In this document: one piece after another, positions 1 to 54,052 of the stretch | Layout: every line of letters begins with the position of its first letter | Position numbering within the stretch: the stretch's first letter is position 1 | Position numbers and translations under genes: made by a program | The notes under the pieces: generated by a model | What the model was told of the DNA's origin: nothing | The model's database searches: none | What the model saw: the letters and a program-made list of their open reading frames with translations, nothing else | Source: Gammaproteobacteria bacterium | GTDB lineage: Bacteria > Pseudomonadota > Gammaproteobacteria > GCA-001735895 | Length of the DNA: 54,052 nt | Reading direction: 5' to 3' | NCBI GenBank assembly: GCA_050298595.1 | Contig: JBNKUM010000051.1 | Location: 1 to 54,052, forward strand

Positions 1-1
1 A

Positions 2-145
2 ATGGATGTTTATAGAGCATTATTACTAAGGTCCATGTTGCCAACATCTGAAGCAATTGAAAGGCTTGAAACAAAAGTAATTACTAGAAAAGAAGCAATT
101 GGTATTATGTCCAAATACACGCTAAAACCTGAACCAATTGCGTAA
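2..145 (+). CDS. 3' part of an integron cassette ORF, probably truncated by the window edge; hypothetical
   Basis: Open frame ...MDVYRALLLRSMLPTSEAIERLETKVITRKEAIGIMSKYTLKPEPIA* ending 17 bp before an attC site. Confidence 0.6.
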   Translation: MDVYRALLLRSMLPTSEAIERLETKVITRKEAIGIMSKYTLKPEPIA

Positions 146-162
146 TACAAAAATGAAAACAC

Positions 163-234
163 ATCTAACAAGATGCTCCTATGGAAAATTTGTTCGCTGT
201 TGCTCTCAAATTCCCACAGAGCATGGCGTTATAC
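163..234 (+). mobile_element. attC site 1
   Basis: R'' ATCTAAC (163-169), imperfect inverted repeat ATGCTC...GAGCAT, R' GTTATAC (228-234). Confidence 0.85.
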
Positions 235-240
235 ACAAAT

Positions 241-552
241 ATGAATTTAAAAGAAGAAATCATTAATGGAGTGTTTTCTCATAAATGGCCTAGCGATGAA
301 GAGCTGGTTGAATATGCAAATGCTGGCCATGGCTTTGGAGGAGATGACGGTCAATACGGTGTTACTTACTCAACAGATTTAGATGAATATGAGAAAGCAG
401 TGGAAAAGGTAGATATACCCTCAGGCTATTTAGAGGTTTACTATTTGGATGTTGAAATCAAGTTAACGGAAATAGAATACTTGTCTTATTTGAAGAAACA
501 TCTAATTAAATCTGGCAATCAAAAGCTAGTTAATATGTTGCAAAATGTATAA
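241..552 (+). CDS. Cassette-encoded acidic hypothetical protein (103 aa), weak resemblance to toxin-immunity proteins
   Basis: Start moved from 181 (inside attC1) to the ATG just after R'; stop codon overlaps R'' of attC2. Confidence 0.75.
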   Translation: MNLKEEIINGVFSHKWPSDEELVEYANAGHGFGGDDGQYGVTYSTDLDEYEKAVEKVDIPSGYLEVYYLDVEIKLTEIEYLSYLKKHLIKSGNQKLVNMLQNV

Positions 553-624
553 CAATCACATTAAGTTTACTCCCTATGGTCGCCGGAACTCGCTGACGCT
601 CGGCCGCTTATGTGAGCGTTATAA
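547..624 (+). mobile_element. attC site 2
   Basis: R'' GTATAAC (547-553) is the exact reverse complement of the upstream R' GTTATAC; CACATTAAG...CTTATGTG arms; R' GTTATAA (618-624). Confidence 0.9.
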
Positions 625-636
625 GGCAAAAGCAAC

Positions 637-927
637 ATGAGTGATGAACAACAATATTATGAGGAGTGCTGTACTCACGGAAAACAGCAAGCAACCTATG
701 TATGTCAGCATATTGTTCAAAGTCTTCGTGATGGTATTTCAAGAGGGTTTTGGTCTGCCGAGCCAGAGCCTGGTGATTTGAGGCCTGATTCATGGTGTGA
801 CACATGCGAAGAAAAAGTAAACAGCACGGGTGGCGAATGGAATGATGAATCAGAAGAGTTTGCTGGCGTAACATTGCTGTGTGGTGCGTGTTATGACCGA
901 GCAAAAGCCATGAATAAGGCCAATTGA
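637..927 (+). CDS. Cassette-encoded Cys/His-rich hypothetical protein, probably metal-binding
   Basis: CxxH, CQH, WCxxCE and LLCxxCY motifs; bounded by attC2 and attC3. Confidence 0.8.
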   Translation: MSDEQQYYEECCTHGKQQATYVCQHIVQSLRDGISRGFWSAEPEPGDLRPDSWCDTCEEKVNSTGGEWNDESEEFAGVTLLCGACYDRAKAMNKAN

Positions 928-944
928 ATTGTACAAATATTGCC

Positions 945-1014
945 TTATAACCAGTAGCTCCACCCGACCAAAAACCGCGATGCGGTTTTCGTCGGGTGAG
1001 CTTCAACGTTAGGT
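945..1014 (+). mobile_element. attC site 3
   Basis: R'' TTATAAC complementary to upstream GTTATAA (match extends to 11 bp, TGCCTTATAAC/GTTATAAGGCA); long hairpin; R' GTTAGGT (1008-1014). Confidence 0.92.
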
Positions 1015-1022
1015 ATGCGTAA

Positions 1023-1598
1023 ATGATTCGTCAGTTTCTTATAATTGTGCTGGGTGTCTTCTTGTATCCAAAAATTACTAGTGGCTGTGAATTTCATGAC
1101 CAAAGGACAATTTCCTTTCAGTCCAATGATTCAAAAGATATGCTATCGATTAACTTTACTAGCGAAGATCACAACTGCATTGCTCCCAACCTTGAGGTAA
1201 CAATACGTAGTAGCTCTGGAGAAACGATATTGCGAAAAAGTGTTTATATATCGTCCACGATGTTCCATGAAGACTTTAGTTACGAGGATCGGCTACAAAA
1301 TGCTCAAGATCTATTTAATAGTCATGTCGATATGAGTATTTTAGATACTGGTGAATTGCCAGATAGAGTTATTTGCGAAAAATCTAAAGCAGAATGTGCG
1401 TATGAGGAATTTCCCAACGAAGGAGAAGAGTATTCGGACATGGCATATTCAAGCGATCTTGGGTTTCAAGAGTATTTAAGTTTAAAACAAAAAGGAATAC
1501 CAATGATAATTTTAGAGACGGATATAGAGCTATGGGAAGCCTTTGTGTATGACGACAGAGAAAAAAGGGCGCTATCAGTATTAAGCTATGCGCCGTAG
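1023..1598 (+). CDS. Cassette-encoded exported hypothetical protein
   Basis: Hydrophobic N-terminal signal; bounded by attC3 and attC4. Confidence 0.8.
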   Translation: MIRQFLIIVLGVFLYPKITSGCEFHDQRTISFQSNDSKDMLSINFTSEDHNCIAPNLEVTIRSSSGETILRKSVYISSTMFHEDFSYEDRLQNAQDLFNSHVDMSILDTGELPDRVICEKSKAECAYEEFPNEGEEYSDMAYSSDLGFQEYLSLKQKGIPMIILETDIELWEAFVYDDREKRALSVLSYAP

Positions 1599-1610
1599 AC
1601 AGAATTATAA

Positions 1611-1683
1611 ACCTAACAATCGCAATCACGCGGAAGTCAAAATCGCCGCTCTGGTTTTTCCTCCGGTGTTTGAGGAATTATGT
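1611..1683 (+). mobile_element. attC site 4, mutated core (ATTATGT instead of GTTATGT)
   Basis: R'' ACCTAAC complementary to upstream GTTAGGT; the R' G>A change is inferred from the downstream R'' ACATAAC. Confidence 0.8.
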
Positions 1684-1691
1684 GTAAAAGA

Positions 1692-2030
1692 ATGAAAGAT
1701 CCTTTTTCATATTCAGCTAGATGGGATTCAGTAGGCTTGGACTGTACCTTTTGTATTCATCAAAAGAAAGTGGAGTGGCCAAATAAAGATCGAAACTATT
1801 CATGTCAGCTGCATGCCATTTCATTAGCTGCAGCTATCGTTAATAGCGGATATTAAGAAGGGGAGTGGTTCTGCTCTTCATTCGAGAACAATGGCAGAGC
1901 CAATATGAAGGCAGTTAATGGGTTCGACTCTATAAAAAGACAACTTGAACCGAATGTCCTTTATGGAGCTTATGGAGAAAATGGAACACTTAAGGAAATA
2001 CCATTCTATGAACTACAGAAAAACACATAA
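1692..2030 (+). pseudogene. Cassette gene (112 codons, Cys-containing) interrupted by one in-frame TAA at 1854-1856
   Basis: MKDPFSYSARWDSVGLDCTFC...SGY*EGEWFCSS...QKNT* fills the cassette exactly and ends in R'' of attC5; absent from the ORF track. Confidence 0.8.
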
Positions 2031-2094
2031 CCAGGAGCTCCACCCGACCAAAAACCGCGATGCGGTTTTCGTCGAGTGAGCTTTGTCGTTACAC
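2025..2094 (+). mobile_element. attC site 5
   Basis: R'' ACATAAC, R' GTTACAC; body nearly identical to attC3. Confidence 0.9.
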
Positions 2095-2098
2095 TCAA

Positions 2099-2467
2099 AT
2101 GCAGAACCTCATTGTCACGAACGACAACCTTCGTACAGTCAATTGGAGTGAAGATTGCTTCAAGTACAGCGAGTTCTTAGGGGTCGCTCCGGAAGGCGAG
2201 CACATTGAAGCGGACTTTACCGTCTGCACGTTTAAGGATATTGATTGGTACTGGGGTATCTTCAATATCGTAAATTTTGTGGGATGTAAATTCATTAACT
2301 GCACATTTCGAGGTAGTTATTTCCCCGGTTGCCGCTTCGTTGACTGTGAGTTCGAGTGCTGTCACTTTGTTTGTGACAATCTCAACGGCGAGTGTGACTT
2401 TGAGGGTGCGGTCGCGTACGGATGCCAATTGTCAGACACTGAAGGATTTGGAGCCGAGGTTAAATGA
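2099..2467 (+). CDS. Pentapeptide-repeat protein (cassette)
   Basis: F-x-x-C-x pentapeptide periodicity (FTVCTFKDI, FVGCKFINCTFRGSYFPGCRFVDCEFECCHF); start moved from 2060 (inside attC5). Confidence 0.85.
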   Translation: MQNLIVTNDNLRTVNWSEDCFKYSEFLGVAPEGEHIEADFTVCTFKDIDWYWGIFNIVNFVGCKFINCTFRGSYFPGCRFVDCEFECCHFVCDNLNGECDFEGAVAYGCQLSDTEGFGAEVK

Positions 2468-2485
2468 ATGACCTATCAAAATCGT

Positions 2486-2505
2486 GCCTAACCAGGCGCT
2501 CCAAC
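2486..2505 (+). mobile_element. Truncated attC (left half only)
   Basis: GCCTAAC-CAGGCGCTCCAAC is a typical attC start, but there is no complementary right arm. Confidence 0.55.
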
Positions 2506-2895
2506 TAAAGAAATGAATGTTAAGCTAGAAGAAGCTCGTGTTCCAATTAAGACAATGAAATATGACGAAAAAAATTAGAGGGTCTACCGGCTCCTGTACA
2601 GCGTTATTTTCACTCCGCACTTATGGACGGACAAAAGATAATTACTGCTGTTTATATGGAGCAAAGTGGCACCTTTAATATGAGCGAAAACGGTGATCAG
2701 TGGAAGATGTTTACCGCAATCCAACAAGTTATCACCAATCGGCCGGGGTTTGACTGGGAGGCTCGAATCAAAATGGCGCCTCTTACTGTTGTAAATGTGC
2801 ATGATGCTTATATCGCTGGGGAAGGCATTCTTAATGCTTCGTTATATGGCTTGGCAACACTCGCGAGTCGCGTGGCACGCCTGAGGTGGCAATGA
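2504..2895 (+). pseudogene. Fragment of a DUF6544-like gene, truncated at both ends and frameshifted near 2570
   Basis: TKEMNVKLEEARVP..YDEK / LEGLPAPVQRYF..DGQ..QSGTFNM..W..F...RPGFDW.ARI; frame change in the A-run at 2568-2574. Confidence 0.6.
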
Positions 2896-3030
2896 CTAAA
2901 CTAAGTTTACTTACTCTTATCTAAGAGTTGGATTATATTGTTGATGGCAGCTCTGTTGTGGCATTGTTGACGGTTAATTGTAGTGTGAAAACGCTAAAAC
3001 TCTTTGATGAATTAATGAGCGAAAAGTAAA

Positions 3031-3118
3031 GCATATCAACATGCTGCAGCGGACAGTTCACCCGCTCCGGTTTCAGTTATCACTCCAACCGCCCTGCCGC
3101 TGAGCTCAAACATTGTCC
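3031..3118 (+). mobile_element. Degenerate attC
   Basis: GCTGCAGCGGAC...GCCGCTGAGCT arms typical of attC, but both core sites are eroded. Confidence 0.55.
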
Positions 3119-3307
3119 TACTTTCGAGCATCCATAGTCTCGTACTCTCTGGCATCCCTGCCAGGATTATCCGGCCTACGACTCATATTTGATCTAGCGA
3201 ATAGAAGTGCATTCGTTAATCTACTGGTTTGACGGATGTCGGTAGAGTAAAGGTGTAGCTCGGTTGTCTAAGACTCATAGAAACATGAGTCTGCCTTGTT
3301 TTAGCCA

Positions 3308-5170
3308 TTACTGCGTGAGTTGATGATCTGGATTCAGGCCTGTTACCTCGATCGCTCCGCGGTCAGGGCGGTTGTCACGCGGGTTGCCATAGAAGTCTTC
3401 GGTGATTGGCAGATCGAGAGGTATGTCGTTCTCATCGATTCGTGTACCCGTGTTGATGAGTGGAGAGTAGTCAAGCAGATTGCCAGAAAAATCAGTCGTA
3501 ACATACGGCGCCGCTGTGCCCTCTCGGAACAGATCTCCCACCCAGTCGCGATACCATGCAAGACTGCTATACCAGTTGAGGAATGGTGTGTCGTAATAGT
3601 TGTAGCCTGCGAAGTCCAGGGTATCGCTGAGCCCGATGAATTCAGGAATGATGTTGTTGTAGATGGCCGATTTGACTGAGGCTGGGCCGGTAAGTCTGAC
3701 GGAGAAACTATCACTCAGCAAAGTTCGGCCCTGGCCACTGACATAGGAGTCACCCTCAATCCTGAGAAGCGAGTTATTGCGGAAGATGAATCCGTCAAAA
3801 CCATCTGCAATGATATTCAACATAAATCCACCAGATGGCCCAAAGATGTTGTTCTCAAACAGGAAGTTACGTAGTTTGATTTCGCTCATCCAGTTGCTGT
3901 AATCCGCATAGGGACTCGACTGCAGCATGATGATCATCGACTCAGTGTGATAGATAAGGTTTCTCTTGAAACTGACGTTGCGAATGTCGTAGCCCATATT
4001 GGCGCCAGCCTCGTAGGTGATGATGTACGGCTGGAATCCATCAGAGTGGATATTGCAGGTTGTACCCATATTGTCATTGTAACCATCATCCGTGTTATAG
4101 ATTTGATTCCCTTCTATCAGGTAGTTCCTGCCAAGAATAAGGCCAAGGCCATCATGGGTGACATGGTGTATGCGATTGTTGCGGATGATGACGTCGTGGG
4201 CACCACCATGAATTCCGTGGGCTGTGTGTGTCACTTCATTGTCTTCGATGATGATATAACGACCACCGATCTCTATCCCGGTATTGTTAAAGTAAACGGT
4301 GCAATCTGTGGCACTGGCAATGGGGCCGATTCTGTTTACGATATTGTTTTTGAGATGAACGAATCGACCATGCTGGATGGAAACCCCATCCTCAATGGCC
4401 AAACCTTCTATGCGAATTCGAAAATCGCGCAGGGTCGGATTGAGCGGCCCACTAATGGCATATTCAGAGTCTTTTGGATATTTATCGTTATAGCCGCTCG
4501 GCGTTATACGATTACCAATTTCCAGTCTCCCCAACCGTGCAAGGTGCTCCGCCCCAGGAGCCGCCTTGTAAGTTACCCAGTCTGTATACAGGGGGGGGCG
4601 GTTTTCTAGCGCATCGACCGTGTCATAGGGATTGCTGGTAAAGGCGAGTTGAACATCCCCATAATCTCCTTCATACAGCAGGACAGTATCGCCGCTCGCT
4701 ACTACCGCATTAGCCTGGGCAATAGTTGCAAACGGAGAGGCTTCAGATCCTGTGCCATTTACAGGGTCCCCGGTTACGGCATTCACGTGATAGATTTTTG
4801 GTGCAGCTGCGTGATGACAGTTTACAGTGTCAGCATAATCCATCAGGCCATCCTGATTGTTATCAAAGCCATCACCGCAGATCTCAGGCTCGCTCGGGTT
4901 TACCGAGCTGTTCATATCATTCAGGTCATCACCACCGCAGAAGCGAGACTTGTGGTTGTCATAGTCTCTGTCCAGGCAGTTGTCCACGTCATTAGTGACT
5001 GCGACATCCTGACCGTTATAATGAAGCCACTCAATCCCACCAGAGGGGGAGTTCGGCGAACTCGGGGGAGAGCTTGTTTCATTGCCGCCTGATGAGCAGG
5101 CAGCGATGAGGAGAATGAGTCCAAGGGGCAATAGGCGAGCAGGTATATTTTTAAGATACTTGGGGAACAT
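3308..5170 (-). CDS. Lipoprotein with Cys/Asp-rich metal-binding-type motif and right-handed parallel beta-helix (pectate-lyase-like fold)
   Basis: Lipobox IAAC, Ser/Pro linker, PEICGDGFDNNQDG motif, GSEASPFATIAQA, repeated I-x-x-N-x-I strands, C-terminal DFYGNPR...DRGAIE. Confidence 0.75.
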   Translation of the reverse strand: MFPKYLKNIPARLLPLGLILLIAACSSGGNETSSPPSSPNSPSGGIEWLHYNGQDVAVTNDVDNCLDRDYDNHKSRFCGGDDLNDMNSSVNPSEPEICGDGFDNNQDGLMDYADTVNCHHAAAPKIYHVNAVTGDPVNGTGSEASPFATIAQANAVVASGDTVLLYEGDYGDVQLAFTSNPYDTVDALENRPPLYTDWVTYKAAPGAEHLARLGRLEIGNRITPSGYNDKYPKDSEYAISGPLNPTLRDFRIRIEGLAIEDGVSIQHGRFVHLKNNIVNRIGPIASATDCTVYFNNTGIEIGGRYIIIEDNEVTHTAHGIHGGAHDVIIRNNRIHHVTHDGLGLILGRNYLIEGNQIYNTDDGYNDNMGTTCNIHSDGFQPYIITYEAGANMGYDIRNVSFKRNLIYHTESMIIMLQSSPYADYSNWMSEIKLRNFLFENNIFGPSGGFMLNIIADGFDGFIFRNNSLLRIEGDSYVSGQGRTLLSDSFSVRLTGPASVKSAIYNNIIPEFIGLSDTLDFAGYNYYDTPFLNWYSSLAWYRDWVGDLFREGTAAPYVTTDFSGNLLDYSPLINTGTRIDENDIPLDLPITEDFYGNPRDNRPDRGAIEVTGLNPDHQLTQ

Positions 5171-5221
5171 CCAATTACTTCAACTTTATATTGTACGAGG
5201 TTTGAGGTTGATACAGACTAA

Positions 5222-5486
5222 GGACCTGTTAATACTAATTTAATTATCACTGCTGGAGACCATTTTTTCTTCCAGCAAGACAGAAGGAGTGCTATGTAGT
5301 TATTCTACATAAGCGACTGATAGCGCCGCTGGAGGGAAAATGGTCCCAGCCCTTCGGGTTGAGGTTTAAAAACTGCCACTCGTTGTTGCTCGTCGCTCAT
5401 TTGGAATGACCAAACCACGCTTCTCGCGCCTAGATTGGCGGTTTTTAAACCTCAACAGAGGTAATTAAATTAGTCTTAACAGGCCC
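5222..5486. mobile_element. MITE (265 bp) with IS5-like ends and TAA target duplication
   Basis: ~26-bp terminal inverted repeats GGACCTGTTAATACTAATTTAATTA / TAATTAAATTAGTCTTAACAGGCCC; TAA at 5219-5221 and 5487-5489; two long internal hairpins; no ORF. Confidence 0.85.
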
Positions 5487-5581
5487 TAAGTAAATATGCT
5501 ATCTGTGCTAAGTATAGACAGCTTTTTCTGTCTGACAATATTAAGGGCGCAAACTCGTAACGTGCGCTAAAAAGACTTGCT

Positions 5582-5660
5582 TAGGGTGAGGCGAACCTGG
5601 CGAACCGCACAATTGTGGATGATGAAGGGATGATGCGGTTCTTACCTCACCACATCCTGC
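5582..5660. repeat. Degenerate REP-like palindromic pair
   Basis: TAGGGTGAGG..GAACCGCA / TGCGGTTC..CCTCACCACATCCTGC inverted arrangement. Confidence 0.45.
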
Positions 5661-5672
5661 GGCACAACAGCG

Positions 5673-5706
5673 ATTTCCCTCAAATCCATGTTCAACAGCG
5701 GAATCC
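5673..5706. mobile_element. Isolated end of the CCTGGATTCCGCAGTTGA-ended MITE family
   Basis: CCCTCAAATCCATGTTCAACAGCGGAATCC matches 39150-39180. Confidence 0.65.
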
Positions 5707-5707
5707 T

Positions 5708-5785
5708 TAACTCTCCATTCTCGTCTATGGCGCTCAACAGGTGCTATTGATCCATCTTCAGGTTTCGGGCCAACGCCTTATCTAT
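5708..5785 (-). pseudogene. 5' relic of a GbpR-like LysR regulator
   Basis: Translates as (I)DKALARNLKMDQ*HLLSAIDENGEL, resembling the first helix of a LysR HTH; ATA start, internal TAG, cut at a MITE end; divergent from chvE. Confidence 0.6.
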
Positions 5786-5801
5786 ATACCAAAATTGGTA
5801 A
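5785..5801. promoter_or_regulatory. Probable LysR-type operator upstream of chvE
   Basis: Dyad TACCAAAATTGGTA abutting the start of the LysR relic. Confidence 0.5.
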
Positions 5802-5952
5802 GTCAATTAAGAATAATGTTATTTGAAAGAAATATTAATCCCATTTAAGGTGTAATACCGGATGTAAACTATATCCGTTTTACATACTAATTAACTATAA
5901 ATAGCGACTTGAGGTAAACCAAATCAGGTTGCGCTAAATGCTTGAGGAGTAA

Positions 5953-7014
5953 ATGATGAATATCGTTAAGAAATTACTGTTACCTGTCACTCTCGCTGCA
6001 ATGATGGTTGCTCCTGTAGCACATGCTGCTAAAGGATATGTTGGTATAGCAATGCCAACCAAATCCTCTTCACGCTGGATCTCTGATGGTGATTCAATGG
6101 TTAAGCAGTTTAAAGCTGCTGGCTATAAGACTGATTTGCAATATGCTGAAGATGATATCCCTAACCAGCTTGCGCAGATTGAAAACATGATTGTTAAAGG
6201 TGTAGATACTCTGGTTATTGCAGCCATAGATGGAACAACCCTTTCAAATGCACTGGAAAACGCTCATGCCGCGGGTATCAAGGTTATTGCCTATGATCGT
6301 CTGATTCGTGATAGCGCCTATGTTGACTACTATGCAACCTTTGACAACTTCAAGGTAGGTGTGCAGCAGGCTAGCTCATTGGTTGAGGGCATGAAACAGC
6401 GTGGCAAGGGTCCATACAATGTCGAACTGTTCGGTGGGTCTCCTGATGATAATAATGCTTACTTCTTCTATAACGGCGCGATGTCGGTGCTTCAGCCATT
6501 GATTGATGCAGGTACGGTTAAGGTAGTATCTGGACAGATGGGTATGGACAAGGTAGGGACTCTGCGATGGGATGGTGCGGTTGCCCAGGCTCGTATGGAT
6601 AATCTACTGTCGGCTCACTACACCAAGAAACGTATACACGGTGTGCTTTCTCCTTATGATGGCCTGTCTATCGGTATTCTGTCTTCACTAAAAGGTGTGG
6701 GTTATGGATCAGGTGATATGCCTATGCCTATCGTTAGTGGTCAGGATGCTGAATTGCCTTCGGTTAAATCTATTCTTGCCAAAGAACAGTATTCAACGGT
6801 ATTCAAGGATACTCGTGAACTGGCTCGCGTTACTGTAAGTATGGTTGATGCAGTACTGAAAGGTGGCAAGCCAGAGATAAACGATACCAAAACCTATGAT
6901 AATGGCGTCAAAGTAGTGCCTTCTTACCTGCTTGAGCCGGTTTCAGTGGATGCCTCTAACCTGAAGTCTGTGCTGGTCGGTAGCGGCTACTACAAAGCAA
7001 GTCAAATTAAGTAA
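5953..7014 (+). CDS. chvE: Multiple-monosaccharide ABC transporter substrate-binding protein
   Basis: Signal peptide; [69 protein letters not shown]. Confidence 0.95.
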
Positions 7015-7030
7015 TTTCCTTCCTCATCTG

Positions 7031-7058
7031 ATCAGGCCTTGCGCTCGGCAGGCCTGAT
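7031..7058 (+). terminator. Intercistronic stem-loop after chvE
   Basis: ATCAGGCCT...AGGCCTGAT; no U-tract. Confidence 0.5.
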
Positions 7059-7074
7059 TAACCGGACTTAAATC

Positions 7075-8598
7075 ATGAATGATACGATTCTTGAGATGCG
7101 TAGCATTACGAAGTCCTTTCCGGGTGTAAAAGCGCTTGATGAAGTTAGCCTGAAGGTTCGTCGTGGTGAAATACACGCACTTTGTGGTGAAAACGGAGCA
7201 GGCAAGTCTACCCTGATGAAGGTGCTGAGTGGTGTTTACACTCATGGCAGTTATGAAGGAGAAATTCTTTATGAAGGCCGCCCAATGGCATTCCACGATA
7301 TTTCAGAAAGTGAGCTCGAGGGGATTATTATTATCCATCAGGAGCTGGCTTTGGTACCTTTGTTGTCCATCGCTGAAAATATTTTCCTGGGTAACGAAAT
7401 CAACAATCGCGGCATTATTGACTGGCATGAGACTCATGCTCAATCTGCCAAACTGCTGGAAAAAGTCGGCCTGAATGAGGCGACTGCTACGCTGATAGAA
7501 AAGCTGGGTGTGGGTAAACAGCAACTGGTTGAAATTGCCAAGGCTCTTTCCAAGGAAGTTAAGTTGCTTATTCTGGATGAGCCGACAGCTGCGCTGCAGG
7601 AAAATGATAGTCAGAAGCTGCTTGAGCTGTTACTTGAGTTCAGGCGTCACGGCATTACCTCGATTCTTATTTCGCACAAACTAAATGAAGTGAGCCGGGT
7701 TGCTGACAGTATTACCGTGCTACGTGATGGCAGGTCGGTTTCAACGCTGGATTGCACCAGTCAGTCGATTAGCGAAGAGGATATTATCCGCGACATGGTA
7801 GGGCGTGATATGGCGCATCGCTATCCAGCTCGCGATTGCAAGATTGGTGAGCGCCTGATGGAAGTCAGGGACTGGAACGTCTGGCATCCAGAATCACTGG
7901 AGCGCCAGGTAATTAAGAATGTCAATTTCCACGTCAGTGCCGGAGAAGTCGTGGGTATAGCCGGCGTGATGGGCTCGGGTCGCACCGAGCTGGCGATGAG
8001 TATTTTTGGTCAGAGCTATGGCCGTAATATCAGCGGTACCGTTGAGTTGCACGGCGAAAAAGTGGATGTATCTAACGTCAGTGCTGCGGTGAAGAATGGT
8101 CTGGCTTATGTCACCGAGGATCGTAAGGAACTGGGCCTGGTACTTGAAGAATCAATACTGCGCAATACCACCCTGGCTAACCTTGATGGTGTGTCCGACA
8201 AGCTGGTAATTGATGAAAATCGTGAACGTGAGGTGGCAGAAAATTATCGTCAATCCTTACAGATCCGCACCCCTTCCGTATTTCAGAAAGTAGTCAACCT
8301 GTCGGGTGGAAATCAGCAAAAAGTAGTGTTGAGTAAATGGTTATTTGCCAACCCTAAAGTACTTATTCTGGATGAGCCTACCCGAGGTATCGATGTAGGT
8401 GCCAAGTTTGAAATTTACACGATCATCAATGAATTAGCAGAGCAGGGTAAAAGCGTGGTGTTGATTTCATCCGAAATGCCTGAGCTGCTGGGTATGTGTG
8501 ATCGTATCTATGTTATGAATGAAGGCGCGTTTGCCGGCGAACTGGATGGCGCTGAAGCCAGCCAGGAAAAGATCATGTCCCTCATTGTCAGATCTTAG
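7075..8598 (+). CDS. gguA: Sugar ABC transporter ATP-binding protein (GguA/MmsA)
   Basis: GENGAGKS Walker A, two ABC domains, [22 protein letters not shown]. Confidence 0.93.
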
Positions 8599-8616
8599 TG
8601 GAGAGAACAGAGAATA

Positions 8617-9834
8617 ATGTCTAAACCTATAACACACAACGACACGGCAGTTGCTCAAAGCAAACCGGATCAACCGAGTGTTTTAACGCACTTAAAATCG
8701 AATCTGCGCGAATATGGGATGCTGCTCGCTCTGGTTGTTATCATGTCTCTGTTCCAGTATCTGACTGATGGAACATTGATGCGTCCAGCCAATCTGACAA
8801 ATCTATTCTTACAGAATAGCTACATCATCATTATGGCGATAGGCATGTTGCTGGTCATAGTGGCGGGTCATATTGACTTATCAGTAGGTTCTATCGTCGG
8901 TTTTATCGGGGCGGTTGCTGCGGTTATGATGGTAGATTACGACCTTCCAACGTTACTGGTGATTCCGGTATGCCTGGTCCTTGGATTAATCATTGGGGGT
9001 GCGCAGGGCTATTGGGTAGCTTACTGGCGTATCCCGTCATTTATCGTGACGCTGGCAGGTATGCTGGTGTTTCGCGGCCTGACATTAGCCCTGCTGGAAG
9101 GCCAGTCAGTCGGACCTTTTCCAAAAAGCTTTCAATTGCTCAGTACTGGGTTTATTCCAGATATCTTTGGCCCAGAGCGCCCTAATCATACCGCATTAAT
9201 GCTGGGTATTTTGTGCGCGGGCGCTATCCTTTTTCTAGCGATTAGAGCTCGCCTCAAAGCACAAAAATACGGTGTTGAGGATGAGCCATTTTTATTCTTT
9301 GTGATCAAGAATGGCATAGTCAGCACTGCATTTATCTATATCTCGTATCTGTTATCAACCTACCGAGGATTGCCGAATGTGTTAATCACGATGGCCGTAT
9401 TGATAGCAATCTACACCTTTTTTACCAACCGCAGCACCATAGGCCGCAGAATCTACGCACTAGGTGGCAATGAAAAAGCCGCCAAGCTGTCGGGCATTAA
9501 TACCGAGCGTTTGACCTTTTTCACCTTTGCCAATATGGGCATGCTGGCTGCGCTGGCCGGGCTGATCTTTGCAGCACGTTTGAATACTGCAACCCCGAAG
9601 GCAGGCTTCGCTTTTGAGCTTGATGTTATCGCGGCGGTATTCATCGGTGGTGCATCCATGTCGGGTGGTGTGGGCAAGATCATAGGTGCTGTGATTGGGG
9701 CTCTGATTATGGGCGTGATGAATAACGGTATGTCGATTCTTGGGATCGGTATCGACTGGCAGCAGGTCATCAAGGGGTTGGTATTACTTGCCGCTGTTAT
9801 CTTCGATGTCTACAACAAAACCAAACATCGATAA
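8617..9834 (+). CDS. gguB: Sugar ABC transporter permease (GguB/MmsB)
   Basis: Multi-TM; GHIDLSVGS, GGNEKAAKLSGI, ELDVIAAVFIGG. Confidence 0.93.
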   Translation: MSKPITHNDTAVAQSKPDQPSVLTHLKSNLREYGMLLALVVIMSLFQYLTDGTLMRPANLTNLFLQNSYIIIMAIGMLLVIVAGHIDLSVGSIVGFIGAVAAVMMVDYDLPTLLVIPVCLVLGLIIGGAQGYWVAYWRIPSFIVTLAGMLVFRGLTLALLEGQSVGPFPKSFQLLSTGFIPDIFGPERPNHTALMLGILCAGAILFLAIRARLKAQKYGVEDEPFLFFVIKNGIVSTAFIYISYLLSTYRGLPNVLITMAVLIAIYTFFTNRSTIGRRIYALGGNEKAAKLSGINTERLTFFTFANMGMLAALAGLIFAARLNTATPKAGFAFELDVIAAVFIGGASMSGGVGKIIGAVIGALIMGVMNNGMSILGIGIDWQQVIKGLVLLAAVIFDVYNKTKHR

Positions 9835-9844
9835 TAGGTGGGGT

Positions 9845-10810
9845 ATGTTTTTATCACAGCTTAAAGGTGGCGGAGTGATCTGCCGCATCAACAATGAAGC
9901 GCGGCTGGTTAACGGTGTGCAGACAAGCTATGAACTGGCTAAACAGGCCATTCAACTGAGTATTAAGTTGAGCGACAAGGTCAGGCAACTAGGCCTGGGC
10001 GATACCGTTAATCTTGAACAGTTATTAGCCGATGGTGCTCTCGATTGCCCAATGCGCCATCCTGATGCCGCACACATGATGGTCACCGGAACCGGTCTGA
10101 CACATCTGGGTTCAGCTTCGGCACGCGATGCCATGCATAAGGCCGCAGAGGGTGAAACCGATTCCATGAAAATGTTCCGCATGGGGCTGGAAGGTGGTAA
10201 ACCTGCAGCCAATGAAACAGGCGTGCAGCCGGAGTGGTTTTACAAAGGCACAGGGAGTGCAGTCGTTGCACCGGGTGCAGCACTGGTATCGCCAGACTTT
10301 GCGCTGGATGGCAGTGAAGAACCTGAAATAGCCGGCATCTATATCAATTCGGATGAGGGTAGGCCCTACCGCGTGGGCTATGCACTGGCGAATGAGTTTT
10401 CTGATCATGTCACCGAGCGTGTTAACTACCTCTATCTGGCGCATTCAAAACTTAGACAAACCTGCTTTGGCCCGGAAATTTTTGTAGGCGATCTGCCACA
10501 GAATATTCAGGGCATTTCGAGGATTAAACGCGGTGACAGCGTGTTGTGGGAAAAGCCCTTTTTATCCGGCGAAGAGAACATGTCTCATACCATCGCTAAT
10601 CTGGAACATCATCATTTTAAATATGAAATATTTCGTGCCCCCGGTGATTTACATGTGCATATGTTCGGTACTGCAACACTGTCATTTGCCGATGGTATTA
10701 AGGTGCAGGATGGGGATGTGATTGAGATACAGGCTGCTGAGTTTGGTCTGGCACTGTATAACCCGGTCGCAACTGCGGTGGCGAGTGCACCGGTGGTTGA
10801 AGCCTTATGA
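9845..10810 (+). CDS. gguC: AraD1/GguC fumarylacetoacetate-hydrolase-fold protein (2-keto-3-deoxy-pentonate dehydratase type)
   Basis: TGTGLTHLGSA, QPEWFYKG, EEPEIAG, NEFSDH, NLEHHHFKY, FGTATLSF; start moved to the ATG after the AGGTGG RBS. Confidence 0.85.
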   Translation: MFLSQLKGGGVICRINNEARLVNGVQTSYELAKQAIQLSIKLSDKVRQLGLGDTVNLEQLLADGALDCPMRHPDAAHMMVTGTGLTHLGSASARDAMHKAAEGETDSMKMFRMGLEGGKPAANETGVQPEWFYKGTGSAVVAPGAALVSPDFALDGSEEPEIAGIYINSDEGRPYRVGYALANEFSDHVTERVNYLYLAHSKLRQTCFGPEIFVGDLPQNIQGISRIKRGDSVLWEKPFLSGEENMSHTIANLEHHHFKYEIFRAPGDLHVHMFGTATLSFADGIKVQDGDVIEIQAAEFGLALYNPVATAVASAPVVEAL

Positions 10811-11586
10811 TGCAGAAACAGACACAGCCCCTGTCCATCTATCCAGACTTGCGCGACAAAAGCGTATTCATCTCGGGTGGTGCGACCGGCATTGGACGTT
10901 CGCTGGTAGAGGCCTATGCCACACAGGGCGCAAAGACCGCGTTTGTCGATCTGGATCAGGATGAAGGCAGCAGACTGGAGAGTGAGTTACGCACAGAGGG
11001 CTATGAAGTCAGCTTCAGGCACTGCGATATTACAGATTTATCAAACTATCAGCATGTCATTCAGGAGTGTGCTGAAAGGTTTGGACCCATTCAGGTGTTA
11101 TTGAATAACGCCGCCAACGACGTGCGACATTCTCTGGATAGCCTGAGCTCAGAGCGCTTCGATGAGCTGATTTCAGTGAATATTAAACATGCATTATTTG
11201 CCGCACAAACCGTAGCACCGATGATGCGCAAACAGGGCGGCGGATCGATTATTAACTTCGGTTCTGTGGGCTGGATGATGGCGACCGCTGGCTACCCAGT
11301 GTACGCCGCCAGTAAGGCTGCCACACATGGTTTAACGCGTGGGCTGGCACGCGACCTTGGCACTGATTCGATTCGTGTTAACACGCTGGTGCCGGGCTGG
11401 GTAATGACAGAGAAACAACTCAAGCTGTGGGTGGATGATGAGGCACGTGAATTGATCCGCCGTAGCCAGTGTTTGGCGGGTTCGCTACTACCCGAGCACA
11501 TAGCACAGATGGCTCTTTTTCTAGGTTCTGATGCATCGTCAATGTGCTCAGCGCAAAATTTTATAGTTGATGGAGGCTGGGTATGA
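10807..11586 (+). CDS. SDR-family pentose 1-dehydrogenase (L-arabinose/D-xylose type)
   Basis: YPDL, GGATGIG, NNAANDxRH, YAASK, PGWVMTEKQ. Confidence 0.85.
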   Translation: MMQKQTQPLSIYPDLRDKSVFISGGATGIGRSLVEAYATQGAKTAFVDLDQDEGSRLESELRTEGYEVSFRHCDITDLSNYQHVIQECAERFGPIQVLLNNAANDVRHSLDSLSSERFDELISVNIKHALFAAQTVAPMMRKQGGGSIINFGSVGWMMATAGYPVYAASKAATHGLTRGLARDLGTDSIRVNTLVPGWVMTEKQLKLWVDDEARELIRRSQCLAGSLLPEHIAQMALFLGSDASSMCSAQNFIVDGGWV

Positions 11587-13328
11587 GTAAGTTTGAGCCT
11601 AAAGAGTGGCCACGTAAATTACGTTCTTCAGAATGGTTTGGCGGCACCTCACGTGACCATATCTATCATCGCAGCTGGATGAAAAACCAGGGCCTACCGG
11701 CTGATCTATTTGATGGTCGTCCGGTGATCGGCATCTGTAACACCTGGTCCCAGCTAAACCCCTGTAACGCACATCTGCGTGATCTAGCCGAACGCGTTGC
11801 TATCGGGATTTATGAAGCCGGAGGCTTGCCACTGGAGTTTCCGGTATTTTCTACCGGTGAGAGTTCTCTGCGCCCCACCGCCATGATGTACAGAAACATG
11901 GCCGCAATGGATGTTGAAGAAGCGTTGCGCGCCAATCCACTGGATGGAGTTGTACTGCTTGCCGGCTGCGATAAGACGACTCCAGCCCTGTTAATGGGTG
12001 CCTGTAGTACCGATATCCCTTCCATAGTGGTATCCGGTGGGCCTATGTTAAATGGCTGGTTCAGAGGAGAGCGTGTGGGGTCAGGTACGGCACTGTGGCA
12101 AATGTCTGAGGATATCAAGGCAGGCAAGATGACTCAGGACGATTTCCTGGAAGCAGAGCAGGCTATGTCGCGTTCTGCAGGTTCCTGCAATACCATGGGT
12201 ACAGCAAGCACCATGGCCAGTATGGCTGAAGCGCTGGGTATGGCATTGTCAGGCAATGCAGCGATACCGGCAGTAGATAGTCGGCGTCGTGTGATGGCGC
12301 ATATGTCGGGTAGACGCATCGTACAAATGGTTAAGGACGATCTGAAGCCCTCCGATGTACTGACAAAAGAAGCGTTTGAGAATGCTATACGGGTGAATGG
12401 TGCGATTGGCGGATCTACTAATGCGGTGATCCATCTGCTGGCGATTGCGGGCCGCGTTGGGGTTGATTTAACACTGGAAGACTGGGACCGATTAGGCCGT
12501 GATATCCCAACTATTGTGAATCTAATGCCCTCCGGCAAATACCTGATGGAAGAGTTCTTCTATGCGGGAGGCTTACCGGTAGTGGTTAAAATGCTAGGCG
12601 AGTCTAACCGCCTGCATCGCGAGGCGATTACGGTTTCCGGGGATTCTATCTGGAACGAAGTAAAAGATGTTAAAAACTGGAATCAGGATGTCATACGGCC
12701 AGTTGAAAATGCTCTCACGGATAGAGGAGGCATAGTCGTGCTAAAAGGTAATCTGGCTCCTGCCGGTGCGGTGTTAAAGCCATCAGCGGCTACACCACAT
12801 CTAATGCAGCATAGAGGTCGGGCGGTAGTGTTTGAAGATATCGATGACTATAAAGCTCGTATCAATGATGAGTCACTGGATATAGATGAAAACTGTGTCA
12901 TGGTGATGAAAAACTGTGGCCCAAAGGGCTATCCGGGGATGGCTGAAGTGGGCAATATGGGGCTGCCACCCAAGGTTCTGCGTAAGGGGATTACCGACAT
13001 GGTGCGCATCTCGGATGCGAGAATGTCGGGAACAGCTTATGGCACAGTTGTGTTGCATACCACACCCGAAGCTGCTGCCGGTGGGCCGTTGGCCATCGTG
13101 AAAAGCGGCGACATGATAGAACTGGATGTGGCTAATCGCCGTCTGCATCTGGATATCAGTGACGAAGAATTAAATTCGCGTCTTGCAGCATGGTCGTCAA
13201 GCATTGTGCCGCCAGCTGGTGGTTATGCCCGACTTTTTTATGAGCATGTACAGGGTGCCGATACGGGTGCTGATTTTGACTTCCTCAAGGGCTGCCGTGG
13301 TGCACCCATCCCCAGGGACAGTCATTAA
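11583..13328 (+). CDS. araD: IlvD/Edd-family sugar-acid dehydratase, L-arabinonate dehydratase type
   Basis: LRSxEWFG, GCDKTTP, GSCNTMGTAS, SDARMSGTAYG, C-terminal RDSH; symbol in the oxidative-pathway sense, not E. coli araD. Confidence 0.88.
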   Translation: MSKFEPKEWPRKLRSSEWFGGTSRDHIYHRSWMKNQGLPADLFDGRPVIGICNTWSQLNPCNAHLRDLAERVAIGIYEAGGLPLEFPVFSTGESSLRPTAMMYRNMAAMDVEEALRANPLDGVVLLAGCDKTTPALLMGACSTDIPSIVVSGGPMLNGWFRGERVGSGTALWQMSEDIKAGKMTQDDFLEAEQAMSRSAGSCNTMGTASTMASMAEALGMALSGNAAIPAVDSRRRVMAHMSGRRIVQMVKDDLKPSDVLTKEAFENAIRVNGAIGGSTNAVIHLLAIAGRVGVDLTLEDWDRLGRDIPTIVNLMPSGKYLMEEFFYAGGLPVVVKMLGESNRLHREAITVSGDSIWNEVKDVKNWNQDVIRPVENALTDRGGIVVLKGNLAPAGAVLKPSAATPHLMQHRGRAVVFEDIDDYKARINDESLDIDENCVMVMKNCGPKGYPGMAEVGNMGLPPKVLRKGITDMVRISDARMSGTAYGTVVLHTTPEAAAGGPLAIVKSGDMIELDVANRRLHLDISDEELNSRLAAWSSSIVPPAGGYARLFYEHVQGADTGADFDFLKGCRGAPIPRDSH

Positions 13329-13356
13329 TTATGAATAATTGAAAATAGAGAGTTTT

Positions 13357-14868
13357 ATGATTATAGGTAAACATTTAGTAAATGGTCAATGGGTTCAGAC
13401 TGATTCAACTTTTGACTCTGCTCCCTATAAAGGAGAGAGCCATACGTTTTACAAAGGCACCCCTGAACTTGTCGCTCAGGCGGCGCAGTTAGCCGAGACC
13501 GCGTTTGAAAGCTTTGGCTATAGCTCGGATGAAACCCGTGCAGCGTTATTAAACCGCATAGCCGATGAGATTGATGTCAGAGGTGATGAGATCACGTTGA
13601 TTGGCACCCAGGAAACAGGCTTACCCGAAGCGCGCCTGATCGGTGAGCGCGGCCGTACTACCGGACAGCTAAGGTTATTTGCAAGCCATATTTTAAAGCG
13701 AGAATATCTGGATATTCGTCACGATGAAGCATTACCAGATAGACAGCCCTTAGCGCGCCCCGATTTGCGCTTGATGCAGCGTCCCGCAGGTCCAGTAGCG
13801 GTATTTGGGGCATCGAATTTCCCATTAGCTTTTTCCACTGCGGGTGGTGATACCGCAGCTGCACTTGCCTCAGGCTGCCCAGTGATTGTTAAAGGTCACT
13901 CAGCACATCCAGGTACGGCTGAGCTGGTTGCTCAGGCGATAGATGCAGCGCTTAAAGCACTAGATCTACCAGCCGGAATCTTCGCTCTAATACAGGGTGG
14001 TGATAGAGCTGTTGGTGAAGCACTGGTACAGAACCCTTATATTAAAGCGGTTGGTTTTACCGGCTCTCTGGGTGGTGGACGTGCGCTGTATAACCTGTGT
14101 GCAGCACGGCCAGAACCGATTCCATTTTTCGGTGAACTAGGCTCGGTCAATCCTATGTTTATTTTACCGAGTGCATTGGCTCAACGTGGCGCTGAAATCG
14201 GTTCTGGCTGGGCTAGCTCAGTGACTATGGGCGCCGGACAATTCTGTACCAATCCGGGTATTGCTGTGGTGTTAGAGGGTGAAGGTTTTGATGACTTTAT
14301 TACGGGTGTTTCCGAAGCTTTACTAAAGACACCAGAGCAGGCCATGCTAACCGATGGTATTGCACAGGCCTATCGTGATGGTTGTATTCGCATTAAAAAT
14401 GTGGAAAAAGTCGAACAGTTACTTGGAAGCGAATGTGGTTTACGCTCTGCGACCCCTTATTTGTTTTTAGTGGATGCAGATATCTGGTTGCAACAAGAAG
14501 ATCTGGCGGAAGAAGTGTTTGGCCCATTGGCTATTCTGGTGCGAGCTAAAGATGCGACTCAACTGGAACAGATCGTTCGAGCTTTACCGGGTCAGTTAAC
14601 CTGTACCATGCATATCGATGAGGCTGATTATTCATTGGCAGCCAGCTTATTACCGCTGCTGGAACGCAAAGCCGGGCGCTTACTGGTTAATGGTTTTCCA
14701 ACGGGTGTCGAAGTCTGCGATGCGATGGTACACGGCGGACCTTATCCAGCATCGACCAACTTTGGTGCGACCTCGGTAGGCACACTATCTATACGTCGCT
14801 TCATGCGCCCAGTATGTTACCAAAATATGCCCGAAGAATTGCTGCCGCAAAATTTAAAAAAAGCTTAA
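13357..14868 (+). CDS. NADP-dependent aldehyde dehydrogenase (alpha-ketoglutarate semialdehyde dehydrogenase type)
   Basis: FGASNFPLAFSTAGGDTA, GFTGS, GELGSVNP, GQFCTNPG, HGGPYPAST. Confidence 0.9.
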   Translation: MIIGKHLVNGQWVQTDSTFDSAPYKGESHTFYKGTPELVAQAAQLAETAFESFGYSSDETRAALLNRIADEIDVRGDEITLIGTQETGLPEARLIGERGRTTGQLRLFASHILKREYLDIRHDEALPDRQPLARPDLRLMQRPAGPVAVFGASNFPLAFSTAGGDTAAALASGCPVIVKGHSAHPGTAELVAQAIDAALKALDLPAGIFALIQGGDRAVGEALVQNPYIKAVGFTGSLGGGRALYNLCAARPEPIPFFGELGSVNPMFILPSALAQRGAEIGSGWASSVTMGAGQFCTNPGIAVVLEGEGFDDFITGVSEALLKTPEQAMLTDGIAQAYRDGCIRIKNVEKVEQLLGSECGLRSATPYLFLVDADIWLQQEDLAEEVFGPLAILVRAKDATQLEQIVRALPGQLTCTMHIDEADYSLAASLLPLLERKAGRLLVNGFPTGVEVCDAMVHGGPYPASTNFGATSVGTLSIRRFMRPVCYQNMPEELLPQNLKKA

Positions 14869-14897
14869 TTCTATATCATTCTCCTCTTGCTTTTCAG

Positions 14898-14931
14898 GGC
14901 TAAACGAAGATCTATAGATCTTCGTTTAGCC
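14898..14931. terminator. Perfect 34-bp palindrome, probable terminator of the pentose operon
   Basis: GGCTAAACGAAGATCTA|TAGATCTTCGTTTAGCC, with a T-run at 14936. Confidence 0.6.
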
Positions 14932-15119
14932 ATCGTTTTTATTATAAAAAATTACCTGATTACACCTGAAATTCAGCCAAGTTAGCGCACTTAAAAAAAG
15001 CGCGCCACAGATTAGGGCAGGTTGGGCATAAGTAGAGTAACGCAGGATGCCAAGGTCGAGCGGTTGACGAGGACAAGGAGGCCGAAGAGAGAAAATGTTA
15101 ACCAGATTATTACCCTTTT

Positions 15120-15461
15120 TTAATCCCCCATTACCAGAAGTTCCCTATCTTCAGTATCTTCAATGACGCTGTTGATAATTGCGACAAATGTGGCGTGCTG
15201 CTTCCTGGTTAGCACCGGCTTTAGCATGGCGAAGGTTTCCTGGTAAAATGCAAGTTCCTGTTGCCACTCTCTCGTTTTAAGTTCTAGAAATAACTCCCTC
15301 CTCTTTTCTATTATCGTTAAATAAGCTAACGCCTGGTCGTGTTTCAAGGCCAGCAGTTCGATCATTTCCTGATCAACTTCAGCGTACATTTCCCTCGCAT
15401 CTGCGCCAGCACTAGTTGAAACCAATAGCAAGATTACTACAGTAATCATGAACTTTTTCAT
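15120..15461 (-). CDS. Exported helical hypothetical protein
   Basis: MKK signal peptide, GGAGAG RBS. Confidence 0.75.
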   Translation of the reverse strand: MKKFMITVVILLLVSTSAGADAREMYAEVDQEMIELLALKHDQALAYLTIIEKRRELFLELKTREWQQELAFYQETFAMLKPVLTRKQHATFVAIINSVIEDTEDRELLVMGD

Positions 15462-15681
15462 AAGGTTTCTCTCCTCTGGAAGTGACTTTTACTAAAGTCT
15501 GGAGGTTGGGTGTGAAAATCTTGTGAAAAAATACAAAAGGAGTTGATCAGCTTCTAACAGATAAACTTTTTAAAAGTCCTAATATTATTTTTGGATGTCC
15601 TCAATTATACGAATGTCAGCTATGTAAATTTGTAAGATAACATCAAGCCTTGATTCACAATATGTCAGATCAAATATGAGT

Positions 15682-17481
15682 TCAGTACAAATTACCTGGT
15701 GGACTGTTATATTTATCCCACAGGGTTTTGAAGCTGGAATCCAGCTCGGAAAGCTCTGCATCAATTATCCCGAGCTGAGTTAATCCGGTTACTGGTTTGA
15801 TCTCTCCGGATTCCAGTTGCTTTTTGAGTTTTTCACGTTTTTTAAATACCTCTGTGATCCTTTGCTTGAGTGACTGCATTTGTTGATGATCATGTCGTGA
15901 AGTTGGAATATCTCTATTTTTTAAATGTGTATAAGGGGGCAGAGTTTGCAGGCGTTCATCATTTACTGGATCGCCTACCGTGAAGTGATACATATCCTGA
16001 AAGACTGAGTCTTTAAGACCCAGCAGCAAATGGAATTCGTCATCAAAGAAACAACCGATACCAGTACCGCGTTTTCCAATGGCTTCGGCCTGTAGATACA
16101 GCTGATGGCCGAGAAATCCTGCTTCCCAATACAGTTGACGATAGGACTCAGGACCAGTAGTCAGAGCTTTATCGAATTCAGCCAGCATGCCGAGACTGAA
16201 TGCACTGCTGGATGCAATTTCCTGATGACAGGATATGCTTCTTGCCTGTTTGCGTGAATCGGCATGAGATAATAGATAAAGCGGCAGCTCAGGTGGGCAG
16301 TGGTCTGGCCTGGTCCAGTGAAACTGATTGTCCATTATTTGTTGCATCTGCATGAAAGCCTGTTGGTGTCGGGGTAGTGCATACAGTCCAGGTTCCACTC
16401 CATTAACTCGATGTACAAAAATAATCGGGTGTAACAATGCTGGAAAATCCCAATATCTGGCAGAGCTGGTATCGGCTATGGTTAATAAGGAATTTAATAG
16501 GCAATAAAACTCATTTTGACTAATGGCACTAGTTTTAGCACTAAAAGCCTGTCCACTTCGACGTTGTCTGATGAGTGAAATTAGTGATTGATTGGATTGA
16601 TCAATGCAGGTTTTAAATACGCTTTTATGGGGTAAATTATCATTATTGTTTTGGGGCTTGGTATTTCTATCCCATGTTGCCTGAGATATTTCTTCAAGCA
16701 CCTTCCATTCATGGTACGGGTCTCCACCAAGAGGGTTCGCTTTTCCCGTCCAGTGATCAACCGGTGGAATGGTAAAGGGTTGTTTATCCTGCTCTGAGGA
16801 TATTTTTAATAATACATCCGGGTGCTCTCGTTCGGCATGCTGGTAATCCTGTTGTCGATCTAAGCCCAACAATGTGGCCAGAGAGTCATCATCAATTGAA
16901 ACTATAGCCACCTGAAGCTGAAGCGTACTCGCTGCATATTTCACCGCTGCAATGGCATGCCCCACATCCAGTTGAACATAGCGAAATGCTCGCTCACCAT
17001 ACTTCCAGGCTTCACGCCAGATGATGCTGCTTAGCCCAATGAATAAAGCAGGGTCGGTATTCTGTGGGGATGAGATAATGCCGCGCTGTTCAAGTACATG
17101 ATCATGTGGGGCATAGTGATGTACACCATCCTGCAATCCATCGATAGCGTTGGCGATCACATAGCCTTCAGTAGGGTGTAGATTACCACTGGAAGGGTTG
17201 CAACGCAGTGCCCAACGATTGGGGCCGTATTGTTTCCATGCAGACAGGCCCAGAGAAAGTTCAAGCAGGTTGGCGACTGTGGTGAGACTGAGATGACCGG
17301 TATCGGAGGGTTGCTCTGTTTCCAGCAAGGGTAACTCGGTTAATGCACAGCCCTGATACACGCGAAATGGATTGGGCTGGTTTTCCCAATCCAGATATTC
17401 GGGGCCGCGCGCATAACCACTCAGACGATGCTTGGTCCGCTCATGATAAGCCCTGACGATGTCGAGCTGGGTGCCGTTCAT
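15682..17481 (-). CDS. SagB/ThcOx-family nitroreductase-fold protein (two domains) with C-terminal helical extension
   Basis: YHERTKH, LDWENQPNPFR, LRCNPSSGNLHPTE, WREAWKYGERAFRY, GTGIGCFFDD. Confidence 0.9.
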   Translation of the reverse strand: MNGTQLDIVRAYHERTKHRLSGYARGPEYLDWENQPNPFRVYQGCALTELPLLETEQPSDTGHLSLTTVANLLELSLGLSAWKQYGPNRWALRCNPSSGNLHPTEGYVIANAIDGLQDGVHHYAPHDHVLEQRGIISSPQNTDPALFIGLSSIIWREAWKYGERAFRYVQLDVGHAIAAVKYAASTLQLQVAIVSIDDDSLATLLGLDRQQDYQHAEREHPDVLLKISSEQDKQPFTIPPVDHWTGKANPLGGDPYHEWKVLEEISQATWDRNTKPQNNNDNLPHKSVFKTCIDQSNQSLISLIRQRRSGQAFSAKTSAISQNEFYCLLNSLLTIADTSSARYWDFPALLHPIIFVHRVNGVEPGLYALPRHQQAFMQMQQIMDNQFHWTRPDHCPPELPLYLLSHADSRKQARSISCHQEIASSSAFSLGMLAEFDKALTTGPESYRQLYWEAGFLGHQLYLQAEAIGKRGTGIGCFFDDEFHLLLGLKDSVFQDMYHFTVGDPVNDERLQTLPPYTHLKNRDIPTSRHDHQQMQSLKQRITEVFKKREKLKKQLESGEIKPVTGLTQLGIIDAELSELDSSFKTLWDKYNSPPGNLY

Positions 17482-17491
17482 AAAGGCTATA

Positions 17492-17752
17492 TTAACCGAG
17501 TTGAATCAGATTGCTCGGTGTTTGTGATAATTCTGCTGGAGTTTTTGCCTTGACCCCTAATGCATGCAGCTTACCCGTTTGTAATTCTTCACTGAATAGC
17601 GCCAGTATGGATTGCTGCCGTTTCAACAGGCTCATTCCTTCAAATTCAGGGCTCACGACAAAAACCTCAAAGTTACAGTTTTCGCCATTGGCTTCCATGG
17701 CGGCTTGTGGATACAGGGTTTTGATGCGTTGTAATATCTGCTCTTCATCCAT
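17492..17752 (-). CDS. BolA/IbaG-family protein
   Basis: VVSPEFEGMSLLKRQQ, LHAL, KTPAE; adjacent to a monothiol glutaredoxin. Confidence 0.9.
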   Translation of the reverse strand: MDEEQILQRIKTLYPQAAMEANGENCNFEVFVVSPEFEGMSLLKRQQSILALFSEELQTGKLHALGVKAKTPAELSQTPSNLIQLG

Positions 17753-17757
17753 GGCGC

Positions 17758-18078
17758 TTACTCAGCTGTGCTCGTGGCAGATATCATTTTCTGTAAATCA
17801 CCGGAATTAAACATCTCTTCTACGATATCGCTGCCGCCGATCAATTCACCGTTGATAAAAACCTGAGGGAAGGTAGGGAAGTTGGAAAAAGCAGGTAAAC
17901 GTTCCATGATAAAGGGTGACTGCAGGACGTTCAGATAACCAAAAGCAACACCCGTTTGTTTCAGTATGCTGGAGGCTTTGGCTGAGAAACCGCATTCAGG
18001 GTTATCCGGGGTTCCTTTCATGTAAATCATGATCGGGTTTTCATCAATCTGCTTTTGTATTTTTTCTTCGGTTTTCAT
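17758..18078 (-). CDS. Monothiol CGFS glutaredoxin (Grx4/GrxD family)
   Basis: YMKGTP..PECGFS, PTFPQ, GGSDI. Confidence 0.93.
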   Translation of the reverse strand: MKTEEKIQKQIDENPIMIYMKGTPDNPECGFSAKASSILKQTGVAFGYLNVLQSPFIMERLPAFSNFPTFPQVFINGELIGGSDIVEEMFNSGDLQKMISATSTAE

Positions 18079-18109
18079 TATGTATCTCCAATAGGGTTAA
18101 TAGTAGTGT

Positions 18110-19459
18110 TCATAGCATGCATTCCTGTAACAGCCGAGCGATATGCATAGAGGGTCTTTGAGTGCCTTCCTGTATTTGATGGCGACAGGAAAAACCATTG
18201 GCAATCAGTGTGGCTTGCGGGTTGTCTCGTATGCTTGGGAATAATGCCTGCTCTCCCATTTTCATGGAGAGTTCGCCATGCTCCTTTTCTAGCCCAAAGC
18301 TGCCAGCCATACCGCAACAGGAGGCTTCGATAAATTCAAAGTTTAACTGTGGTATCAGTTTTAATACCTTACGCATGGATTTCATTGCGCCAACAGCTTT
18401 CTGGTGGCAGTGTCCGTGAATCAGAACAGGAGTCTGGTTTTCATGCATGGCTTTGAATTCAACATTGAAGCGTTTGGTGGTAACTTCTCTGGCGATGAAT
18501 TCTTCCAGCAACAATGCCTGCTGCGACACCTTTTCTGCTGTCTCTCCAAATCCGAGAAATCGATAATCATCACGAATTGCCAGCAGGCAGGCTGGTTCCA
18601 GCCCAATGACTTTGCGCCCTGCTTCAACATGCGGGAGTAACATAGATAACATTCTTGCCGCTTCCTGGCGCGCTGATTCAACCTGACCATTGGCAATATA
18701 GGTTCTGCCGCAACATAAGGGACGGGTATCATTAAGCGCATCAGCATCGCCGCTTTCTGTGGTATAGACCTTGTAACCCGCTCGATTGAGTAACGCGATT
18801 GCAGCCTCAGCATTTTCAGGGGCAAAGTTATAAGTGAAGGTGTCGATGAGCAGGACAACCTCTGAGTGAAAAGCCTTCTCAGGCTCTAAATTCGGGTTGT
18901 TTTTCGCCATGAATTTATTGTTGACGGGAACTGGTAGCTGTCTATCGGCATTCAGTCCGGTCAACCATTCCACTATTTTTGCCAAAGGTTTAATGCGATT
19001 GCGTAGCGCGGTGAATTTAAAAAGATAAGGATACCGGCTAAGCAGTTTTGGGAGATTACTCAACAATCGAGTACGCATAGGCACTTGATGCTGCTTATAG
19101 TGTTGAGCAAGGTACTCAACCTTTATCATTGCGATATCGATGTTGTTTTCGCATTCGCGTTTACAGGCCTTGCATCCCAGGCATAGCTGCATGGCTACAA
19201 GTAGTTCGGGGTTGTGTAAGCTATCCTGTTCGTTCAGGGCTGATTTTAAAAGTTTGACGCGACCGCGTGGCGACAGGAATGGATTGCCGGTAACCCGATA
19301 GCTGGGGCACATCACATTCCTGTTTTCCAGCTCGCATTGACCACTATTAATACAGACAGCAACAGCTCGCGCAAAGTCGTCGCCCTGTTTTGGAATGTCG
19401 GCATAGGCATCCCCCATGCCGGCATCTTTATAGCTGGACCAGTCCAGAATGGTTTTCAT
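18110..19459 (-). CDS. Fe-S oxidoreductase (4Fe-4S dicluster plus CCG domains)
   Basis: CINSGQC..MCPSY, CLGCKACKREC, LCCGR, HGHCHQKA, CCGMAGSFG; start moved from 19516. Confidence 0.88.
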   Translation of the reverse strand: MKTILDWSSYKDAGMGDAYADIPKQGDDFARAVAVCINSGQCELENRNVMCPSYRVTGNPFLSPRGRVKLLKSALNEQDSLHNPELLVAMQLCLGCKACKRECENNIDIAMIKVEYLAQHYKQHQVPMRTRLLSNLPKLLSRYPYLFKFTALRNRIKPLAKIVEWLTGLNADRQLPVPVNNKFMAKNNPNLEPEKAFHSEVVLLIDTFTYNFAPENAEAAIALLNRAGYKVYTTESGDADALNDTRPLCCGRTYIANGQVESARQEAARMLSMLLPHVEAGRKVIGLEPACLLAIRDDYRFLGFGETAEKVSQQALLLEEFIAREVTTKRFNVEFKAMHENQTPVLIHGHCHQKAVGAMKSMRKVLKLIPQLNFEFIEASCCGMAGSFGLEKEHGELSMKMGEQALFPSIRDNPQATLIANGFSCRHQIQEGTQRPSMHIARLLQECML

Positions 19460-19469
19460 GAGAATATTT

Positions 19470-20033
19470 CTAGATGGCACCCCAGCCTTCGCGAACGATA
19501 TCAACCGTTGCGGCAAGTGCTTCGTCGAGTGCTACAGACGGATATTTTGGCTTATAGCTTTTTAATTCATTATAAATTGTGGCTACTTTATCGCCAGCAG
19601 ACTGGCCTTTGAAATCGCTTTTTTCTAATCCCAGTTCATCCAGCATTTCATTCCAGGGTACGCCCTGAACCAGGGGAATTAAGGTGATATGCGCGCCATA
19701 AACTTCAAGTTGCATCGCTGATTCGATATTGACTACGAACAGTACAATCTTAATTCCAGAATCAAAATCATCCTTATATTTATCTAAAAATATGGGCAAT
19801 AGACCGACCCTGTCGACAGCACCAATCACCATCTTTAATTTATCCGAAGCCAGTAAGGCAACACCGCGCATGATCTCTACTGGTGGTTTACTATGGCCTA
19901 AGGCATCAGCGATTTTACCTTCAATCAGTACGAGCTCTCCACGGAAAGCATCAATACCCGCTTCACAGGTAGTTTCGAGAAAATTTGAATTAAACAGTAA
20001 TCCATTGGATTTATAATTTTTCAGCAATGACAT
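19470..20033 (-). CDS. Hypothetical protein, first gene of a sigma54/NifA-type operon
   Basis: Directly downstream of the -24/-12 element; 10 bp gap to the next gene. Confidence 0.8.
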   Translation of the reverse strand: MSLLKNYKSNGLLFNSNFLETTCEAGIDAFRGELVLIEGKIADALGHSKPPVEIMRGVALLASDKLKMVIGAVDRVGLLPIFLDKYKDDFDSGIKIVLFVVNIESAMQLEVYGAHITLIPLVQGVPWNEMLDELGLEKSDFKGQSAGDKVATIYNELKSYKPKYPSVALDEALAATVDIVREGWGAI

Positions 20034-20067
20034 AAATAATCTCACATAAAGTATTAAATAGCCTTTA

Positions 20068-20083
20068 TGCAGAATTCATACCA
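20068..20083 (-). promoter_or_regulatory. sigma54 promoter
   Basis: TGGTAT-GAATT-CTGCA on the minus strand (GG-N10-GC). Confidence 0.75.
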
Positions 20084-20155
20084 TTTGGCATATCTGGAGT
20101 AAGTGCAATGAAAACAGTTATTTATCGAGTTGATGGGTGTTTCTATGGTGGATTT

Positions 20156-20171
20156 TGTTACATTGATAACA
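20156..20171. promoter_or_regulatory. NifA-type upstream activator sequence
   Basis: TGT-TACATTGATA-ACA (TGT-N10-ACA), ~75-90 bp upstream of the -24 element. Confidence 0.75.
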
Positions 20172-20255
20172 AAATGTTGTAGCAAGGACGGAGTAAATAT
20201 GCGAGCGCTGGAAACGTCAGGATCAAATAATTGAAGCTATATTTTTTGAACGGGC

Positions 20256-20341
20256 AAAAAAAACCGGTTGCGATAATTCGTGGTGATAAACCCCTGAGGG
20301 TGTATCACCACGAACTCCGTACCGGGTTAAAGGAGGAATTC
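20256..20341 (-). ncRNA. Structured 3' UTR/terminator of the DUF1127 gene; candidate 3'UTR-derived sRNA
   Basis: GAAUUCCUCCUUUAACCCGG, long hairpin, U8 tail; paralogous to 21086-21175. Confidence 0.55.
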
Positions 20342-20749
20342 TTAAGCAGCTATTGGATGCTGGTTGTGTAGATTCTTGTTTCTAGGGTCTTCATCCAGTT
20401 TGGGGCGACCATTGCGTACTACAAATTCTATGTCGCCACGTGTTATTCCAAGATCAGCCAGCTCGCGATCGGAATATGATTTCAGTTCTTTAATGGCTTG
20501 CTGGATTTCCTGTTCTTTCTCATTTACCAGGCTATAGACTTTGACAATCTTCTTTTGCTTAGGAGCAGAAGCTGTCTCTACCTTAACTTCACGCCAGGGC
20601 CATGCTGAAACGCCTTGTAATAACAATTCACGTGAGATACCGACATCTTTAAGCAGACGGTCATCAAGGGCTAATAGACTGTTGCGCGCACGCGCTCGTC
20701 CGGCCATAATGAAAAAATCTGCTAAAAGTGCTTTAAATCGGGTGAACAT
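20342..20749 (-). CDS. Protein with two DUF1127 (YjiS-like) repeats
   Basis: LLALDDRLLKDVGISR and ELKSYSDRELADLGITRGDI. Confidence 0.88.
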   Translation of the reverse strand: MFTRFKALLADFFIMAGRARARNSLLALDDRLLKDVGISRELLLQGVSAWPWREVKVETASAPKQKKIVKVYSLVNEKEQEIQQAIKELKSYSDRELADLGITRGDIEFVVRNGRPKLDEDPRNKNLHNQHPIAA

Positions 20750-20830
20750 TTCTCGTCTCAAAAATTAATTAAATATCTATCTGGCCGGTAGGAAACTGTT
20801 CTTCCATACGTAGGCTTGTTTGTTGATGAG

Positions 20831-20897
20831 TAAGATAGTTGAAATGTTGCACTGCAACAATTGATTTATTTTTGACGGTGGGATGAAAAATTCTCAT
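20831..20897 (-). promoter_or_regulatory. Promoter of the DUF1127 gene: LysR-type box, TGTTGCA-C-TGCAACA palindrome, -10 TATCTT
   Basis: ATGA-N7-TCAT (20883-20897), palindrome 20845-20859; duplicated at 21279-21345. Confidence 0.7.
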
Positions 20898-21085
20898 GTA
20901 TGAAAGTTGCAGAGATATCAGCAGTCTTTTTGTTAGGGTGTAGCGCGCAATTTTCTGGATGATGGGTTGAATCAGCAGGCTTACTATGAGCTAAAAGATT
21001 TTTTAATTACCTTTTATTTGCCAGTTGGAACCGGCATTAAAAATTGTGGGTTTGAAAAATGATGGGGCGATAATTTCTTTCAGGC

Positions 21086-21273
21086 AAAAAAAACCCGATT
21101 ACGATAATTCATGGTGATAAACCCCCTGGGATGTATCACCACGAACTCCGGAACCGGGTTAAGGGAGGAATTCTTGGGCACCTATTAGGTTATGCTGGAT
21201 CAGGCCCATCTCTTAGGTATTTGATTTCTAGATTACCTTAGAACTGCATATCAACTAATTGCCCTTGCTGATG
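21086..21273 (-). ncRNA. Candidate stand-alone sRNA (~190 nt), sibling of the DUF1127 3' UTR
   Basis: Duplicated promoter and duplicated structured 3' end with only ~100 nt between them and no substantial ORF. Confidence 0.6.
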
Positions 21274-21278
21274 TTGTA

Positions 21279-21345
21279 TAAGATAGTTGAAATGTTGCGC
21301 TGCAACAATTGATTTATTTTTGATGAAGAGATGAAAAAAATTCAT
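21279..21345 (-). promoter_or_regulatory. Second copy of the DUF1127-type promoter
   Basis: ATGA-N7-TCAT (21331-21345), TGTTGCGCTGCAACA (21293-21307), -10 TATCTT at identical spacing. Confidence 0.7.
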
Positions 21346-21427
21346 CTGAAAATAGTGTGATGTGGCTTTATTTAATTACATTATTGGTTTGCAGGATTAT
21401 TGCCGACATGTCCTTAGTGGACCCGGA

Positions 21428-21778
21428 TTAACATAGGTTAGGTTTGAGCTGAGGGGATGACTCAAATTCTGGATTTGTTTCCTGTAAATTCTGCCACGCC
21501 AGCCAACCGCCTTCGAGATTGTAGACTTCCTTAAACCCCATTCCACTGAGCAAGTGGCATATATCTCTGCTGCTATTGCCGTGATCACAGTAAACGACAA
21601 CAGGTGAATTTCTTTTTTTCTGAATAATCAGTTTTTTGATTTCGTTGTCTTCAATCATGCGTGCACCTGGGATATGACCCTGATTAAAGCAGGCACAGTC
21701 TCTGGTATCAAAAATAGTCAGATCATTGTTTATCTGAAGTCCTGCAAGATGTTGTGGAAATAGCTCAAGATAAGTCAT
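21428..21778 (-). CDS. Single-domain rhodanese (GlpE-like sulfurtransferase)
   Basis: GHIPGA, VYCDHGNSS active-site loop, NLEGGWLAW. Confidence 0.9.
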   Translation of the reverse strand: MTYLELFPQHLAGLQINNDLTIFDTRDCACFNQGHIPGARMIEDNEIKKLIIQKKRNSPVVVYCDHGNSSRDICHLLSGMGFKEVYNLEGGWLAWQNLQETNPEFESSPQLKPNLC

Positions 21779-21918
21779 GACTGGTTTGCTCTATTGATTT
21801 AGTTCCATTGATAGTCTGTTTGTTATGCTGCGGTGGGATTATTTTGATTTCTCTTTCAGATATTTCTCCATCTGCACAAATTTTTAAATTTTCGATCACG
21901 CACTTCTAATGGGCTGAA

Positions 21919-22416
21919 CTAACCGACTGCTCTTTTCCAGTACTGATCGATGCCCATATTGTTTTTGATGAAGGCTTCAATACCGTGTTCCTGAATAAAA
22001 TTGAGTTCTGCCGTTAACCAGTTATTGTACCCTTCTGACTGGCGGGTAAACTGATTCAGCAGATCGATGGTTTCCTGGTGTAATTCTGCATTGCAATTGT
22101 TTAATGTATTGAGATAGGTTTGCTGGCACTCGTTTGATATTCTCATGTCCAGTTCCAGGCAAAGCTGGATGGTAGTGCCGGTGAGCATATTCTCTGCTAT
22201 ATCTATATTGGCTGAACCATCAAGCTGTTGAATATGTAAAATCAAATGGTCTAGCTGTAACATCATCTCCTTTGATTTTTCACTGGTTAATTTGGCTAGT
22301 TCACTAAGTCCCCAATTTTTATACAGGCGACCATGTAGATAAAAATGATCAATGGCTGTTAGTGTCAGACTTAAAACCTGATTCAAATTCGATATAAGTT
22401 GTTTACTGTGCAGCAT
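21919..22416 (-). CDS. Bacterioferritin-like protein with degenerate ferroxidase centre
   Basis: LTAIDHFYLHGRLYKNWGL and WL..EL..I...GIEAF follow the Bfr pattern; diiron ligands substituted. Confidence 0.8.
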   Translation of the reverse strand: MLHSKQLISNLNQVLSLTLTAIDHFYLHGRLYKNWGLSELAKLTSEKSKEMMLQLDHLILHIQQLDGSANIDIAENMLTGTTIQLCLELDMRISNECQQTYLNTLNNCNAELHQETIDLLNQFTRQSEGYNNWLTAELNFIQEHGIEAFIKNNMGIDQYWKRAVG

Positions 22417-22438
22417 GCTTTATCTCCAGGAATTAAGA

Positions 22439-22870
22439 CTATAGATTCATGCGAATTCCAACCTGCCCAGCAGGCACGTCAGTTGATTTGATGTGTGCCG
22501 CCAGTGCGCTATCCATGGTGGCTGCGTGCAGGTTAAACCAGTTGGGCAGCATCTCTCTAACATAGGATTTTGCTATTGTGATTGAGCCTTTCTGTACCAT
22601 CTGTGCAAAGCGGGATAATTCTCCTAATATCCGTAAGTGTTCGGCCTTGTGTTCACTCGTGGCAGAGAAGCCGGTTTCCTGCATAAGCTGATTTTCTGAA
22701 TCGAAATGAAGTTTAGTATGCTCGACTAGCTCAGCAAATAAATTCTGGAATAAGGCCTTGTCAGCAAGATTTAATCGATTCACCAGAGATATGAATTCCT
22801 GGTGAGTCGTGTCCATTTGTTCAACGTCAAGTTGATATCGGTTGTCGTCAGGTTGAATTAAATTATCCAT
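22439..22870 (-). CDS. Single-domain bacteriohemerythrin
   Basis: MDTTH, HFDSE, HKAEH and HAATMD ligand set intact. Confidence 0.92.
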   Translation of the reverse strand: MDNLIQPDDNRYQLDVEQMDTTHQEFISLVNRLNLADKALFQNLFAELVEHTKLHFDSENQLMQETGFSATSEHKAEHLRILGELSRFAQMVQKGSITIAKSYVREMLPNWFNLHAATMDSALAAHIKSTDVPAGQVGIRMNL

Positions 22871-23102
22871 TCTTTATACCACTAGCTGCGCGTCTATGCT
22901 GGATTGTTTTGCTCACTTTTTTAGCAATATAAGCAGAATAATCTTCTATGTTTTCATAGTTGTATTCATTGGCCAGACTCGCGAGTTGATCAATCAAATC
23001 ACGTAGCCAGAGTATTTCATCCAGCTGGCGGCCACAGGTCAGGCATTTTGCCCCATCATCGCGGCAGTAATCTTTTCCCTGACAGGGGGTAAATGTTTTC
23101 AT
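22863..23102 (-). CDS. Small Cys-rich protein, probable Fe-S or Zn binder
   Basis: PCQGKDYCRDDGAKCLTCGR; overlaps the hemerythrin start. Confidence 0.75.
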   Translation of the reverse strand: MKTFTPCQGKDYCRDDGAKCLTCGRQLDEILWLRDLIDQLASLANEYNYENIEDYSAYIAKKVSKTIQHRRAASGIKNG

Positions 23103-23105
23103 TGT

Positions 23106-23978
23106 CTAGACTGCTACTGCCTGTTTACTTTCAGTGAAATCTGCTGCAGCTAACAGTTCATCCACATCCGCTTCAATTATCTCAATATGCTGACGTTTAC
23201 AGAAACGAATTTCTTTTTCATTGGGTTCAGGGATTAAGGCCCAACCTTTGGGTTCGTCAGCACTGTAAATCATATCGGATAAAACCATGCGCTCTGTATC
23301 ACGCGTCATGCGTAAGCCAATAAACAGGTACTGTTTGTTTTTACGATATTCCTTAATGAAATCAGGGATAGCAAAACCTCCCATTAATTCGGTGATGTAA
23401 TCTACAAAGTCTGCATCCGATGCAATATAGGTGGCATCAGGTACGGGGCTGCCCAGGGCTTTGAAAAGAACTGGAAGACTGGTGTCGACCTCGCTTTGGT
23501 CGATTTCTTTTTCACTGTATTTTTTACCGTCGTAATGATGAATTTTGAAGCGATAATCGGTACCTGCAATGCGCGAGATACCACGGATCAAGGTATGGGG
23601 TGTGTTGCTATAGGTTTCCTGTAATTGACTGTCACGGTTGATATCGATGATATAGGCTGGTTTTATAGTGGCTAGCCAGTCGTGTAAAGGTGCTCGAGTC
23701 CATTCGGTATCACCGTAGGTAGTGGCGAGAAAACGATGCACGGCATTACGCCCACGCTTCAATTCAAGGTCCATGGCAGCACGGGGAAATTCATACATCA
23801 GGCGCGGTGCCATGGGTTTGCCACCATTCATTGCCAGAATCAGGCTATTGCTATCAGCAGGGATGGGTTCGCCGGATTTAATCTGTACACTGCCAGTGAG
23901 CGCGCCAGCACCCAGGTATGGAACGATTTTATTATTTTTAATTCCTTCGATTAGATCGTTTAATTTTGTATCGGCCAT
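23106..23978 (-). CDS. SIR2-like domain protein
   Basis: IVPYLGAG, IIDINRD, LFKALG, YIASDADFVDY, YLFIG. Confidence 0.8.
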   Translation of the reverse strand: MADTKLNDLIEGIKNNKIVPYLGAGALTGSVQIKSGEPIPADSNSLILAMNGGKPMAPRLMYEFPRAAMDLELKRGRNAVHRFLATTYGDTEWTRAPLHDWLATIKPAYIIDINRDSQLQETYSNTPHTLIRGISRIAGTDYRFKIHHYDGKKYSEKEIDQSEVDTSLPVLFKALGSPVPDATYIASDADFVDYITELMGGFAIPDFIKEYRKNKQYLFIGLRMTRDTERMVLSDMIYSADEPKGWALIPEPNEKEIRFCKRQHIEIIEADVDELLAAADFTESKQAVAV

Positions 23979-24013
23979 TTAAAGCTCCAAATATGATTAT
24001 TTTTGTTATTAGT

Positions 24014-24029
24014 AGCAAGAGGCAGGCCA
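24014..24029 (-). promoter_or_regulatory. sigma54 promoter
   Basis: TGGCCT-GCCTC-TTGCT on the minus strand. Confidence 0.82.
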
Positions 24030-24081
24030 ATCAATGGAATGGTTAGAAATCAAAGGCTTATGCAGTGTGTGAGTAAGGTTT

Positions 24082-24097
24082 TGTCGTGAACACTACA
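24082..24097. promoter_or_regulatory. NifA-type upstream activator sequence
   Basis: TGT-CGTGAACACT-ACA. Confidence 0.75.
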
Positions 24098-24270
24098 AAA
24101 AGCACGACATTCCATTATTCAATATCTGCAGGGTTAGGTGCTAAACCTTACAGAGCAATGAGTTTGCCAGGGAATCAATGATATGGCATGAATATTGATT
24201 AGCTTAATCTATAGAGCCTTATTTATAGCTCCATATTTAGATTTCAAACTTAACCGACGAGGAGAACTCA

Positions 24271-24525
24271 GTGCAGGAAACAGATTTTCATGAAGTAGCC
24301 GATGAATTTATCCACCTTGCCAATGAATTAAGCGAAGACTGGGCAATGCCTTTCTTGAGCGCAACCTTCATGTATGCAGCAGCACGTTACAATACTTTCT
24401 TCTTTTATGAAAGTGATGGCAAGGATGAAAATAAGGACGCAGTCATTGATTACTATTGCGGTCAGTATCGGAAAATGCTGGAAGAGTGCATGCTTGAGTT
24501 GAATGGTCAGACTGCCAGTTCCTAA
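24271..24525 (+). CDS. DUF3144-like small protein
   Basis: ADEFIHLAN..SATFMYAAARYN..YRKMLEE; GAGGAG RBS with GTG start. Confidence 0.8.
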   Translation: MQETDFHEVADEFIHLANELSEDWAMPFLSATFMYAAARYNTFFFYESDGKDENKDAVIDYYCGQYRKMLEECMLELNGQTASS

Positions 24526-24789
24526 GCAGGAGATAGAATATGGTAGCGCTACAACAGCCAGTTACTCCAGGCGATAATTAACATATTCAGGCATGGGCCA
24601 TGTAGCAAAAATTTGATGTCCAGCACCTCGATTGTATGACTGCTGTGATGTTAAATATTTTCGATCTCGAAATTTATAGCTTTATTAATCAGGTTTTTAA
24701 GGGGTCAGATCTGCTGCCACTACGGCATATACATGAATCCAGGTTTAATATGACAAAAAAACGAAGAAAAACAGGGGCGGTTTCTCACA

Positions 24790-25707
24790 TCATTTCTTAC
24801 GGTATTTGCGGATATCCGACCAACTGACACGAACCGGTGTGTTTAACCAGACTTTGAGAGCCTGCCAGAAGGATAGCTTTTCACTCACTGGCTCCTCAGC
24901 TGGAGTGATGGTTGCTGATTCACTCTTTGTCTCTGGTTGCGCAGAAGGAATTTCTTCAGCCTGATCTGTGGACTCGACCTCCGCTTTAAATTCATCATAA
25001 CTCATCGACTCGGAACTGAGATTAATGGACTCCACTATGACCGGGATCTCGGAGAGAGGGCCGCCTCGTTTGATGTGTTGATGAGCCTGCTCCAGTTCCA
25101 TATAGATTTTTGCCAGCATGTTGCGCATGATCTCATCTATAGATGGATCGGCGATCAGTGCGGTGATGTCCTGCTGCATGTGACAGATCTCTATACGGGC
25201 TCGATCACGATGTCGATTTTCCTGTAGCGCCAACTGCTGAAGACGAGACTCAATCGTATGACGTGGCACTTCAAGCTGCAGTTTGCGGGTGGCTACCCCA
25301 CGCTTGTAGAGCAGCACCCGCAGGCCTACCAGTAAATTAGTATCATGTACAAACTCGTTCACAAAACCAGCGAGATCAACATGCTTTTCAGGTAGTTGCA
25401 CCACTTCACTACTGCCGCTGACGATCCGTGTAAGTTGGAGAATAAGCCGGACATTGCTGCCGATACGTAACTCTAGAGCCTTCAGGTGTGCGCCAACGAT
25501 CTGATCGGGAAGCGACAGGTATTGTTCGTCCAGTAGATCATAATATCGCGATGCCTGTTGAGGCATTTCACTTTCGGCTGTGCCTGATATCAACACGCCT
25601 TCCAGGGTGCGATTGAGGCGCTCAATTAAAACCGCGAGTTTCAATACCTTTTCCAGGGCGGAGCGCCGTTCCTGAATCAGATAATAACCGTTTTGATCAT
25701 CCACCAT
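24790..25707 (-). CDS. Helical hypothetical protein
   Basis: 305-aa ORF with AGGA RBS; C-terminal WLNTP..VSW. Confidence 0.75.
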   Translation of the reverse strand: MVDDQNGYYLIQERRSALEKVLKLAVLIERLNRTLEGVLISGTAESEMPQQASRYYDLLDEQYLSLPDQIVGAHLKALELRIGSNVRLILQLTRIVSGSSEVVQLPEKHVDLAGFVNEFVHDTNLLVGLRVLLYKRGVATRKLQLEVPRHTIESRLQQLALQENRHRDRARIEICHMQQDITALIADPSIDEIMRNMLAKIYMELEQAHQHIKRGGPLSEIPVIVESINLSSESMSYDEFKAEVESTDQAEEIPSAQPETKSESATITPAEEPVSEKLSFWQALKVWLNTPVRVSWSDIRKYRKK

Positions 25708-25827
25708 GCTTAACCATCCTAAGAGGATTCACGTTGATTTCGTCACTTTATCGACGATTAGGCATCGATATGAAGTGGTTGGGCGAGTATTTGGCGTTAT
25801 ATTATAGTGGTTCGTATCTATAATCAT

Positions 25828-25893
25828 CCTGGATTCCGCAGTTGACCGCTCGCATTGCAGGGTAACTCACTGTTTCGTGGACCATTACAGTCT
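25828..25893. mobile_element. Left-end fragment of the CCTGGATTCCGCAGTTGA MITE family
   Basis: Aligns with 44385-44450. Confidence 0.7.
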
Positions 25894-26037
25894 GAGTTGT
25901 ACGTTTGAGGTGTCGACTATCTTGCTAACCCGTAACCCGGAATCGTAGATTGAAAAGGAGGAACGACGCCTACCAACATTGACCATTCTTAGAGTTTACC
26001 AGGGCGTTTATGTTGTTTATTTCGGATGGCGATTTGC

Positions 26038-26157
26038 TCGGCTCTGGCTTCCTGCTTCGCTCTACCTCCTGCATCCTTGCAGTCGTCGGCAACTGCGTCC
26101 TGCGTTACTCTACCACCTCTACATCCCTGTAGGCGTCGGCTCTGGCTACCTGCTTCA
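26038..26157. repeat. Tandem of 48- and 50-bp hairpin units plus a partial third
   Basis: Units start TCGG; contain CTGCA-TCCT-TGCAG and CTACA-TCCC-TGTAG hairpins. Confidence 0.7.
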
Positions 26158-26246
26158 CCCTAACACCTATCAGGAATGGCAGCAGCGGATTTTTTGTATC
26201 TCAATCAGTAAATTCTGCCCTGTCTGCCAATTCATTATCCAGATAT

Positions 26247-28343
26247 CTATGCAGGGCTGTTGTGACGTCCCTGCGCCTGAATTGCGGTAATCGCAACGGT
26301 GTTGACGATGTCAGTCACCGTACACCCGCGAGAGAGGTCGTTAACCGGTTTATTTAAGCCCTGCAAGATTGGTCCGATAGCGACCACACCTGCGCTGCGT
26401 TGCACTGCCTTGTAGGTGTTATTGCCAGTATTCAGGTCGGGAAAGATAAACACCGTGGCGCGGCCGGCGACTTCACTTTGCGGTAGCTTGGTTTTTGCGA
26501 CTGAGGCATCCACCGCAGCGTCATACTGAATCGGTCCCTCCACTTTGTACCAGGGTGCCTTTTTTTGAGCTATCGACACCGCTTCGCGTACCTTTTCCAC
26601 TGCTGCGCCAACTCCGGAGTCACCGGTAGAATAGGAGAGCATCGCTACCCTGGGAACTATGCCGAAACACTCGGCTGTGGCTGCCGAGGTGATTGCTATT
26701 TCAGCCAGTTGCTCAGCATTGGGGTCGGGATTGACCGCACAGTCACCATACACCAGCACCCGATCCGCCATGCTCATCAGAAATACGCTGGAAATCATCC
26801 CGTGTCCCGGCGCTGTTCGAATCACCTCGAACGCCGGACGAATGGTATGCTGGGTGGTGTTTACCGCACCCGAGACCATGCCATCCGCGTCGCCACAATG
26901 TACCATCAGCGTGCCGAAGTAACTGATATCCTCGATCATATCCAAAGCCGCTTCGGGGGTTAGTCCCTTGTCTTTACGCGCTTCATACAGGGCGTCGGCA
27001 TAGCGTTGGCGAAGCGGCGATCGAACCGGATCGATTAGTTGCGCCTTATCTAGACGAAGGCCCAAACCTGATGCTTTGTTCCGAATCGTATCGGGATCGC
27101 CCAGCAGGGTGATATCCGCGACCTCGCGTAACAAAAGAATCTCGGCAGCGCGCAATACCCGTTCTTCATAGCCTTCCGGCAGTACAATATGCTGACGCTG
27201 TTGGCGCGCGCGCTGGATGATCTCGTACTCGAAGCGTAGTGGCGTGGTGATCTGTAGCTTGTTGTCAAACAATTCACCGGCCAGGCTGAAACAATCAACT
27301 GGCAGTTCCTCGGTTAACGCCTGTGCCGCCGCCAGCTTGCGCGGATTGTCGATGTCCAGTTGAGATTCCACCTCGTCCACGGCAGTAGCGGTCGCAAAAG
27401 TGTCCTGATCCACCACCAAGATAGGCAGGTTTCTTCCACCCAGCCCTTTGACCAGTTTCATCACCTCGGCTGCAGGGTGCAGTCCCCCAGTCAGCAGAAT
27501 CCCGGCAATATGAGGATACTCGCTACTGGTATCTGCAAGCAGACACCCCAGAATCACGTCATTGCGATCTCCCGGTGTAATCACCAGGCTACCGTCGGTT
27601 AAATGCTCGAGGAAATGCGGCAATTCCATGGCCGCGATCAGGTAATGTGACACTTCACGCTCCAGGTTTGTCGGCGTTCCGACCAATAGTCTGGCACCCA
27701 GGGTGCGCGCAACATCACCGACAGTTGGCATGTCGAGCACGGGCTGATGTTTCAGCAGGTAAATTGCCACATCGTTCTGCACCGAGGCCTTCAGGCGATC
27801 CCTGGCCGCCTCCGATAGCGAGGGATCCACTCGGTTTATAAAAAGTGCAAAAACCTGACTGTGATGCTCCGCCAACGTCTCCTGCAGGCTTTGCAGGTCT
27901 TCAAGCAATTGTTCTTCGTCACGCTGGTGTCCATCGATAATCACCACGACCTGGCAACCCAGGTGGTTAGCCAGTTCGAGGTTGAAGTCAAGATCGGCGC
28001 CGGGCAGGCTTTTGCTGAAGTCAGTGCCTTCGCACAGAATATGCATGTGCTGTTGATCCAGTTCACGGAAGCGATCGATTACGTTTTTGATGACCTCGTT
28101 CTTGTTTCCATCCGCCAATAACCTGTGGGCTTCCCGTTCCAGCAGACCATAATGCGCCGAGTGCTTCAGGTCTGTACCGTAACGGGTCAGCATCAACTGC
28201 AGCACCCGGTCCTCGACATCGGCAATAATCGGGCGAAAGTAGGCTGTGCGCCCACTCGCAGCCGTCAGACGATCCATAAAGCCCAGGCTTAAGGCAGATT
28301 TACCGCTGCGGCGGGCGGTACCGGTGATATAGAGATGGGTCAT
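26247..28343 (-). CDS. pta: Phosphate acetyltransferase, long form with DRTGG domain
   Basis: ITPGDR, IVLPEG, GMVSGA, DCAVNPDP, GPIQYDAA, FPDLNTGNNTYKAVQR, PVNDLSRG. Confidence 0.97.
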   Translation of the reverse strand: MTHLYITGTARRSGKSALSLGFMDRLTAASGRTAYFRPIIADVEDRVLQLMLTRYGTDLKHSAHYGLLEREAHRLLADGNKNEVIKNVIDRFRELDQQHMHILCEGTDFSKSLPGADLDFNLELANHLGCQVVVIIDGHQRDEEQLLEDLQSLQETLAEHHSQVFALFINRVDPSLSEAARDRLKASVQNDVAIYLLKHQPVLDMPTVGDVARTLGARLLVGTPTNLEREVSHYLIAAMELPHFLEHLTDGSLVITPGDRNDVILGCLLADTSSEYPHIAGILLTGGLHPAAEVMKLVKGLGGRNLPILVVDQDTFATATAVDEVESQLDIDNPRKLAAAQALTEELPVDCFSLAGELFDNKLQITTPLRFEYEIIQRARQQRQHIVLPEGYEERVLRAAEILLLREVADITLLGDPDTIRNKASGLGLRLDKAQLIDPVRSPLRQRYADALYEARKDKGLTPEAALDMIEDISYFGTLMVHCGDADGMVSGAVNTTQHTIRPAFEVIRTAPGHGMISSVFLMSMADRVLVYGDCAVNPDPNAEQLAEIAITSAATAECFGIVPRVAMLSYSTGDSGVGAAVEKVREAVSIAQKKAPWYKVEGPIQYDAAVDASVAKTKLPQSEVAGRATVFIFPDLNTGNNTYKAVQRSAGVVAIGPILQGLNKPVNDLSRGCTVTDIVNTVAITAIQAQGRHNSPA

Positions 28344-28358
28344 AGCGGTTTCAGTGTT

Positions 28359-29561
28359 TCAATGGTTGCAGATTAAGCGGGTTTGACGTGCGATTTCCAG
28401 CTCTTCGTTGGTGCGAATCACGAGCAATGGAATGCGCCCGGTTTGGTCACCAGATTGCAGGTGAATCGGGCATAACGGTCCGTCGACACTGGCGTTGGCC
28501 GATTCATCCAGCTGGATTCCAAGATGCTGTAGATTGTCAACGATTGCCTGACGAACAGCTGCGGCATGCTCACCTATGCCGCCGGTGAAGATCAGGGCAT
28601 CCACCCTACCCAGCAGCGCCAGGTAAGCACCGATGTATTTGCGAATACGATGACAATAAATCTCCAACGCCAGCTGCGCCTGCTTATCAGCATCATCAAC
28701 ACGACGCAAAATGCTGCGCATATCATTGTCACCACACAGGGCGCGCAGACCGCTTTCCTTGTTCAATGCATGATCGATTTCCTGCGCTGTGAATCCCGCG
28801 CGCTGCTGCAGGTAACCGCCGATAGCCGGATCAATATCACCCGAGCGGGTACCCATCACCAATCCTTCTAGTGGTGTCATCCCCATCGAGGTGTCGCGAC
28901 AACGCCCCTGTTCAATAGCGCAGATGCTGGCTCCGTTGCCCAGGTGCAGGCTGATCAGGTTGCACTGCTCCAGTGGGCGACCCAGCCGCTGTGCCGCCTG
29001 TGCGGCGACATAGGCATGAGAGGTGCCATGAAAACCATAGCGGCGCACACCGTATTGCTGGTACCAGTCATCCGGCACTGCATAGCGCCAGGCAGATTCC
29101 GGCATATCCTGGTGAAATGCGGTGTCGAAAACTGCCACCTGCGGCAAATCAGGAAAAAGGCGCTGACAGGCCTCGATACCGGCCAGATTGGCAGGATTGT
29201 GCAGTGGGGCAAGCGGAATACAATCACGAATCTGTTGAATGCTGTTTTTGTCCAGCAACGCTGGCTCACAAAAGGCTTCTCCTCCGTGAACAACCCGGTG
29301 ACCAATAGCCGATAAGGGCGTAGCCTCGGTTAACAGTTTCGAGTCCCTGAGCGCTTCGAAAATCACTGTCATACCCTGATCATGATTGCGAGCAGTAACT
29401 TCCCGCTGCAGACAGGAGCCGTTATCAGGGTTTAAAGTCAACTCCGCCTTTGTTTCACCGATACGCTCAAGGAGCCCGGAAAGTAGTCGAGACTCATCTT
29501 CCATTGATAATAACTGGAATTTGATGGAGGAACTACCGGAGTTGATGACTAGAATAAGCAT
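28359..29561 (-). CDS. ackA: Acetate kinase
   Basis: INSGSSSIKF, GHRVVHGG, APLHNPAN, VFDTAFHQ, YGFHGTSH, FTGGIGE. Confidence 0.97.
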   Translation of the reverse strand: MLILVINSGSSSIKFQLLSMEDESRLLSGLLERIGETKAELTLNPDNGSCLQREVTARNHDQGMTVIFEALRDSKLLTEATPLSAIGHRVVHGGEAFCEPALLDKNSIQQIRDCIPLAPLHNPANLAGIEACQRLFPDLPQVAVFDTAFHQDMPESAWRYAVPDDWYQQYGVRRYGFHGTSHAYVAAQAAQRLGRPLEQCNLISLHLGNGASICAIEQGRCRDTSMGMTPLEGLVMGTRSGDIDPAIGGYLQQRAGFTAQEIDHALNKESGLRALCGDNDMRSILRRVDDADKQAQLALEIYCHRIRKYIGAYLALLGRVDALIFTGGIGEHAAAVRQAIVDNLQHLGIQLDESANASVDGPLCPIHLQSGDQTGRIPLLVIRTNEELEIARQTRLICNH

Positions 29562-29671
29562 GGAAATTAAGAAAGCTGATCAGAGAAAGATTGAAAGGAT
29601 ATATGTTCAGATTATACCGCATTTAAGTTGTTAAAGTAATTTTAAGGTTAAGTAAAAATTAAACTATTAGC

Positions 29672-29685
29672 TTGATCTGAATGAA
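29672..29685. promoter_or_regulatory. Possible FNR/Anr box upstream of ackA
   Basis: TTGAT-CTGA-ATGAA, one mismatch to TTGAT-N4-ATCAA. Confidence 0.4.
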
Positions 29686-30079
29686 GGGCTTTAGATAGTT
29701 TTAAAGGTTTTCAATTTGATCTCGCATGACTGCTTCGGGTTGATATTTTCCTTGCGATGAAAATAAATGCCAGCCATGTAGTGTCTGTCAGATTTGATTC
29801 TGCCTGTTTCCATTGCGTGTCAGAGCAATTATGAGTCAGCACATATCTTTCAACGAACGCTTGATGAAACTTGGGGAAAATCCTCATCTTAGAAACATAA
29901 CATTATCGCTTAATGGGCTTGCGCCATTGCTCACACCAAAGGGAACGGACAGTGCCGAGAGTCCTTTTGAAGCCCTTGTATTCGATAATTTTTATCACGA
30001 GACCTTTCAATAATGGCATAATCATATGGATTATCTTTTTTGCTTTTTTCGTTCATATAGATGGATTTAATCGCTAAGG

Positions 30080-30178
30080 GTTAAATTCCCCGCCCCTTGG
30101 GGCTATATAAATCTATTGAGCTATGCGAAGCGAGCGAGCTCTACTTAATACCCCGCCAGCTTGCTGCGGGGTTGTTCA
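30080..30178. mobile_element. Non-autonomous IS200/IS605-like miniature element
   Basis: Two subterminal GC hairpins (GCCCCTTGGGGC; ACCCCGCCAGCTTGCTGCGGGGT) ending in GTTCA; no TIR and no ORF. Confidence 0.55.
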
Positions 30179-30207
30179 TATTTAACAGATAATGAGAATA
30201 AAATTCT

Positions 30208-30600
30208 ATGACTACACCATTTTTCCATATGATTGATCAGGCCCCAGCGCCTGTTGGACCTTTCTGCCATGCTAGCGAGGTTGATGGCTGGGTATTTTTA
30301 ACCGGCCAGATGCCAACCGATCCCAATGATGTGAATGCGCCACTGCCTGATGGTGTTGAGGCGCAGACGCGTCGAGTGATGGATAATCTTATTCTGGTAC
30401 TTGAGGGGTTAAGCCTGGGGCTTGAAGATGTGGTTTCAGTACGTATCTTTCTGACTGAATTCAAACGCGATTTTAATGCAATGAACGATATCTACAGGTC
30501 ATATTTTGCAGAAGGAAAATTACCCTCTCGAACCTGTATCGGTGTTACTGCACTCGCTGTAGATGCTCTGGTTGAGATCGATTTTATCGTTCGAAGATAG
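30208..30600 (+). CDS. RidA/YjgF-family protein
   Basis: APAPVGP, LTGQMP, LPSRTCIGV, LVEID. Confidence 0.92.
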   Translation: MTTPFFHMIDQAPAPVGPFCHASEVDGWVFLTGQMPTDPNDVNAPLPDGVEAQTRRVMDNLILVLEGLSLGLEDVVSVRIFLTEFKRDFNAMNDIYRSYFAEGKLPSRTCIGVTALAVDALVEIDFIVRR

Positions 30601-30665
30601 CTGCTTTAGTCGTCAGAGTAAGGCTTGCTGTTTCAGCTTGCTAATGCCTGGTGTAGAAATTCCAT

Positions 30666-31514
30666 TTAAAGGTAGCTGCTAACATTAACTTCATAAGCTC
30701 CTCCAATTACCAGATATTCTTCTTCACCTTTCATGCATCCGGGTAACAGGTCAGGGAAGAACAGGATTTTTGCATGCGGTATTTCTACCGTCATGATCAA
30801 ATCACCAAATTCGTCAGCACGATCCCGATTCTGGGTGAATGAATTCAGGTTGTTCAGCAATATCACCATGTTTGATGATGATTTTCTGGTCAGGATCTCA
30901 TGTTCATTGAGTCGGTTGAATCCTCTATATAAGGTGCGATGCGACTGTTCAGGATAGCGTCGTGCTAATTCGTATTGGGTAAAGCTGTATAAAAGGTCTA
31001 ACTGGGCTTCCAGTGCATTGGTGTTATATAGACCAAGGCATCTGGCGTGCTGGTAGTGCTCATACTGTGTTGATGCAAAATCGGTAATCGGTCCCTGATG
31101 GTTTAGCGTCATTAATCCAAATCTGGATTCTACCCAACCTTTCATAACTGCAGCTTCCTGACTATTAGGGTCAAAGTGCCAGCCGCGTAGTAATTTTAGA
31201 TAATCTGCTTTGTCGCGTCGCTTAGCCGTACTGTTTTCGAGTTGGCCGACCTGTTCAGGGTTATCCAGTAGAAAGCTGGCGCGCATGTAATCGTTAAAGT
31301 GCATTACGCGTGTTTTGATATCTTTTATTCCGTGTAAATCATCGAACAGTTGCTTGTGTATCTCGGTCACGCCATCTATGCGAAGAGCAACGGGATGTAG
31401 TTGAAACGTCAGACCGCCAAGGATCTGAGCGGGGAGGTTACAGCGATTTATTGGTAACCTTGAATACGCCGGTAGTGAAGCCTTCATTGTTGGTGTTTGT
31501 GTGTATTCTTCCAT
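30666..31514 (-). CDS. draT: NAD(+)-dinitrogen-reductase ADP-ribosyltransferase
   Basis: LPINRCNLPA, EAAVMKGWVESRFGL, LYRG, NNLNSF, GEEEYLVIGG; divergent from nifH. Confidence 0.95.
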   Translation of the reverse strand: MEEYTQTPTMKASLPAYSRLPINRCNLPAQILGGLTFQLHPVALRIDGVTEIHKQLFDDLHGIKDIKTRVMHFNDYMRASFLLDNPEQVGQLENSTAKRRDKADYLKLLRGWHFDPNSQEAAVMKGWVESRFGLMTLNHQGPITDFASTQYEHYQHARCLGLYNTNALEAQLDLLYSFTQYELARRYPEQSHRTLYRGFNRLNEHEILTRKSSSNMVILLNNLNSFTQNRDRADEFGDLIMTVEIPHAKILFFPDLLPGCMKGEEEYLVIGGAYEVNVSSYL

Positions 31515-31517
31515 ACA
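31502..31517. promoter_or_regulatory. NifA UAS candidate for nifH (a second, imperfect site TGT-N10-ACT at 31531-31546)
   Basis: TGT-ATTCTTCCAT-ACA about 100 bp upstream of -24. Confidence 0.65.
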
Positions 31518-31614
31518 TTATCAGGGGGATTGTAGCGAAACCGACTTAAATAAAATGTTCATAAAATCAACTTAAAATCTTTTAAAACAACAGCTTACTA
31601 AATTTTTACAACAT

Positions 31615-31630
31615 TGGCACACAGCTTGCT
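31615..31630 (+). promoter_or_regulatory. sigma54 promoter of nifH
   Basis: TGGCAC-ACAGC-TTGCT consensus match. Confidence 0.93.
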
Positions 31631-31639
31631 ATCTCCTGA

Positions 31640-32575
<936 letters not shown>

Positions 32576-32680
32576 GTTGTATGGGTAGGTATCGACCCCG
32601 GTCTGGGGCGGTATCTGCAGATTATTGATCCAGAAGCCAGCCATCTACAGATTAGTAGTGGTGGTAATAAGGAGAAAAAT

Positions 32681-34162
32681 ATGTCTAATTTGACACGTGA
32701 AGAAACTGAAGCCCTCATTCAGGAGGTGCTGGAAGTTTATCCTGAGAATGCAAAGAAAGATCGCGCTAAGCATCTGACTGTTAACGATCAGGATGTTGAG
32801 CAATCCAAGAAGTGTATTACTTCAAATCGTAAATCTCTGCCAGGTGTAATGACTATTCGTGGATGTGCCTATGCAGGGTCTAAAGGTGTGGTGTGGGGGC
32901 CAATCAAGGACATGATCCATATCTCTCATGGACCTGTTGGTTGCGGTCAGTACTCTCGTGCCGGACGTCGTAACTACTATGTTGGTACTACAGGTGTTAA
33001 TACTTTTGGGACCATGAACTTTACTTCTGATTTTCAGGAAAAAGATATCGTTTTCGGTGGTGATAAGAAGCTTGCGACTATCATGACTGAAATCGAACAG
33101 TTATTCCCATTAAACAAAGGTATCTCTATTCAGTCAGAATGCCCGATCGGTTTGATCGGTGATGACATTGAAGCTGTTGCCAAGAAAACCACTAAAGAAA
33201 TCAACAAGCCAGTCGTTCCTGTACGTTGTGAAGGTTTCCGTGGTGTATCTCAGTCACTCGGGCACCATATTGCGAACGATGCAGTTCGTGACTGGGTTCT
33301 GGGTAACCGCGATGCTGATACCAGCTTCGAACAAACCGATTATGACGTGACTATTATTGGTGACTATAACATCGGTGGTGATGCCTGGTCTTCACGTACT
33401 CTGCTGGAAGAAATGGGTTTGCGTGTTATCGCTCAATGGTCTGGTGACGGTACTCTGGCTGAAATGGAAAACACTCCAAAAGCCAAGCTAAACCTGATTC
33501 ATTGCTATCGTTCAATGAACTACATCTCTCGTCACATGGAAGAGAAGTACAACATTCCATGGATCGAATATAACTTCTTTGGTCCTACCAAAATCGCAGA
33601 ATCTTTACGTAAGATTGCGGCATTGTTTGACGACAAAATCAAGGAAGGTGCTGAGCGTGTAATTGAAAAATACAAGGCACAGTATGAAGCTGTGATCGCT
33701 AAATACCGTCCACGCCTGGAAGGTAAGCGCGTGATGCTTTATGTCGGTGGTCTGCGTCCACGTCACGTGATTGGAGCTTATGAAGATCTGGGTATGGAAG
33801 TTGTAGGCACCGGATACGAATTCGCGCATAACGATGATTATGATCGCACCATCAAGGAAATGGGCAATGCAACACTGATTTATGATGACGTTACCGGCTA
33901 CGAATTCGAGGAATTTGTTAAAAAGGTCAAGCCTGACCTGATCGGTTCTGGTATCAAGGAAAAGTATATATTCCAGAAAATGGGTATTCCTTTCCGTCAG
34001 ATGCATTCATGGGATTATTCCGGTCCTTACCATGGTTATGACGGGTTCGCTATCTTTGCCCGCGACATGGATATGACACTGAACAATCCTTGCTGGAACA
34101 AGATTAAAGCGCCCTGGTTGCAGGAAAGCGAGGAAGCTACCGCTGCTGCAGTAGGTGCCTGA
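32681..34162 (+). CDS. nifD: Nitrogenase MoFe protein alpha chain
   Basis: RGCAYAG, GPVGCG, SECPIG, HCYRS, YEFAH, MHSWDY. Confidence 0.99.
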
Positions 34163-34271
34163 TCGGACTATTAGGGGGCGGAGCAAAAGCCGAGCCCTCT
34201 GATTGTTCCAAACTATTTTTTAATTCACCTGTTCCGTTGTTCACAGATTAGTGGCGCGGATGGAGATTATC

Positions 34272-35843
34272 ATGAGTCAAGCTATAGAAGATATTAAGCC
34301 GAGTTATCCACTGTTTCGTGAAGACGAATACAAGGATTCTCTTAAAAACAAACAGGATAACTACGAAGAAAAGCATCCTCAGGACAAGATTGAAGAAGTT
34401 TTTCAGTGGACTACCAGTGAAGAATACAAGGATCTTAATTTTGAAAGAACTGCTCTAACCGTAAACCCTGCTAAAGCCTGTCAGCCTCTGGGTGCGGTAC
34501 TATGTGCGCTGGGTTTTGAAAAAACCCTGCCGTATGTACATGGTTCTCAGGGCTGTGTTGCCTATTTCCGTACTTACTTCAATCGTCATTTCAAGGAGCC
34601 AGTTGCCTGTGTATCTGATTCCATGACTGAAGATGCTGCGGTATTCGGTGGCCAGAAAAACATGTTTGCAGGCCTGGAAAATGCCAAGGCATTGTACAAG
34701 CCAGAAATGATTGCGGTTTCTACTACCTGTATGGCTGAGGTTATCGGTGATGACTTGAACGCCTTTATTGGTAACGCCAAGAAAGCCGGTGCTGTTGAAG
34801 AAGATTTCCCAACCCCATTTGCGCATACCCCAAGCTTTGTAGGTTCGCATACAACCGGTTGGGATAACATGTTCGAAGGTATCATGCGTTATTTTACGCT
34901 GAACCATATGGAAGATAAGGAAGTTGGCAGTAACAAAAAAATCAACATCGTTCCCGGTTTTGAAACCTATCTGGGTAACTATCGTGTCATGAAGCGCATG
35001 ATGAAAGATATGGATGTTGAATGCAGCCTGTTAAGTGATCCTACTGACGTACTGGATACACCTGCAGACGGCACTTTCCGTATGTATGATGGTGGTACTA
35101 CGCTGGATGAAATGAAAGATGCGCCTAACGCTATCGACACATTATTCCTGCAGCCATGGCAGTCAGTTAAAAGTCGTAAGTTTGCCAAACTGACCTGGAA
35201 ACAGCCTGCATCTGATATCGCTATTCCTATGGGTCTGAGCGCTACGGATGACTTCCTGATGAAAGTTTCTGAATTGACTGGTAAGCCAATCTCTGAAGCT
35301 CTGACTCGTGAGCGTGGTGTACTGGTTGACATGATGACTGATAGTCATGCCTGGTTACACGGTAAGAAGTTTGGTGTTTATGGCGATGCAGATTTCGTTC
35401 TGGGTATGGTTAAGTTCCTGCTTGAACTGGGTGCTGAGCCAACTCAAATCCTGTGTCAACATGCTAACAAGCGTTGGAAGAAAGCGGTAGAAGAAATTCT
35501 TGCTGCATCACCTTATGGGCAGAATAGTGAAGTCCATATCGGTAAGGATCTGTGGCATTTTCGTTCACTGATGTTCACCAACAAGCCTGATTTTATGATT
35601 GGTAACTCTTACGGTAAATTTATCCAGCGCGATACCTTACACAAGGGTAAGGAGCACGAAGTTCCTCTAATCCGTATTGGCTTCCCGATCTTTGATCGTC
35701 ATCACATGCATCGTGACACTACTCTGGGTTACGAGGGTGCGATGTACATGCTGAAGATGCTGGTGAACTCGGTTCTGGAACGTCTGGACGAAGAAACCCG
35801 AGGTATGGGTACAACTGACTACAACTACGATCTGGTTCGTTAG
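34272..35843 (+). CDS. nifK: Nitrogenase MoFe protein beta chain
   Basis: NPAKACQPLG, HGSQGCVAYFR, TTCMAEVIGDDL, C-terminal YDLVR. Confidence 0.99.
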   Translation: MSQAIEDIKPSYPLFREDEYKDSLKNKQDNYEEKHPQDKIEEVFQWTTSEEYKDLNFERTALTVNPAKACQPLGAVLCALGFEKTLPYVHGSQGCVAYFRTYFNRHFKEPVACVSDSMTEDAAVFGGQKNMFAGLENAKALYKPEMIAVSTTCMAEVIGDDLNAFIGNAKKAGAVEEDFPTPFAHTPSFVGSHTTGWDNMFEGIMRYFTLNHMEDKEVGSNKKINIVPGFETYLGNYRVMKRMMKDMDVECSLLSDPTDVLDTPADGTFRMYDGGTTLDEMKDAPNAIDTLFLQPWQSVKSRKFAKLTWKQPASDIAIPMGLSATDDFLMKVSELTGKPISEALTRERGVLVDMMTDSHAWLHGKKFGVYGDADFVLGMVKFLLELGAEPTQILCQHANKRWKKAVEEILAASPYGQNSEVHIGKDLWHFRSLMFTNKPDFMIGNSYGKFIQRDTLHKGKEHEVPLIRIGFPIFDRHHMHRDTTLGYEGAMYMLKMLVNSVLERLDEETRGMGTTDYNYDLVR

Positions 35844-35851
35844 GTTGAAAG

Positions 35852-35878
35852 TGGGAGAGGTTCCAGCAGCCTCTCCCA
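35852..35878 (+). terminator. Stem-loop after nifK
   Basis: TGGGAGAGG...CCTCTCCCA. Confidence 0.55.
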
Positions 35879-35911
35879 TGATTATCAAGATCTTAGAATG
35901 AGGTTTAACTC

Positions 35912-36127
35912 ATGCCAAATGTAATGATTCGTGTAAAAGACAATGGTGCTCTTTTGTTTTATATCGCAAAAAAGGATCAGGAAGAGGAAATTGCTTCAGT
36001 CGAAAAAGATACCGACACTGAATGGGGCGGTAACGTGGAGTTAACTGATGGTTCAACTTATTACATTGACCCAATTAGTCCTCGACCAAGCTTTCCAACA
36101 ACCCTTCGTTTTAGACGTGCTGAATAA
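35912..36127 (+). CDS. nifT: NifT/FixU
   Basis: VMIR, YIAKKDQEE, WGG; position after nifK. Confidence 0.93.
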   Translation: MPNVMIRVKDNGALLFYIAKKDQEEEIASVEKDTDTEWGGNVELTDGSTYYIDPISPRPSFPTTLRFRRAE

Positions 36128-36149
36128 TTTATTGATTAGGAGAACTATC

Positions 36150-36344
36150 ATGGCCTTAGCTATTGTTAGAGATATCTGTACTGCCTGTGGCGACTGTGAA
36201 CCTGTTTGCCCAACTAAATCCATTGTGCCTTTTAAAGGTGTCTACAAAATAGAAGCAGAATCCTGCACTGAATGTGAAGGTGAATTTGATTCACCTCAGT
36301 GTCTGGATGTTTGTATGGAAGATGATTGCATTATTCCTGCGTAA
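36150..36344 (+). CDS. 2x[4Fe-4S] ferredoxin, FdxN-like
   Basis: CxxCxxCxxxCP and CxxC-x8-CxxxC; AGGAG RBS; start moved from 36048. Confidence 0.92.
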   Translation: MALAIVRDICTACGDCEPVCPTKSIVPFKGVYKIEAESCTECEGEFDSPQCLDVCMEDDCIIPA

Positions 36345-36367
36345 GCAGAAATCTTGCATGTAATTAT

Positions 36368-36405
36368 GGCAGGGACAGTTGTCGCTCGGATATGCTGTCC
36401 CTGTC
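36368..36405 (+). terminator. Stem-loop between the ferredoxin gene and nifY
   Basis: GGCAGGGACAG...CTGTCCCTGTC. Confidence 0.5.
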
Positions 36406-36443
36406 ACTCCTGAGTTTTAAAACTGTTTATAGGTGGTGTCATC

Positions 36444-37148
36444 ATGACTGCTTCTCCAATCTCAAATGAAATTGCCCTGCGCATCGGGCTGGCTGCTCGT
36501 GAATTACCGGATACTGATGCAGCACGATTACTCAAGGTTATTTTAGATGCTGTAGGCTTGCCGCCCACCGCCGAAAAGCTTTCAAGTCTTACCGTTAAGA
36601 CTTTTAAATCAGCTGCCGATGGCGAGTTAGCTGATGTCGACAGTAGTATGCTTAAAACGGCACTGTCTTATCTGAAAGGTGAGTCAGGTATCGTCACAGA
36701 TCCATTACCAGAAATCGAGGCTTACAGTGAAGGCGATATGCCTGAGAGTATTCGCGTTGCCTGTGCTTCCAATAAATCAGAAATGCTGGATGGTCACTTT
36801 GGTTCCTGTCAGCGTTTTCTGATTTACCAGATAAATGCCGATGAATATCGCCTGGTCGATATTCGTAATGTTGATAAAGAAAAAGAAGTGGAAGAAAAAA
36901 ATGGTTATCGAGCCTCATTGATTGCAGATTGCCAGATTCTGTTTGTCGTTTCTATCGGTGGGCCCGCCGCCGCCAAGGTTGTGCGTACTGGTGCACATCC
37001 TATCAAGAAACCTAATGCCGGAGCTGCACGTGATGAAATCGCAGAGCTACAGAAGGTTATTGGTGAAGATGCTCCACCCTGGCTGGCCAAGGTAATGGGT
37101 CAGAGTCCGGAACAGCGTATTCGTTTTGAACAGGGAGAGGATGAATGA
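36444..37148 (+). CDS. nifY: NifY/NafY-family FeMo-cofactor-binding protein
   Basis: ALRIGLAARELP, DGHFGSC, SIGGPAAAKVV, PPWLAK. Confidence 0.9.
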   Translation: MTASPISNEIALRIGLAARELPDTDAARLLKVILDAVGLPPTAEKLSSLTVKTFKSAADGELADVDSSMLKTALSYLKGESGIVTDPLPEIEAYSEGDMPESIRVACASNKSEMLDGHFGSCQRFLIYQINADEYRLVDIRNVDKEKEVEEKNGYRASLIADCQILFVVSIGGPAAAKVVRTGAHPIKKPNAGAARDEIAELQKVIGEDAPPWLAKVMGQSPEQRIRFEQGEDE

Positions 37149-37411
37149 TCAGCCAGCAGCAGCTGTCGGATATTAGTGACTTTGTTTTAGCGCAGGGTAT
37201 GGGTGTCAATCTGTCAGCAGAGTTACGCGAAAAATTCAATAACATACATTTTACGATCTGCATGGATGATGATGTGGTCAGTGCTAATCCCGTGTTGGAG
37301 CAGCAGCACTTCAATCTATATCTAATCGACAGTAGTAATCACTGCCTGAGCTTTACTCAAAACCATGATCTGGCAACCGGAGTAGTGGTGGCAGAGCTGG
37401 AAGAAGAGTAG
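37145..37411 (+). CDS. Small nif-cluster protein (DUF6129-like)
   Basis: HFTICMDDDV, NLYLID..NHCL, ATGVVVA; overlaps the nifY stop. Confidence 0.8.
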   Translation: MISQQQLSDISDFVLAQGMGVNLSAELREKFNNIHFTICMDDDVVSANPVLEQQHFNLYLIDSSNHCLSFTQNHDLATGVVVAELEEE

Positions 37412-37415
37412 GGTT

Positions 37416-38177
37416 GTGGTTCCGGTAGTGTCTACACATGACGATGATGCTACGCCTACTGCGAACTGCGCAACCTGTCCTCATCGAGAAGATCGCCTGA
37501 ATAAGGGGCGGTGTCATCCCGGAGATATCTGTGTTAGAGCCATGAGTGGCCGCCAGATAGCGCGTTTCTTTACCATTAACCCTGACCTTGCGGAACAATA
37601 TGCGGGGGATGATTTTTGGGAGCGACGTGCGATAGCCGCAAAATACCTGTCTCAACAACGCTTATTGAAAATGCTGGACGATCCAGATGAGGTCGTTAGA
37701 AGAGTGCTGGCTTACCGATTGCCGGTAGACGAACTGTATCGCTTACTGGATGATCCTGATCGAGAAGTTCGTATCACCGTGGCAGATCGAATTCCGCTGG
37801 ATCAACTGGAAGCACTGGTGAAGGATGAGGATTATCTAGTGCGACAGTATGTTGCCAAACGGCTCAAGCCAGGGCGACTTTTTCGTATGATTAATGATAC
37901 GGATAGCGAGGTTAGAAAAACGGTAGCCCGAAGATTACCTTCGGAGAGTCTGGAATTGATGATGCATGATGCTTCCGACGAGATACGCATTGCTGTAGCA
38001 GAACGAATCGAGTTGGAATCGATCACGCCTATGATGAAAGACAGGGACTGGCGTGTAAGAGTAGCGATTTGTCAGCGCGTTCCGCTAGAGATGCTTGATC
38101 CGTTACTGAATGATGAAGATGAAGATGTGCGAACCTTTGCTCTGGAAAGACTAAAACAGCTATCAAACAATGAATAA
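37416..38177 (+). CDS. lrv: Leucine-rich repeat variant protein with N-terminal Fe-S motif
   Basis: CxxCPH..C....C; 24-aa repeats L..DPD..VR..VA.R; start may be the GTG at 37428. Confidence 0.9.
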   Translation: MVPVVSTHDDDATPTANCATCPHREDRLNKGRCHPGDICVRAMSGRQIARFFTINPDLAEQYAGDDFWERRAIAAKYLSQQRLLKMLDDPDEVVRRVLAYRLPVDELYRLLDDPDREVRITVADRIPLDQLEALVKDEDYLVRQYVAKRLKPGRLFRMINDTDSEVRKTVARRLPSESLELMMHDASDEIRIAVAERIELESITPMMKDRDWRVRVAICQRVPLEMLDPLLNDEDEDVRTFALERLKQLSNNE

Positions 38178-39117
38178 ATATATCGAGAACAATCAACAGC
38201 TGGTCGAGCTTTGTAATAAGACGAGTACTGATCAGGGGATAGACGCAATACTTACGGGACTCGCGCCTATATTTCCCGAGTTGCAATTCGAGCATGTGTT
38301 ATCGCGCGGTGGCTGGTATCGCCTGGGTGGTGTGGTGGATGCAAATTCCAATCGAATCACTGACAATATTGCCAGCTGGGCCGAGCAGGAAAGTGGCGGT
38401 GATCCGGAACAGCTAGTGCTGAAATACATCGACTCAGTTTACTTTGCCACCAGACTGTCAGGTCAGACGCATTTTTTAACCGTCTCTACGGGTGATAAAC
38501 CGGAGCAGTTTATCCAGTTAGAGATCGAAGAAATACAGGAAGTACTGGATAGGCCACTGGTAGAACGTGACTGGTTTCCGGATAGTATGCAGGATTTTCT
38601 TGACCCGATAGATTACACAAAGTTAGAACCTGAACCTGTCGGTAAATCCCGCTACATCTTCCGCCGCATCACCAATATGGATCAACTGATACATCAAACA
38701 GCCATTGAGAGTCGGCATTTAAAAAACATCCGTCGATTTCTTGAAGACTGGCAGCATAGTAGTGCAAACGACACAGCCTGTTTCTGTCAACACTGGGTAC
38801 TTGCATTACGAGAGTTTGCAGATAGAGATGGATACAGGCAGGTTAATGCCAAGCCGGTCGCAACCAGTTCTAAAGGGCCTGCCGAATTACCAGAAATCGA
38901 AGGTAAATCCGGAGCCGAGCTGTCTACTGCAATACAACGCTATGACAATGTCATGGGCTATCATTTCTCCTGGTTTTTCATGATGCTCAGCAGTCAGTCT
39001 GATAACTTCGTATTGGCTGACGCTGTGTTACGTGATCAGTCGGGTGAGTATGACTATATTCCTGTTAAAGACCTTAAAGTGTTAACTGACTGGGCTACTG
39101 ACCCATATAGTGTTTAA
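38170..39117 (+). CDS. Hypothetical protein, last gene of the nifH operon
   Basis: Overlaps the lrv stop; RGGWYRLGGVV, FIQLEIEE motifs. Confidence 0.8.
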   Translation: MNKYIENNQQLVELCNKTSTDQGIDAILTGLAPIFPELQFEHVLSRGGWYRLGGVVDANSNRITDNIASWAEQESGGDPEQLVLKYIDSVYFATRLSGQTHFLTVSTGDKPEQFIQLEIEEIQEVLDRPLVERDWFPDSMQDFLDPIDYTKLEPEPVGKSRYIFRRITNMDQLIHQTAIESRHLKNIRRFLEDWQHSSANDTACFCQHWVLALREFADRDGYRQVNAKPVATSSKGPAELPEIEGKSGAELSTAIQRYDNVMGYHFSWFFMMLSSQSDNFVLADAVLRDQSGEYDYIPVKDLKVLTDWATDPYSV

Positions 39118-39118
39118 A

Positions 39119-39183
39119 TCTGGATTCCTCAGTTGACCGCATCAGGATTCCCCTCAAATCCAGGCTCAACTGCGGATTCCAGG
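39119..39183. mobile_element. Minimal 65-bp MITE with 5-bp TTAAA target duplication (IS1380-like ends)
   Basis: TCTGGATTCCTCAGTTGA...TCAACTGCGGATTCCAGG; TTAAA at 39114-39118 and 39184-39188. Confidence 0.75.
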
Positions 39184-39241
39184 TTAAAGCGGATGACAGT
39201 CATTTATCTGTAGACAGGCCTGTTAATTTTTCATATTCATA

Positions 39242-39270
39242 TTGACACTTTCTTAACAGTCATCCAGTAT
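39242..39270 (+). promoter_or_regulatory. sigma70 promoter
   Basis: TTGACA-N17-CAGTAT. Confidence 0.6.
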
Positions 39271-39277
39271 TTGCGGT

Positions 39278-39346
39278 ATGAACGAACTAGCTAAAATTTC
39301 TTCACAAAAGATGACCATCATTCTCAATGAATGGTGGGTATGCTAG
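39278..39346 (+). CDS. Putative Trp leader peptide MNELAKISSQKMTIILNEWWVC
   Basis: Tandem TGG TGG near the C-terminus; lies between a promoter and a strong terminator. Confidence 0.6.
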   Translation: MNELAKISSQKMTIILNEWWVC

Positions 39347-39361
39347 TTTTCGACTAGTTTT

Positions 39362-39391
39362 AAAAAAACCCGCCCAGGAGGCGGGTTTTTT
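39362..39391 (+). terminator. Intrinsic terminator/attenuator
   Basis: AAAAAAACCCGCC-CAGGA-GGCGGGTTTTTT, 41 bp upstream of the next CDS. Confidence 0.85.
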
Positions 39392-39432
39392 GTTTCTGTC
39401 TCCAGGGGTTTAGAAATGCCACAGGAGGCAAT

Positions 39433-39762
39433 ATGAGTGATAGTGATTTAACGCCGCAAATAAGTCGCGAAGATCAGGCTGATGATATTGTAGACTTTGA
39501 TTTAGTGACTGGAGTGTTCACCAGAAATGCAGCTTTGCTGATATCAAGAAGCTATTTGATTTCACCTCAATTCGTAGCAGGATCCGAAGTATCCGGCAAG
39601 GTGGATGCGTTTTTTATTTACTACTATGACGATTATCTAGAATGGATGTACGCAGTTGATGATTCAGGTAATGTCAGATTTGTGTATACCTACTGCAAAA
39701 GAAACCTGCCAACAGATTGCGAAACTGAAGTTGATGCAGACAGTTATCGGGAAGCATGTTAA
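39433..39762 (+). CDS. Acidic hypothetical protein
   Basis: Strong AGGAGG RBS; 109 aa. Confidence 0.6.
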   Translation: MSDSDLTPQISREDQADDIVDFDLVTGVFTRNAALLISRSYLISPQFVAGSEVSGKVDAFFIYYYDDYLEWMYAVDDSGNVRFVYTYCKRNLPTDCETEVDADSYREAC

Positions 39763-39848
39763 GGCTCTTGTAGAGCCTGAGATGGTGCCCATAAAAGCGG
39801 GAAGAAAAGATGGCCACCTTTGCCTTAAACTCTCAACAGGCAGGCCAT

Positions 39849-39877
39849 AAAAAAACCCGGCATATTAGCCGGGTTTT
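39849..39877. terminator. Bidirectional intrinsic terminator
   Basis: AAAAAAACCCGGC-ATATTA-GCCGGGTTTT between convergent genes. Confidence 0.88.
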
Positions 39878-39900
39878 GATAAGGGTTTAGATTTGAAAAT

Positions 39901-42699
39901 CTATGGAGTAATTTGCCACAGCTTATTTAGAAGCTCTGTTTTTCTCGTATCGAAAATACTGTCTCCATTACCGTCACCCCAGGAACCCCAAAGATCTGAC
40001 GCGGATATGGGGTCGTAGCGGGTTTTGATCCAGCCATAAGTATCGGCTGATTCCGGATTAATAGACCAGTAACAGCCATGGATATTATTATCCAGCATGT
40101 AATTTACAAATGCATGTTGCCATTGCTCATCTACGTTGGTGGTGATGTGAGACCACTGGTTTTTAATCGTTGATGTAACCTTGCTGGCAGGCCAGTCCAT
40201 GTTTCCGCCGAATTCACCGACGACTACGGCATAGCCCTGATCTCTAAGGAAACCAAAATGCTGATGCCATCCCTTGCGCAGAACCTGCGAGTCGATCACG
40301 ATTTTGCAATCCTTGGCTGCAGCTTCATCACCTTCTAGATTCGCACACTCGGTTTGAGCAGGATCCATAAATTGAGGCTGAACAAACACTGAGGGTCCAT
40401 AGGTATGGGGTGACAGAACAAGGCGATCCTGAGGAATATTCAGCGGGTCGCTTGCAAAGCCGTACAGGTTTTCACCCCAGTTAGGGATGAGCTCTTTATT
40501 AGCACCGTATTCGCTCAGTTTACTATTCCCTTCAACGAAGATCAGAACATCTTTATTGACCGAATTGATGGCGCTATAGGCCTTTTCGGCAAGCGTACTC
40601 CACTCTTCCCAGGTGTACTCCCAGGGTTCGTTATAAATATCTATGCCTATCACATTGTCGATACCAAGGTCACTTGGAAGCAGAGCGATTTTCTGCAGAT
40701 CAGCAAGCCACTTTTCTTCGTTGTATTCGTCGACATTCATGGTCACCGTTCTACCGTCTTTAAGCTTGACCTGTTTACCTATGTCAGCCGCATTACAGGA
40801 CCATTCCTCGCGGGTAAACTGATACCCTTCACGATTGGCATCCGTCCAGGGTGGGGCTGCGTCAATTCGTCCGGCACGCCATCCAATGTAATTGGAGCAG
40901 GAATGTATATCGATCAGAACCTTGACGTCATATTTATCTGCTGTTCTCAGAAATTCCTTCAGACCTTCCAGTGCATTTTGCTGTTGCACGCTAGGGTGAT
41001 TTTTCAATGACCCACCATTTTTCTGTGAAGCATCTCCCATACCTTGAGGGTCGGTTGGGTCCAGGGTTTGAGGAGAAATAGGCAGACGAATCATATTGAT
41101 CCCTTTCGCCTTAATTTCCTGCATATCAGAATCGATGGAGCGTCCTGAGCCCTGGCTACTGTTAAACCACCACATATTGCCGATATAAAGTTCCATGGGT
41201 GCACCGTCGGCATTGTTTTCGGAGTTCTTTGGTTCCTGCTGGCCATCCAGACCAAACCAGTTACCGCATCTTACAGGAAAGATCTTACCGTCTTCAGTAA
41301 TATTACCATTTGCATCGATACGGAATTTGCCCGCTACAGATCTGTCGTTATTAACTGGTGTGACAACCGGGTAAGTGTCTTCCCACTCGATGGCATAATC
41401 TCCAGAGGTCGTATTATCAGGATCTCGTACAGTATCAGTTGGTGCCGGAGTATCAGTTGGTGCCGGAGTCGGCGTCGGAGTCGGTTCCTGATTCGGATTC
41501 GGAGTCACTGTTGGAACTGGTGTCGGTTCGACAGGGTTGCTGCTACAACCTACGCGAGTACTGCTCAGTGCAAGATCATCCAGCCAGATGTTGAAGTTCG
41601 GCGGTGTCGAACCGCCCTGGTAGAGCTGCCAGCCCAGGCGGATCTTATTGAAGTTCGGGAAGATGAAGTCTCCGTTGCCGTTTCCGTGCACCTTGGTCGA
41701 CACACTAAGCTCAGGCTTTGCCACACCGTCGATCCAGACATTGACAGCATTGTTGGATGCGTCCATCTGCCATTCCATGCATGTCCACTGGCCACTCGCC
41801 GTTGGCGTAGTGTCCTGCCAGCTGGTCCAGTCACCTGTTGAACCACCGTCACTACCCACGCCCCACAGCGGTATGTTGTTGGCATGACCCGGTATATACT
41901 GGCCGCCGACAGGACGTACAAGAGTGCTGTTGCCACTACCAGAGGCTTCAACCATCGTAAAATGCGCATAGTCTGGCCTGGTAGGGAAGGCGTCCACCCA
42001 CAGGCGCATGCGACCATAAAAGCTGTTACCAGTAGGTGCGAACGTGTTTGGCACCAGAAAGGCCATACCATTGTCAGTCGTCGTCAGGTGCAGTGCCTTA
42101 TTGCCGTATGCATGGGTATTGTCGATGCTCGCTGTTGCTGCACGGCTTTCGATAGACCAGGTAGTGCTTACAGCGCTAGTACCCGTGAAAGATTCAAAAT
42201 CCTCACAGAACAGATCTACATTTGTGCAAGTGCCAGAGGTGCTGGGCTCCGGTGTTGGTACTGTTGTCGGCACAGAAGTCGGCACAGAAGTCGGTACAGA
42301 AGTCGGAATAGAAGTCGGAATAGAAGTCGGAATAGAAGTCGGAATAGAAGTCGGTACAGAAGTCGGTACAGAAGTCGGTACAGAAGTCGGTACAGAAGTC
42401 GGCACAGAAGTCGGTACAGAAGTCGGAATAGAAGTCGGAATAGAAGTCGGAACCGGAGTTGGTATTGGCGTCGGGTTAGAAGTACCGTTGTTGCTATCTC
42501 CTCCGCAGGCAGATAAAGAAAGGACCATTGCCAGCATCAACAGAAAGCCGACACTCGAAGAACCTCCGCTTGCCGTGAGGTTTGTTTGATAAGCTTTTGC
42601 CCGAGGAGGGGCAGCAAATGTACCGAGGGTAACGAGAGATACTAGAAAGTGAGCCAGAACTATACGCTTTGGCAGCATGCCTGGAGTATTGGGAAACAT
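39901..42699 (-). CDS. Secreted/lipoprotein multidomain glycanase: PTS(V/I) linker, Cip1-like beta-sandwich, PT linker, GH5 catalytic domain
   Basis: LSAC lipobox; FCEDFE..W.C.EW..D..V.IDG..WLDDL; GH5 motifs RLP, IDIH, YNEP, SPHTYGPSV, GEFGG, YWSINPES. Confidence 0.88.
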   Translation of the reverse strand: MFPNTPGMLPKRIVLAHFLVSLVTLGTFAAPPRAKAYQTNLTASGGSSSVGFLLMLAMVLSLSACGGDSNNGTSNPTPIPTPVPTSIPTSIPTSVPTSVPTSVPTSVPTSVPTSVPTSIPTSIPTSIPTSIPTSVPTSVPTSVPTTVPTPEPSTSGTCTNVDLFCEDFESFTGTSAVSTTWSIESRAATASIDNTHAYGNKALHLTTTDNGMAFLVPNTFAPTGNSFYGRMRLWVDAFPTRPDYAHFTMVEASGSGNSTLVRPVGGQYIPGHANNIPLWGVGSDGGSTGDWTSWQDTTPTASGQWTCMEWQMDASNNAVNVWIDGVAKPELSVSTKVHGNGNGDFIFPNFNKIRLGWQLYQGGSTPPNFNIWLDDLALSSTRVGCSSNPVEPTPVPTVTPNPNQEPTPTPTPAPTDTPAPTDTVRDPDNTTSGDYAIEWEDTYPVVTPVNNDRSVAGKFRIDANGNITEDGKIFPVRCGNWFGLDGQQEPKNSENNADGAPMELYIGNMWWFNSSQGSGRSIDSDMQEIKAKGINMIRLPISPQTLDPTDPQGMGDASQKNGGSLKNHPSVQQQNALEGLKEFLRTADKYDVKVLIDIHSCSNYIGWRAGRIDAAPPWTDANREGYQFTREEWSCNAADIGKQVKLKDGRTVTMNVDEYNEEKWLADLQKIALLPSDLGIDNVIGIDIYNEPWEYTWEEWSTLAEKAYSAINSVNKDVLIFVEGNSKLSEYGANKELIPNWGENLYGFASDPLNIPQDRLVLSPHTYGPSVFVQPQFMDPAQTECANLEGDEAAAKDCKIVIDSQVLRKGWHQHFGFLRDQGYAVVVGEFGGNMDWPASKVTSTIKNQWSHITTNVDEQWQHAFVNYMLDNNIHGCYWSINPESADTYGWIKTRYDPISASDLWGSWGDGNGDSIFDTRKTELLNKLWQITP
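42271..42450 (-). repeat. 15 x 12-bp tandem repeat encoding PTS(V/I)
   Basis: Unit NAYAGAAGTCGG on the + strand, counted directly. Confidence 0.97.
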
Positions 42700-42819
42700 C
42701 TTAATTTAAACCCCTGTTTATTGTTGACACTGAATTAACAACGCAAGTACCGGGAAGACTTTTTGCTTGCATTCGCAATATTGATCACAATTTTTCAATG
42801 AGATCATAAGTGTCGACCA

Positions 42820-43740
42820 AACTCTCCCTAAAACACGATCAGGATTCTAATGCCTGATTTGTGAAGAGTTCTTTTCTGCCTCTTTCGAAAAGCCCCCAGA
42901 CGCAACTGCCAGTGAATGCTATACACCCCGTCTCTATAATTCAAGTGAGGGTAATTGCATCGATATTTACCGGGATCAGAACATTTTCGATAAAAAACAT
43001 GGGGCTATTTCAGTATGTCCCCTAAAAAATAAATTCAGAAATCACTGTCCGCAATTTATTTTCATGGGATAATTTAAACAGATAAATACATGAGATAAAT
43101 ATATGGCCAATTTCAACTCAGATTTGTAGAAATTTTGCGCGTGTTTAAGTCCGGCCCCTTTAATAAATATCCAGATTCTGTTCTGTTGATTACCCGTAGA
43201 CCTGAAAGTCATTTTAAGCCGAAAAGAATGCGCTTCAACTCAACATTCAGCGCGGGATGGTTTTATGTTGAGTGCAAAAATCAAATAATTGATATTTAAA
43301 ATATAAATACACATCCCTTAAAGATAACCTGCAATACACGATATCGGAGTTAAATATGTGAATTTTCGCACAAACTTTAAGCAGGTATTTTTAAATTGTG
43401 GAGCCCAAAAAATCAGGCCTGCTAATGAATATTTCCGAATGGTATTCAGTGTAACCTGTGTTATCAGAGATCGAGGCCAGGCTGAAGTTTAACTGTAGAC
43501 CATGAGGGGTAAAGCATGTCAAATCGTGCTTTAGTACGGCGGCAAGGGTTTGACAATTTTGTCATACAAAAAGCCTTAAGCTGTGAATTTTATACATCAT
43601 CACTTACTCTGGCCCAATTAAAAAGTGTGTTTGCTGATACAGAGTGAAAAGTTACTCCTGAAACCGATTAATCTCTGCTTTATAGTGACCCAATAAAGCC
43701 CTGCTAAGGAAAATATTATGTGACATATTTAACAGCATTT
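42820..43740 (-). promoter_or_regulatory. Paralogous ~0.9-kb non-coding upstream block, copy A
   Basis: Reverse complement aligns colinearly with 44761-45670 and 52825-53716. Confidence 0.75.
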
Positions 43741-43919
43741 TTAAAAATTTTGTAGCAATTTAAGCGGCGTGATAATTCCTCTAACAAGCTTTGTGGGAAG
43801 ACCTTTCAATTGACTACCCTTTTCAGGGTGTACATACGGCCTTTTGTTCCATTTGATACCTCCTGTTTAGCCTCCAGCCGAAAGAACATGAGATAAGAAA
43901 ACCCTTAGACCTCTACGAG

Positions 43920-44291
43920 GTGAAAGCTAACCCATGCCGTTACCATACACGGGAGTTGGCCAGGACTTATAGCGGCACCTCCTTGAGGGTTGTTCAGAGC
44001 ACGCTAATCAGCGCTGATCCTGAATTTACCATACAGACCGATAACTACGAGCGGCAGGTACTGAAATCTAATCAACAATGTTTGGTTGTTCTCAGCTTTT
44101 TGAGTCAGGAAGAGGGTAAGAAAGCAGCCGCAGTGTCATTCAGTATAACCAGTACCCAAACCCCGACGGTTACTGTAGCAATCTCGGCAGAGGTAGTGCC
44201 AGCACCAATACCGATTCCTAAGCCAGAGCCAACGCAAGAGCCCTGGCCTGTACCAGATCGCTACATACCGGCCTTTGAGTTTGATGATTAG
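43920..44291 (+). pseudogene. Possible relic of another secreted protein (Ig-like segment plus Pro/Thr linker)
   Basis: TSTQTPTVTVAISAEVVPAPIPIPKPEPTQEP; no signal peptide or RBS; ends next to a MITE. Confidence 0.35.
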
Positions 44292-44384
44292 TGGGAGCAT
44301 TCCATAGAATTCATAAAAAAGCACCGTTTTTTTAGGGGTAGCAGGAGCATCACTAGGAAAAGTAGAGGTCCTCTCTTTTTTAAA

Positions 44385-44722
44385 CCTGGATTCCGCTGTT
44401 GACAGCTCGCATAGGAGGGTAACCCACTGTTTTGTAGAGTATAACAGTCAATTTTTTCACCCAGCAGATGAGTCCCGCTACAAGGTGAATAGCACGTTTG
44501 AGGCGGTGTATCTCTGCGTTGCCTATAGGGACATAGGTAAGGGGCGTGAGCAGGAGGCGGAAGCTTTGCCTATAGGGACATAGGTAAGGGGCGTGAGCAG
44601 GACGCGGAAGCTTTGCCTATAGGGACATAGGTAAGGGGCGTGAGCAGGACGCGGAAGCTTTGTTACTCCTTGATCTACACCACATCAAACGCACCACAGC
44701 CCGTCCAACTGCGGATTCTAGG
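44385..44722. mobile_element. 338-bp MITE with IS1380-like ends
   Basis: CCTGGATTCCGCTGTTG...CAACTGCGGATTCTAGG; flanks TTAAA / TTGAA. Confidence 0.75.
44521..44661. repeat. 3 x 47-bp tandem repeat nested in the MITE
   Basis: GCCTATAGGGACATAGGTAAGGGGCGTGAGCAGGASGCGGAAGCTTT at 44521, 44568 and 44615; one substitution. Confidence 0.97.
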
Positions 44723-44760
44723 TTGAAGGATTGTCGCGCAGCAAAATCCCCCTCTCCATG

Positions 44761-45670
44761 TTGTTGAATATGTCACAAAGTATTTGCATCTGCATGGCTT
44801 AGTTGGGTAATTTTTAAACAGTGATTGATAGTATTTAGAAGCAATTGGTCACTCTAAGTTAGCAAGAAAATTCAAATGGGGGCAAAGTTAATTAGATGTT
44901 TACTATGCCCCAGTTTAAGGTTTTTTTTTACGACATTGTCATGCTCTGGTTAGCATGCTAAAGCGCGATTTGACGAGCCTTTAGAACCCTTGATATACCG
45001 GTAAACTACGGCCTGGCTTCGATCTATGATCATACAGGTCGTACTTAATCCCCTTCGGAAAATATTTATTACCAGACCAGGTTTTAAGGGTTACCTGCGT
45101 TAAAAGGTCTGTCTCATGTTTATGCAAAAAGTCACATAACTATTTTTCGATATTACACCTGCTGGTTATCTTAATGAAAAATGGCATTGATATATTAAAT
45201 GTTAAGTATTTGATTATTGTGTTTAGCATAAAGGTCTTCCTCGCTGGTTATTGAGTTAAAGCGCGTATTTACAGGCTTAAAAACAGTCTCAGGCCTGGCG
45301 CTGATCAATATCGCGGAATCTGCATTTTTATAAAAGGGGGTGAATGATTTATGCGCTTAAAAAAGCATTAATTAAAGAGTTGATATTGGCCATGAATTGA
45401 TGGAGATAAGAGAACCCGGGTAAAAAAAATGCAACAGGGTTTGCTGAGCTTATTAAAAAGGGGTCTATGTGATACCCCTGGCGTTTTTATCAAATATTTT
45501 CCGATCTCAGTAAATTTTGATCTAAATAACAATGCTTGAATTAAAGAGGTAGGGTGTATAGGATTAATGGTCGGTTGCATTGAGCAACTTTTAGTATGAG
45601 GCAAAAAGAGCTCTTCACAAGTCAGGAATTAGAATCCTGAGCCTGCTTTAGGGGGAGCTATGCTTTTAAA
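44761..45670 (+). promoter_or_regulatory. Paralogous ~0.9-kb non-coding upstream block, copy B
   Basis: CRP-like sites 44762-44777 and 45121-45136, IHF consensus 45203-45215, TCAGGA-N7-TCCTGA 45622-45640 containing TAGAAT. Confidence 0.75.
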
Positions 45671-45804
45671 GGCAGGAGTGATGAGCTTGTTATTTCGTGA
45701 TTTAACCGAGTCGAAATCAGCAGGGCCATTTCTCTGTTTGAGAGTGTAAACAACAGAATACCTACTGTTCCGTTGCAGTGAATAAGATACCTGGAGTATG
45801 AGGG

Positions 45805-48411
45805 ATGATCGATGCTAAAAAGAGGAGTAACAAAAAATGGCCAGCAGGCATACTGTTCCTCTTTTTAACCAGACCGGTGGCTCTGGCTATAAACAAATTT
45901 CAATTTGCTGTTGCACTATTGCTATGTGCCTCTATCGCGTTCCCCCCTGTATATGCGCAATACCAGATGGAGAATTTAAGCCGTAGTGTAGTCGCGGTGA
46001 ATGCAGGTAGTGGCAATGTCTATATCGGATGGCGTTATCTGGGAACGGATCCGACAAATATCGCATTTAATGTTTATCGCAATAACACGCTGATTAATTC
46101 CAGTCCAATCACCAGTAGCACAAACTTTGTCGATAGCAATGGCAGCACCAGCGCTAAGTACACCGTGCGAGAGGTCATAAATGGTGTCGAGACGGGGTCG
46201 CCAGAATCGACTGTTGTCTGGAGCAATCAATATCTCAGCGTAAATTTACAACGCCCAGCAGGCGGTAAAACGCCTGATGGCGTCTCTTATGATTATAGTC
46301 CGAATGACTTAAGCGTTGCCGATCTGGATGGCGATAGCGAGTATGAAATCATTGTTAAATGGGATCCTTCCAATTCAAAAGACAACTCTCAGTCTGGCTA
46401 TACCGGTAATGTCTATCTTGATGCCTATGAAATGAATGGAACCCTCTTGTGGCGCATTGATCTAGGCAGGAATATCAGAGCCGGTGCACACTATACCCAA
46501 TTTATTGCCTATGATCTGGATGGTGACGGACGTGCCGAAGTCGCCTGTAAAACGGCTGATGCTACGATTGATGGTCAGGGTCAGGTGATAGGTGACAAAA
46601 ACGCGGACCATCGAAACAGTAAAGGATACATATTGAGTGGCCCAGAGTATCTGACCATTTTTGACGGCAAAAGTGGCAGGGCGTTGGCCACAGCCGATTA
46701 TGTACCTGCTCGCGGTAAAGTCTCCTCATGGGGTGATAGTTATGGAAACCGTGTGGACCGCTTTCTGGCCGGCGTGGCCTATCTCGACGGCGAGCATCCC
46801 AGTCTAATTATGTCGCGCGGCTATTATACACGGGCAGTCATCGCCGCCTGGGATTGGCGCAATGGATCGCTAACTAATCGCTGGACATTTGACTCCAATA
46901 ACTCTGGTAATAGCGCGGCTGCTGGTCAAGGTGCCCACAATTTAAGCATTGGTGATGTTGACCAGGATAGCCGACAGGAGATTGTGTATGGTTCTGCGAC
47001 CATCGATGACAATGGGCGTTTATTGTATTCGACAGGCTTGTGTCATGGCGATGCACTGCACCTTGGAGATTTCAATCCTGATCGGGATGGTCTGGAAGTA
47101 TTCATGGTGCATGAAGCCCCGAGTTGCTACGGCAAGAATGCCATCGAAATGCACGATGCGCGTACAGGTTCCATTCTCTGGAGCGACTCGGGGAACAGCG
47201 GCGATATAGGTCGCGGTTTAACGGCCGATATTGACCCTCGCTATCGGGGCTCGGAGTCCTGGGCTTCAAGCGGCAGTATGAACTCTGCAACCGGACAGAA
47301 TCTCGGTTCCAGTAGGCCGTCGATCAATTTTGCTGTCTGGTGGGATGCGGATCCGTTGCGAGAAATACTCGACAGGACGGTTATTGATAAGTGGAACGTT
47401 GATAAGTCATCCACCGATCGTTTGCTTACCTCTTACAATTATGGCACTGCATCCAATAATAGCACCAAAGCGAATCCAGGGATTACAGCGGATCTATTTG
47501 GTGACTGGCGAGAGGAAGTTATCTGGCGGCACGACAATAATCAGCAATTGTTGATCTTTACCACAACAGATGTCACCGACATGCGTCAATTCACCTTGAT
47601 GCACGATCCGCAGTATCGCGTAGCTGTGGCGTGGCAGAATTCTGGTTATAACCAGCCACCCCATCCAGGCTTCTATTTAGGTAGTGGTATGACAACACCG
47701 CCGCAACCCGATATTTATGTAGTGGGTGGGTCGAATGACTCAGCTGACCCTGTTGATCCGAATAATTCAGCTGGTGTAACCATAGAGGAAAGTACCACAG
47801 GTTATTGTGGCGTGGACGGATTGATCGAAAGCAATAACACCGGTTTTACTGGTAGTGGTTTTGCCAATACCAAAAATGAGATTTCCACTGGCGTTGAATG
47901 GGAGATCAGTGTTCCAGACAACGGCAGTTACACCCTGAGCTGGCGTTACGCTAATGGCGCATCGACCAATCGCAGCGCTCAAGTGCTGGTGGATGGTAGT
48001 ACAGTGGTATCGAGTGTCAGTTTCCAGAGCACTGGCTTATGGACAGGTTGGAGTAGTGCTTCGACTGATATCACTCTGAATGCTGGTAGTCATCGCATTC
48101 GACTACAGTCAACAATGAGCGAAGGACTGGCAAATATAGATAATCTGACGATTGGCGGGAACAATCCGCAAGCTGCCGATTGTAATAGCACTCCAGGTCA
48201 ACCTGACACTAGTCCGACTTCGGTTTCGACTCAGATTTCGACTCGGGTTCCGACTCCCAGTCCAGATCAGGAAGTCCCCAGCGGTGTTGGAGCTACTACC
48301 CCAGTAGGGCTCGTGATAATGATTGGAATGCTGCTTTTTAGGCCCCGTTGTTCACTGTATATACAGTCTAAGCGGGGCATGAAAAAAGCTGTTTCGTCAA
48401 TACAAGTTTAA
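45805..48411 (+). CDS. PL11 rhamnogalacturonan lyase (YesW-like) with CBM35-like module and C-terminal membrane anchor
   Basis: QMENLSR, WR.LGTD, DLDGD..YEIIVKWDP, NIRAGAHYTQF, WGDSYGNRVDRFLA, HGDALH, MHDPQYR, YNQPPHP; GFTGSGFAN/WRYANG CBM. Confidence 0.93.
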   Translation: MIDAKKRSNKKWPAGILFLFLTRPVALAINKFQFAVALLLCASIAFPPVYAQYQMENLSRSVVAVNAGSGNVYIGWRYLGTDPTNIAFNVYRNNTLINSSPITSSTNFVDSNGSTSAKYTVREVINGVETGSPESTVVWSNQYLSVNLQRPAGGKTPDGVSYDYSPNDLSVADLDGDSEYEIIVKWDPSNSKDNSQSGYTGNVYLDAYEMNGTLLWRIDLGRNIRAGAHYTQFIAYDLDGDGRAEVACKTADATIDGQGQVIGDKNADHRNSKGYILSGPEYLTIFDGKSGRALATADYVPARGKVSSWGDSYGNRVDRFLAGVAYLDGEHPSLIMSRGYYTRAVIAAWDWRNGSLTNRWTFDSNNSGNSAAAGQGAHNLSIGDVDQDSRQEIVYGSATIDDNGRLLYSTGLCHGDALHLGDFNPDRDGLEVFMVHEAPSCYGKNAIEMHDARTGSILWSDSGNSGDIGRGLTADIDPRYRGSESWASSGSMNSATGQNLGSSRPSINFAVWWDADPLREILDRTVIDKWNVDKSSTDRLLTSYNYGTASNNSTKANPGITADLFGDWREEVIWRHDNNQQLLIFTTTDVTDMRQFTLMHDPQYRVAVAWQNSGYNQPPHPGFYLGSGMTTPPQPDIYVVGGSNDSADPVDPNNSAGVTIEESTTGYCGVDGLIESNNTGFTGSGFANTKNEISTGVEWEISVPDNGSYTLSWRYANGASTNRSAQVLVDGSTVVSSVSFQSTGLWTGWSSASTDITLNAGSHRIRLQSTMSEGLANIDNLTIGGNNPQAADCNSTPGQPDTSPTSVSTQISTRVPTPSPDQEVPSGVGATTPVGLVIMIGMLLFRPRCSLYIQSKRGMKKAVSSIQV

Positions 48412-48480
48412 CGGGGCCAGAGTCACAAGCTCTGTACCCATCAGACCCTGGAATGTCAGGCTATTAGAAAGAGTATACAA

Positions 48481-50121
48481 ATGTTTACAGATAGTAAAAA
48501 ACACTCACGGTCCCGCTTACTTTTCTCAAGTCTGGTTGTTCTACTGACTTTCATATTAAGTGGTTGTAACCCGGATGATAGCGCATCCAGCAACCCGGAT
48601 CCGACACCGATCCCAACAGCAGTGCCAACGGCTGTCCCAACAGCAGTCCCAACAGCGATCCCAACAGCGATCCCAACGGCAGTTCCAACGGCAGTTCCAA
48701 CGGCAGTTCCAACGGCAGTCCCAACGGCAGTCCCAACGGCAGTCCCAACGGCAGTCCCAACGGCAGTCCCAACGGCAGTCCCAACGGCAGTCCCAACGGC
48801 AGTCCCAACGGCGGAGCCGAACATCCCATCCAATCAGCAGCCGAGCGCCAGTATCTCAGCGCCTCAGAGCGCCATCTCTGGTCAGACGGTTACCCTGGAT
48901 GGTAGAGCCTCCTCCGACCCGGATGGTGACACGATTACTTATCTATGGACTCAGACACAAGGAAAGAGCATCACTCTGACGGACAATACCAACCCGAGTC
49001 TCAGCTTTGTTACGCCAACTGTCGATAAACCCACGACCTTCACCTTTCAGTTGACAGTGGACGATGGTTCTCTTAGCGGCAATACCAGTGTGCAGTTGCT
49101 GGTGTTGCCCGTGACACCTGACCCCGCCGCCACCGGGCTGCATGTTTCTGGAACACAAATCCTCGAAAGCAACGGCGAAGCCTTTGTCATGCGCGGTATT
49201 AACGTTGCTCATGCCTGGTATCCAGATCATACAGCCAGCTCGCTGAGCGATATTGCAAAAACAGGTGCCAACACCGTTCGTATCGTACTCGCAAGCGGCG
49301 ACCGTTGGACCCAAACCAGTGAGTCAATGGTAGAGAGCCTGATTGCACAGGCCAAAGCCAATAAGTTAATCGCGATTCTGGAAGTGCATGACACCACGGG
49401 TTATGGAGAGCAATCGGGCGCCGCCACCCTGAGTCAGGCGGTGAACTACTGGAAAAGCATCAAAAGCGCGCTGATCGGGCAAGAGGACTACGTCATTATC
49501 AATATCGGCAACGAGCCTTTTGGCAATGGCCAGCCAGCCACTGCCTGGACCAATGGCCATATAGACGCCATTAAAAGCCTGCGCGACGCAGGATTCACAC
49601 ATGCGCTCATGGTGGACGCCGCCAACTGGGGGCAGGATTGGCAAAATACCATGCGCGATAATGCGGTTACCGTGCTGGCTACCGATCCACAAAAAAATGT
49701 GATTTTCAGCGTGCACATGTATCAGGTTTACAAAACAGCTAACACCATTGATAGCTATATGACGAGCTTTTTAGAAAAAGATCTGGCATTGGTGGTGGGT
49801 GAATTTGGAGCCGACCATCAAGGCGAAGATGTAGATGAAGCCTCGATCATGAGTTATGCCAGACAATACGGATATGGCTATCTCGGCTGGTCATGGTCAG
49901 GTAATAGCGGAGGGACGGAATCACTGGATATAGCCCAGAGCTTCGATGCCAGTAGCCTCAGCGGTTGGGGCGAAACCCTCATTAACGGTGTGAATGGCAT
50001 CAAGGCAACGTCTCAGACAGCCGGGATATTTGTTAATAGTACAGATCCGACGTCGGCGCCGGAAAACCAGGCTCCCAATGCCAAAATTACAGTGGCTCCT
50101 CCAGGGTCAGGACAGATCTGA
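48481..50121 (+). CDS. Lipoprotein GH5 beta-mannanase type enzyme with PTAV linker and PKD-like domain; C-terminus appears truncated
   Basis: LSGC lipobox; SSDPDGD..Y.W.Q; MRGIN.AHAWY, GANTVRIVL, EVHDTTG, IGNEP, DAANWGQD, FSVHMY, GEFG, WSWSGN. Confidence 0.92.
   Translation: MFTDSKKHSRSRLLFSSLVVLLTFILSGCNPDDSASSNPDPTPIPTAVPTAVPTAVPTAIPTAIPTAVPTAVPTAVPTAVPTAVPTAVPTAVPTAVPTAVPTAVPTAVPTAEPNIPSNQQPSASISAPQSAISGQTVTLDGRASSDPDGDTITYLWTQTQGKSITLTDNTNPSLSFVTPTVDKPTTFTFQLTVDDGSLSGNTSVQLLVLPVTPDPAATGLHVSGTQILESNGEAFVMRGINVAHAWYPDHTASSLSDIAKTGANTVRIVLASGDRWTQTSESMVESLIAQAKANKLIAILEVHDTTGYGEQSGAATLSQAVNYWKSIKSALIGQEDYVIINIGNEPFGNGQPATAWTNGHIDAIKSLRDAGFTHALMVDAANWGQDWQNTMRDNAVTVLATDPQKNVIFSVHMYQVYKTANTIDSYMTSFLEKDLALVVGEFGADHQGEDVDEASIMSYARQYGYGYLGWSWSGNSGGTESLDIAQSFDASSLSGWGETLINGVNGIKATSQTAGIFVNSTDPTSAPENQAPNAKITVAPPGSGQI
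48613..48816 (+). repeat. 17 x 12-bp tandem repeat encoding PTA(V/I)
   Basis: Consensus unit CCAACGGCAGTC, counted directly. Confidence 0.97.
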
Positions 50122-50308
50122 CATGATGGTGGATAGCCTGCATATTGCGGCAGTGGGCGCATACCAGCTGGCGCGCCTTTTAGCCGAAGCCATATCTGAA
50201 AGTAATCTTACCGCACTAAAGAGTTATGTTATCAAAGAAAATTTCGGCTCAGATAGGCGTCCAACTGTCGATGGATGGAATCCTCGGAAAGGGTACTCTT
50301 ATGATTAA
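50092..50308 (+). pseudogene. C-terminal relic of an SGNH/GDSL esterase-like gene
   Basis: DSLHIAAVGAYQLARLLAEAI resembles SGNH block V (DxxH plus helix); out of frame with the mannanase. Confidence 0.5.
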
Positions 50309-50721
50309 TGTCACAGTCTGTCAACTGAAAGGGGAGAGAGAAGATAGACTCTGTCCCAGATAGCGCTTACTTAAGTAAAAACAGTGAGTGAAAACAAGTT
50401 AAATTGGTGAGGAAGCGATTTTTTAGTCAGAGTTAATACTGCCTTGAGTAAGAGTGTGCCCTAAAACTTAGATTTAGAGGCTTATACAGGGGGGGCAATA
50501 AAAGTCTAAATATCAGATTTATTACAGTCTAAGAATCTCAATATAATCCTGATCTAGAAGATGAGTTTATTGAGATTGATCAGCTGACCAGGTCAGATCG
50601 GAAATGCAGCTGGCTGAATATTGATCATTGAAAAGATGATTGGTGGCGGCTTATGAACAGGCCCTTAGTATAAGGTGTTAGATTAGAAAAAAGTTTTCAT
50701 AGTTATTTTATTATTTAAAGG

Positions 50722-52029
50722 ATGGATTTGGTTATTCCTCAAACTACTTTTATAGCAATGGAGTACATCTTTAAAGATGGAGATCCTAGTGAGTGTGCTT
50801 ACATCATCGAGTCCGGTATGGTGGAGATTTTGCTTGATCACGGCGGAGATGAGCTGGTCATTGCAACCTTGAGTAAAGGTGATATTCTCGGTGAAATATC
50901 TCTTATTGATCGATTACCGAGAATCGGCTCGGCACGTGCAGTCGTAACTACTGAAGTTACCGAAATCCCTTTCGATTACTTTAGCCAGAAAATTAAACAG
51001 TCCGATCCTGCCATTAGAATGTTCCTACGCCATGTCATGGCTCGGTATCGTGAGTTGACTACCAGGCTTCAAACTGTTGCCTCCAGTTTAGCTTATGTCG
51101 GTGACAATGGGGCGTTAGAAGCGCACACATCAACGACCATGGAACTAAAAAATGTGTCCATGCTATACACTGATCTACAAAATCGAATCGACTCAGCTGT
51201 CACAAAGCCCAAATATTTTGATAGCAAGTCGGCAGTCAGTGAAAATACTCTGGAATTTACCAAACTAATGTTTACTGAGGAAAAGTTATTAAGAAAAGCG
51301 GTGGATAATAAAGAGTTCGTCATGCACTATCAGCCGATAATTGAACTGGTTGGAAACAAGATGGTCGGCTGCGAGGCTCTGGTACGCTGGAACCATCCAT
51401 CTGGTGAATTAGTATCTCCCTCAGTCTTTATAAACCAGCTGGAAAAAAGCAATTTGATTATTGATATGGGGTACTGGATAGCAGAGCAGGCCTGTCAGTT
51501 CCAGAATCGTATTTACGACCAGTTTCGTTACAAATTTTTTGTAGCCATTAATCTTTCCGGAAAACAATTTGATGATCAAATGCTGATCAAGAAACTCACT
51601 GATATTATGGAAAAAACTGGTGCCAGATGTAATCGAATCGAGTTTGAGATAACAGAAAGCATATTGATAGAGAACCCAGAATATATTTCTAAAGCGTTAC
51701 ATGAGTTAAAGGAATTTGGTGTAGGTCTAGCGATAGACGACTTTGGTACAGGCTATTCGAGTTTCAGTAATCTACATAAACTCCCCTTTGATAAACTTAA
51801 AATAGATCGTACATTTATAAGTTCCATGGCGCATGCCAGTAAGAGTAAACAGATTGTTAAGTCAATGATTAATATGTCTTACGATCTGGGTATGACAGTG
51901 GTAGCTGAAGGTATTGAGTTGAGGAGTGAAGTTGATATCTTACATGAGTATCAGGCAACCTACGGACAGGGGTACTACTTTTCCAGGCCCATAAATGAAA
52001 CTGATTTCGTAAAACTCCTCCAGCCTTAA
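50722..52029 (+). CDS. cNMP-binding plus EAL-domain c-di-GMP phosphodiesterase
   Basis: IFKDGD..YIIESG..GEISL..PR..SA; YQP, EALVRW, INLS, EITE, DDFGTGYSS, KIDR, AEGIE, QGYYF. Confidence 0.92.
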   Translation: MDLVIPQTTFIAMEYIFKDGDPSECAYIIESGMVEILLDHGGDELVIATLSKGDILGEISLIDRLPRIGSARAVVTTEVTEIPFDYFSQKIKQSDPAIRMFLRHVMARYRELTTRLQTVASSLAYVGDNGALEAHTSTTMELKNVSMLYTDLQNRIDSAVTKPKYFDSKSAVSENTLEFTKLMFTEEKLLRKAVDNKEFVMHYQPIIELVGNKMVGCEALVRWNHPSGELVSPSVFINQLEKSNLIIDMGYWIAEQACQFQNRIYDQFRYKFFVAINLSGKQFDDQMLIKKLTDIMEKTGARCNRIEFEITESILIENPEYISKALHELKEFGVGLAIDDFGTGYSSFSNLHKLPFDKLKIDRTFISSMAHASKSKQIVKSMINMSYDLGMTVVAEGIELRSEVDILHEYQATYGQGYYFSRPINETDFVKLLQP

Positions 52030-52127
52030 CCTGCTGAACCCATATAAGCATTTTCTGTGCAGGCAAAAATATCGAGCCAGGGTTAAGGGATATCAAGCAG
52101 TAATAAATCACAATTAAATTCAGGGAA

Positions 52128-52212
52128 AGCTGTTGAATTTTTCACAGAAAATATTCAACAGCATGGCTTTATTGGGTAACTGTAAAGCAGGTATTGACGG
52201 TGATTTGTAGCT
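52128..52212 (+). promoter_or_regulatory. Partial copy D (distal ~85 bp) of the 0.9-kb block
   Basis: TGTTGAATTTTTCACA..GCATGGCTTTATTGGGTAACTGTAAAGCAG matches the distal end of copies A-C. Confidence 0.65.
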
Positions 52213-52213
52213 A

Positions 52214-52510
52214 GTGCCTATCCATAAACTCCCAACCTGCTGAAAAATAGGAAAATAATTTAACGCAGGTATTAAAAAAGGCTCTGAGGTTTTGAAGAAT
52301 TATTTTCGACAAAAAAATCCAGAAACCGGAGAGCCTTACCATGCGAGAAACCCGTACAGCTCAAGTTTGGCGACTTTCTCAGGGCTCGGTCGAATTTGCT
52401 CGGTACACATCACGAGATCCTCACCTTAATAGAAGAGGACCAGGTGATGGAACCAACCTGTAGCATCGGACGTAAAGGCCTTTCGCTGTATGCTGCTTAA
52501 ACAAAATCGT
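52214..52510 (+). mobile_element. Degraded IS (ISNCY-like) left end and transposase 5' fragments
   Basis: MRETRTAQ at 52341, then out-of-frame HHEILTLIEED..GRKGL and RCMLLKQ-like fragments. Confidence 0.5.
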
Positions 52511-52824
52511 GGGCGAGATGGCGATACCCGTTATCGTGAAGTGCAAAACATGCATCGCTCTGTAGCGAATATGAGTGTGTTCAAAGGCGATGTTGAACGT
52601 CGCCCATCAGCATCAGGAAGTGTATGGTGACGGCCCAGGTAAACTTTCGCCGCGTTGAGGCCTGAGTTTTTATTATCTCAAGCTTTTTTTAGGGGGTGTG
52701 TCAAATGTAACAAAAGACCGTATCTATATCCTAAATAGGAGTGGCAATTGAAAGTACTGCCACAAAAGCCCGTCTGATGGCTTATCACGCATTTTAAATT
52801 GAGGCAATAAAAAACTTAAAAAAC

Positions 52825-53716
52825 CTGTCAAGTATGTCACAGAATATTCCTTCAGTATGGCTTTGTTGGGTAACTTTTAAGCAGAAATGGATGGTATTTA
52901 TAACTCAGTGATGGCAGTAAAATATTTAAATGGGGGCTGAGTAAAGTGATGTACACAATACGTATGTAATTTAAGGCTTTGTGTTTGACGAAATTATTAT
53001 GTTTAGCTGTCGTGTTAAAGCGCGAATTGATATGTCATAGGAACCACCGATCAAAGGGTAAACTACAGCCTGGCCTCGATTTTTGATCATAGAGATCTGG
53101 TTGAATCACCTTCAAAAAAATTATAACACCACCCGATTGTTAAAGGTTAAACGCGTTAAAAGTTCTGATTTAGATTTGTGCGAAAAATCTCATAATATTT
53201 TACGTTTTTAATCGTACAGCCTGTCTTTATGAAAAAAGATATTGATTTTTTAAATGTCAAGCATTTGATTATTGAATTTGGCGTAAAGGTCTCTCTGTTC
53301 TGAATGTTGAGTTGAAGTGCGTTTTTAAAAGCTAAAATGAGTTATATGCCAGCAGGTGATGAGCAGCGCTGTATCTAAATTTTTAAAAGGGGAATGATTG
53401 ATTAATATGCTTGAAAAAAATAAATTTAAATTGATATTTTTCATGAATCGATAAGCATAAAACAACCCCTGCATGTAAAAGAATTTGATGTGTATGTTTA
53501 TAAGGGGGCGGGTTGAAACAGGCGTGTTTATTTCATCAAAAAAGCTCTGGCCTCGATAAATTTTGATCCATATAGCCATAATTGAATTTAGGAAAGAAAT
53601 TTATAGGATTTGGGTCAGAAGCGTTAGGCAACTTTTCGAATGAAGTAATAAAGAGCGTTTCACAAACCAGGAATTAAAATCCTGAATGTGCTTTTGGGAA
53701 GGGGCTACTTTTTAAA
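52825..53716 (+). promoter_or_regulatory. Paralogous ~0.9-kb non-coding upstream block, copy C
   Basis: CRP-like sites 52826-52841 and 53177-53192, IHF consensus 53258-53270, CAGGA-N7-TCCTG 53668-53684. Confidence 0.75.
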
Positions 53717-53782
53717 TTTATTGTTCTGCGTGACTGGTGCGATAAGGGCCTGTCGATGCGTAATACCTGATGGAGGGTTCAT

Positions 53783-54052
53783 ATGATTTTTCGTAGTCAA
53801 CAATTACAGCCTCGCTTGCTATTCTCAAGCCTGGCTCTCTTAATGCCATTCATATTGAATGGCTGTGCTCCGGATGATGTCACATCGGGCATCTCTGATC
53901 CAACTCCGGTTCCAACACAGGTCCCAACACAGGTCCCAACACAGGTTCCAACTCAGGTTCCAACACAGGTTCCAACACAGGTGCCTACGCAGGTTCCAAC
54001 ACAGGTACCTACGCAGGTTCCTACTCCAGAACCGGTTTCATCGTGTACTGGA
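53783..54052 (+). CDS. 5' part of a lipoprotein with PTQV linker (probable CAZyme); runs off the window
   Basis: GGAGG RBS; MIFRSQQLQPRLLFSSLALLMPFILNGCAPDD is paralogous to the 48481 N-terminus. Confidence 0.85.
   Translation, partial: MIFRSQQLQPRLLFSSLALLMPFILNGCAPDDVTSGISDPTPVPTQVPTQVPTQVPTQVPTQVPTQVPTQVPTQVPTQVPTPEPVSSCTG
53912..54019 (+). repeat. 9 x 12-bp tandem repeat encoding PTQV
   Basis: CCWACNCAGGTN units, counted directly. Confidence 0.95.

Follow-up and report, generated by a model that had tools for sequence, protein, structure and literature searches.

The window, by which we mean the whole stretch of DNA analysed, spans 54,052 nt of a Gammaproteobacteria bacterium (assembly GCA_050298595.1, contig JBNKUM010000051.1, positions 1-54,052). 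It belongs to a genome of 5.49 Mb, here called G000, and its uncultured gammaproteobacterial genus was represented by 14 genomes. Reading of the strand together with repeat and alignment tools placed two tandem units on the minus strand, unit 2 at 21345-21086 and unit 1 at 20897-20256. Their promoter blocks (21345-21275 and 20897-20827) are identical at 61 of 71 positions, and at 97.8% across a 45-nt core, and both contain the inverted repeat ATGA-N7-TCAT, the exact palindrome TGTTGC-N3-GCAACA and the hexamer TATCTT. At the opposite ends, the 3' modules (21175-21086 and 20343-20256) share 81 of 91 aligned positions. The original prediction for this DNA had described twin minus-strand units with near-identical promoters and a common 3' module, and these alignments bear it out. 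It had also assigned the units to a nif region; however, nifHDK is found at 31649-35843, about 10 kb away, and the units therefore lie outside the nif operon.

Unit 1 is a protein-coding gene. Its promoter block begins with the ATGA-N7-TCAT repeat (20883-20897), followed by the exact palindrome TGTTGCAGTGCAACA (20845-20859), which by comparison with published motifs is a PhaR-type operator dyad with the core TGCA-G-TGCA, and by the −10-like hexamer TATCTT (20832-20837). Transcription would start near 20826, giving a weakly conserved 5' UTR (20750-20826) ahead of an ORF of 135 aa (20342-20749, with the stop codon TAA at 20344-20342). As predicted, the protein carries two DUF1127 repeats: it matched Pfam family PF06568 (DUF1127) in two stretches (E = 6e-16; 58.3 bits, with the gathering cut-off at 23.3), and a six-frame search of the genome recovered both stretches again. 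Orthologues within the genus are 75%, 56% and 54% identical, and a locus search with the single protein returned only distant single-domain DUF1127 relatives. The 3' module starts within the stop codon with the putative seed AAGAAUUCCUCCUUUAA (20327-20343), unpaired in the consensus structure. Behind it, at 20256-20326, RNAalifold and the covariance model R1 (112.7 bits for this module) place a terminator hairpin (20326-20264) and a U8 tail (20263-20256).

Unit 2 presents the same elements without the gene. The upstream repeat ATGA-N7-TCAT (21331-21345), with its TGA-N7-TCA core, is located about −70 from the likely start; the PhaR-type dyad TGTTGCAGCGCAACA (21293-21307, core TGCA-G-CGCA) overlaps the −35 region and spacer; and the −10-like hexamer TATCTT (21280-21285, C at −13) points to a start near 21273. 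A non-coding body of about 98 nt (21176-21273) leads into the anti-Shine-Dalgarno-like seed AAGAAUUCCUCCCUUAA (21159-21175), which was single-stranded in both minimum-free-energy and alignment folds. The seed is followed, at 21086-21158, by an interrupted terminator hairpin (21158-21094) and a U8 tail (21093-21086) that were recovered by RNAalifold and by R1 (108.5 bits for this module). The body is predicted to fold into a 5' stem-loop domain, and the fold of unit 2 has a z of −4.1.

The body of unit 2 had been described as some 100 unrelated nucleotides, which can be kept only for the part ahead of its last ~65 nt. These last nucleotides align with the end of the unit 1 ORF at 42 of 79 positions, retain the recognisable blocks CTAGAAA, CCAGCAT and AATAG-TGC, and carry CAA in place of the stop codon TAA. 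The alignments show unit 2 to be an internally deleted duplicate of the double-DUF1127 gene in which promoter and module were retained. Considered as a protein gene it is a pseudogene, which speaks neither for nor against a function of its RNA.

It could be speculated that unit 2 is instead a small-protein gene. It does contain a 16-codon ATG frame from 21207 on, encoding the 16-aa MGLIQHNLIGAQEFLP, and a 33-codon GTG frame at 21181-21080; the statement that no ORF exceeds 16 codons was thus correct for ATG starts and incorrect for GTG. However, the ATG frame is the ORF remnant read past the mutated stop, no spaced Shine-Dalgarno sequence is present, and the GTG frame, which crosses the terminator hairpin, is not kept in other copies. 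Moreover, no matching frame exists in the other free-standing units, and the ATG frames of G071 and G072 end after three to four codons. We regard a small-protein gene as very improbable.

Although unit 2 has no same-position orthologue in any other genome, the idea of an ORF-less, free-standing sibling was strengthened by the relatives. Units consisting of promoter and module were also found in three other species (G071, G072 and G075), with unrelated bodies and at different loci. One ORF-less unit occupies a locus at which the gene is intact in G074 and truncated at its 5' end in G000 and G073. On contig C8 a 5'-truncated DUF1127 copy contains an in-frame TAA, and the DUF1127 gene of G072 lacks part of its second domain. 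Sister species therefore display an intact gene, one truncated at its 5' end, one that has lost part of a domain, and an ORF-less unit.

One possibility is that the module is a cis-acting terminator, mRNA-stability or autoregulatory element, for example a site at which the DUF1127 mRNA is bound by its own protein, and that the ORF-less units are non-functional wrecks that have yet to decay. The decay of DUF1127 copies just described speaks for this explanation, as does the position of each module copy, 3' of a DUF1127 ORF or of what is recognisably left of one. On the other hand, four species each retain exactly the promoter and the module while the ORF is gone, and the extents of the deletions and the loci differ. 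Within the G000 pair, identity is 0.86 in the promoter and 0.89 in the module as compared to 0.53 in the ORF remnant and 0.55 in the flanks, which is the level of chance. In addition, the seed is predicted to be single-stranded in all four free-standing units (P(unpaired) 0.65-0.88), whereas a mere terminator needs no such seed. We therefore consider a purely cis-acting element unlikely, though it is the alternative to which we give most weight. As to the likeness of the two paralogues in promoter and module, gene conversion could also account for it.

A dispersed repeat or mobile element of the REP or MITE type, adjoining DUF1127 genes by chance, would likewise give repeated sequence, a long hairpin and copies at several loci. 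Yet the 5.49-Mb genome holds only two copies of the promoter block and three of the module, the third being on a different contig and likewise 3' of a DUF1127 gene. The orientation is constant, always 3' of a DUF1127 ORF or remnant, the flanks match at chance level, and no terminal repeats or target duplications were seen in the flanks read. We give this explanation hardly any credence.

Three parts make up the module: the unpaired stretch AAGAAUUCCUCCCUUAA, a terminator hairpin of 26 bp with interruptions, and a U-tail. Eleven sense copies were found in 6 of the 14 genomes of the genus and none in the 65 genomes of three other genera; in G016 and G063, which belong to another genus and possess double-DUF1127 orthologues, no module is present 3' of the stop. 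In the seven gene-linked copies the DUF1127 ORF and the module overlap, the module beginning within the stop codon. The proposed CCUCC seed was invariant in all 11 copies and the seed columns were near-invariant. In unit 2 the mean predicted P(unpaired) was 0.82 for the seed and 0.95 for CCUCC alone. Among the findings that would count against it, the original prediction had named that of unit 2 being a deleted protein gene with an unconserved CCUCC motif. The first half describes what we found; the motif, however, is conserved, and for this reason the objection as a whole does not apply.

RNAalifold predicted 26 pairs, with 97.5% of cells paired and compensatory changes in three pairs; with so small a number of copies, all of them close relatives, the covariation is modest and the genomes do not count as independent. 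Conservation along the unit and its flanks was compared between G000 and the orthologous units of G075 and G071, respectively. Identity was 0.94 and 0.88 in the seed (16/17 and 15/17), 0.87 and 0.93 in the dyad (13/15 and 14/15, unit 1 against the orthologous promoters) and 0.89 and 0.73 in the hairpin. The corresponding values were 0.85 and 0.71 at codon positions 1 and 2 of the ORF, 0.66 and 0.41 at position 3, and 0.51 and 0.36 in the 5' UTR, while the flanks ranged from 0.30 to 0.61. As judged from these alignments, conservation of the 3' module exceeds that of the coding sequence.

A first pattern used to search the whole collection was too loose, returning >120 stretches; the covariance model accepted only 2 of 80 fetched loci. 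With a refined pattern, 11 stretches were obtained from the 185,579-species collection, seven of them real by the covariance model, and one, which was not real, from the JGI metagenome contigs. Neither source held a real module beyond those already known, so the covariation set was not enlarged. An Infernal-type comparison with Rfam had also been proposed. Our cmscan of positions 18000-24000, with E up to 10, returned nothing but chance miRNA and snoRNA matches. Since Rfam presumably includes the ar14 and related models, the lack of a real match places the module outside the CcsR and ar14 families.

Traits of Hfq-type sRNAs are present at the locus and in the genome: an intrinsic terminator with a U-tail, a predicted single-stranded seed and an hfq gene. 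A ProQ gene was searched for in the genome and not found. In enterobacteria, CpxQ, SdhX and DapZ are 3'-UTR-derived sRNAs of this type in which the seed is directly 5' of the intrinsic terminator of the mRNA and the 3' UTR is conserved beyond neutral sites, as it is here. To our knowledge, however, none of them has a free-standing duplicate born by ORF deletion or a link to DUF1127 or PhaR.

The palindrome shared by the two promoters has the form TGCA-N-YGCA. In both units it fits both published consensuses for PhaR/AniA operators: W2N2-YGCR-N-YGCR-N2W2 in S. meliloti, as given in the available text of bioRxiv 10.1101/2025.02.17.638283, and YTKNTGCRNYGCANMAR, published for R. eutropha. The exact 15-mer palindrome occurs at four sites in 5.49 Mb as compared to ~0.3 expected by our own arithmetic, and one of the four is between phaE and phaA-phaR. 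The dyad is kept upstream of phaE in all seven genomes that have phaE. The phasin (phaP) promoter, just 3' of phaR, carries two tandem dyads with the same cores, and the whole genome contains only five such tandem pairs. By contrast, a genome-wide count of the loose PhaR motif showed no enrichment (110 sites as compared to ~80 expected).

The distribution of the dyad is consistent with that of PhaR. G000 has a PhaR gene (PF07879 match on contig C28, at 51605-52078), and dyads were intact in seven of seven blocks of the PhaR-positive G000, G071 and G075, a small and non-independent sample. The full dyad is present in 8 of 10 unit promoters. Both degenerate ones belong to G072, a genome that is 100% complete and in which neither phaE nor PhaR was found. 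In G074 the dyad is intact and PhaR was not found, in a genome that is only 74% complete. Taken together, the most plausible reading of the palindrome is a predicted binding site for PhaR/AniA, which is new with respect to the original prediction.

The −10 element proposed earlier was upheld as a hexamer, which reads TATCTT, TATAGT or TATATT in relatives; however, a sigma-70 consensus scan called no promoter at the units, and the −35 element (TTGTTG) is poor. No sigma-54-type GG-N10-GC pattern was seen on reading the promoter. We infer the promoter from its conservation. Further upstream, at about −70, TGA-N7-TCA is kept in all 10 promoter blocks of the genus. LysR-type boxes have the form T-N11-A near −65, and TGA-N7-TCA fits this form as a candidate box for an LsrB/VtlR-like LysR activator. 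No LysR-family gene was present among the scanned neighbours of the units.

Transcript evidence came from the one RNA run that was found, root metatranscriptome contigs of a relative (90-99% likeness), which over positions 20200-21400 covered only 20602-20791, within unit 1. Targets were predicted with RNAduplex, using a 20-nt seed against candidate translation-initiation regions. At ≤−17 kcal/mol the seed matched 18 initiation regions as compared to 11-44 for 12 flank-shuffled CCUCC seeds. The best predicted target was a DJ-1/PfpI gene (G000:C85:9197; −24.0 kcal/mol, rank 1 of 15,055, 18 of 20 seed nucleotides paired), an energy that was equalled or bettered by the top match of 7 of 14 shuffled seeds. 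We treat this site as a lead only; G071 and G075 preserve it, and G073 does so in part. Two further leads are an Fe-S subunit gene (G000:C100:9667), which offers 12 contiguous pairs but binds less strongly in G071 and G075 (−14.4), and the phaE initiation region (−16.0, rank 32 of 2144). The phasin initiation region paired poorly with the seed (−7.4). Both the restricted transcript coverage and the non-significant targets are in keeping with a cis-acting element as discussed above.

Targets indistinguishable from shuffled controls would also be obtained if the free-standing units were decoys, sequestering a protein (DUF1127, Hfq) or ribosomes through Shine-Dalgarno mimicry rather than pairing with mRNAs. 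The invariant hairpin (GUGGUGAUA/UAUCACCAC) is conserved far beyond the needs of a terminator, and a DUF1127 protein, CcaF1, is described as binding RNAs in the available passages of PMC8034643. However, CCUCC is the best-conserved and most exposed part of the module, which is the hallmark of base-pairing anti-Shine-Dalgarno seeds. Other DUF1127 proteins, moreover, reportedly work by protein-protein contacts, with PhoR according to the title of PMC12501420. We therefore regard a decoy as improbable, if less so than a small-protein gene or a mobile element.

We compared the units with known systems, for which we drew on the available passages of the cited papers. In Rhodobacter sphaeroides the 3' UTR of the DUF1127 gene ccaF1 carries the sRNAs CcsR1-4 ('cuckoo', CIN1), and CIN1 is limited to four alphaproteobacterial families (PMC8034643). 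The analogy to the DUF1127-linked anti-Shine-Dalgarno sRNAs of Alphaproteobacteria, drawn in the original prediction, proved apt. Common to both are a DUF1127 gene, a 3' UTR with a C-rich anti-Shine-Dalgarno RNA, homologous siblings, a condition-responsive promoter and a protein that is a candidate RNA-binding partner. However, CcsR has two hairpins with CCUCCUCCC in each loop, while here a single unpaired UUCCUCC(C)UU stretch precedes the terminator, and the 9-mer CCUCCUCCC was absent from all 11 module copies. The four CcsR RNAs are co-transcribed, their promoter depending on RpoHI/HII, whereas the sibling here has its own promoter with a PhaR-type operator, and CcaF1 has 71 aa as opposed to 135 aa with two DUF1127 stretches. 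The module thus adjoins a DUF1127 ORF as CcsR does but has neither the two hairpins nor an Rfam match. Release from the 3' UTR by RNase E is a further trait of the CcsR family.

MmgR (alpha-r8) of Sinorhizobium meliloti resembles the proposed units in its regulation. PhaR/AniA represses this anti-Shine-Dalgarno-bearing sRNA through a dyad between −35 and −10, and in this diazotroph MmgR depends on Hfq and is connected with PHB and with the balance of C to N (PMC8401924, PMC7143759). A PhaR/AniA-type dyad in the core promoter and an anti-Shine-Dalgarno motif are common to both. In contrast, MmgR is a 77-nt RNA of three stem-loops with the motif in the first loop, while the motif here is linear. 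MmgR is also NtrC-activated and has no DUF1127 link, whereas the RNA here derives from the 3' UTR of a gene. Phasin mRNA, a poor predicted target here, marks another difference. With no sequence or Rfam relationship and a different architecture, the module would work like MmgR without being a member of its family. NfeR1/alpha-r14 of rhizobia, an sRNA of multi-copy loci, aims an unpaired anti-Shine-Dalgarno motif at translation-initiation regions (PMC7143759). The unpaired motif and multiple copies are shared with the module, and some NfeR1/alpha-r14 loci adjoin DUF1127 ORFs (PMC8034643); however, these RNAs have three hairpins with the motif in loops and are confined to Alphaproteobacteria, and the passages of PMC7143759 used here contain no PhaR link. 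DUF1127 has no occurrence in the available text of the PhaR regulon preprint (bioRxiv 10.1101/2025.02.17.638283), and in the literature searched we found no paper tying DUF1127 to PhaR or PHB regulation, one genomics paper mentioning both.

The two units have a PhaR-type operator in common, as well as an RNA tail that exposes a mimic of the ribosome-binding site, and so they have the look of regulatory sRNAs that were born recently as a pair. The best reading is a sibling pair with CcsR/CcaF1 and MmgR as analogues but not as homologues. That the pair is PhaR-repressed and PHB-responsive, with an anti-Shine-Dalgarno seed, has in our judgement somewhat better than an even chance of being correct. 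Both units derive from a double-DUF1127 gene that has the conserved RNA module as its 3' UTR. Unit 2 would be transcribed into a non-coding RNA of ~188 nt with 5' stem-loops, a single-stranded seed, a terminator and a U-tail. In both promoters the PhaR/AniA-type operator covers the −35 region and the spacer, and PhaR would act there as a repressor; nascent polyhydroxybutyrate granules would draw PhaR off, and release would follow under carbon surplus and nitrogen limitation. By analogy, the seed would pair with target mRNAs at their Shine-Dalgarno regions, and Hfq would probably take part. The unit 1 mRNA may also yield the same RNA end, and the DUF1127 protein may serve these RNAs as CcaF1 serves CcsR, by binding or stabilising them.

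A broader reading, which we put forward tentatively and with more doubt than belief, is that DUF1127 and an anti-Shine-Dalgarno sRNA form a recurring pair outside Alphaproteobacteria, either by independent origin or by persistence. In this uncultured, diazotrophic and plant-cell-wall-degrading genus the pair would be wired to PhaR, the sensor of PHB granules, and sRNAs would be born repeatedly: after duplication of a DUF1127 gene the ORF is lost by deletion, leaving the PhaR-controlled promoter and the seed-plus-terminator of the 3' UTR.

If true, the partnership of DUF1127 with an anti-Shine-Dalgarno sRNA would reach a gammaproteobacterium, and since the RNA there is structurally different, this would argue for a functional link rather than an accident of ancestry. 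The units would also represent a second, independent PhaR-controlled riboregulator after MmgR, and in a nitrogen fixer they would connect carbon storage with the control of translation. Finally, they would provide an unusually clear series of steps by which a seed in a 3' UTR turns into an sRNA gene of its own, the original gene being duplicated and the ORF lost.

Two tandem units lie on the minus strand: unit 2 (21345-21086), which has no ORF, and unit 1 (20897-20256), which encodes a 135-aa protein. The original prediction of a shared promoter and 3' RNA module was confirmed by alignment, with 61/71 identity between the promoter blocks (97.8% across a 45-nt core) and 81/91 between the modules. 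The two DUF1127 repeats predicted in the unit 1 protein were recovered as well (PF06568, E 6e-16). ATGA-N7-TCAT, the exact palindrome TGTTGC-N3-GCAACA (the dyad) and a TATCTT hexamer are present in both promoter blocks. In the 5.49-Mb genome (G000) the block occurs at these two sites only and the module at three. A sigma-70 consensus scan of the units called no promoter; the designation “promoter” therefore rests on conservation, not consensus. The proposed comparison with Rfam gave no real match at E values up to 10. Plus-strand terminators called by a simple scan at 20845-20859 and 21293-21307 are artefacts: they are the dyads, where a 6-bp stem precedes a T-rich stretch.

The body of unit 2 (~100 nt) had been described as unrelated sequence. 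It does lack an ORF, but it is not unrelated, as three of its blocks come from the DUF1127 ORF: CTAATAGGTGCCCAA, which stands where unit 1 has CCAATAGCTGCTTAA, and CTAGAAA and CCAGCAT, which are kept farther upstream. The unit 1 protein ends in ...HPIAA*. These remnants indicate that unit 2 is a duplicate of such a DUF1127 gene in which an internal deletion removed almost the whole ORF and the stop codon mutated. We consider it very likely that the twin units arose by deletion.

The search for the family covered 79 genomes, the entire family, and indeed the entire order, in the collection used, with the DNA of unit 2 and a covariance model of the module copies as queries. Eleven sense copies were found, all in one genus (6 of 14 genomes: G000 and its relatives G071-G075). 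None turned up in the 65 genomes from the three remaining genera, and the sister genus has double-DUF1127 orthologues that lack the module. A specific pattern scanned over 185,579 species and JGI metagenome contigs, with its hits checked by the covariance model, brought no further module copies; its seven real loci are all in Gammaproteobacteria bacterium MAGs.

Three relatives, G071, G072 and G075, each have an ORF-less unit with the same promoter block and module. The G071 unit is 2.2 kb downstream of the gene, that of G072 neighbours cytochrome and thioredoxin-like genes, and that of G075 adjoins an M24-peptidase-like gene. Their bodies, of ~40, 55 and 140 nt, respectively, are unrelated. 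At the M24-peptidase locus, G074 has an intact DUF1127 gene with its promoter, while G000 and G073 have a copy truncated at the identical 5' point. This G000 copy, the third DUF1127 paralogue of that genome (G000:C8:20950-21371), is convergent to an M24-peptidase/creatinase-like gene, has lost its promoter and 5' end, contains an in-frame TAA and ends in ...QPIAA*; the third module copy, intact at 107 bits, comes after its stop codon. An orthologous gene in G072 (G072:C71:403-780) lacks most of the second DUF1127 stretch (~97 aa from an MFTRV start) and retains the ...HPIAA end and the module. The genus thus displays all stages from an intact gene to promoter and module only.

Compared with the orthologous loci in G075 and G071, the module was conserved above the coding level. 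Identities (G075 and G071, respectively) were 0.94 and 0.88 for the CCUCC seed, 0.87 and 0.93 for the promoter dyad, 0.89 and 0.73 for the hairpin, 0.85 and 0.71 for codon positions 1+2, 0.66 and 0.41 for position 3, and 0.51 and 0.36 for the 5' UTR; the flanks gave 0.30-0.61. The non-coding tail is therefore kept better than the protein. Between units 1 and 2 of G000, promoter (0.86) and module (0.89) likewise exceeded the ORF remnant (0.53) and flanks (0.55). It is quite likely that the module is under purifying selection, as judged from few, related genomes and with unit 2 itself lacking an orthologous copy.

The consensus structure of the module has 26 pairs, with 97.5% of cells paired versus 32-50% when partners were slid. 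Covariation in homologues, suggested as a check, is modest, with compensatory changes at three module pairs. AAGAAUUCCUCCCUUAA is unpaired in the consensus (mean P(unpaired) 0.65-0.88 across four free, ORF-less units), and each free unit is predicted to fold into 5' stem-loop(s), an open seed and a terminator with a U7-8 tail. The genome encodes hfq; a search for ProQ did not find it.

The unit palindrome, ATTGT-TGCA-G-TGCA-ACATT, conforms to two published motifs of the PHB-granule-sensing repressor PhaR/AniA, W2N2-YGCR-N-YGCR-N2W2 in S. meliloti (bioRxiv 10.1101/2025.02.17.638283) and YTKNTGCRNYGCANMAR in R. eutropha (PMC12849132). The dyad also co-occurs with pha genes. By our own arithmetic ~0.3 exact 15-mers are expected in the genome and four are present: two in the units, one between a phaE-type gene (class III PHA synthase E-subunit) and thiolase-phaR, and one upstream of a DUF6455 gene. 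At the PHA locus (G000:C28:49155-53600) the phaE-like gene is divergent from thiolase-phaR-phasin-acetoacetyl-CoA-reductase-like genes, with a single dyad between the divergent genes and a tandem pair at the promoter of the phasin gene, directly after phaR. The tandem dyads, TGCAGCGCA and TGCAGTGCA, are the cores of units 2 and 1 and directly follow a TTGACA/TACTAT promoter; genome-wide there are just five tandem pairs of this kind. A dyad precedes phaE in 7/7 phaE-bearing genomes of the genus, down to 42% protein identity.

The full dyad is present in eight of the ten unit promoter blocks of the genus. Both degenerate copies are in G072 (100% complete), where neither phaE nor a PhaR domain was found and TGA-N7-TCA and the -10 are retained. 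G074 keeps the dyad, and PhaR was not found in its 74% complete genome. The loose PhaR motif showed no genome-wide enrichment. The dyads of units 1 and 2 extend over the predicted -35 region and the spacer, a placement typical of a repressor site. The palindrome is probably a PhaR operator.

The fourth exact dyad (G000:C82:21120-21134) lies ~70 nt upstream of the DUF6455 gene, itself followed by an FlK-like acyl-CoA thioesterase gene and a GFA-family gene; these are possibly further PhaR regulon members. The (G)ATGA-N7-TCAT(C) repeat lies at about -70 (20883-20897 and 21331-21345). All ten promoter blocks of the genus keep its TGA-N7-TCA, including those with a decayed PhaR-type dyad, and this conservation points to a second regulator. 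No LysR gene was found near the unit promoters.

The window also contains draT-nifHDK (30666-35843), ackA-pta (26247-29561) and cellulases with a rhamnogalacturonan lyase (39901-50121), and the host appears to be a diazotroph that breaks down plant polymers. The sole RNA run with part of the units' stretch was a root metatranscriptome. Directly downstream of unit 1 is a minus-strand 191-aa ORF (19470-20045) with no Pfam or NCBIfam match, which has conserved counterparts beside the module in G071 and G075 (~62-88%, tblastx). Between the upstream region and the hemerythrin/bacterioferritin-like genes are a Cys-rich 79-aa ORF of no family and, after it, a 290-aa SIR2_2-domain protein (22863-23978, minus). 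Also on the minus strand, 15682-17481 encodes a 599-aa SagB-type (nitroreductase-fold) peptide-dehydrogenase-like protein, which hints at a peptide-maturation gene set close by.

The units would work like two known systems: CcsR/CcaF1, in which a DUF1127 gene carries anti-Shine-Dalgarno (aSD) sRNAs in its 3' UTR and CcaF1 acts on CcsR (PMC8034643), and MmgR, a PhaR-repressed aSD sRNA. Judged by their features, however, they belong to neither, since they have no Rfam similarity, lack the CCUCCUCCC hairpin loops of CcsR and come from a different phylum-level lineage. PMC8034643 reports CIN1 loci from four alphaproteobacterial families only.

In energy-based target scans the seed performed no better than shuffled seeds. 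The leading target candidate is a DJ-1/PfpI gene (G000:C85:8637-9240), whose 5' UTR contains GGUUAAGG, an 11-nt loop and GAGGAGGAAUUCU, complementary to 18/20 seed nt. The pairing, not significant by energy alone, is kept in three relatives, and the site is identical in G071 and G075. A close orthologue (E<=1e-30) was found in just 4/14 genomes of the genus, all carrying the module.

Some other DUF1127 proteins reportedly function via protein contacts (PMC12501420), and action of the DUF1127 protein on the unit RNAs, which may occur by analogy with CcaF1 and CcsR, is thus the weakest step of the mechanism that we propose. PhaR would repress both units until titrated by PHB granules. Unit 2 would yield an RNA of ~188 nt and unit 1 an mRNA, the 3' end of which may be freed as an RNA like that of unit 2. 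The seed would base-pair with Shine-Dalgarno regions, assisted by Hfq. As a complete mechanism, we lean slightly towards such a pair of PhaR-repressed sibling aSD sRNAs in this organism.

Follow-up and report, generated by a model that had tools for sequence, protein, structure and literature searches.

A 54,052-bp stretch of the genome of an uncultured gammaproteobacterium (the window) contains three similar blocks of DNA, each upstream of a gene. What are these blocks, and why should the same ~1 kb precede genes as different as a cellulase and a rhamnogalacturonan lyase?

A dispersed family of elements

The three copies (A, B, and C) align colinearly over ~1 kb with a mean column identity of 77% and pairwise identities of 64–68% (blastn). 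The original prediction of three colinear but diverged blocks was confirmed. The motifs listed there were found in A, B, and C within 0–2 nt, except for the IHF consensus, and measured from the distal TGT-N8-TCACA through CAGG-N9-CCTG, the motif region spans 895, 878, and 859 bp in A, B, and C (predicted: ~896, 879, and 860 bp). The block ends defined in that prediction lie 121, 135, and 67 bp from the respective start codons. The elements and genes of the window are:

39901–42699, minus strand: gene headed by A, 932-aa GH5 (Cellulase; Pfam PF00150, E 6e-38) with its own, different N-terminus
42718–43855, minus strand: copy A, full element (nhmmer, family HMM positions 2–1115 of 1125, E 2e-254; universal core 42824–43734)
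44730–45756, plus strand: copy B, full element (nhmmer, family HMM; universal core 44762–45655)
45805–48411, plus strand: gene headed by B, 868-aa rhamnogalacturonan lyase PL11 with CBM6/35 (Pfam PF21348, E 1e-247)
48481–50121, plus strand: second gene of the B unit, GH5 and PKD domain (Pfam)
52039–52212, plus strand: relic 5′ fragment of another element (HMM positions 30–199, nhmmer E 1e-19), ~490 bp upstream of copy C
52702–53816, plus strand: copy C, full element (HMM positions 2–1125), reaching the start codon (53783) and the shared signal-peptide coding region
53783–54052, plus strand: gene headed by C, family-type lipoprotein N-terminus, 90 codons to the contig end

The HMM match of copy B begins at 44672, but positions 44672–44729 belong to an abutting MITE-like repeat.

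A genome-wide search with the family HMM (nhmmer) identified 18 full copies and 5 fragments in the source genome; the predicted blocks are real but their number was set too low. An order-wide family search gave 33 matches in a sister species and 2–4 in each of two further congeners, and 73 out of 79 genomes of the order contained no match. The family is clade-specific and restricted to a few related species. All genomes are draft, MAG-like assemblies in which many copies lie at contig ends. No match was found in a plasmid collection. The full homology extends over ~1.09–1.14 kb, and most copies run on into the start codon and a common lipoprotein signal peptide. All 18 full copies are co-oriented with a large ORF directly 3′ of each, and wherever downstream sequence is visible, the full copy ends at, or at most ~250 nt before, this ORF. 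The genes 5′ of different copies are unrelated to one another, placing the copies in dispersed chromosomal neighbourhoods. The family also includes decayed relics (a mini copy, C27, and the fragments).

The domains encoded downstream comprise GH5, PL11, GH27, CE8+PL3, GH16, GH10+GH62, S8 peptidase, Thiol_cytolysin, and GDSL. The expectation that the elements precede carbohydrate-active enzymes (CAZymes) holds in so far as the targets are secreted or lipoprotein enzymes, but these are not CAZymes alone: an S8 peptidase, a thiol-cytolysin-family protein, a GDSL lipase, and lipoproteins with only binding modules are also headed by the element. Within the window, a CAZyme target is evident for A (GH5) and for B (PL11, with GH5 as the next gene) but not demonstrated for C, whose gene has no Pfam match in its visible 90 codons. 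A shared N-terminus (MIxRSQQSQPRLLFSS...SGC) is encoded by 14 genes directly behind an element, including the C gene (match at 53783–53878). Overall, the signal peptide was found in ~17 genes: these 14, two second genes of element-headed units, and one weak, doubtful match. In the B unit, the GH5 and PKD gene encodes the family's lipoprotein signal peptide (tblastn, 72% over 32 aa) with no adjacent element, and the N-termini encoded behind copies A, B, and C113 are of other types.

Coding potential, RNA structure and selection

The longest open frames within the blocks span 53–96 aa compared with a shuffle mean of ~76 aa, the blocks display no period-3 signal, and indels are mostly 1–2 nt. No small ORF is conserved across the copies on either strand, and none of 41 stop-free segments of at least 35 aa from A, B, and C matched Pfam at E ≤ 0.1. 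The cassette is non-coding, in agreement with the earlier statement that the blocks have no ORF in common. A protein gene or pseudogene was rejected for lack of an open frame, codon periodicity, and protein-family similarity.

RNAalifold returned no consensus pairs in the distal 335 columns and no distal covariation. Consensus folding energies are weak on both strands (−3 to −24 kcal/mol per 200 nt), and Rfam gave no match inside the blocks at E ≤ 1. Global RNA structure is absent and the cassette is not a long structured RNA, which the original prediction had offered as an alternative. A structured ncRNA or riboswitch was discarded as a candidate (no Rfam match and just two 5-pair proximal hairpins with modest support). 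An insertion sequence or MITE was also rejected: terminal inverted repeats shared by A, B, and C are absent, no transposase is encoded inside, and all 18 copies are co-oriented with their gene.

Orthologous copies show that the element is constrained. The ortholog of A is 97.8% identical over 543 nt compared with 94.6% at third codon positions of the neighbouring GH5 gene, and the ortholog of C48 is 94.0% identical over 1083 nt compared with 83.7% at position 3. Based on these two informative pairs, the elements evolve at ~0.4 times the rate of third codon positions. A third pair (C21 and its counterpart in G011) was uninformative because its flank is equally similar. The fourth pair (B) is more diverged than synonymous sites, which may be explained by replacement of the element. 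Among paralogs, core identity forms a star-like plateau of 0.63–0.72 in 31 out of 32 pairs, and the element is more similar than position 3 of the shared N-terminal coding sequence in 29 out of 32 pairs. Column variability is correlated between a young 10-copy subfamily and 18 old lineages (Spearman 0.36, p 1e-28), and differences within the C48 ortholog pair are concentrated in variable columns (p 0.002; second pair, p 0.08). These patterns point to site-specific purifying selection at the level of the primary sequence. They are accompanied by evidence of module exchange between element and coding sequence: in the G001 ortholog of the PL11 gene the element is 67% identical compared with 90%, 94%, and 78% at codon positions 1, 2, and 3, and the coding sequence is more similar than the element in 3 out of 32 paralog pairs, suggesting mosaic histories. 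With 18 gene-co-oriented copies, module exchange, and purifying selection, the notion of a portable, duplicated control region is supported.

Two explanations would give these blocks a different history. That they are the decayed remains of a protein gene or of an IS/MITE, or a large structured RNA, is highly improbable. The ~1.1-kb length and the multi-copy dispersal do resemble a mobile element, an IS4-type transposase gene lies upstream of one copy (C99), and a MITE adjoins copy B, but the single orientation directly 5′ of a gene, the missing terminal inverted repeats and coding signal (0 out of 41 segments in Pfam), and the lack of any plasmid-collection match, Rfam family, or consensus structure argue against it. 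We also consider it quite improbable that the distal part is functionless, a young repeat hitch-hiking with the promoter and signal-peptide unit whose conserved appearance reflects recent origin or gene conversion. The narrow, star-like identity plateau is what a burst would leave, the family is restricted to few related species, decayed relics exist, the B orthologs have diverged as much as paralogs, and an intact gene is preceded by a short form that lacks the distal part. However, both informative ortholog pairs diverge more slowly than third codon positions, the same columns are spared across independent lineages, the differences of the C48 pair fall into variable columns, the element exceeds position 3 of the adjoining coding sequence in nearly all paralog pairs, and the CRP-type sites described below are kept in 28–30 of 31 copies.

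Proximal unit and distal region

Motif conservation was counted in 31 aligned copies. The family consensus contains a promoter-like motif, CTTGAAT-N14-GTATAGNAT, ~170–235 nt before the start codons. A −10-like hexamer is present in 31/31 copies and the full match in 29/31 at one aligned position, compared with 14/31 full matches at the next best position. The hexamers (TTGAAT-17-TAGGAT) agree with the consensus at 4/6 positions each and have sigma-70-type spacing; in scans of single copies, promoter-like sites do not exceed shuffle expectation. The proximal features are:

42916–42944, minus strand: promoter-like motif of A, TTGAAT ... TGTATAGCAT
45536–45564, plus strand: promoter-like motif of B, TTGAAT, 17-nt spacer, TAGGAT
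53582–53609, plus strand: promoter-like motif of C, TTGAAT ... TTATAGGAT, spacer one base shorter
45573–45591, plus strand: leader hairpin 1 of B, GGTTGC-ATTGA-GCAACTTT, at the predicted mRNA 5′ end (A, 42889–42907; C, 53617–53635)
45623–45639, plus strand: leader hairpin 2 or palindrome of B, CAGGA-ATTAGAA-TCCTG, TAGAAT in the loop (A, 42840–42856; C, 53668–53684)

In a distant species (G012), a short form heads an intact family gene 296 nt from the preceding gene, and its homology starts exactly at CTTGAAT, ~20 nt after a terminator-like hairpin. Since the motif is present in all 31 copies and the short form begins at it, the proximal part is most likely a promoter and leader, usually followed by the lipoprotein signal peptide, and transcription would start just after the motif. 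Hairpin 1 has 5 pairs (94% of cells paired, double changes at two pairs) and 16 G-U/U-G cells that are compatible with the sense strand only; it was flagged as terminator-like in B only. Hairpin 2 has 4+1 pairs (94% paired, one double change) and forms the sharpest conservation peak of the element. For both hairpins combined, 93.7% of cells are paired and four pairs show double changes compared with 0.9 expected (2 out of 500 shuffles reach four).

The original prediction placed a TARAAT −10 element within CAGG-N9-CCTG. The motif is present, but TARAAT sits in a hairpin loop and the alignment offers no −35 partner for it; the universally conserved promoter-like motif upstream of this hairpin had not been noted. 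An enhancer-type, sigma-54-dependent promoter is not supported, as a −24 GG/−12 GC element (TGGCAC-N5-TTGC) occurs at no aligned position in 8 or more of the 31 copies.

The distal features are:

43719–43734, minus strand: distal CRP-type site of A, TGTTAAATATGTCACA, start of the universal core (B, 44762–44777; C, 52826–52841)
45121–45136, plus strand: second CRP-type site of B, TATGCAAAAAGTCACA (A, 43357–43372, TGTGCGAAAATTCACA; C, 53177–53192)
44959–45023, plus strand: central conserved boxes of B, TAAAGCGCGATTTGA at 44959–44973 and AAACTACGGCCTGGCTTCGAT at 45003–45023 (A, 43519–43533 and 43470–43490; C, 53016–53030 and 53060–53080)

The distal CRP-type site has at most two mismatches to TGTGA-N6-TCACA in 28/31 copies at a fixed aligned position, and the second site in 30/31 copies, where it is among the five sharpest conservation peaks. 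The two sites are dyad-symmetric and the best-kept distal islands. The genome encodes a CRP equivalog (NF008732, 351 bits compared with a cutoff of 266). CRP input, as originally proposed, is plausible because both sites are kept and the equivalog is encoded, and we infer that CRP may bind at the predicted positions. They lie ~440 and ~800 bp upstream of the promoter-like motif, far from class I/II positions, and no conserved −10 element occurs at class I/II distance from either site in the 31 copies. The predicted box AAACTWCRGCCTGGCYTCGAT is present in all three copies at 43470–43490, 45003–45023, and 53060–53080, and a model (R1) built on this central-box stretch retrieves all family members. 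The case for IHF is weak, as the predicted consensus matches exactly in copy A only and is aligned in just 15/31 copies. Among 911 core columns, 47% are at least 80% conserved and 11% are less than 50% conserved. Conservation had been described as island-like; sharp peaks do exist, but conservation is broad, with five sharp peaks and three short valleys over ~850 bp. Such breadth is unusual for DNA bound by transcription factors and would be compatible with a functional RNA lacking structure as well. We consider the distal ~850 bp most likely to be an upstream add-on of regulatory DNA, probably acting as DNA rather than RNA.

On balance, we favour, with considerable room for doubt, a clade-specific, portable, non-coding expression cassette with a promoter and leader proximally and regulatory DNA distally. 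The sigma-70-type promoter-like motif would start a transcript with a leader of ~170–235 nt, in which a small stem-loop at the start would stabilise the mRNA 5′ end and a second, highly conserved hairpin or palindrome would follow. In most copies this proximal unit would run into the Shine-Dalgarno site and the shared lipoprotein signal peptide. Proteins would bind the distal ~850 bp, with cAMP/catabolite input through the two CRP-type sites and other factors acting at several further conserved boxes. Duplication and recombination would have placed the cassette before many different secreted or surface enzymes.

The extent of the transcript allows another reading, which we judge unlikely: the whole ~1.1 kb may be transcribed from a distal promoter, the distal part being a long, largely unstructured 5′ leader or ncRNA (e.g., a scaffold bound by RNA-binding proteins or sRNAs, or one used for Rho-dependent attenuation). 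Conservation is fairly even over the distal 850 nt and not limited to short boxes, all copies share one orientation relative to the gene, the G-U asymmetry indicates a sense transcript over the proximal part at least, and weak −10-like hexamers occur at several distal aligned positions in 15–21 of 31 copies. However, a full promoter-like match reaches at most 14/31 copies at any distal position, distal base pairs and covariation are absent, in G012 an intact gene follows the proximal unit alone, which starts at the promoter-like motif, and the best-kept distal islands are dyad-symmetric DNA sites. Less likely still is that the real promoter is the TAGAAT within CAGG-N9-CCTG, or that this palindrome, rather than forming an RNA hairpin, serves a dimeric repressor as its DNA operator. 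The position of the palindrome at the sharpest conservation peak would fit, TAGAAT matches the −10 consensus at 5/6 positions with a −10-like hexamer kept in 27/31 copies, and symmetric double changes suit a DNA palindrome and an RNA stem equally. Against this, the total promoter score at TAGAAT is ≥9 in 0/27 copies, the alignment shows nothing −35-like 16–18 nt upstream and no TG extension, and the homology of the short form reaches ~130 nt further upstream, to CTTGAAT.

Relation to known systems

The closest precedent for the proposed expression cassette is the promoter/leader cassette family of the Borrelia burgdorferi erp genes (ospE/ospF-related, with an "upstream homology box"), of which the present family is an analogue and not a member. 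In both cases paralogs share promoter/operator DNA: here 18 full copies of ~1.1 kb, with the promoter-like motif in 31/31. A conserved lipoprotein leader peptide is recombined onto diverse mature parts of the erp group, which is co-expressed, and the architecture here is similar, with a leader peptide continuous with the upstream DNA in 14 genes, many downstream domains, and mosaic element and coding-sequence histories. In Borrelia, the erp genes code for adhesins that interact with the host and sit at a single allelic position of cp32 prophage plasmids, whereas the present copies are dispersed, head degradative enzymes, and show neither a cp32-type allelic site nor erp homology. The conserved upstream part of erp is reportedly a few hundred bp long; the cassette described here, at ~1.1 kb, additionally conserves ~850 bp further upstream, CRP-type sites included.

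Long control regions are known from Pseudomonas aeruginosa algD and from E. coli csgD and flhDC, where ~0.5–1 kb of regulatory DNA combines activator sites located far upstream, inputs of the IHF/CRP type, and long leaders in the control of extracellular products. Those regions are single-copy, whereas the cassette is a repeated, portable unit with 19–33 copies per genome. Classical class I/II cAMP-CRP promoters carry their sites near −41.5, −61.5, or one to two helical turns further upstream. The cassette resembles them in the TGTGA-N6-TCACA dyad of nearly all copies, the encoded CRP equivalog, and targets that include polysaccharide-degrading enzymes, a typically catabolite-controlled function, but differs in the much greater distance of the predicted sites from the promoter-like motif. 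The vsp/vlp genes of Mycoplasma share a conserved 5′ non-coding region and a prolipoprotein signal peptide across paralogs with different mature parts, as seen here, and undergo phase and antigenic variation by site-specific inversion within one cluster; in contrast, no recombinase or inversion sites were seen at the cassette copies. If the portable-cassette reading is correct, many secreted and surface enzymes of these bacteria would form one co-regulated secretome under common control.

Family size, genomic setting, and downstream genes

The three copies of the element in the window (A, B, and C) are colinear over ~1 kb, with a mean column identity of 77% in the alignment and pairwise identities of 64–68% by blastn. 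A profile search of the whole source genome (G000, a draft of 5.49 Mb in 119 contigs, the window being contig C51) identified 18 full copies (1.09–1.14 kb) and five fragments, which supports the original prediction of a portable control region and enlarges the observation behind it. The 18 full copies are a lower bound, several being located at contig ends, and the same holds for all copy numbers because draft assemblies break at such repeats. The G+C content of the blocks is 35–39% compared with 45% for the genome. In every copy with visible downstream sequence, a large open reading frame on the same strand starts at the element end or within ~250 nt past it. The profile search delimited the copies of the window as follows:

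Copy A: 42718–43855, minus strand, full element
Copy B: to 45756, plus strand, full element
Copy C: 52702–53816, plus strand, full element

The motifs predicted in A, B, and C were found in place, and the predicted distal-to-proximal spans of ~896, 879, and 860 bp were computed as 895, 878, and 859 bp. The exception is the predicted IHF consensus, which is exact in A only and aligned in 15 of 31 copies. Copy B is adjoined at its distal end by a MITE-like repeat (44379–44729). As read from the sequence, the terminal inverted repeats of the latter are imperfect and ~23 bp long; inside, a 47-nt unit occurs three times in tandem. By blastn this repeat produced 170 HSPs distributed over 41 contigs of the source genome, plus dozens of matches in the sister species (G001) and in G011, another genome of the order. 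The same repeat end substitutes the distal ~100 nt in copies C100 and C114a and in three copies of the sister species. Relic fragments of the family lie at 52039–52212 in the window and at C27:7338–7554, C95:2497–2669, and C12:24480–24585 in the source genome. The C27 relic, which has an equivalent in contig C308 of the sister species, carries an internal deletion, so that its central boxes directly adjoin a decayed promoter region. The mini copies C27, G001 C308, and C12 were considered as natural deletion experiments and are uninformative, being decayed relics with no open reading frame following.

Further features of the window are:

39305–39389, plus strand: Rfam match to Pseudomonas sRNA P9 (RF00624; 44.5 bits, gathering score 43), intergenic, upstream of the open reading frame 39433–39762
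43920–44291, plus strand: 123-aa open reading frame between the divergent copies A and B, without Pfam match; probably not a gene, since the region is not conserved at the orthologous locus of the sister species (31–47% identity)
52198–52485: short repeat upstream of copy C, shared with C22:97562–97869 (81%), C88, C113, and the genomes G001, G010, and G011

A downstream open reading frame is visible behind 16 of the 18 copies. According to Pfam, seven of these genes encode a CAZyme catalytic domain (GH5 twice, PL11, GH27, CE8+PL3, GH16, and GH10+GH62), four encode other domains (S8 peptidase, Thiol_cytolysin family, GDSL lipase, and a weak cytochrome-P460-like match), and three contain PKD, Big_5, or SUEL-lectin modules only. 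Two genes are cut by contig ends: the visible part of the C114c gene contains modules of the latter three kinds only, and the 90 visible residues of the copy C gene match no Pfam family. The genes behind the elements are not confined to CAZymes. The cytolysin-family gene (L005:2181–4625, contig C114) encodes an 814-aa lipoprotein with PKD, SUEL-lectin, and thiol-activated-cytolysin-family domains (Pfam E 7e-80) and belongs to a series of three genes headed by elements, arranged in tandem inside 15 kb.

For most copies, homology extends past the Shine–Dalgarno site and the start codon into a common lipoprotein signal peptide (MIxRSQQSQPRLLFSS...SGC) and a PT-rich linker. An N-terminus of this type was found in ~17 genes of the source genome: 14 lie directly behind an element, one is a weak, doubtful match, and two are second genes of element-headed units:

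48481 in the window: second gene with the family signal peptide
C114:8631: second gene with the family signal peptide

The genes headed by copies A, B, and C113 have different N-termini; in these copies homology ends ~65–135 nt before the start codon. Multiplication and recombination have joined the cassette to no fewer than ten kinds of enzyme.

The best-conserved stretch was turned into a 120-nt sequence-only covariance model, with which 79 genomes from four genera of the order were searched. Matches were found in the source genome (19), the sister species (33), G010 (4), G012 (2), G011 (1), and G069 (1, marginal), with none in the other 73 genomes; a blastn sample (5 of 41 genomes positive) agrees with this distribution. 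The sole G011 copy (L016, G011 C60:1–2574) is located on a 4.4-kb contig that is 93–95% identical to contig C21 of the source genome, flank included, compared with ~78% for housekeeping DNA of the two genomes, which suggests mis-binning or recent transfer; the copy itself shares 94% identity with one of the source genome. Between the C21 element and the upstream EamA gene lie ~900 nt of extra non-coding DNA (C21:35200–36113) that is 87–95% identical between the two contigs, with a ~200-nt indel, and is unrecognised by the family profile. A Gemmatimonadaceae MAG and a Bacteroidales MAG each gave a single 21-mer match, possibly by chance.

Conservation and the proximal unit

Among the 911 core columns of the alignment, 23% are at least 90% conserved, 47% at least 80%, and 11% less than 50%. 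Conservation peaks at five places: the distal CRP-type site, AAGCGCGATTTGAC, a second CRP-type site, AATGTTGAGTTAA, and TCAGGAATTAGAATCCTGAA. When promoter-like sites were scanned at shared aligned positions in all 31 aligned copies, a single site stood out, CTTGAAT-N14-GTATAGNAT (TTGAAT, a 17-nt spacer, and TAGGAT), ~170–235 nt ahead of the start codons. Its position carries the −10-like hexamer in 31/31 copies and the full match in 29/31, compared with 14/31 for the runner-up position. Scans of single copies for promoters and terminators gave counts at or below shuffle expectation, except for copy C, with four terminator-like sites (1.4 expected).

Copy A, promoter-like motif: 42916–42944
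Copy B, promoter-like motif: 45536–45564
Copy C, promoter-like motif: 53582–53609
Central conserved boxes of the distal part: TAAAGCGCGATTTGA and AAACTACAGCCTGGCTTCGAT

Hairpin 1 (AGTTGC-N5-GCAACTTT) begins a few nucleotides from the predicted start site and contains 16 G-U/U-G cells that fit the sense strand only; it may serve as a 5' stabiliser of the mRNA. Hairpin 2 (CAGGA-ATTAGAA-TCCTG) holds in its loop the TARAAT originally proposed as the −10 hexamer, a proposal that is improbable: TARAAT has no −35 partner in any copy and reaches a score of 9 in 0/27. Pairing across both hairpins amounts to 93.7%, and four pairs show double changes (0.9 expected), a number reached in 2 of 500 shuffles.

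G012 has an intact lipoprotein gene of the family type just 296 nt past the preceding gene. The family homology of this short form starts exactly at CTTGAAT, ~20 nt past the terminator-like hairpin of the upstream gene, and runs on through both hairpins, the Shine–Dalgarno site, and the signal peptide. This arrangement supports the motif as a putative core promoter and a proximal unit that would be able to stand alone; the simplest reading is that the distal ~850 bp lie upstream of the predicted transcription start. One copy in G010 starts ~100 nt upstream of the motif.

Constraint and probable function of the distal part

At 53–96 aa, the longest open frames of the elements are as long as expected from shuffles (~76), a period-3 signal is absent, indels are mostly of 1–2 nt, and none of 41 stop-free segments of at least 35 aa from A, B, and C matches Pfam at E ≤ 0.1. 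No small open reading frame is conserved in position, the only recurrent stop (17 copies) having variable starts and lengths. A protein-coding origin is therefore rejected, and so is a mobile element, as A, B, and C share no terminal inverted repeats and distant blastn against a plasmid collection gave no match; the blocks are non-coding, as had been claimed.

Sequence constraint is indicated by comparisons with the adjoining genes. Between the source genome and the sister species, identity is 97.8% across 543 nt for the ortholog of A (adjacent GH5 gene 99/99/94.6% at codon positions 1/2/3) and 94.0% across 1083 nt, with a single gap, for that of C48 (coding sequence 89.8/94.3/83.7%), an element divergence of ~0.4 times the third-position rate in both pairs. 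The paralog comparison covered the 32 pairs in which 150 or more residues of the shared N-terminal coding sequence could be aligned (66 were possible among 12 genes, and 34 were dropped for too short alignments). Core-element identity is 0.63–0.72 in 31 of them (mean 0.67; 0.82 for C22–C21), third-position identity has a mean of 0.54 and a minimum of 0.35, and the element is the more similar of the two in 29/32. Furthermore, column variability correlates between a young 10-copy subfamily and 18 older lineages (Spearman 0.36, p 1e-28, 881 columns), and the C48 ortholog differences are located in otherwise variable columns (p 0.002; second pair p 0.08). Two results do not fit this picture simply. 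In the PL11 unit of the sister species the element is just 67% identical to B (coding sequence 90.5/94.2/78.1%), suggesting replacement of the element and signal-peptide region, to which the three paralog pairs with more similar coding sequences also point; the C21–G011 pair is uninformative for selection, its non-element flank being equally similar.

The universal core opens with a CRP-type dyad, TGTCA-N6-TCACA, with at most two mismatches in 28/31 copies, and a second dyad, TGTGCGAAAAGTCACA, follows ~360 bp further on in 30/31. The source genome encodes a CRP equivalog at C85:146065–146742 (351 bits, cutoff 266). Classical class I/II activation does not apply to the two sites, which are ~800 and ~440 bp away from the promoter-like motif. 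The scan of aligned copies showed no sigma-54 element, A-tracts gave no 10–11 bp periodicity peak against shuffles, and among the genes flanking the copies no regulator, recombinase, or transposase recurs. Larger indels of the upstream part cluster at 10–11 and 21 nt, events that are alignment-dependent and given little weight. Directly upstream of copy C (50722–52029, plus strand) is a gene whose product combines a cyclic-nucleotide-binding domain with an EAL (c-di-GMP phosphodiesterase) domain, possibly a cAMP to c-di-GMP link beside elements with CRP-type sites.

As to mechanism, we infer that DNA-level control with CRP input is somewhat the better bet for the distal part. The long structured RNA originally offered as an alternative is rejected: Rfam has nothing inside the blocks at E ≤ 1, RNAalifold consensus energies of 28 non-redundant copies are just −3 to −24 kcal/mol per 200-nt window and alike on both strands, and, once four near-duplicates are removed from the 31 aligned copies, the remaining 27 form 0 consensus pairs in the distal 335 columns and two small hairpins only in the proximal 259 (10 pairs, −5 kcal/mol). 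Some other RNA-level role of the distal part is improbable; unstructured regulatory RNA could share the sequence constraint, and the predicted start would leave the distal part outside the transcript. Least probable is a distal part without function, with the G012 short form and the diverged PL11 element on its side and the slow divergence of the elements against it. Beyond DNA-level control with CRP input, we tentatively consider that the distal ~850 bp might be a new kind of cis-regulatory module, copied as a unit 19–33 times per genome into a secretome regulon: long, sequence-constrained, enhancer-like DNA (or unstructured regulatory RNA) that would integrate CRP and several further factors far from the promoter.

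Precedents and significance

Long multi-factor promoters such as algD and csgD and the Mycoplasma vsp/vlp families offer analogies, and a full-text literature search gave no account of a repeated upstream cassette on the kilobase scale ahead of secreted enzymes. The closest documented precedent is the erp (“upstream homology box”) family of Borrelia, where conserved promoter/operator DNA together with a lipoprotein leader, likewise conserved, is recombined onto diverse mature parts (PMC10016077). The present family works alike but is an analogue rather than a member: it is ~1.1 kb long, chromosomal, and dispersed, heads degradative enzymes, and has a long constrained upstream extension.

Bacterial regulons are usually viewed as growing by the gain of short operator sites. 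Here a whole kilobase-scale cassette of probable upstream control DNA, putative promoter, leader, and often export signal was multiplied, and if the tentative module reading is true, it would be a bacterial analogue of regulon wiring by the spread of portable enhancers. The 50-odd natural copies span 50–94% identity, short forms and relics included, and would provide a ready mutational series, provided that the distal part does work as a long-range control module. For secreted enzymes, the cassette might in addition serve as a compact “express-and-export” part of natural origin.
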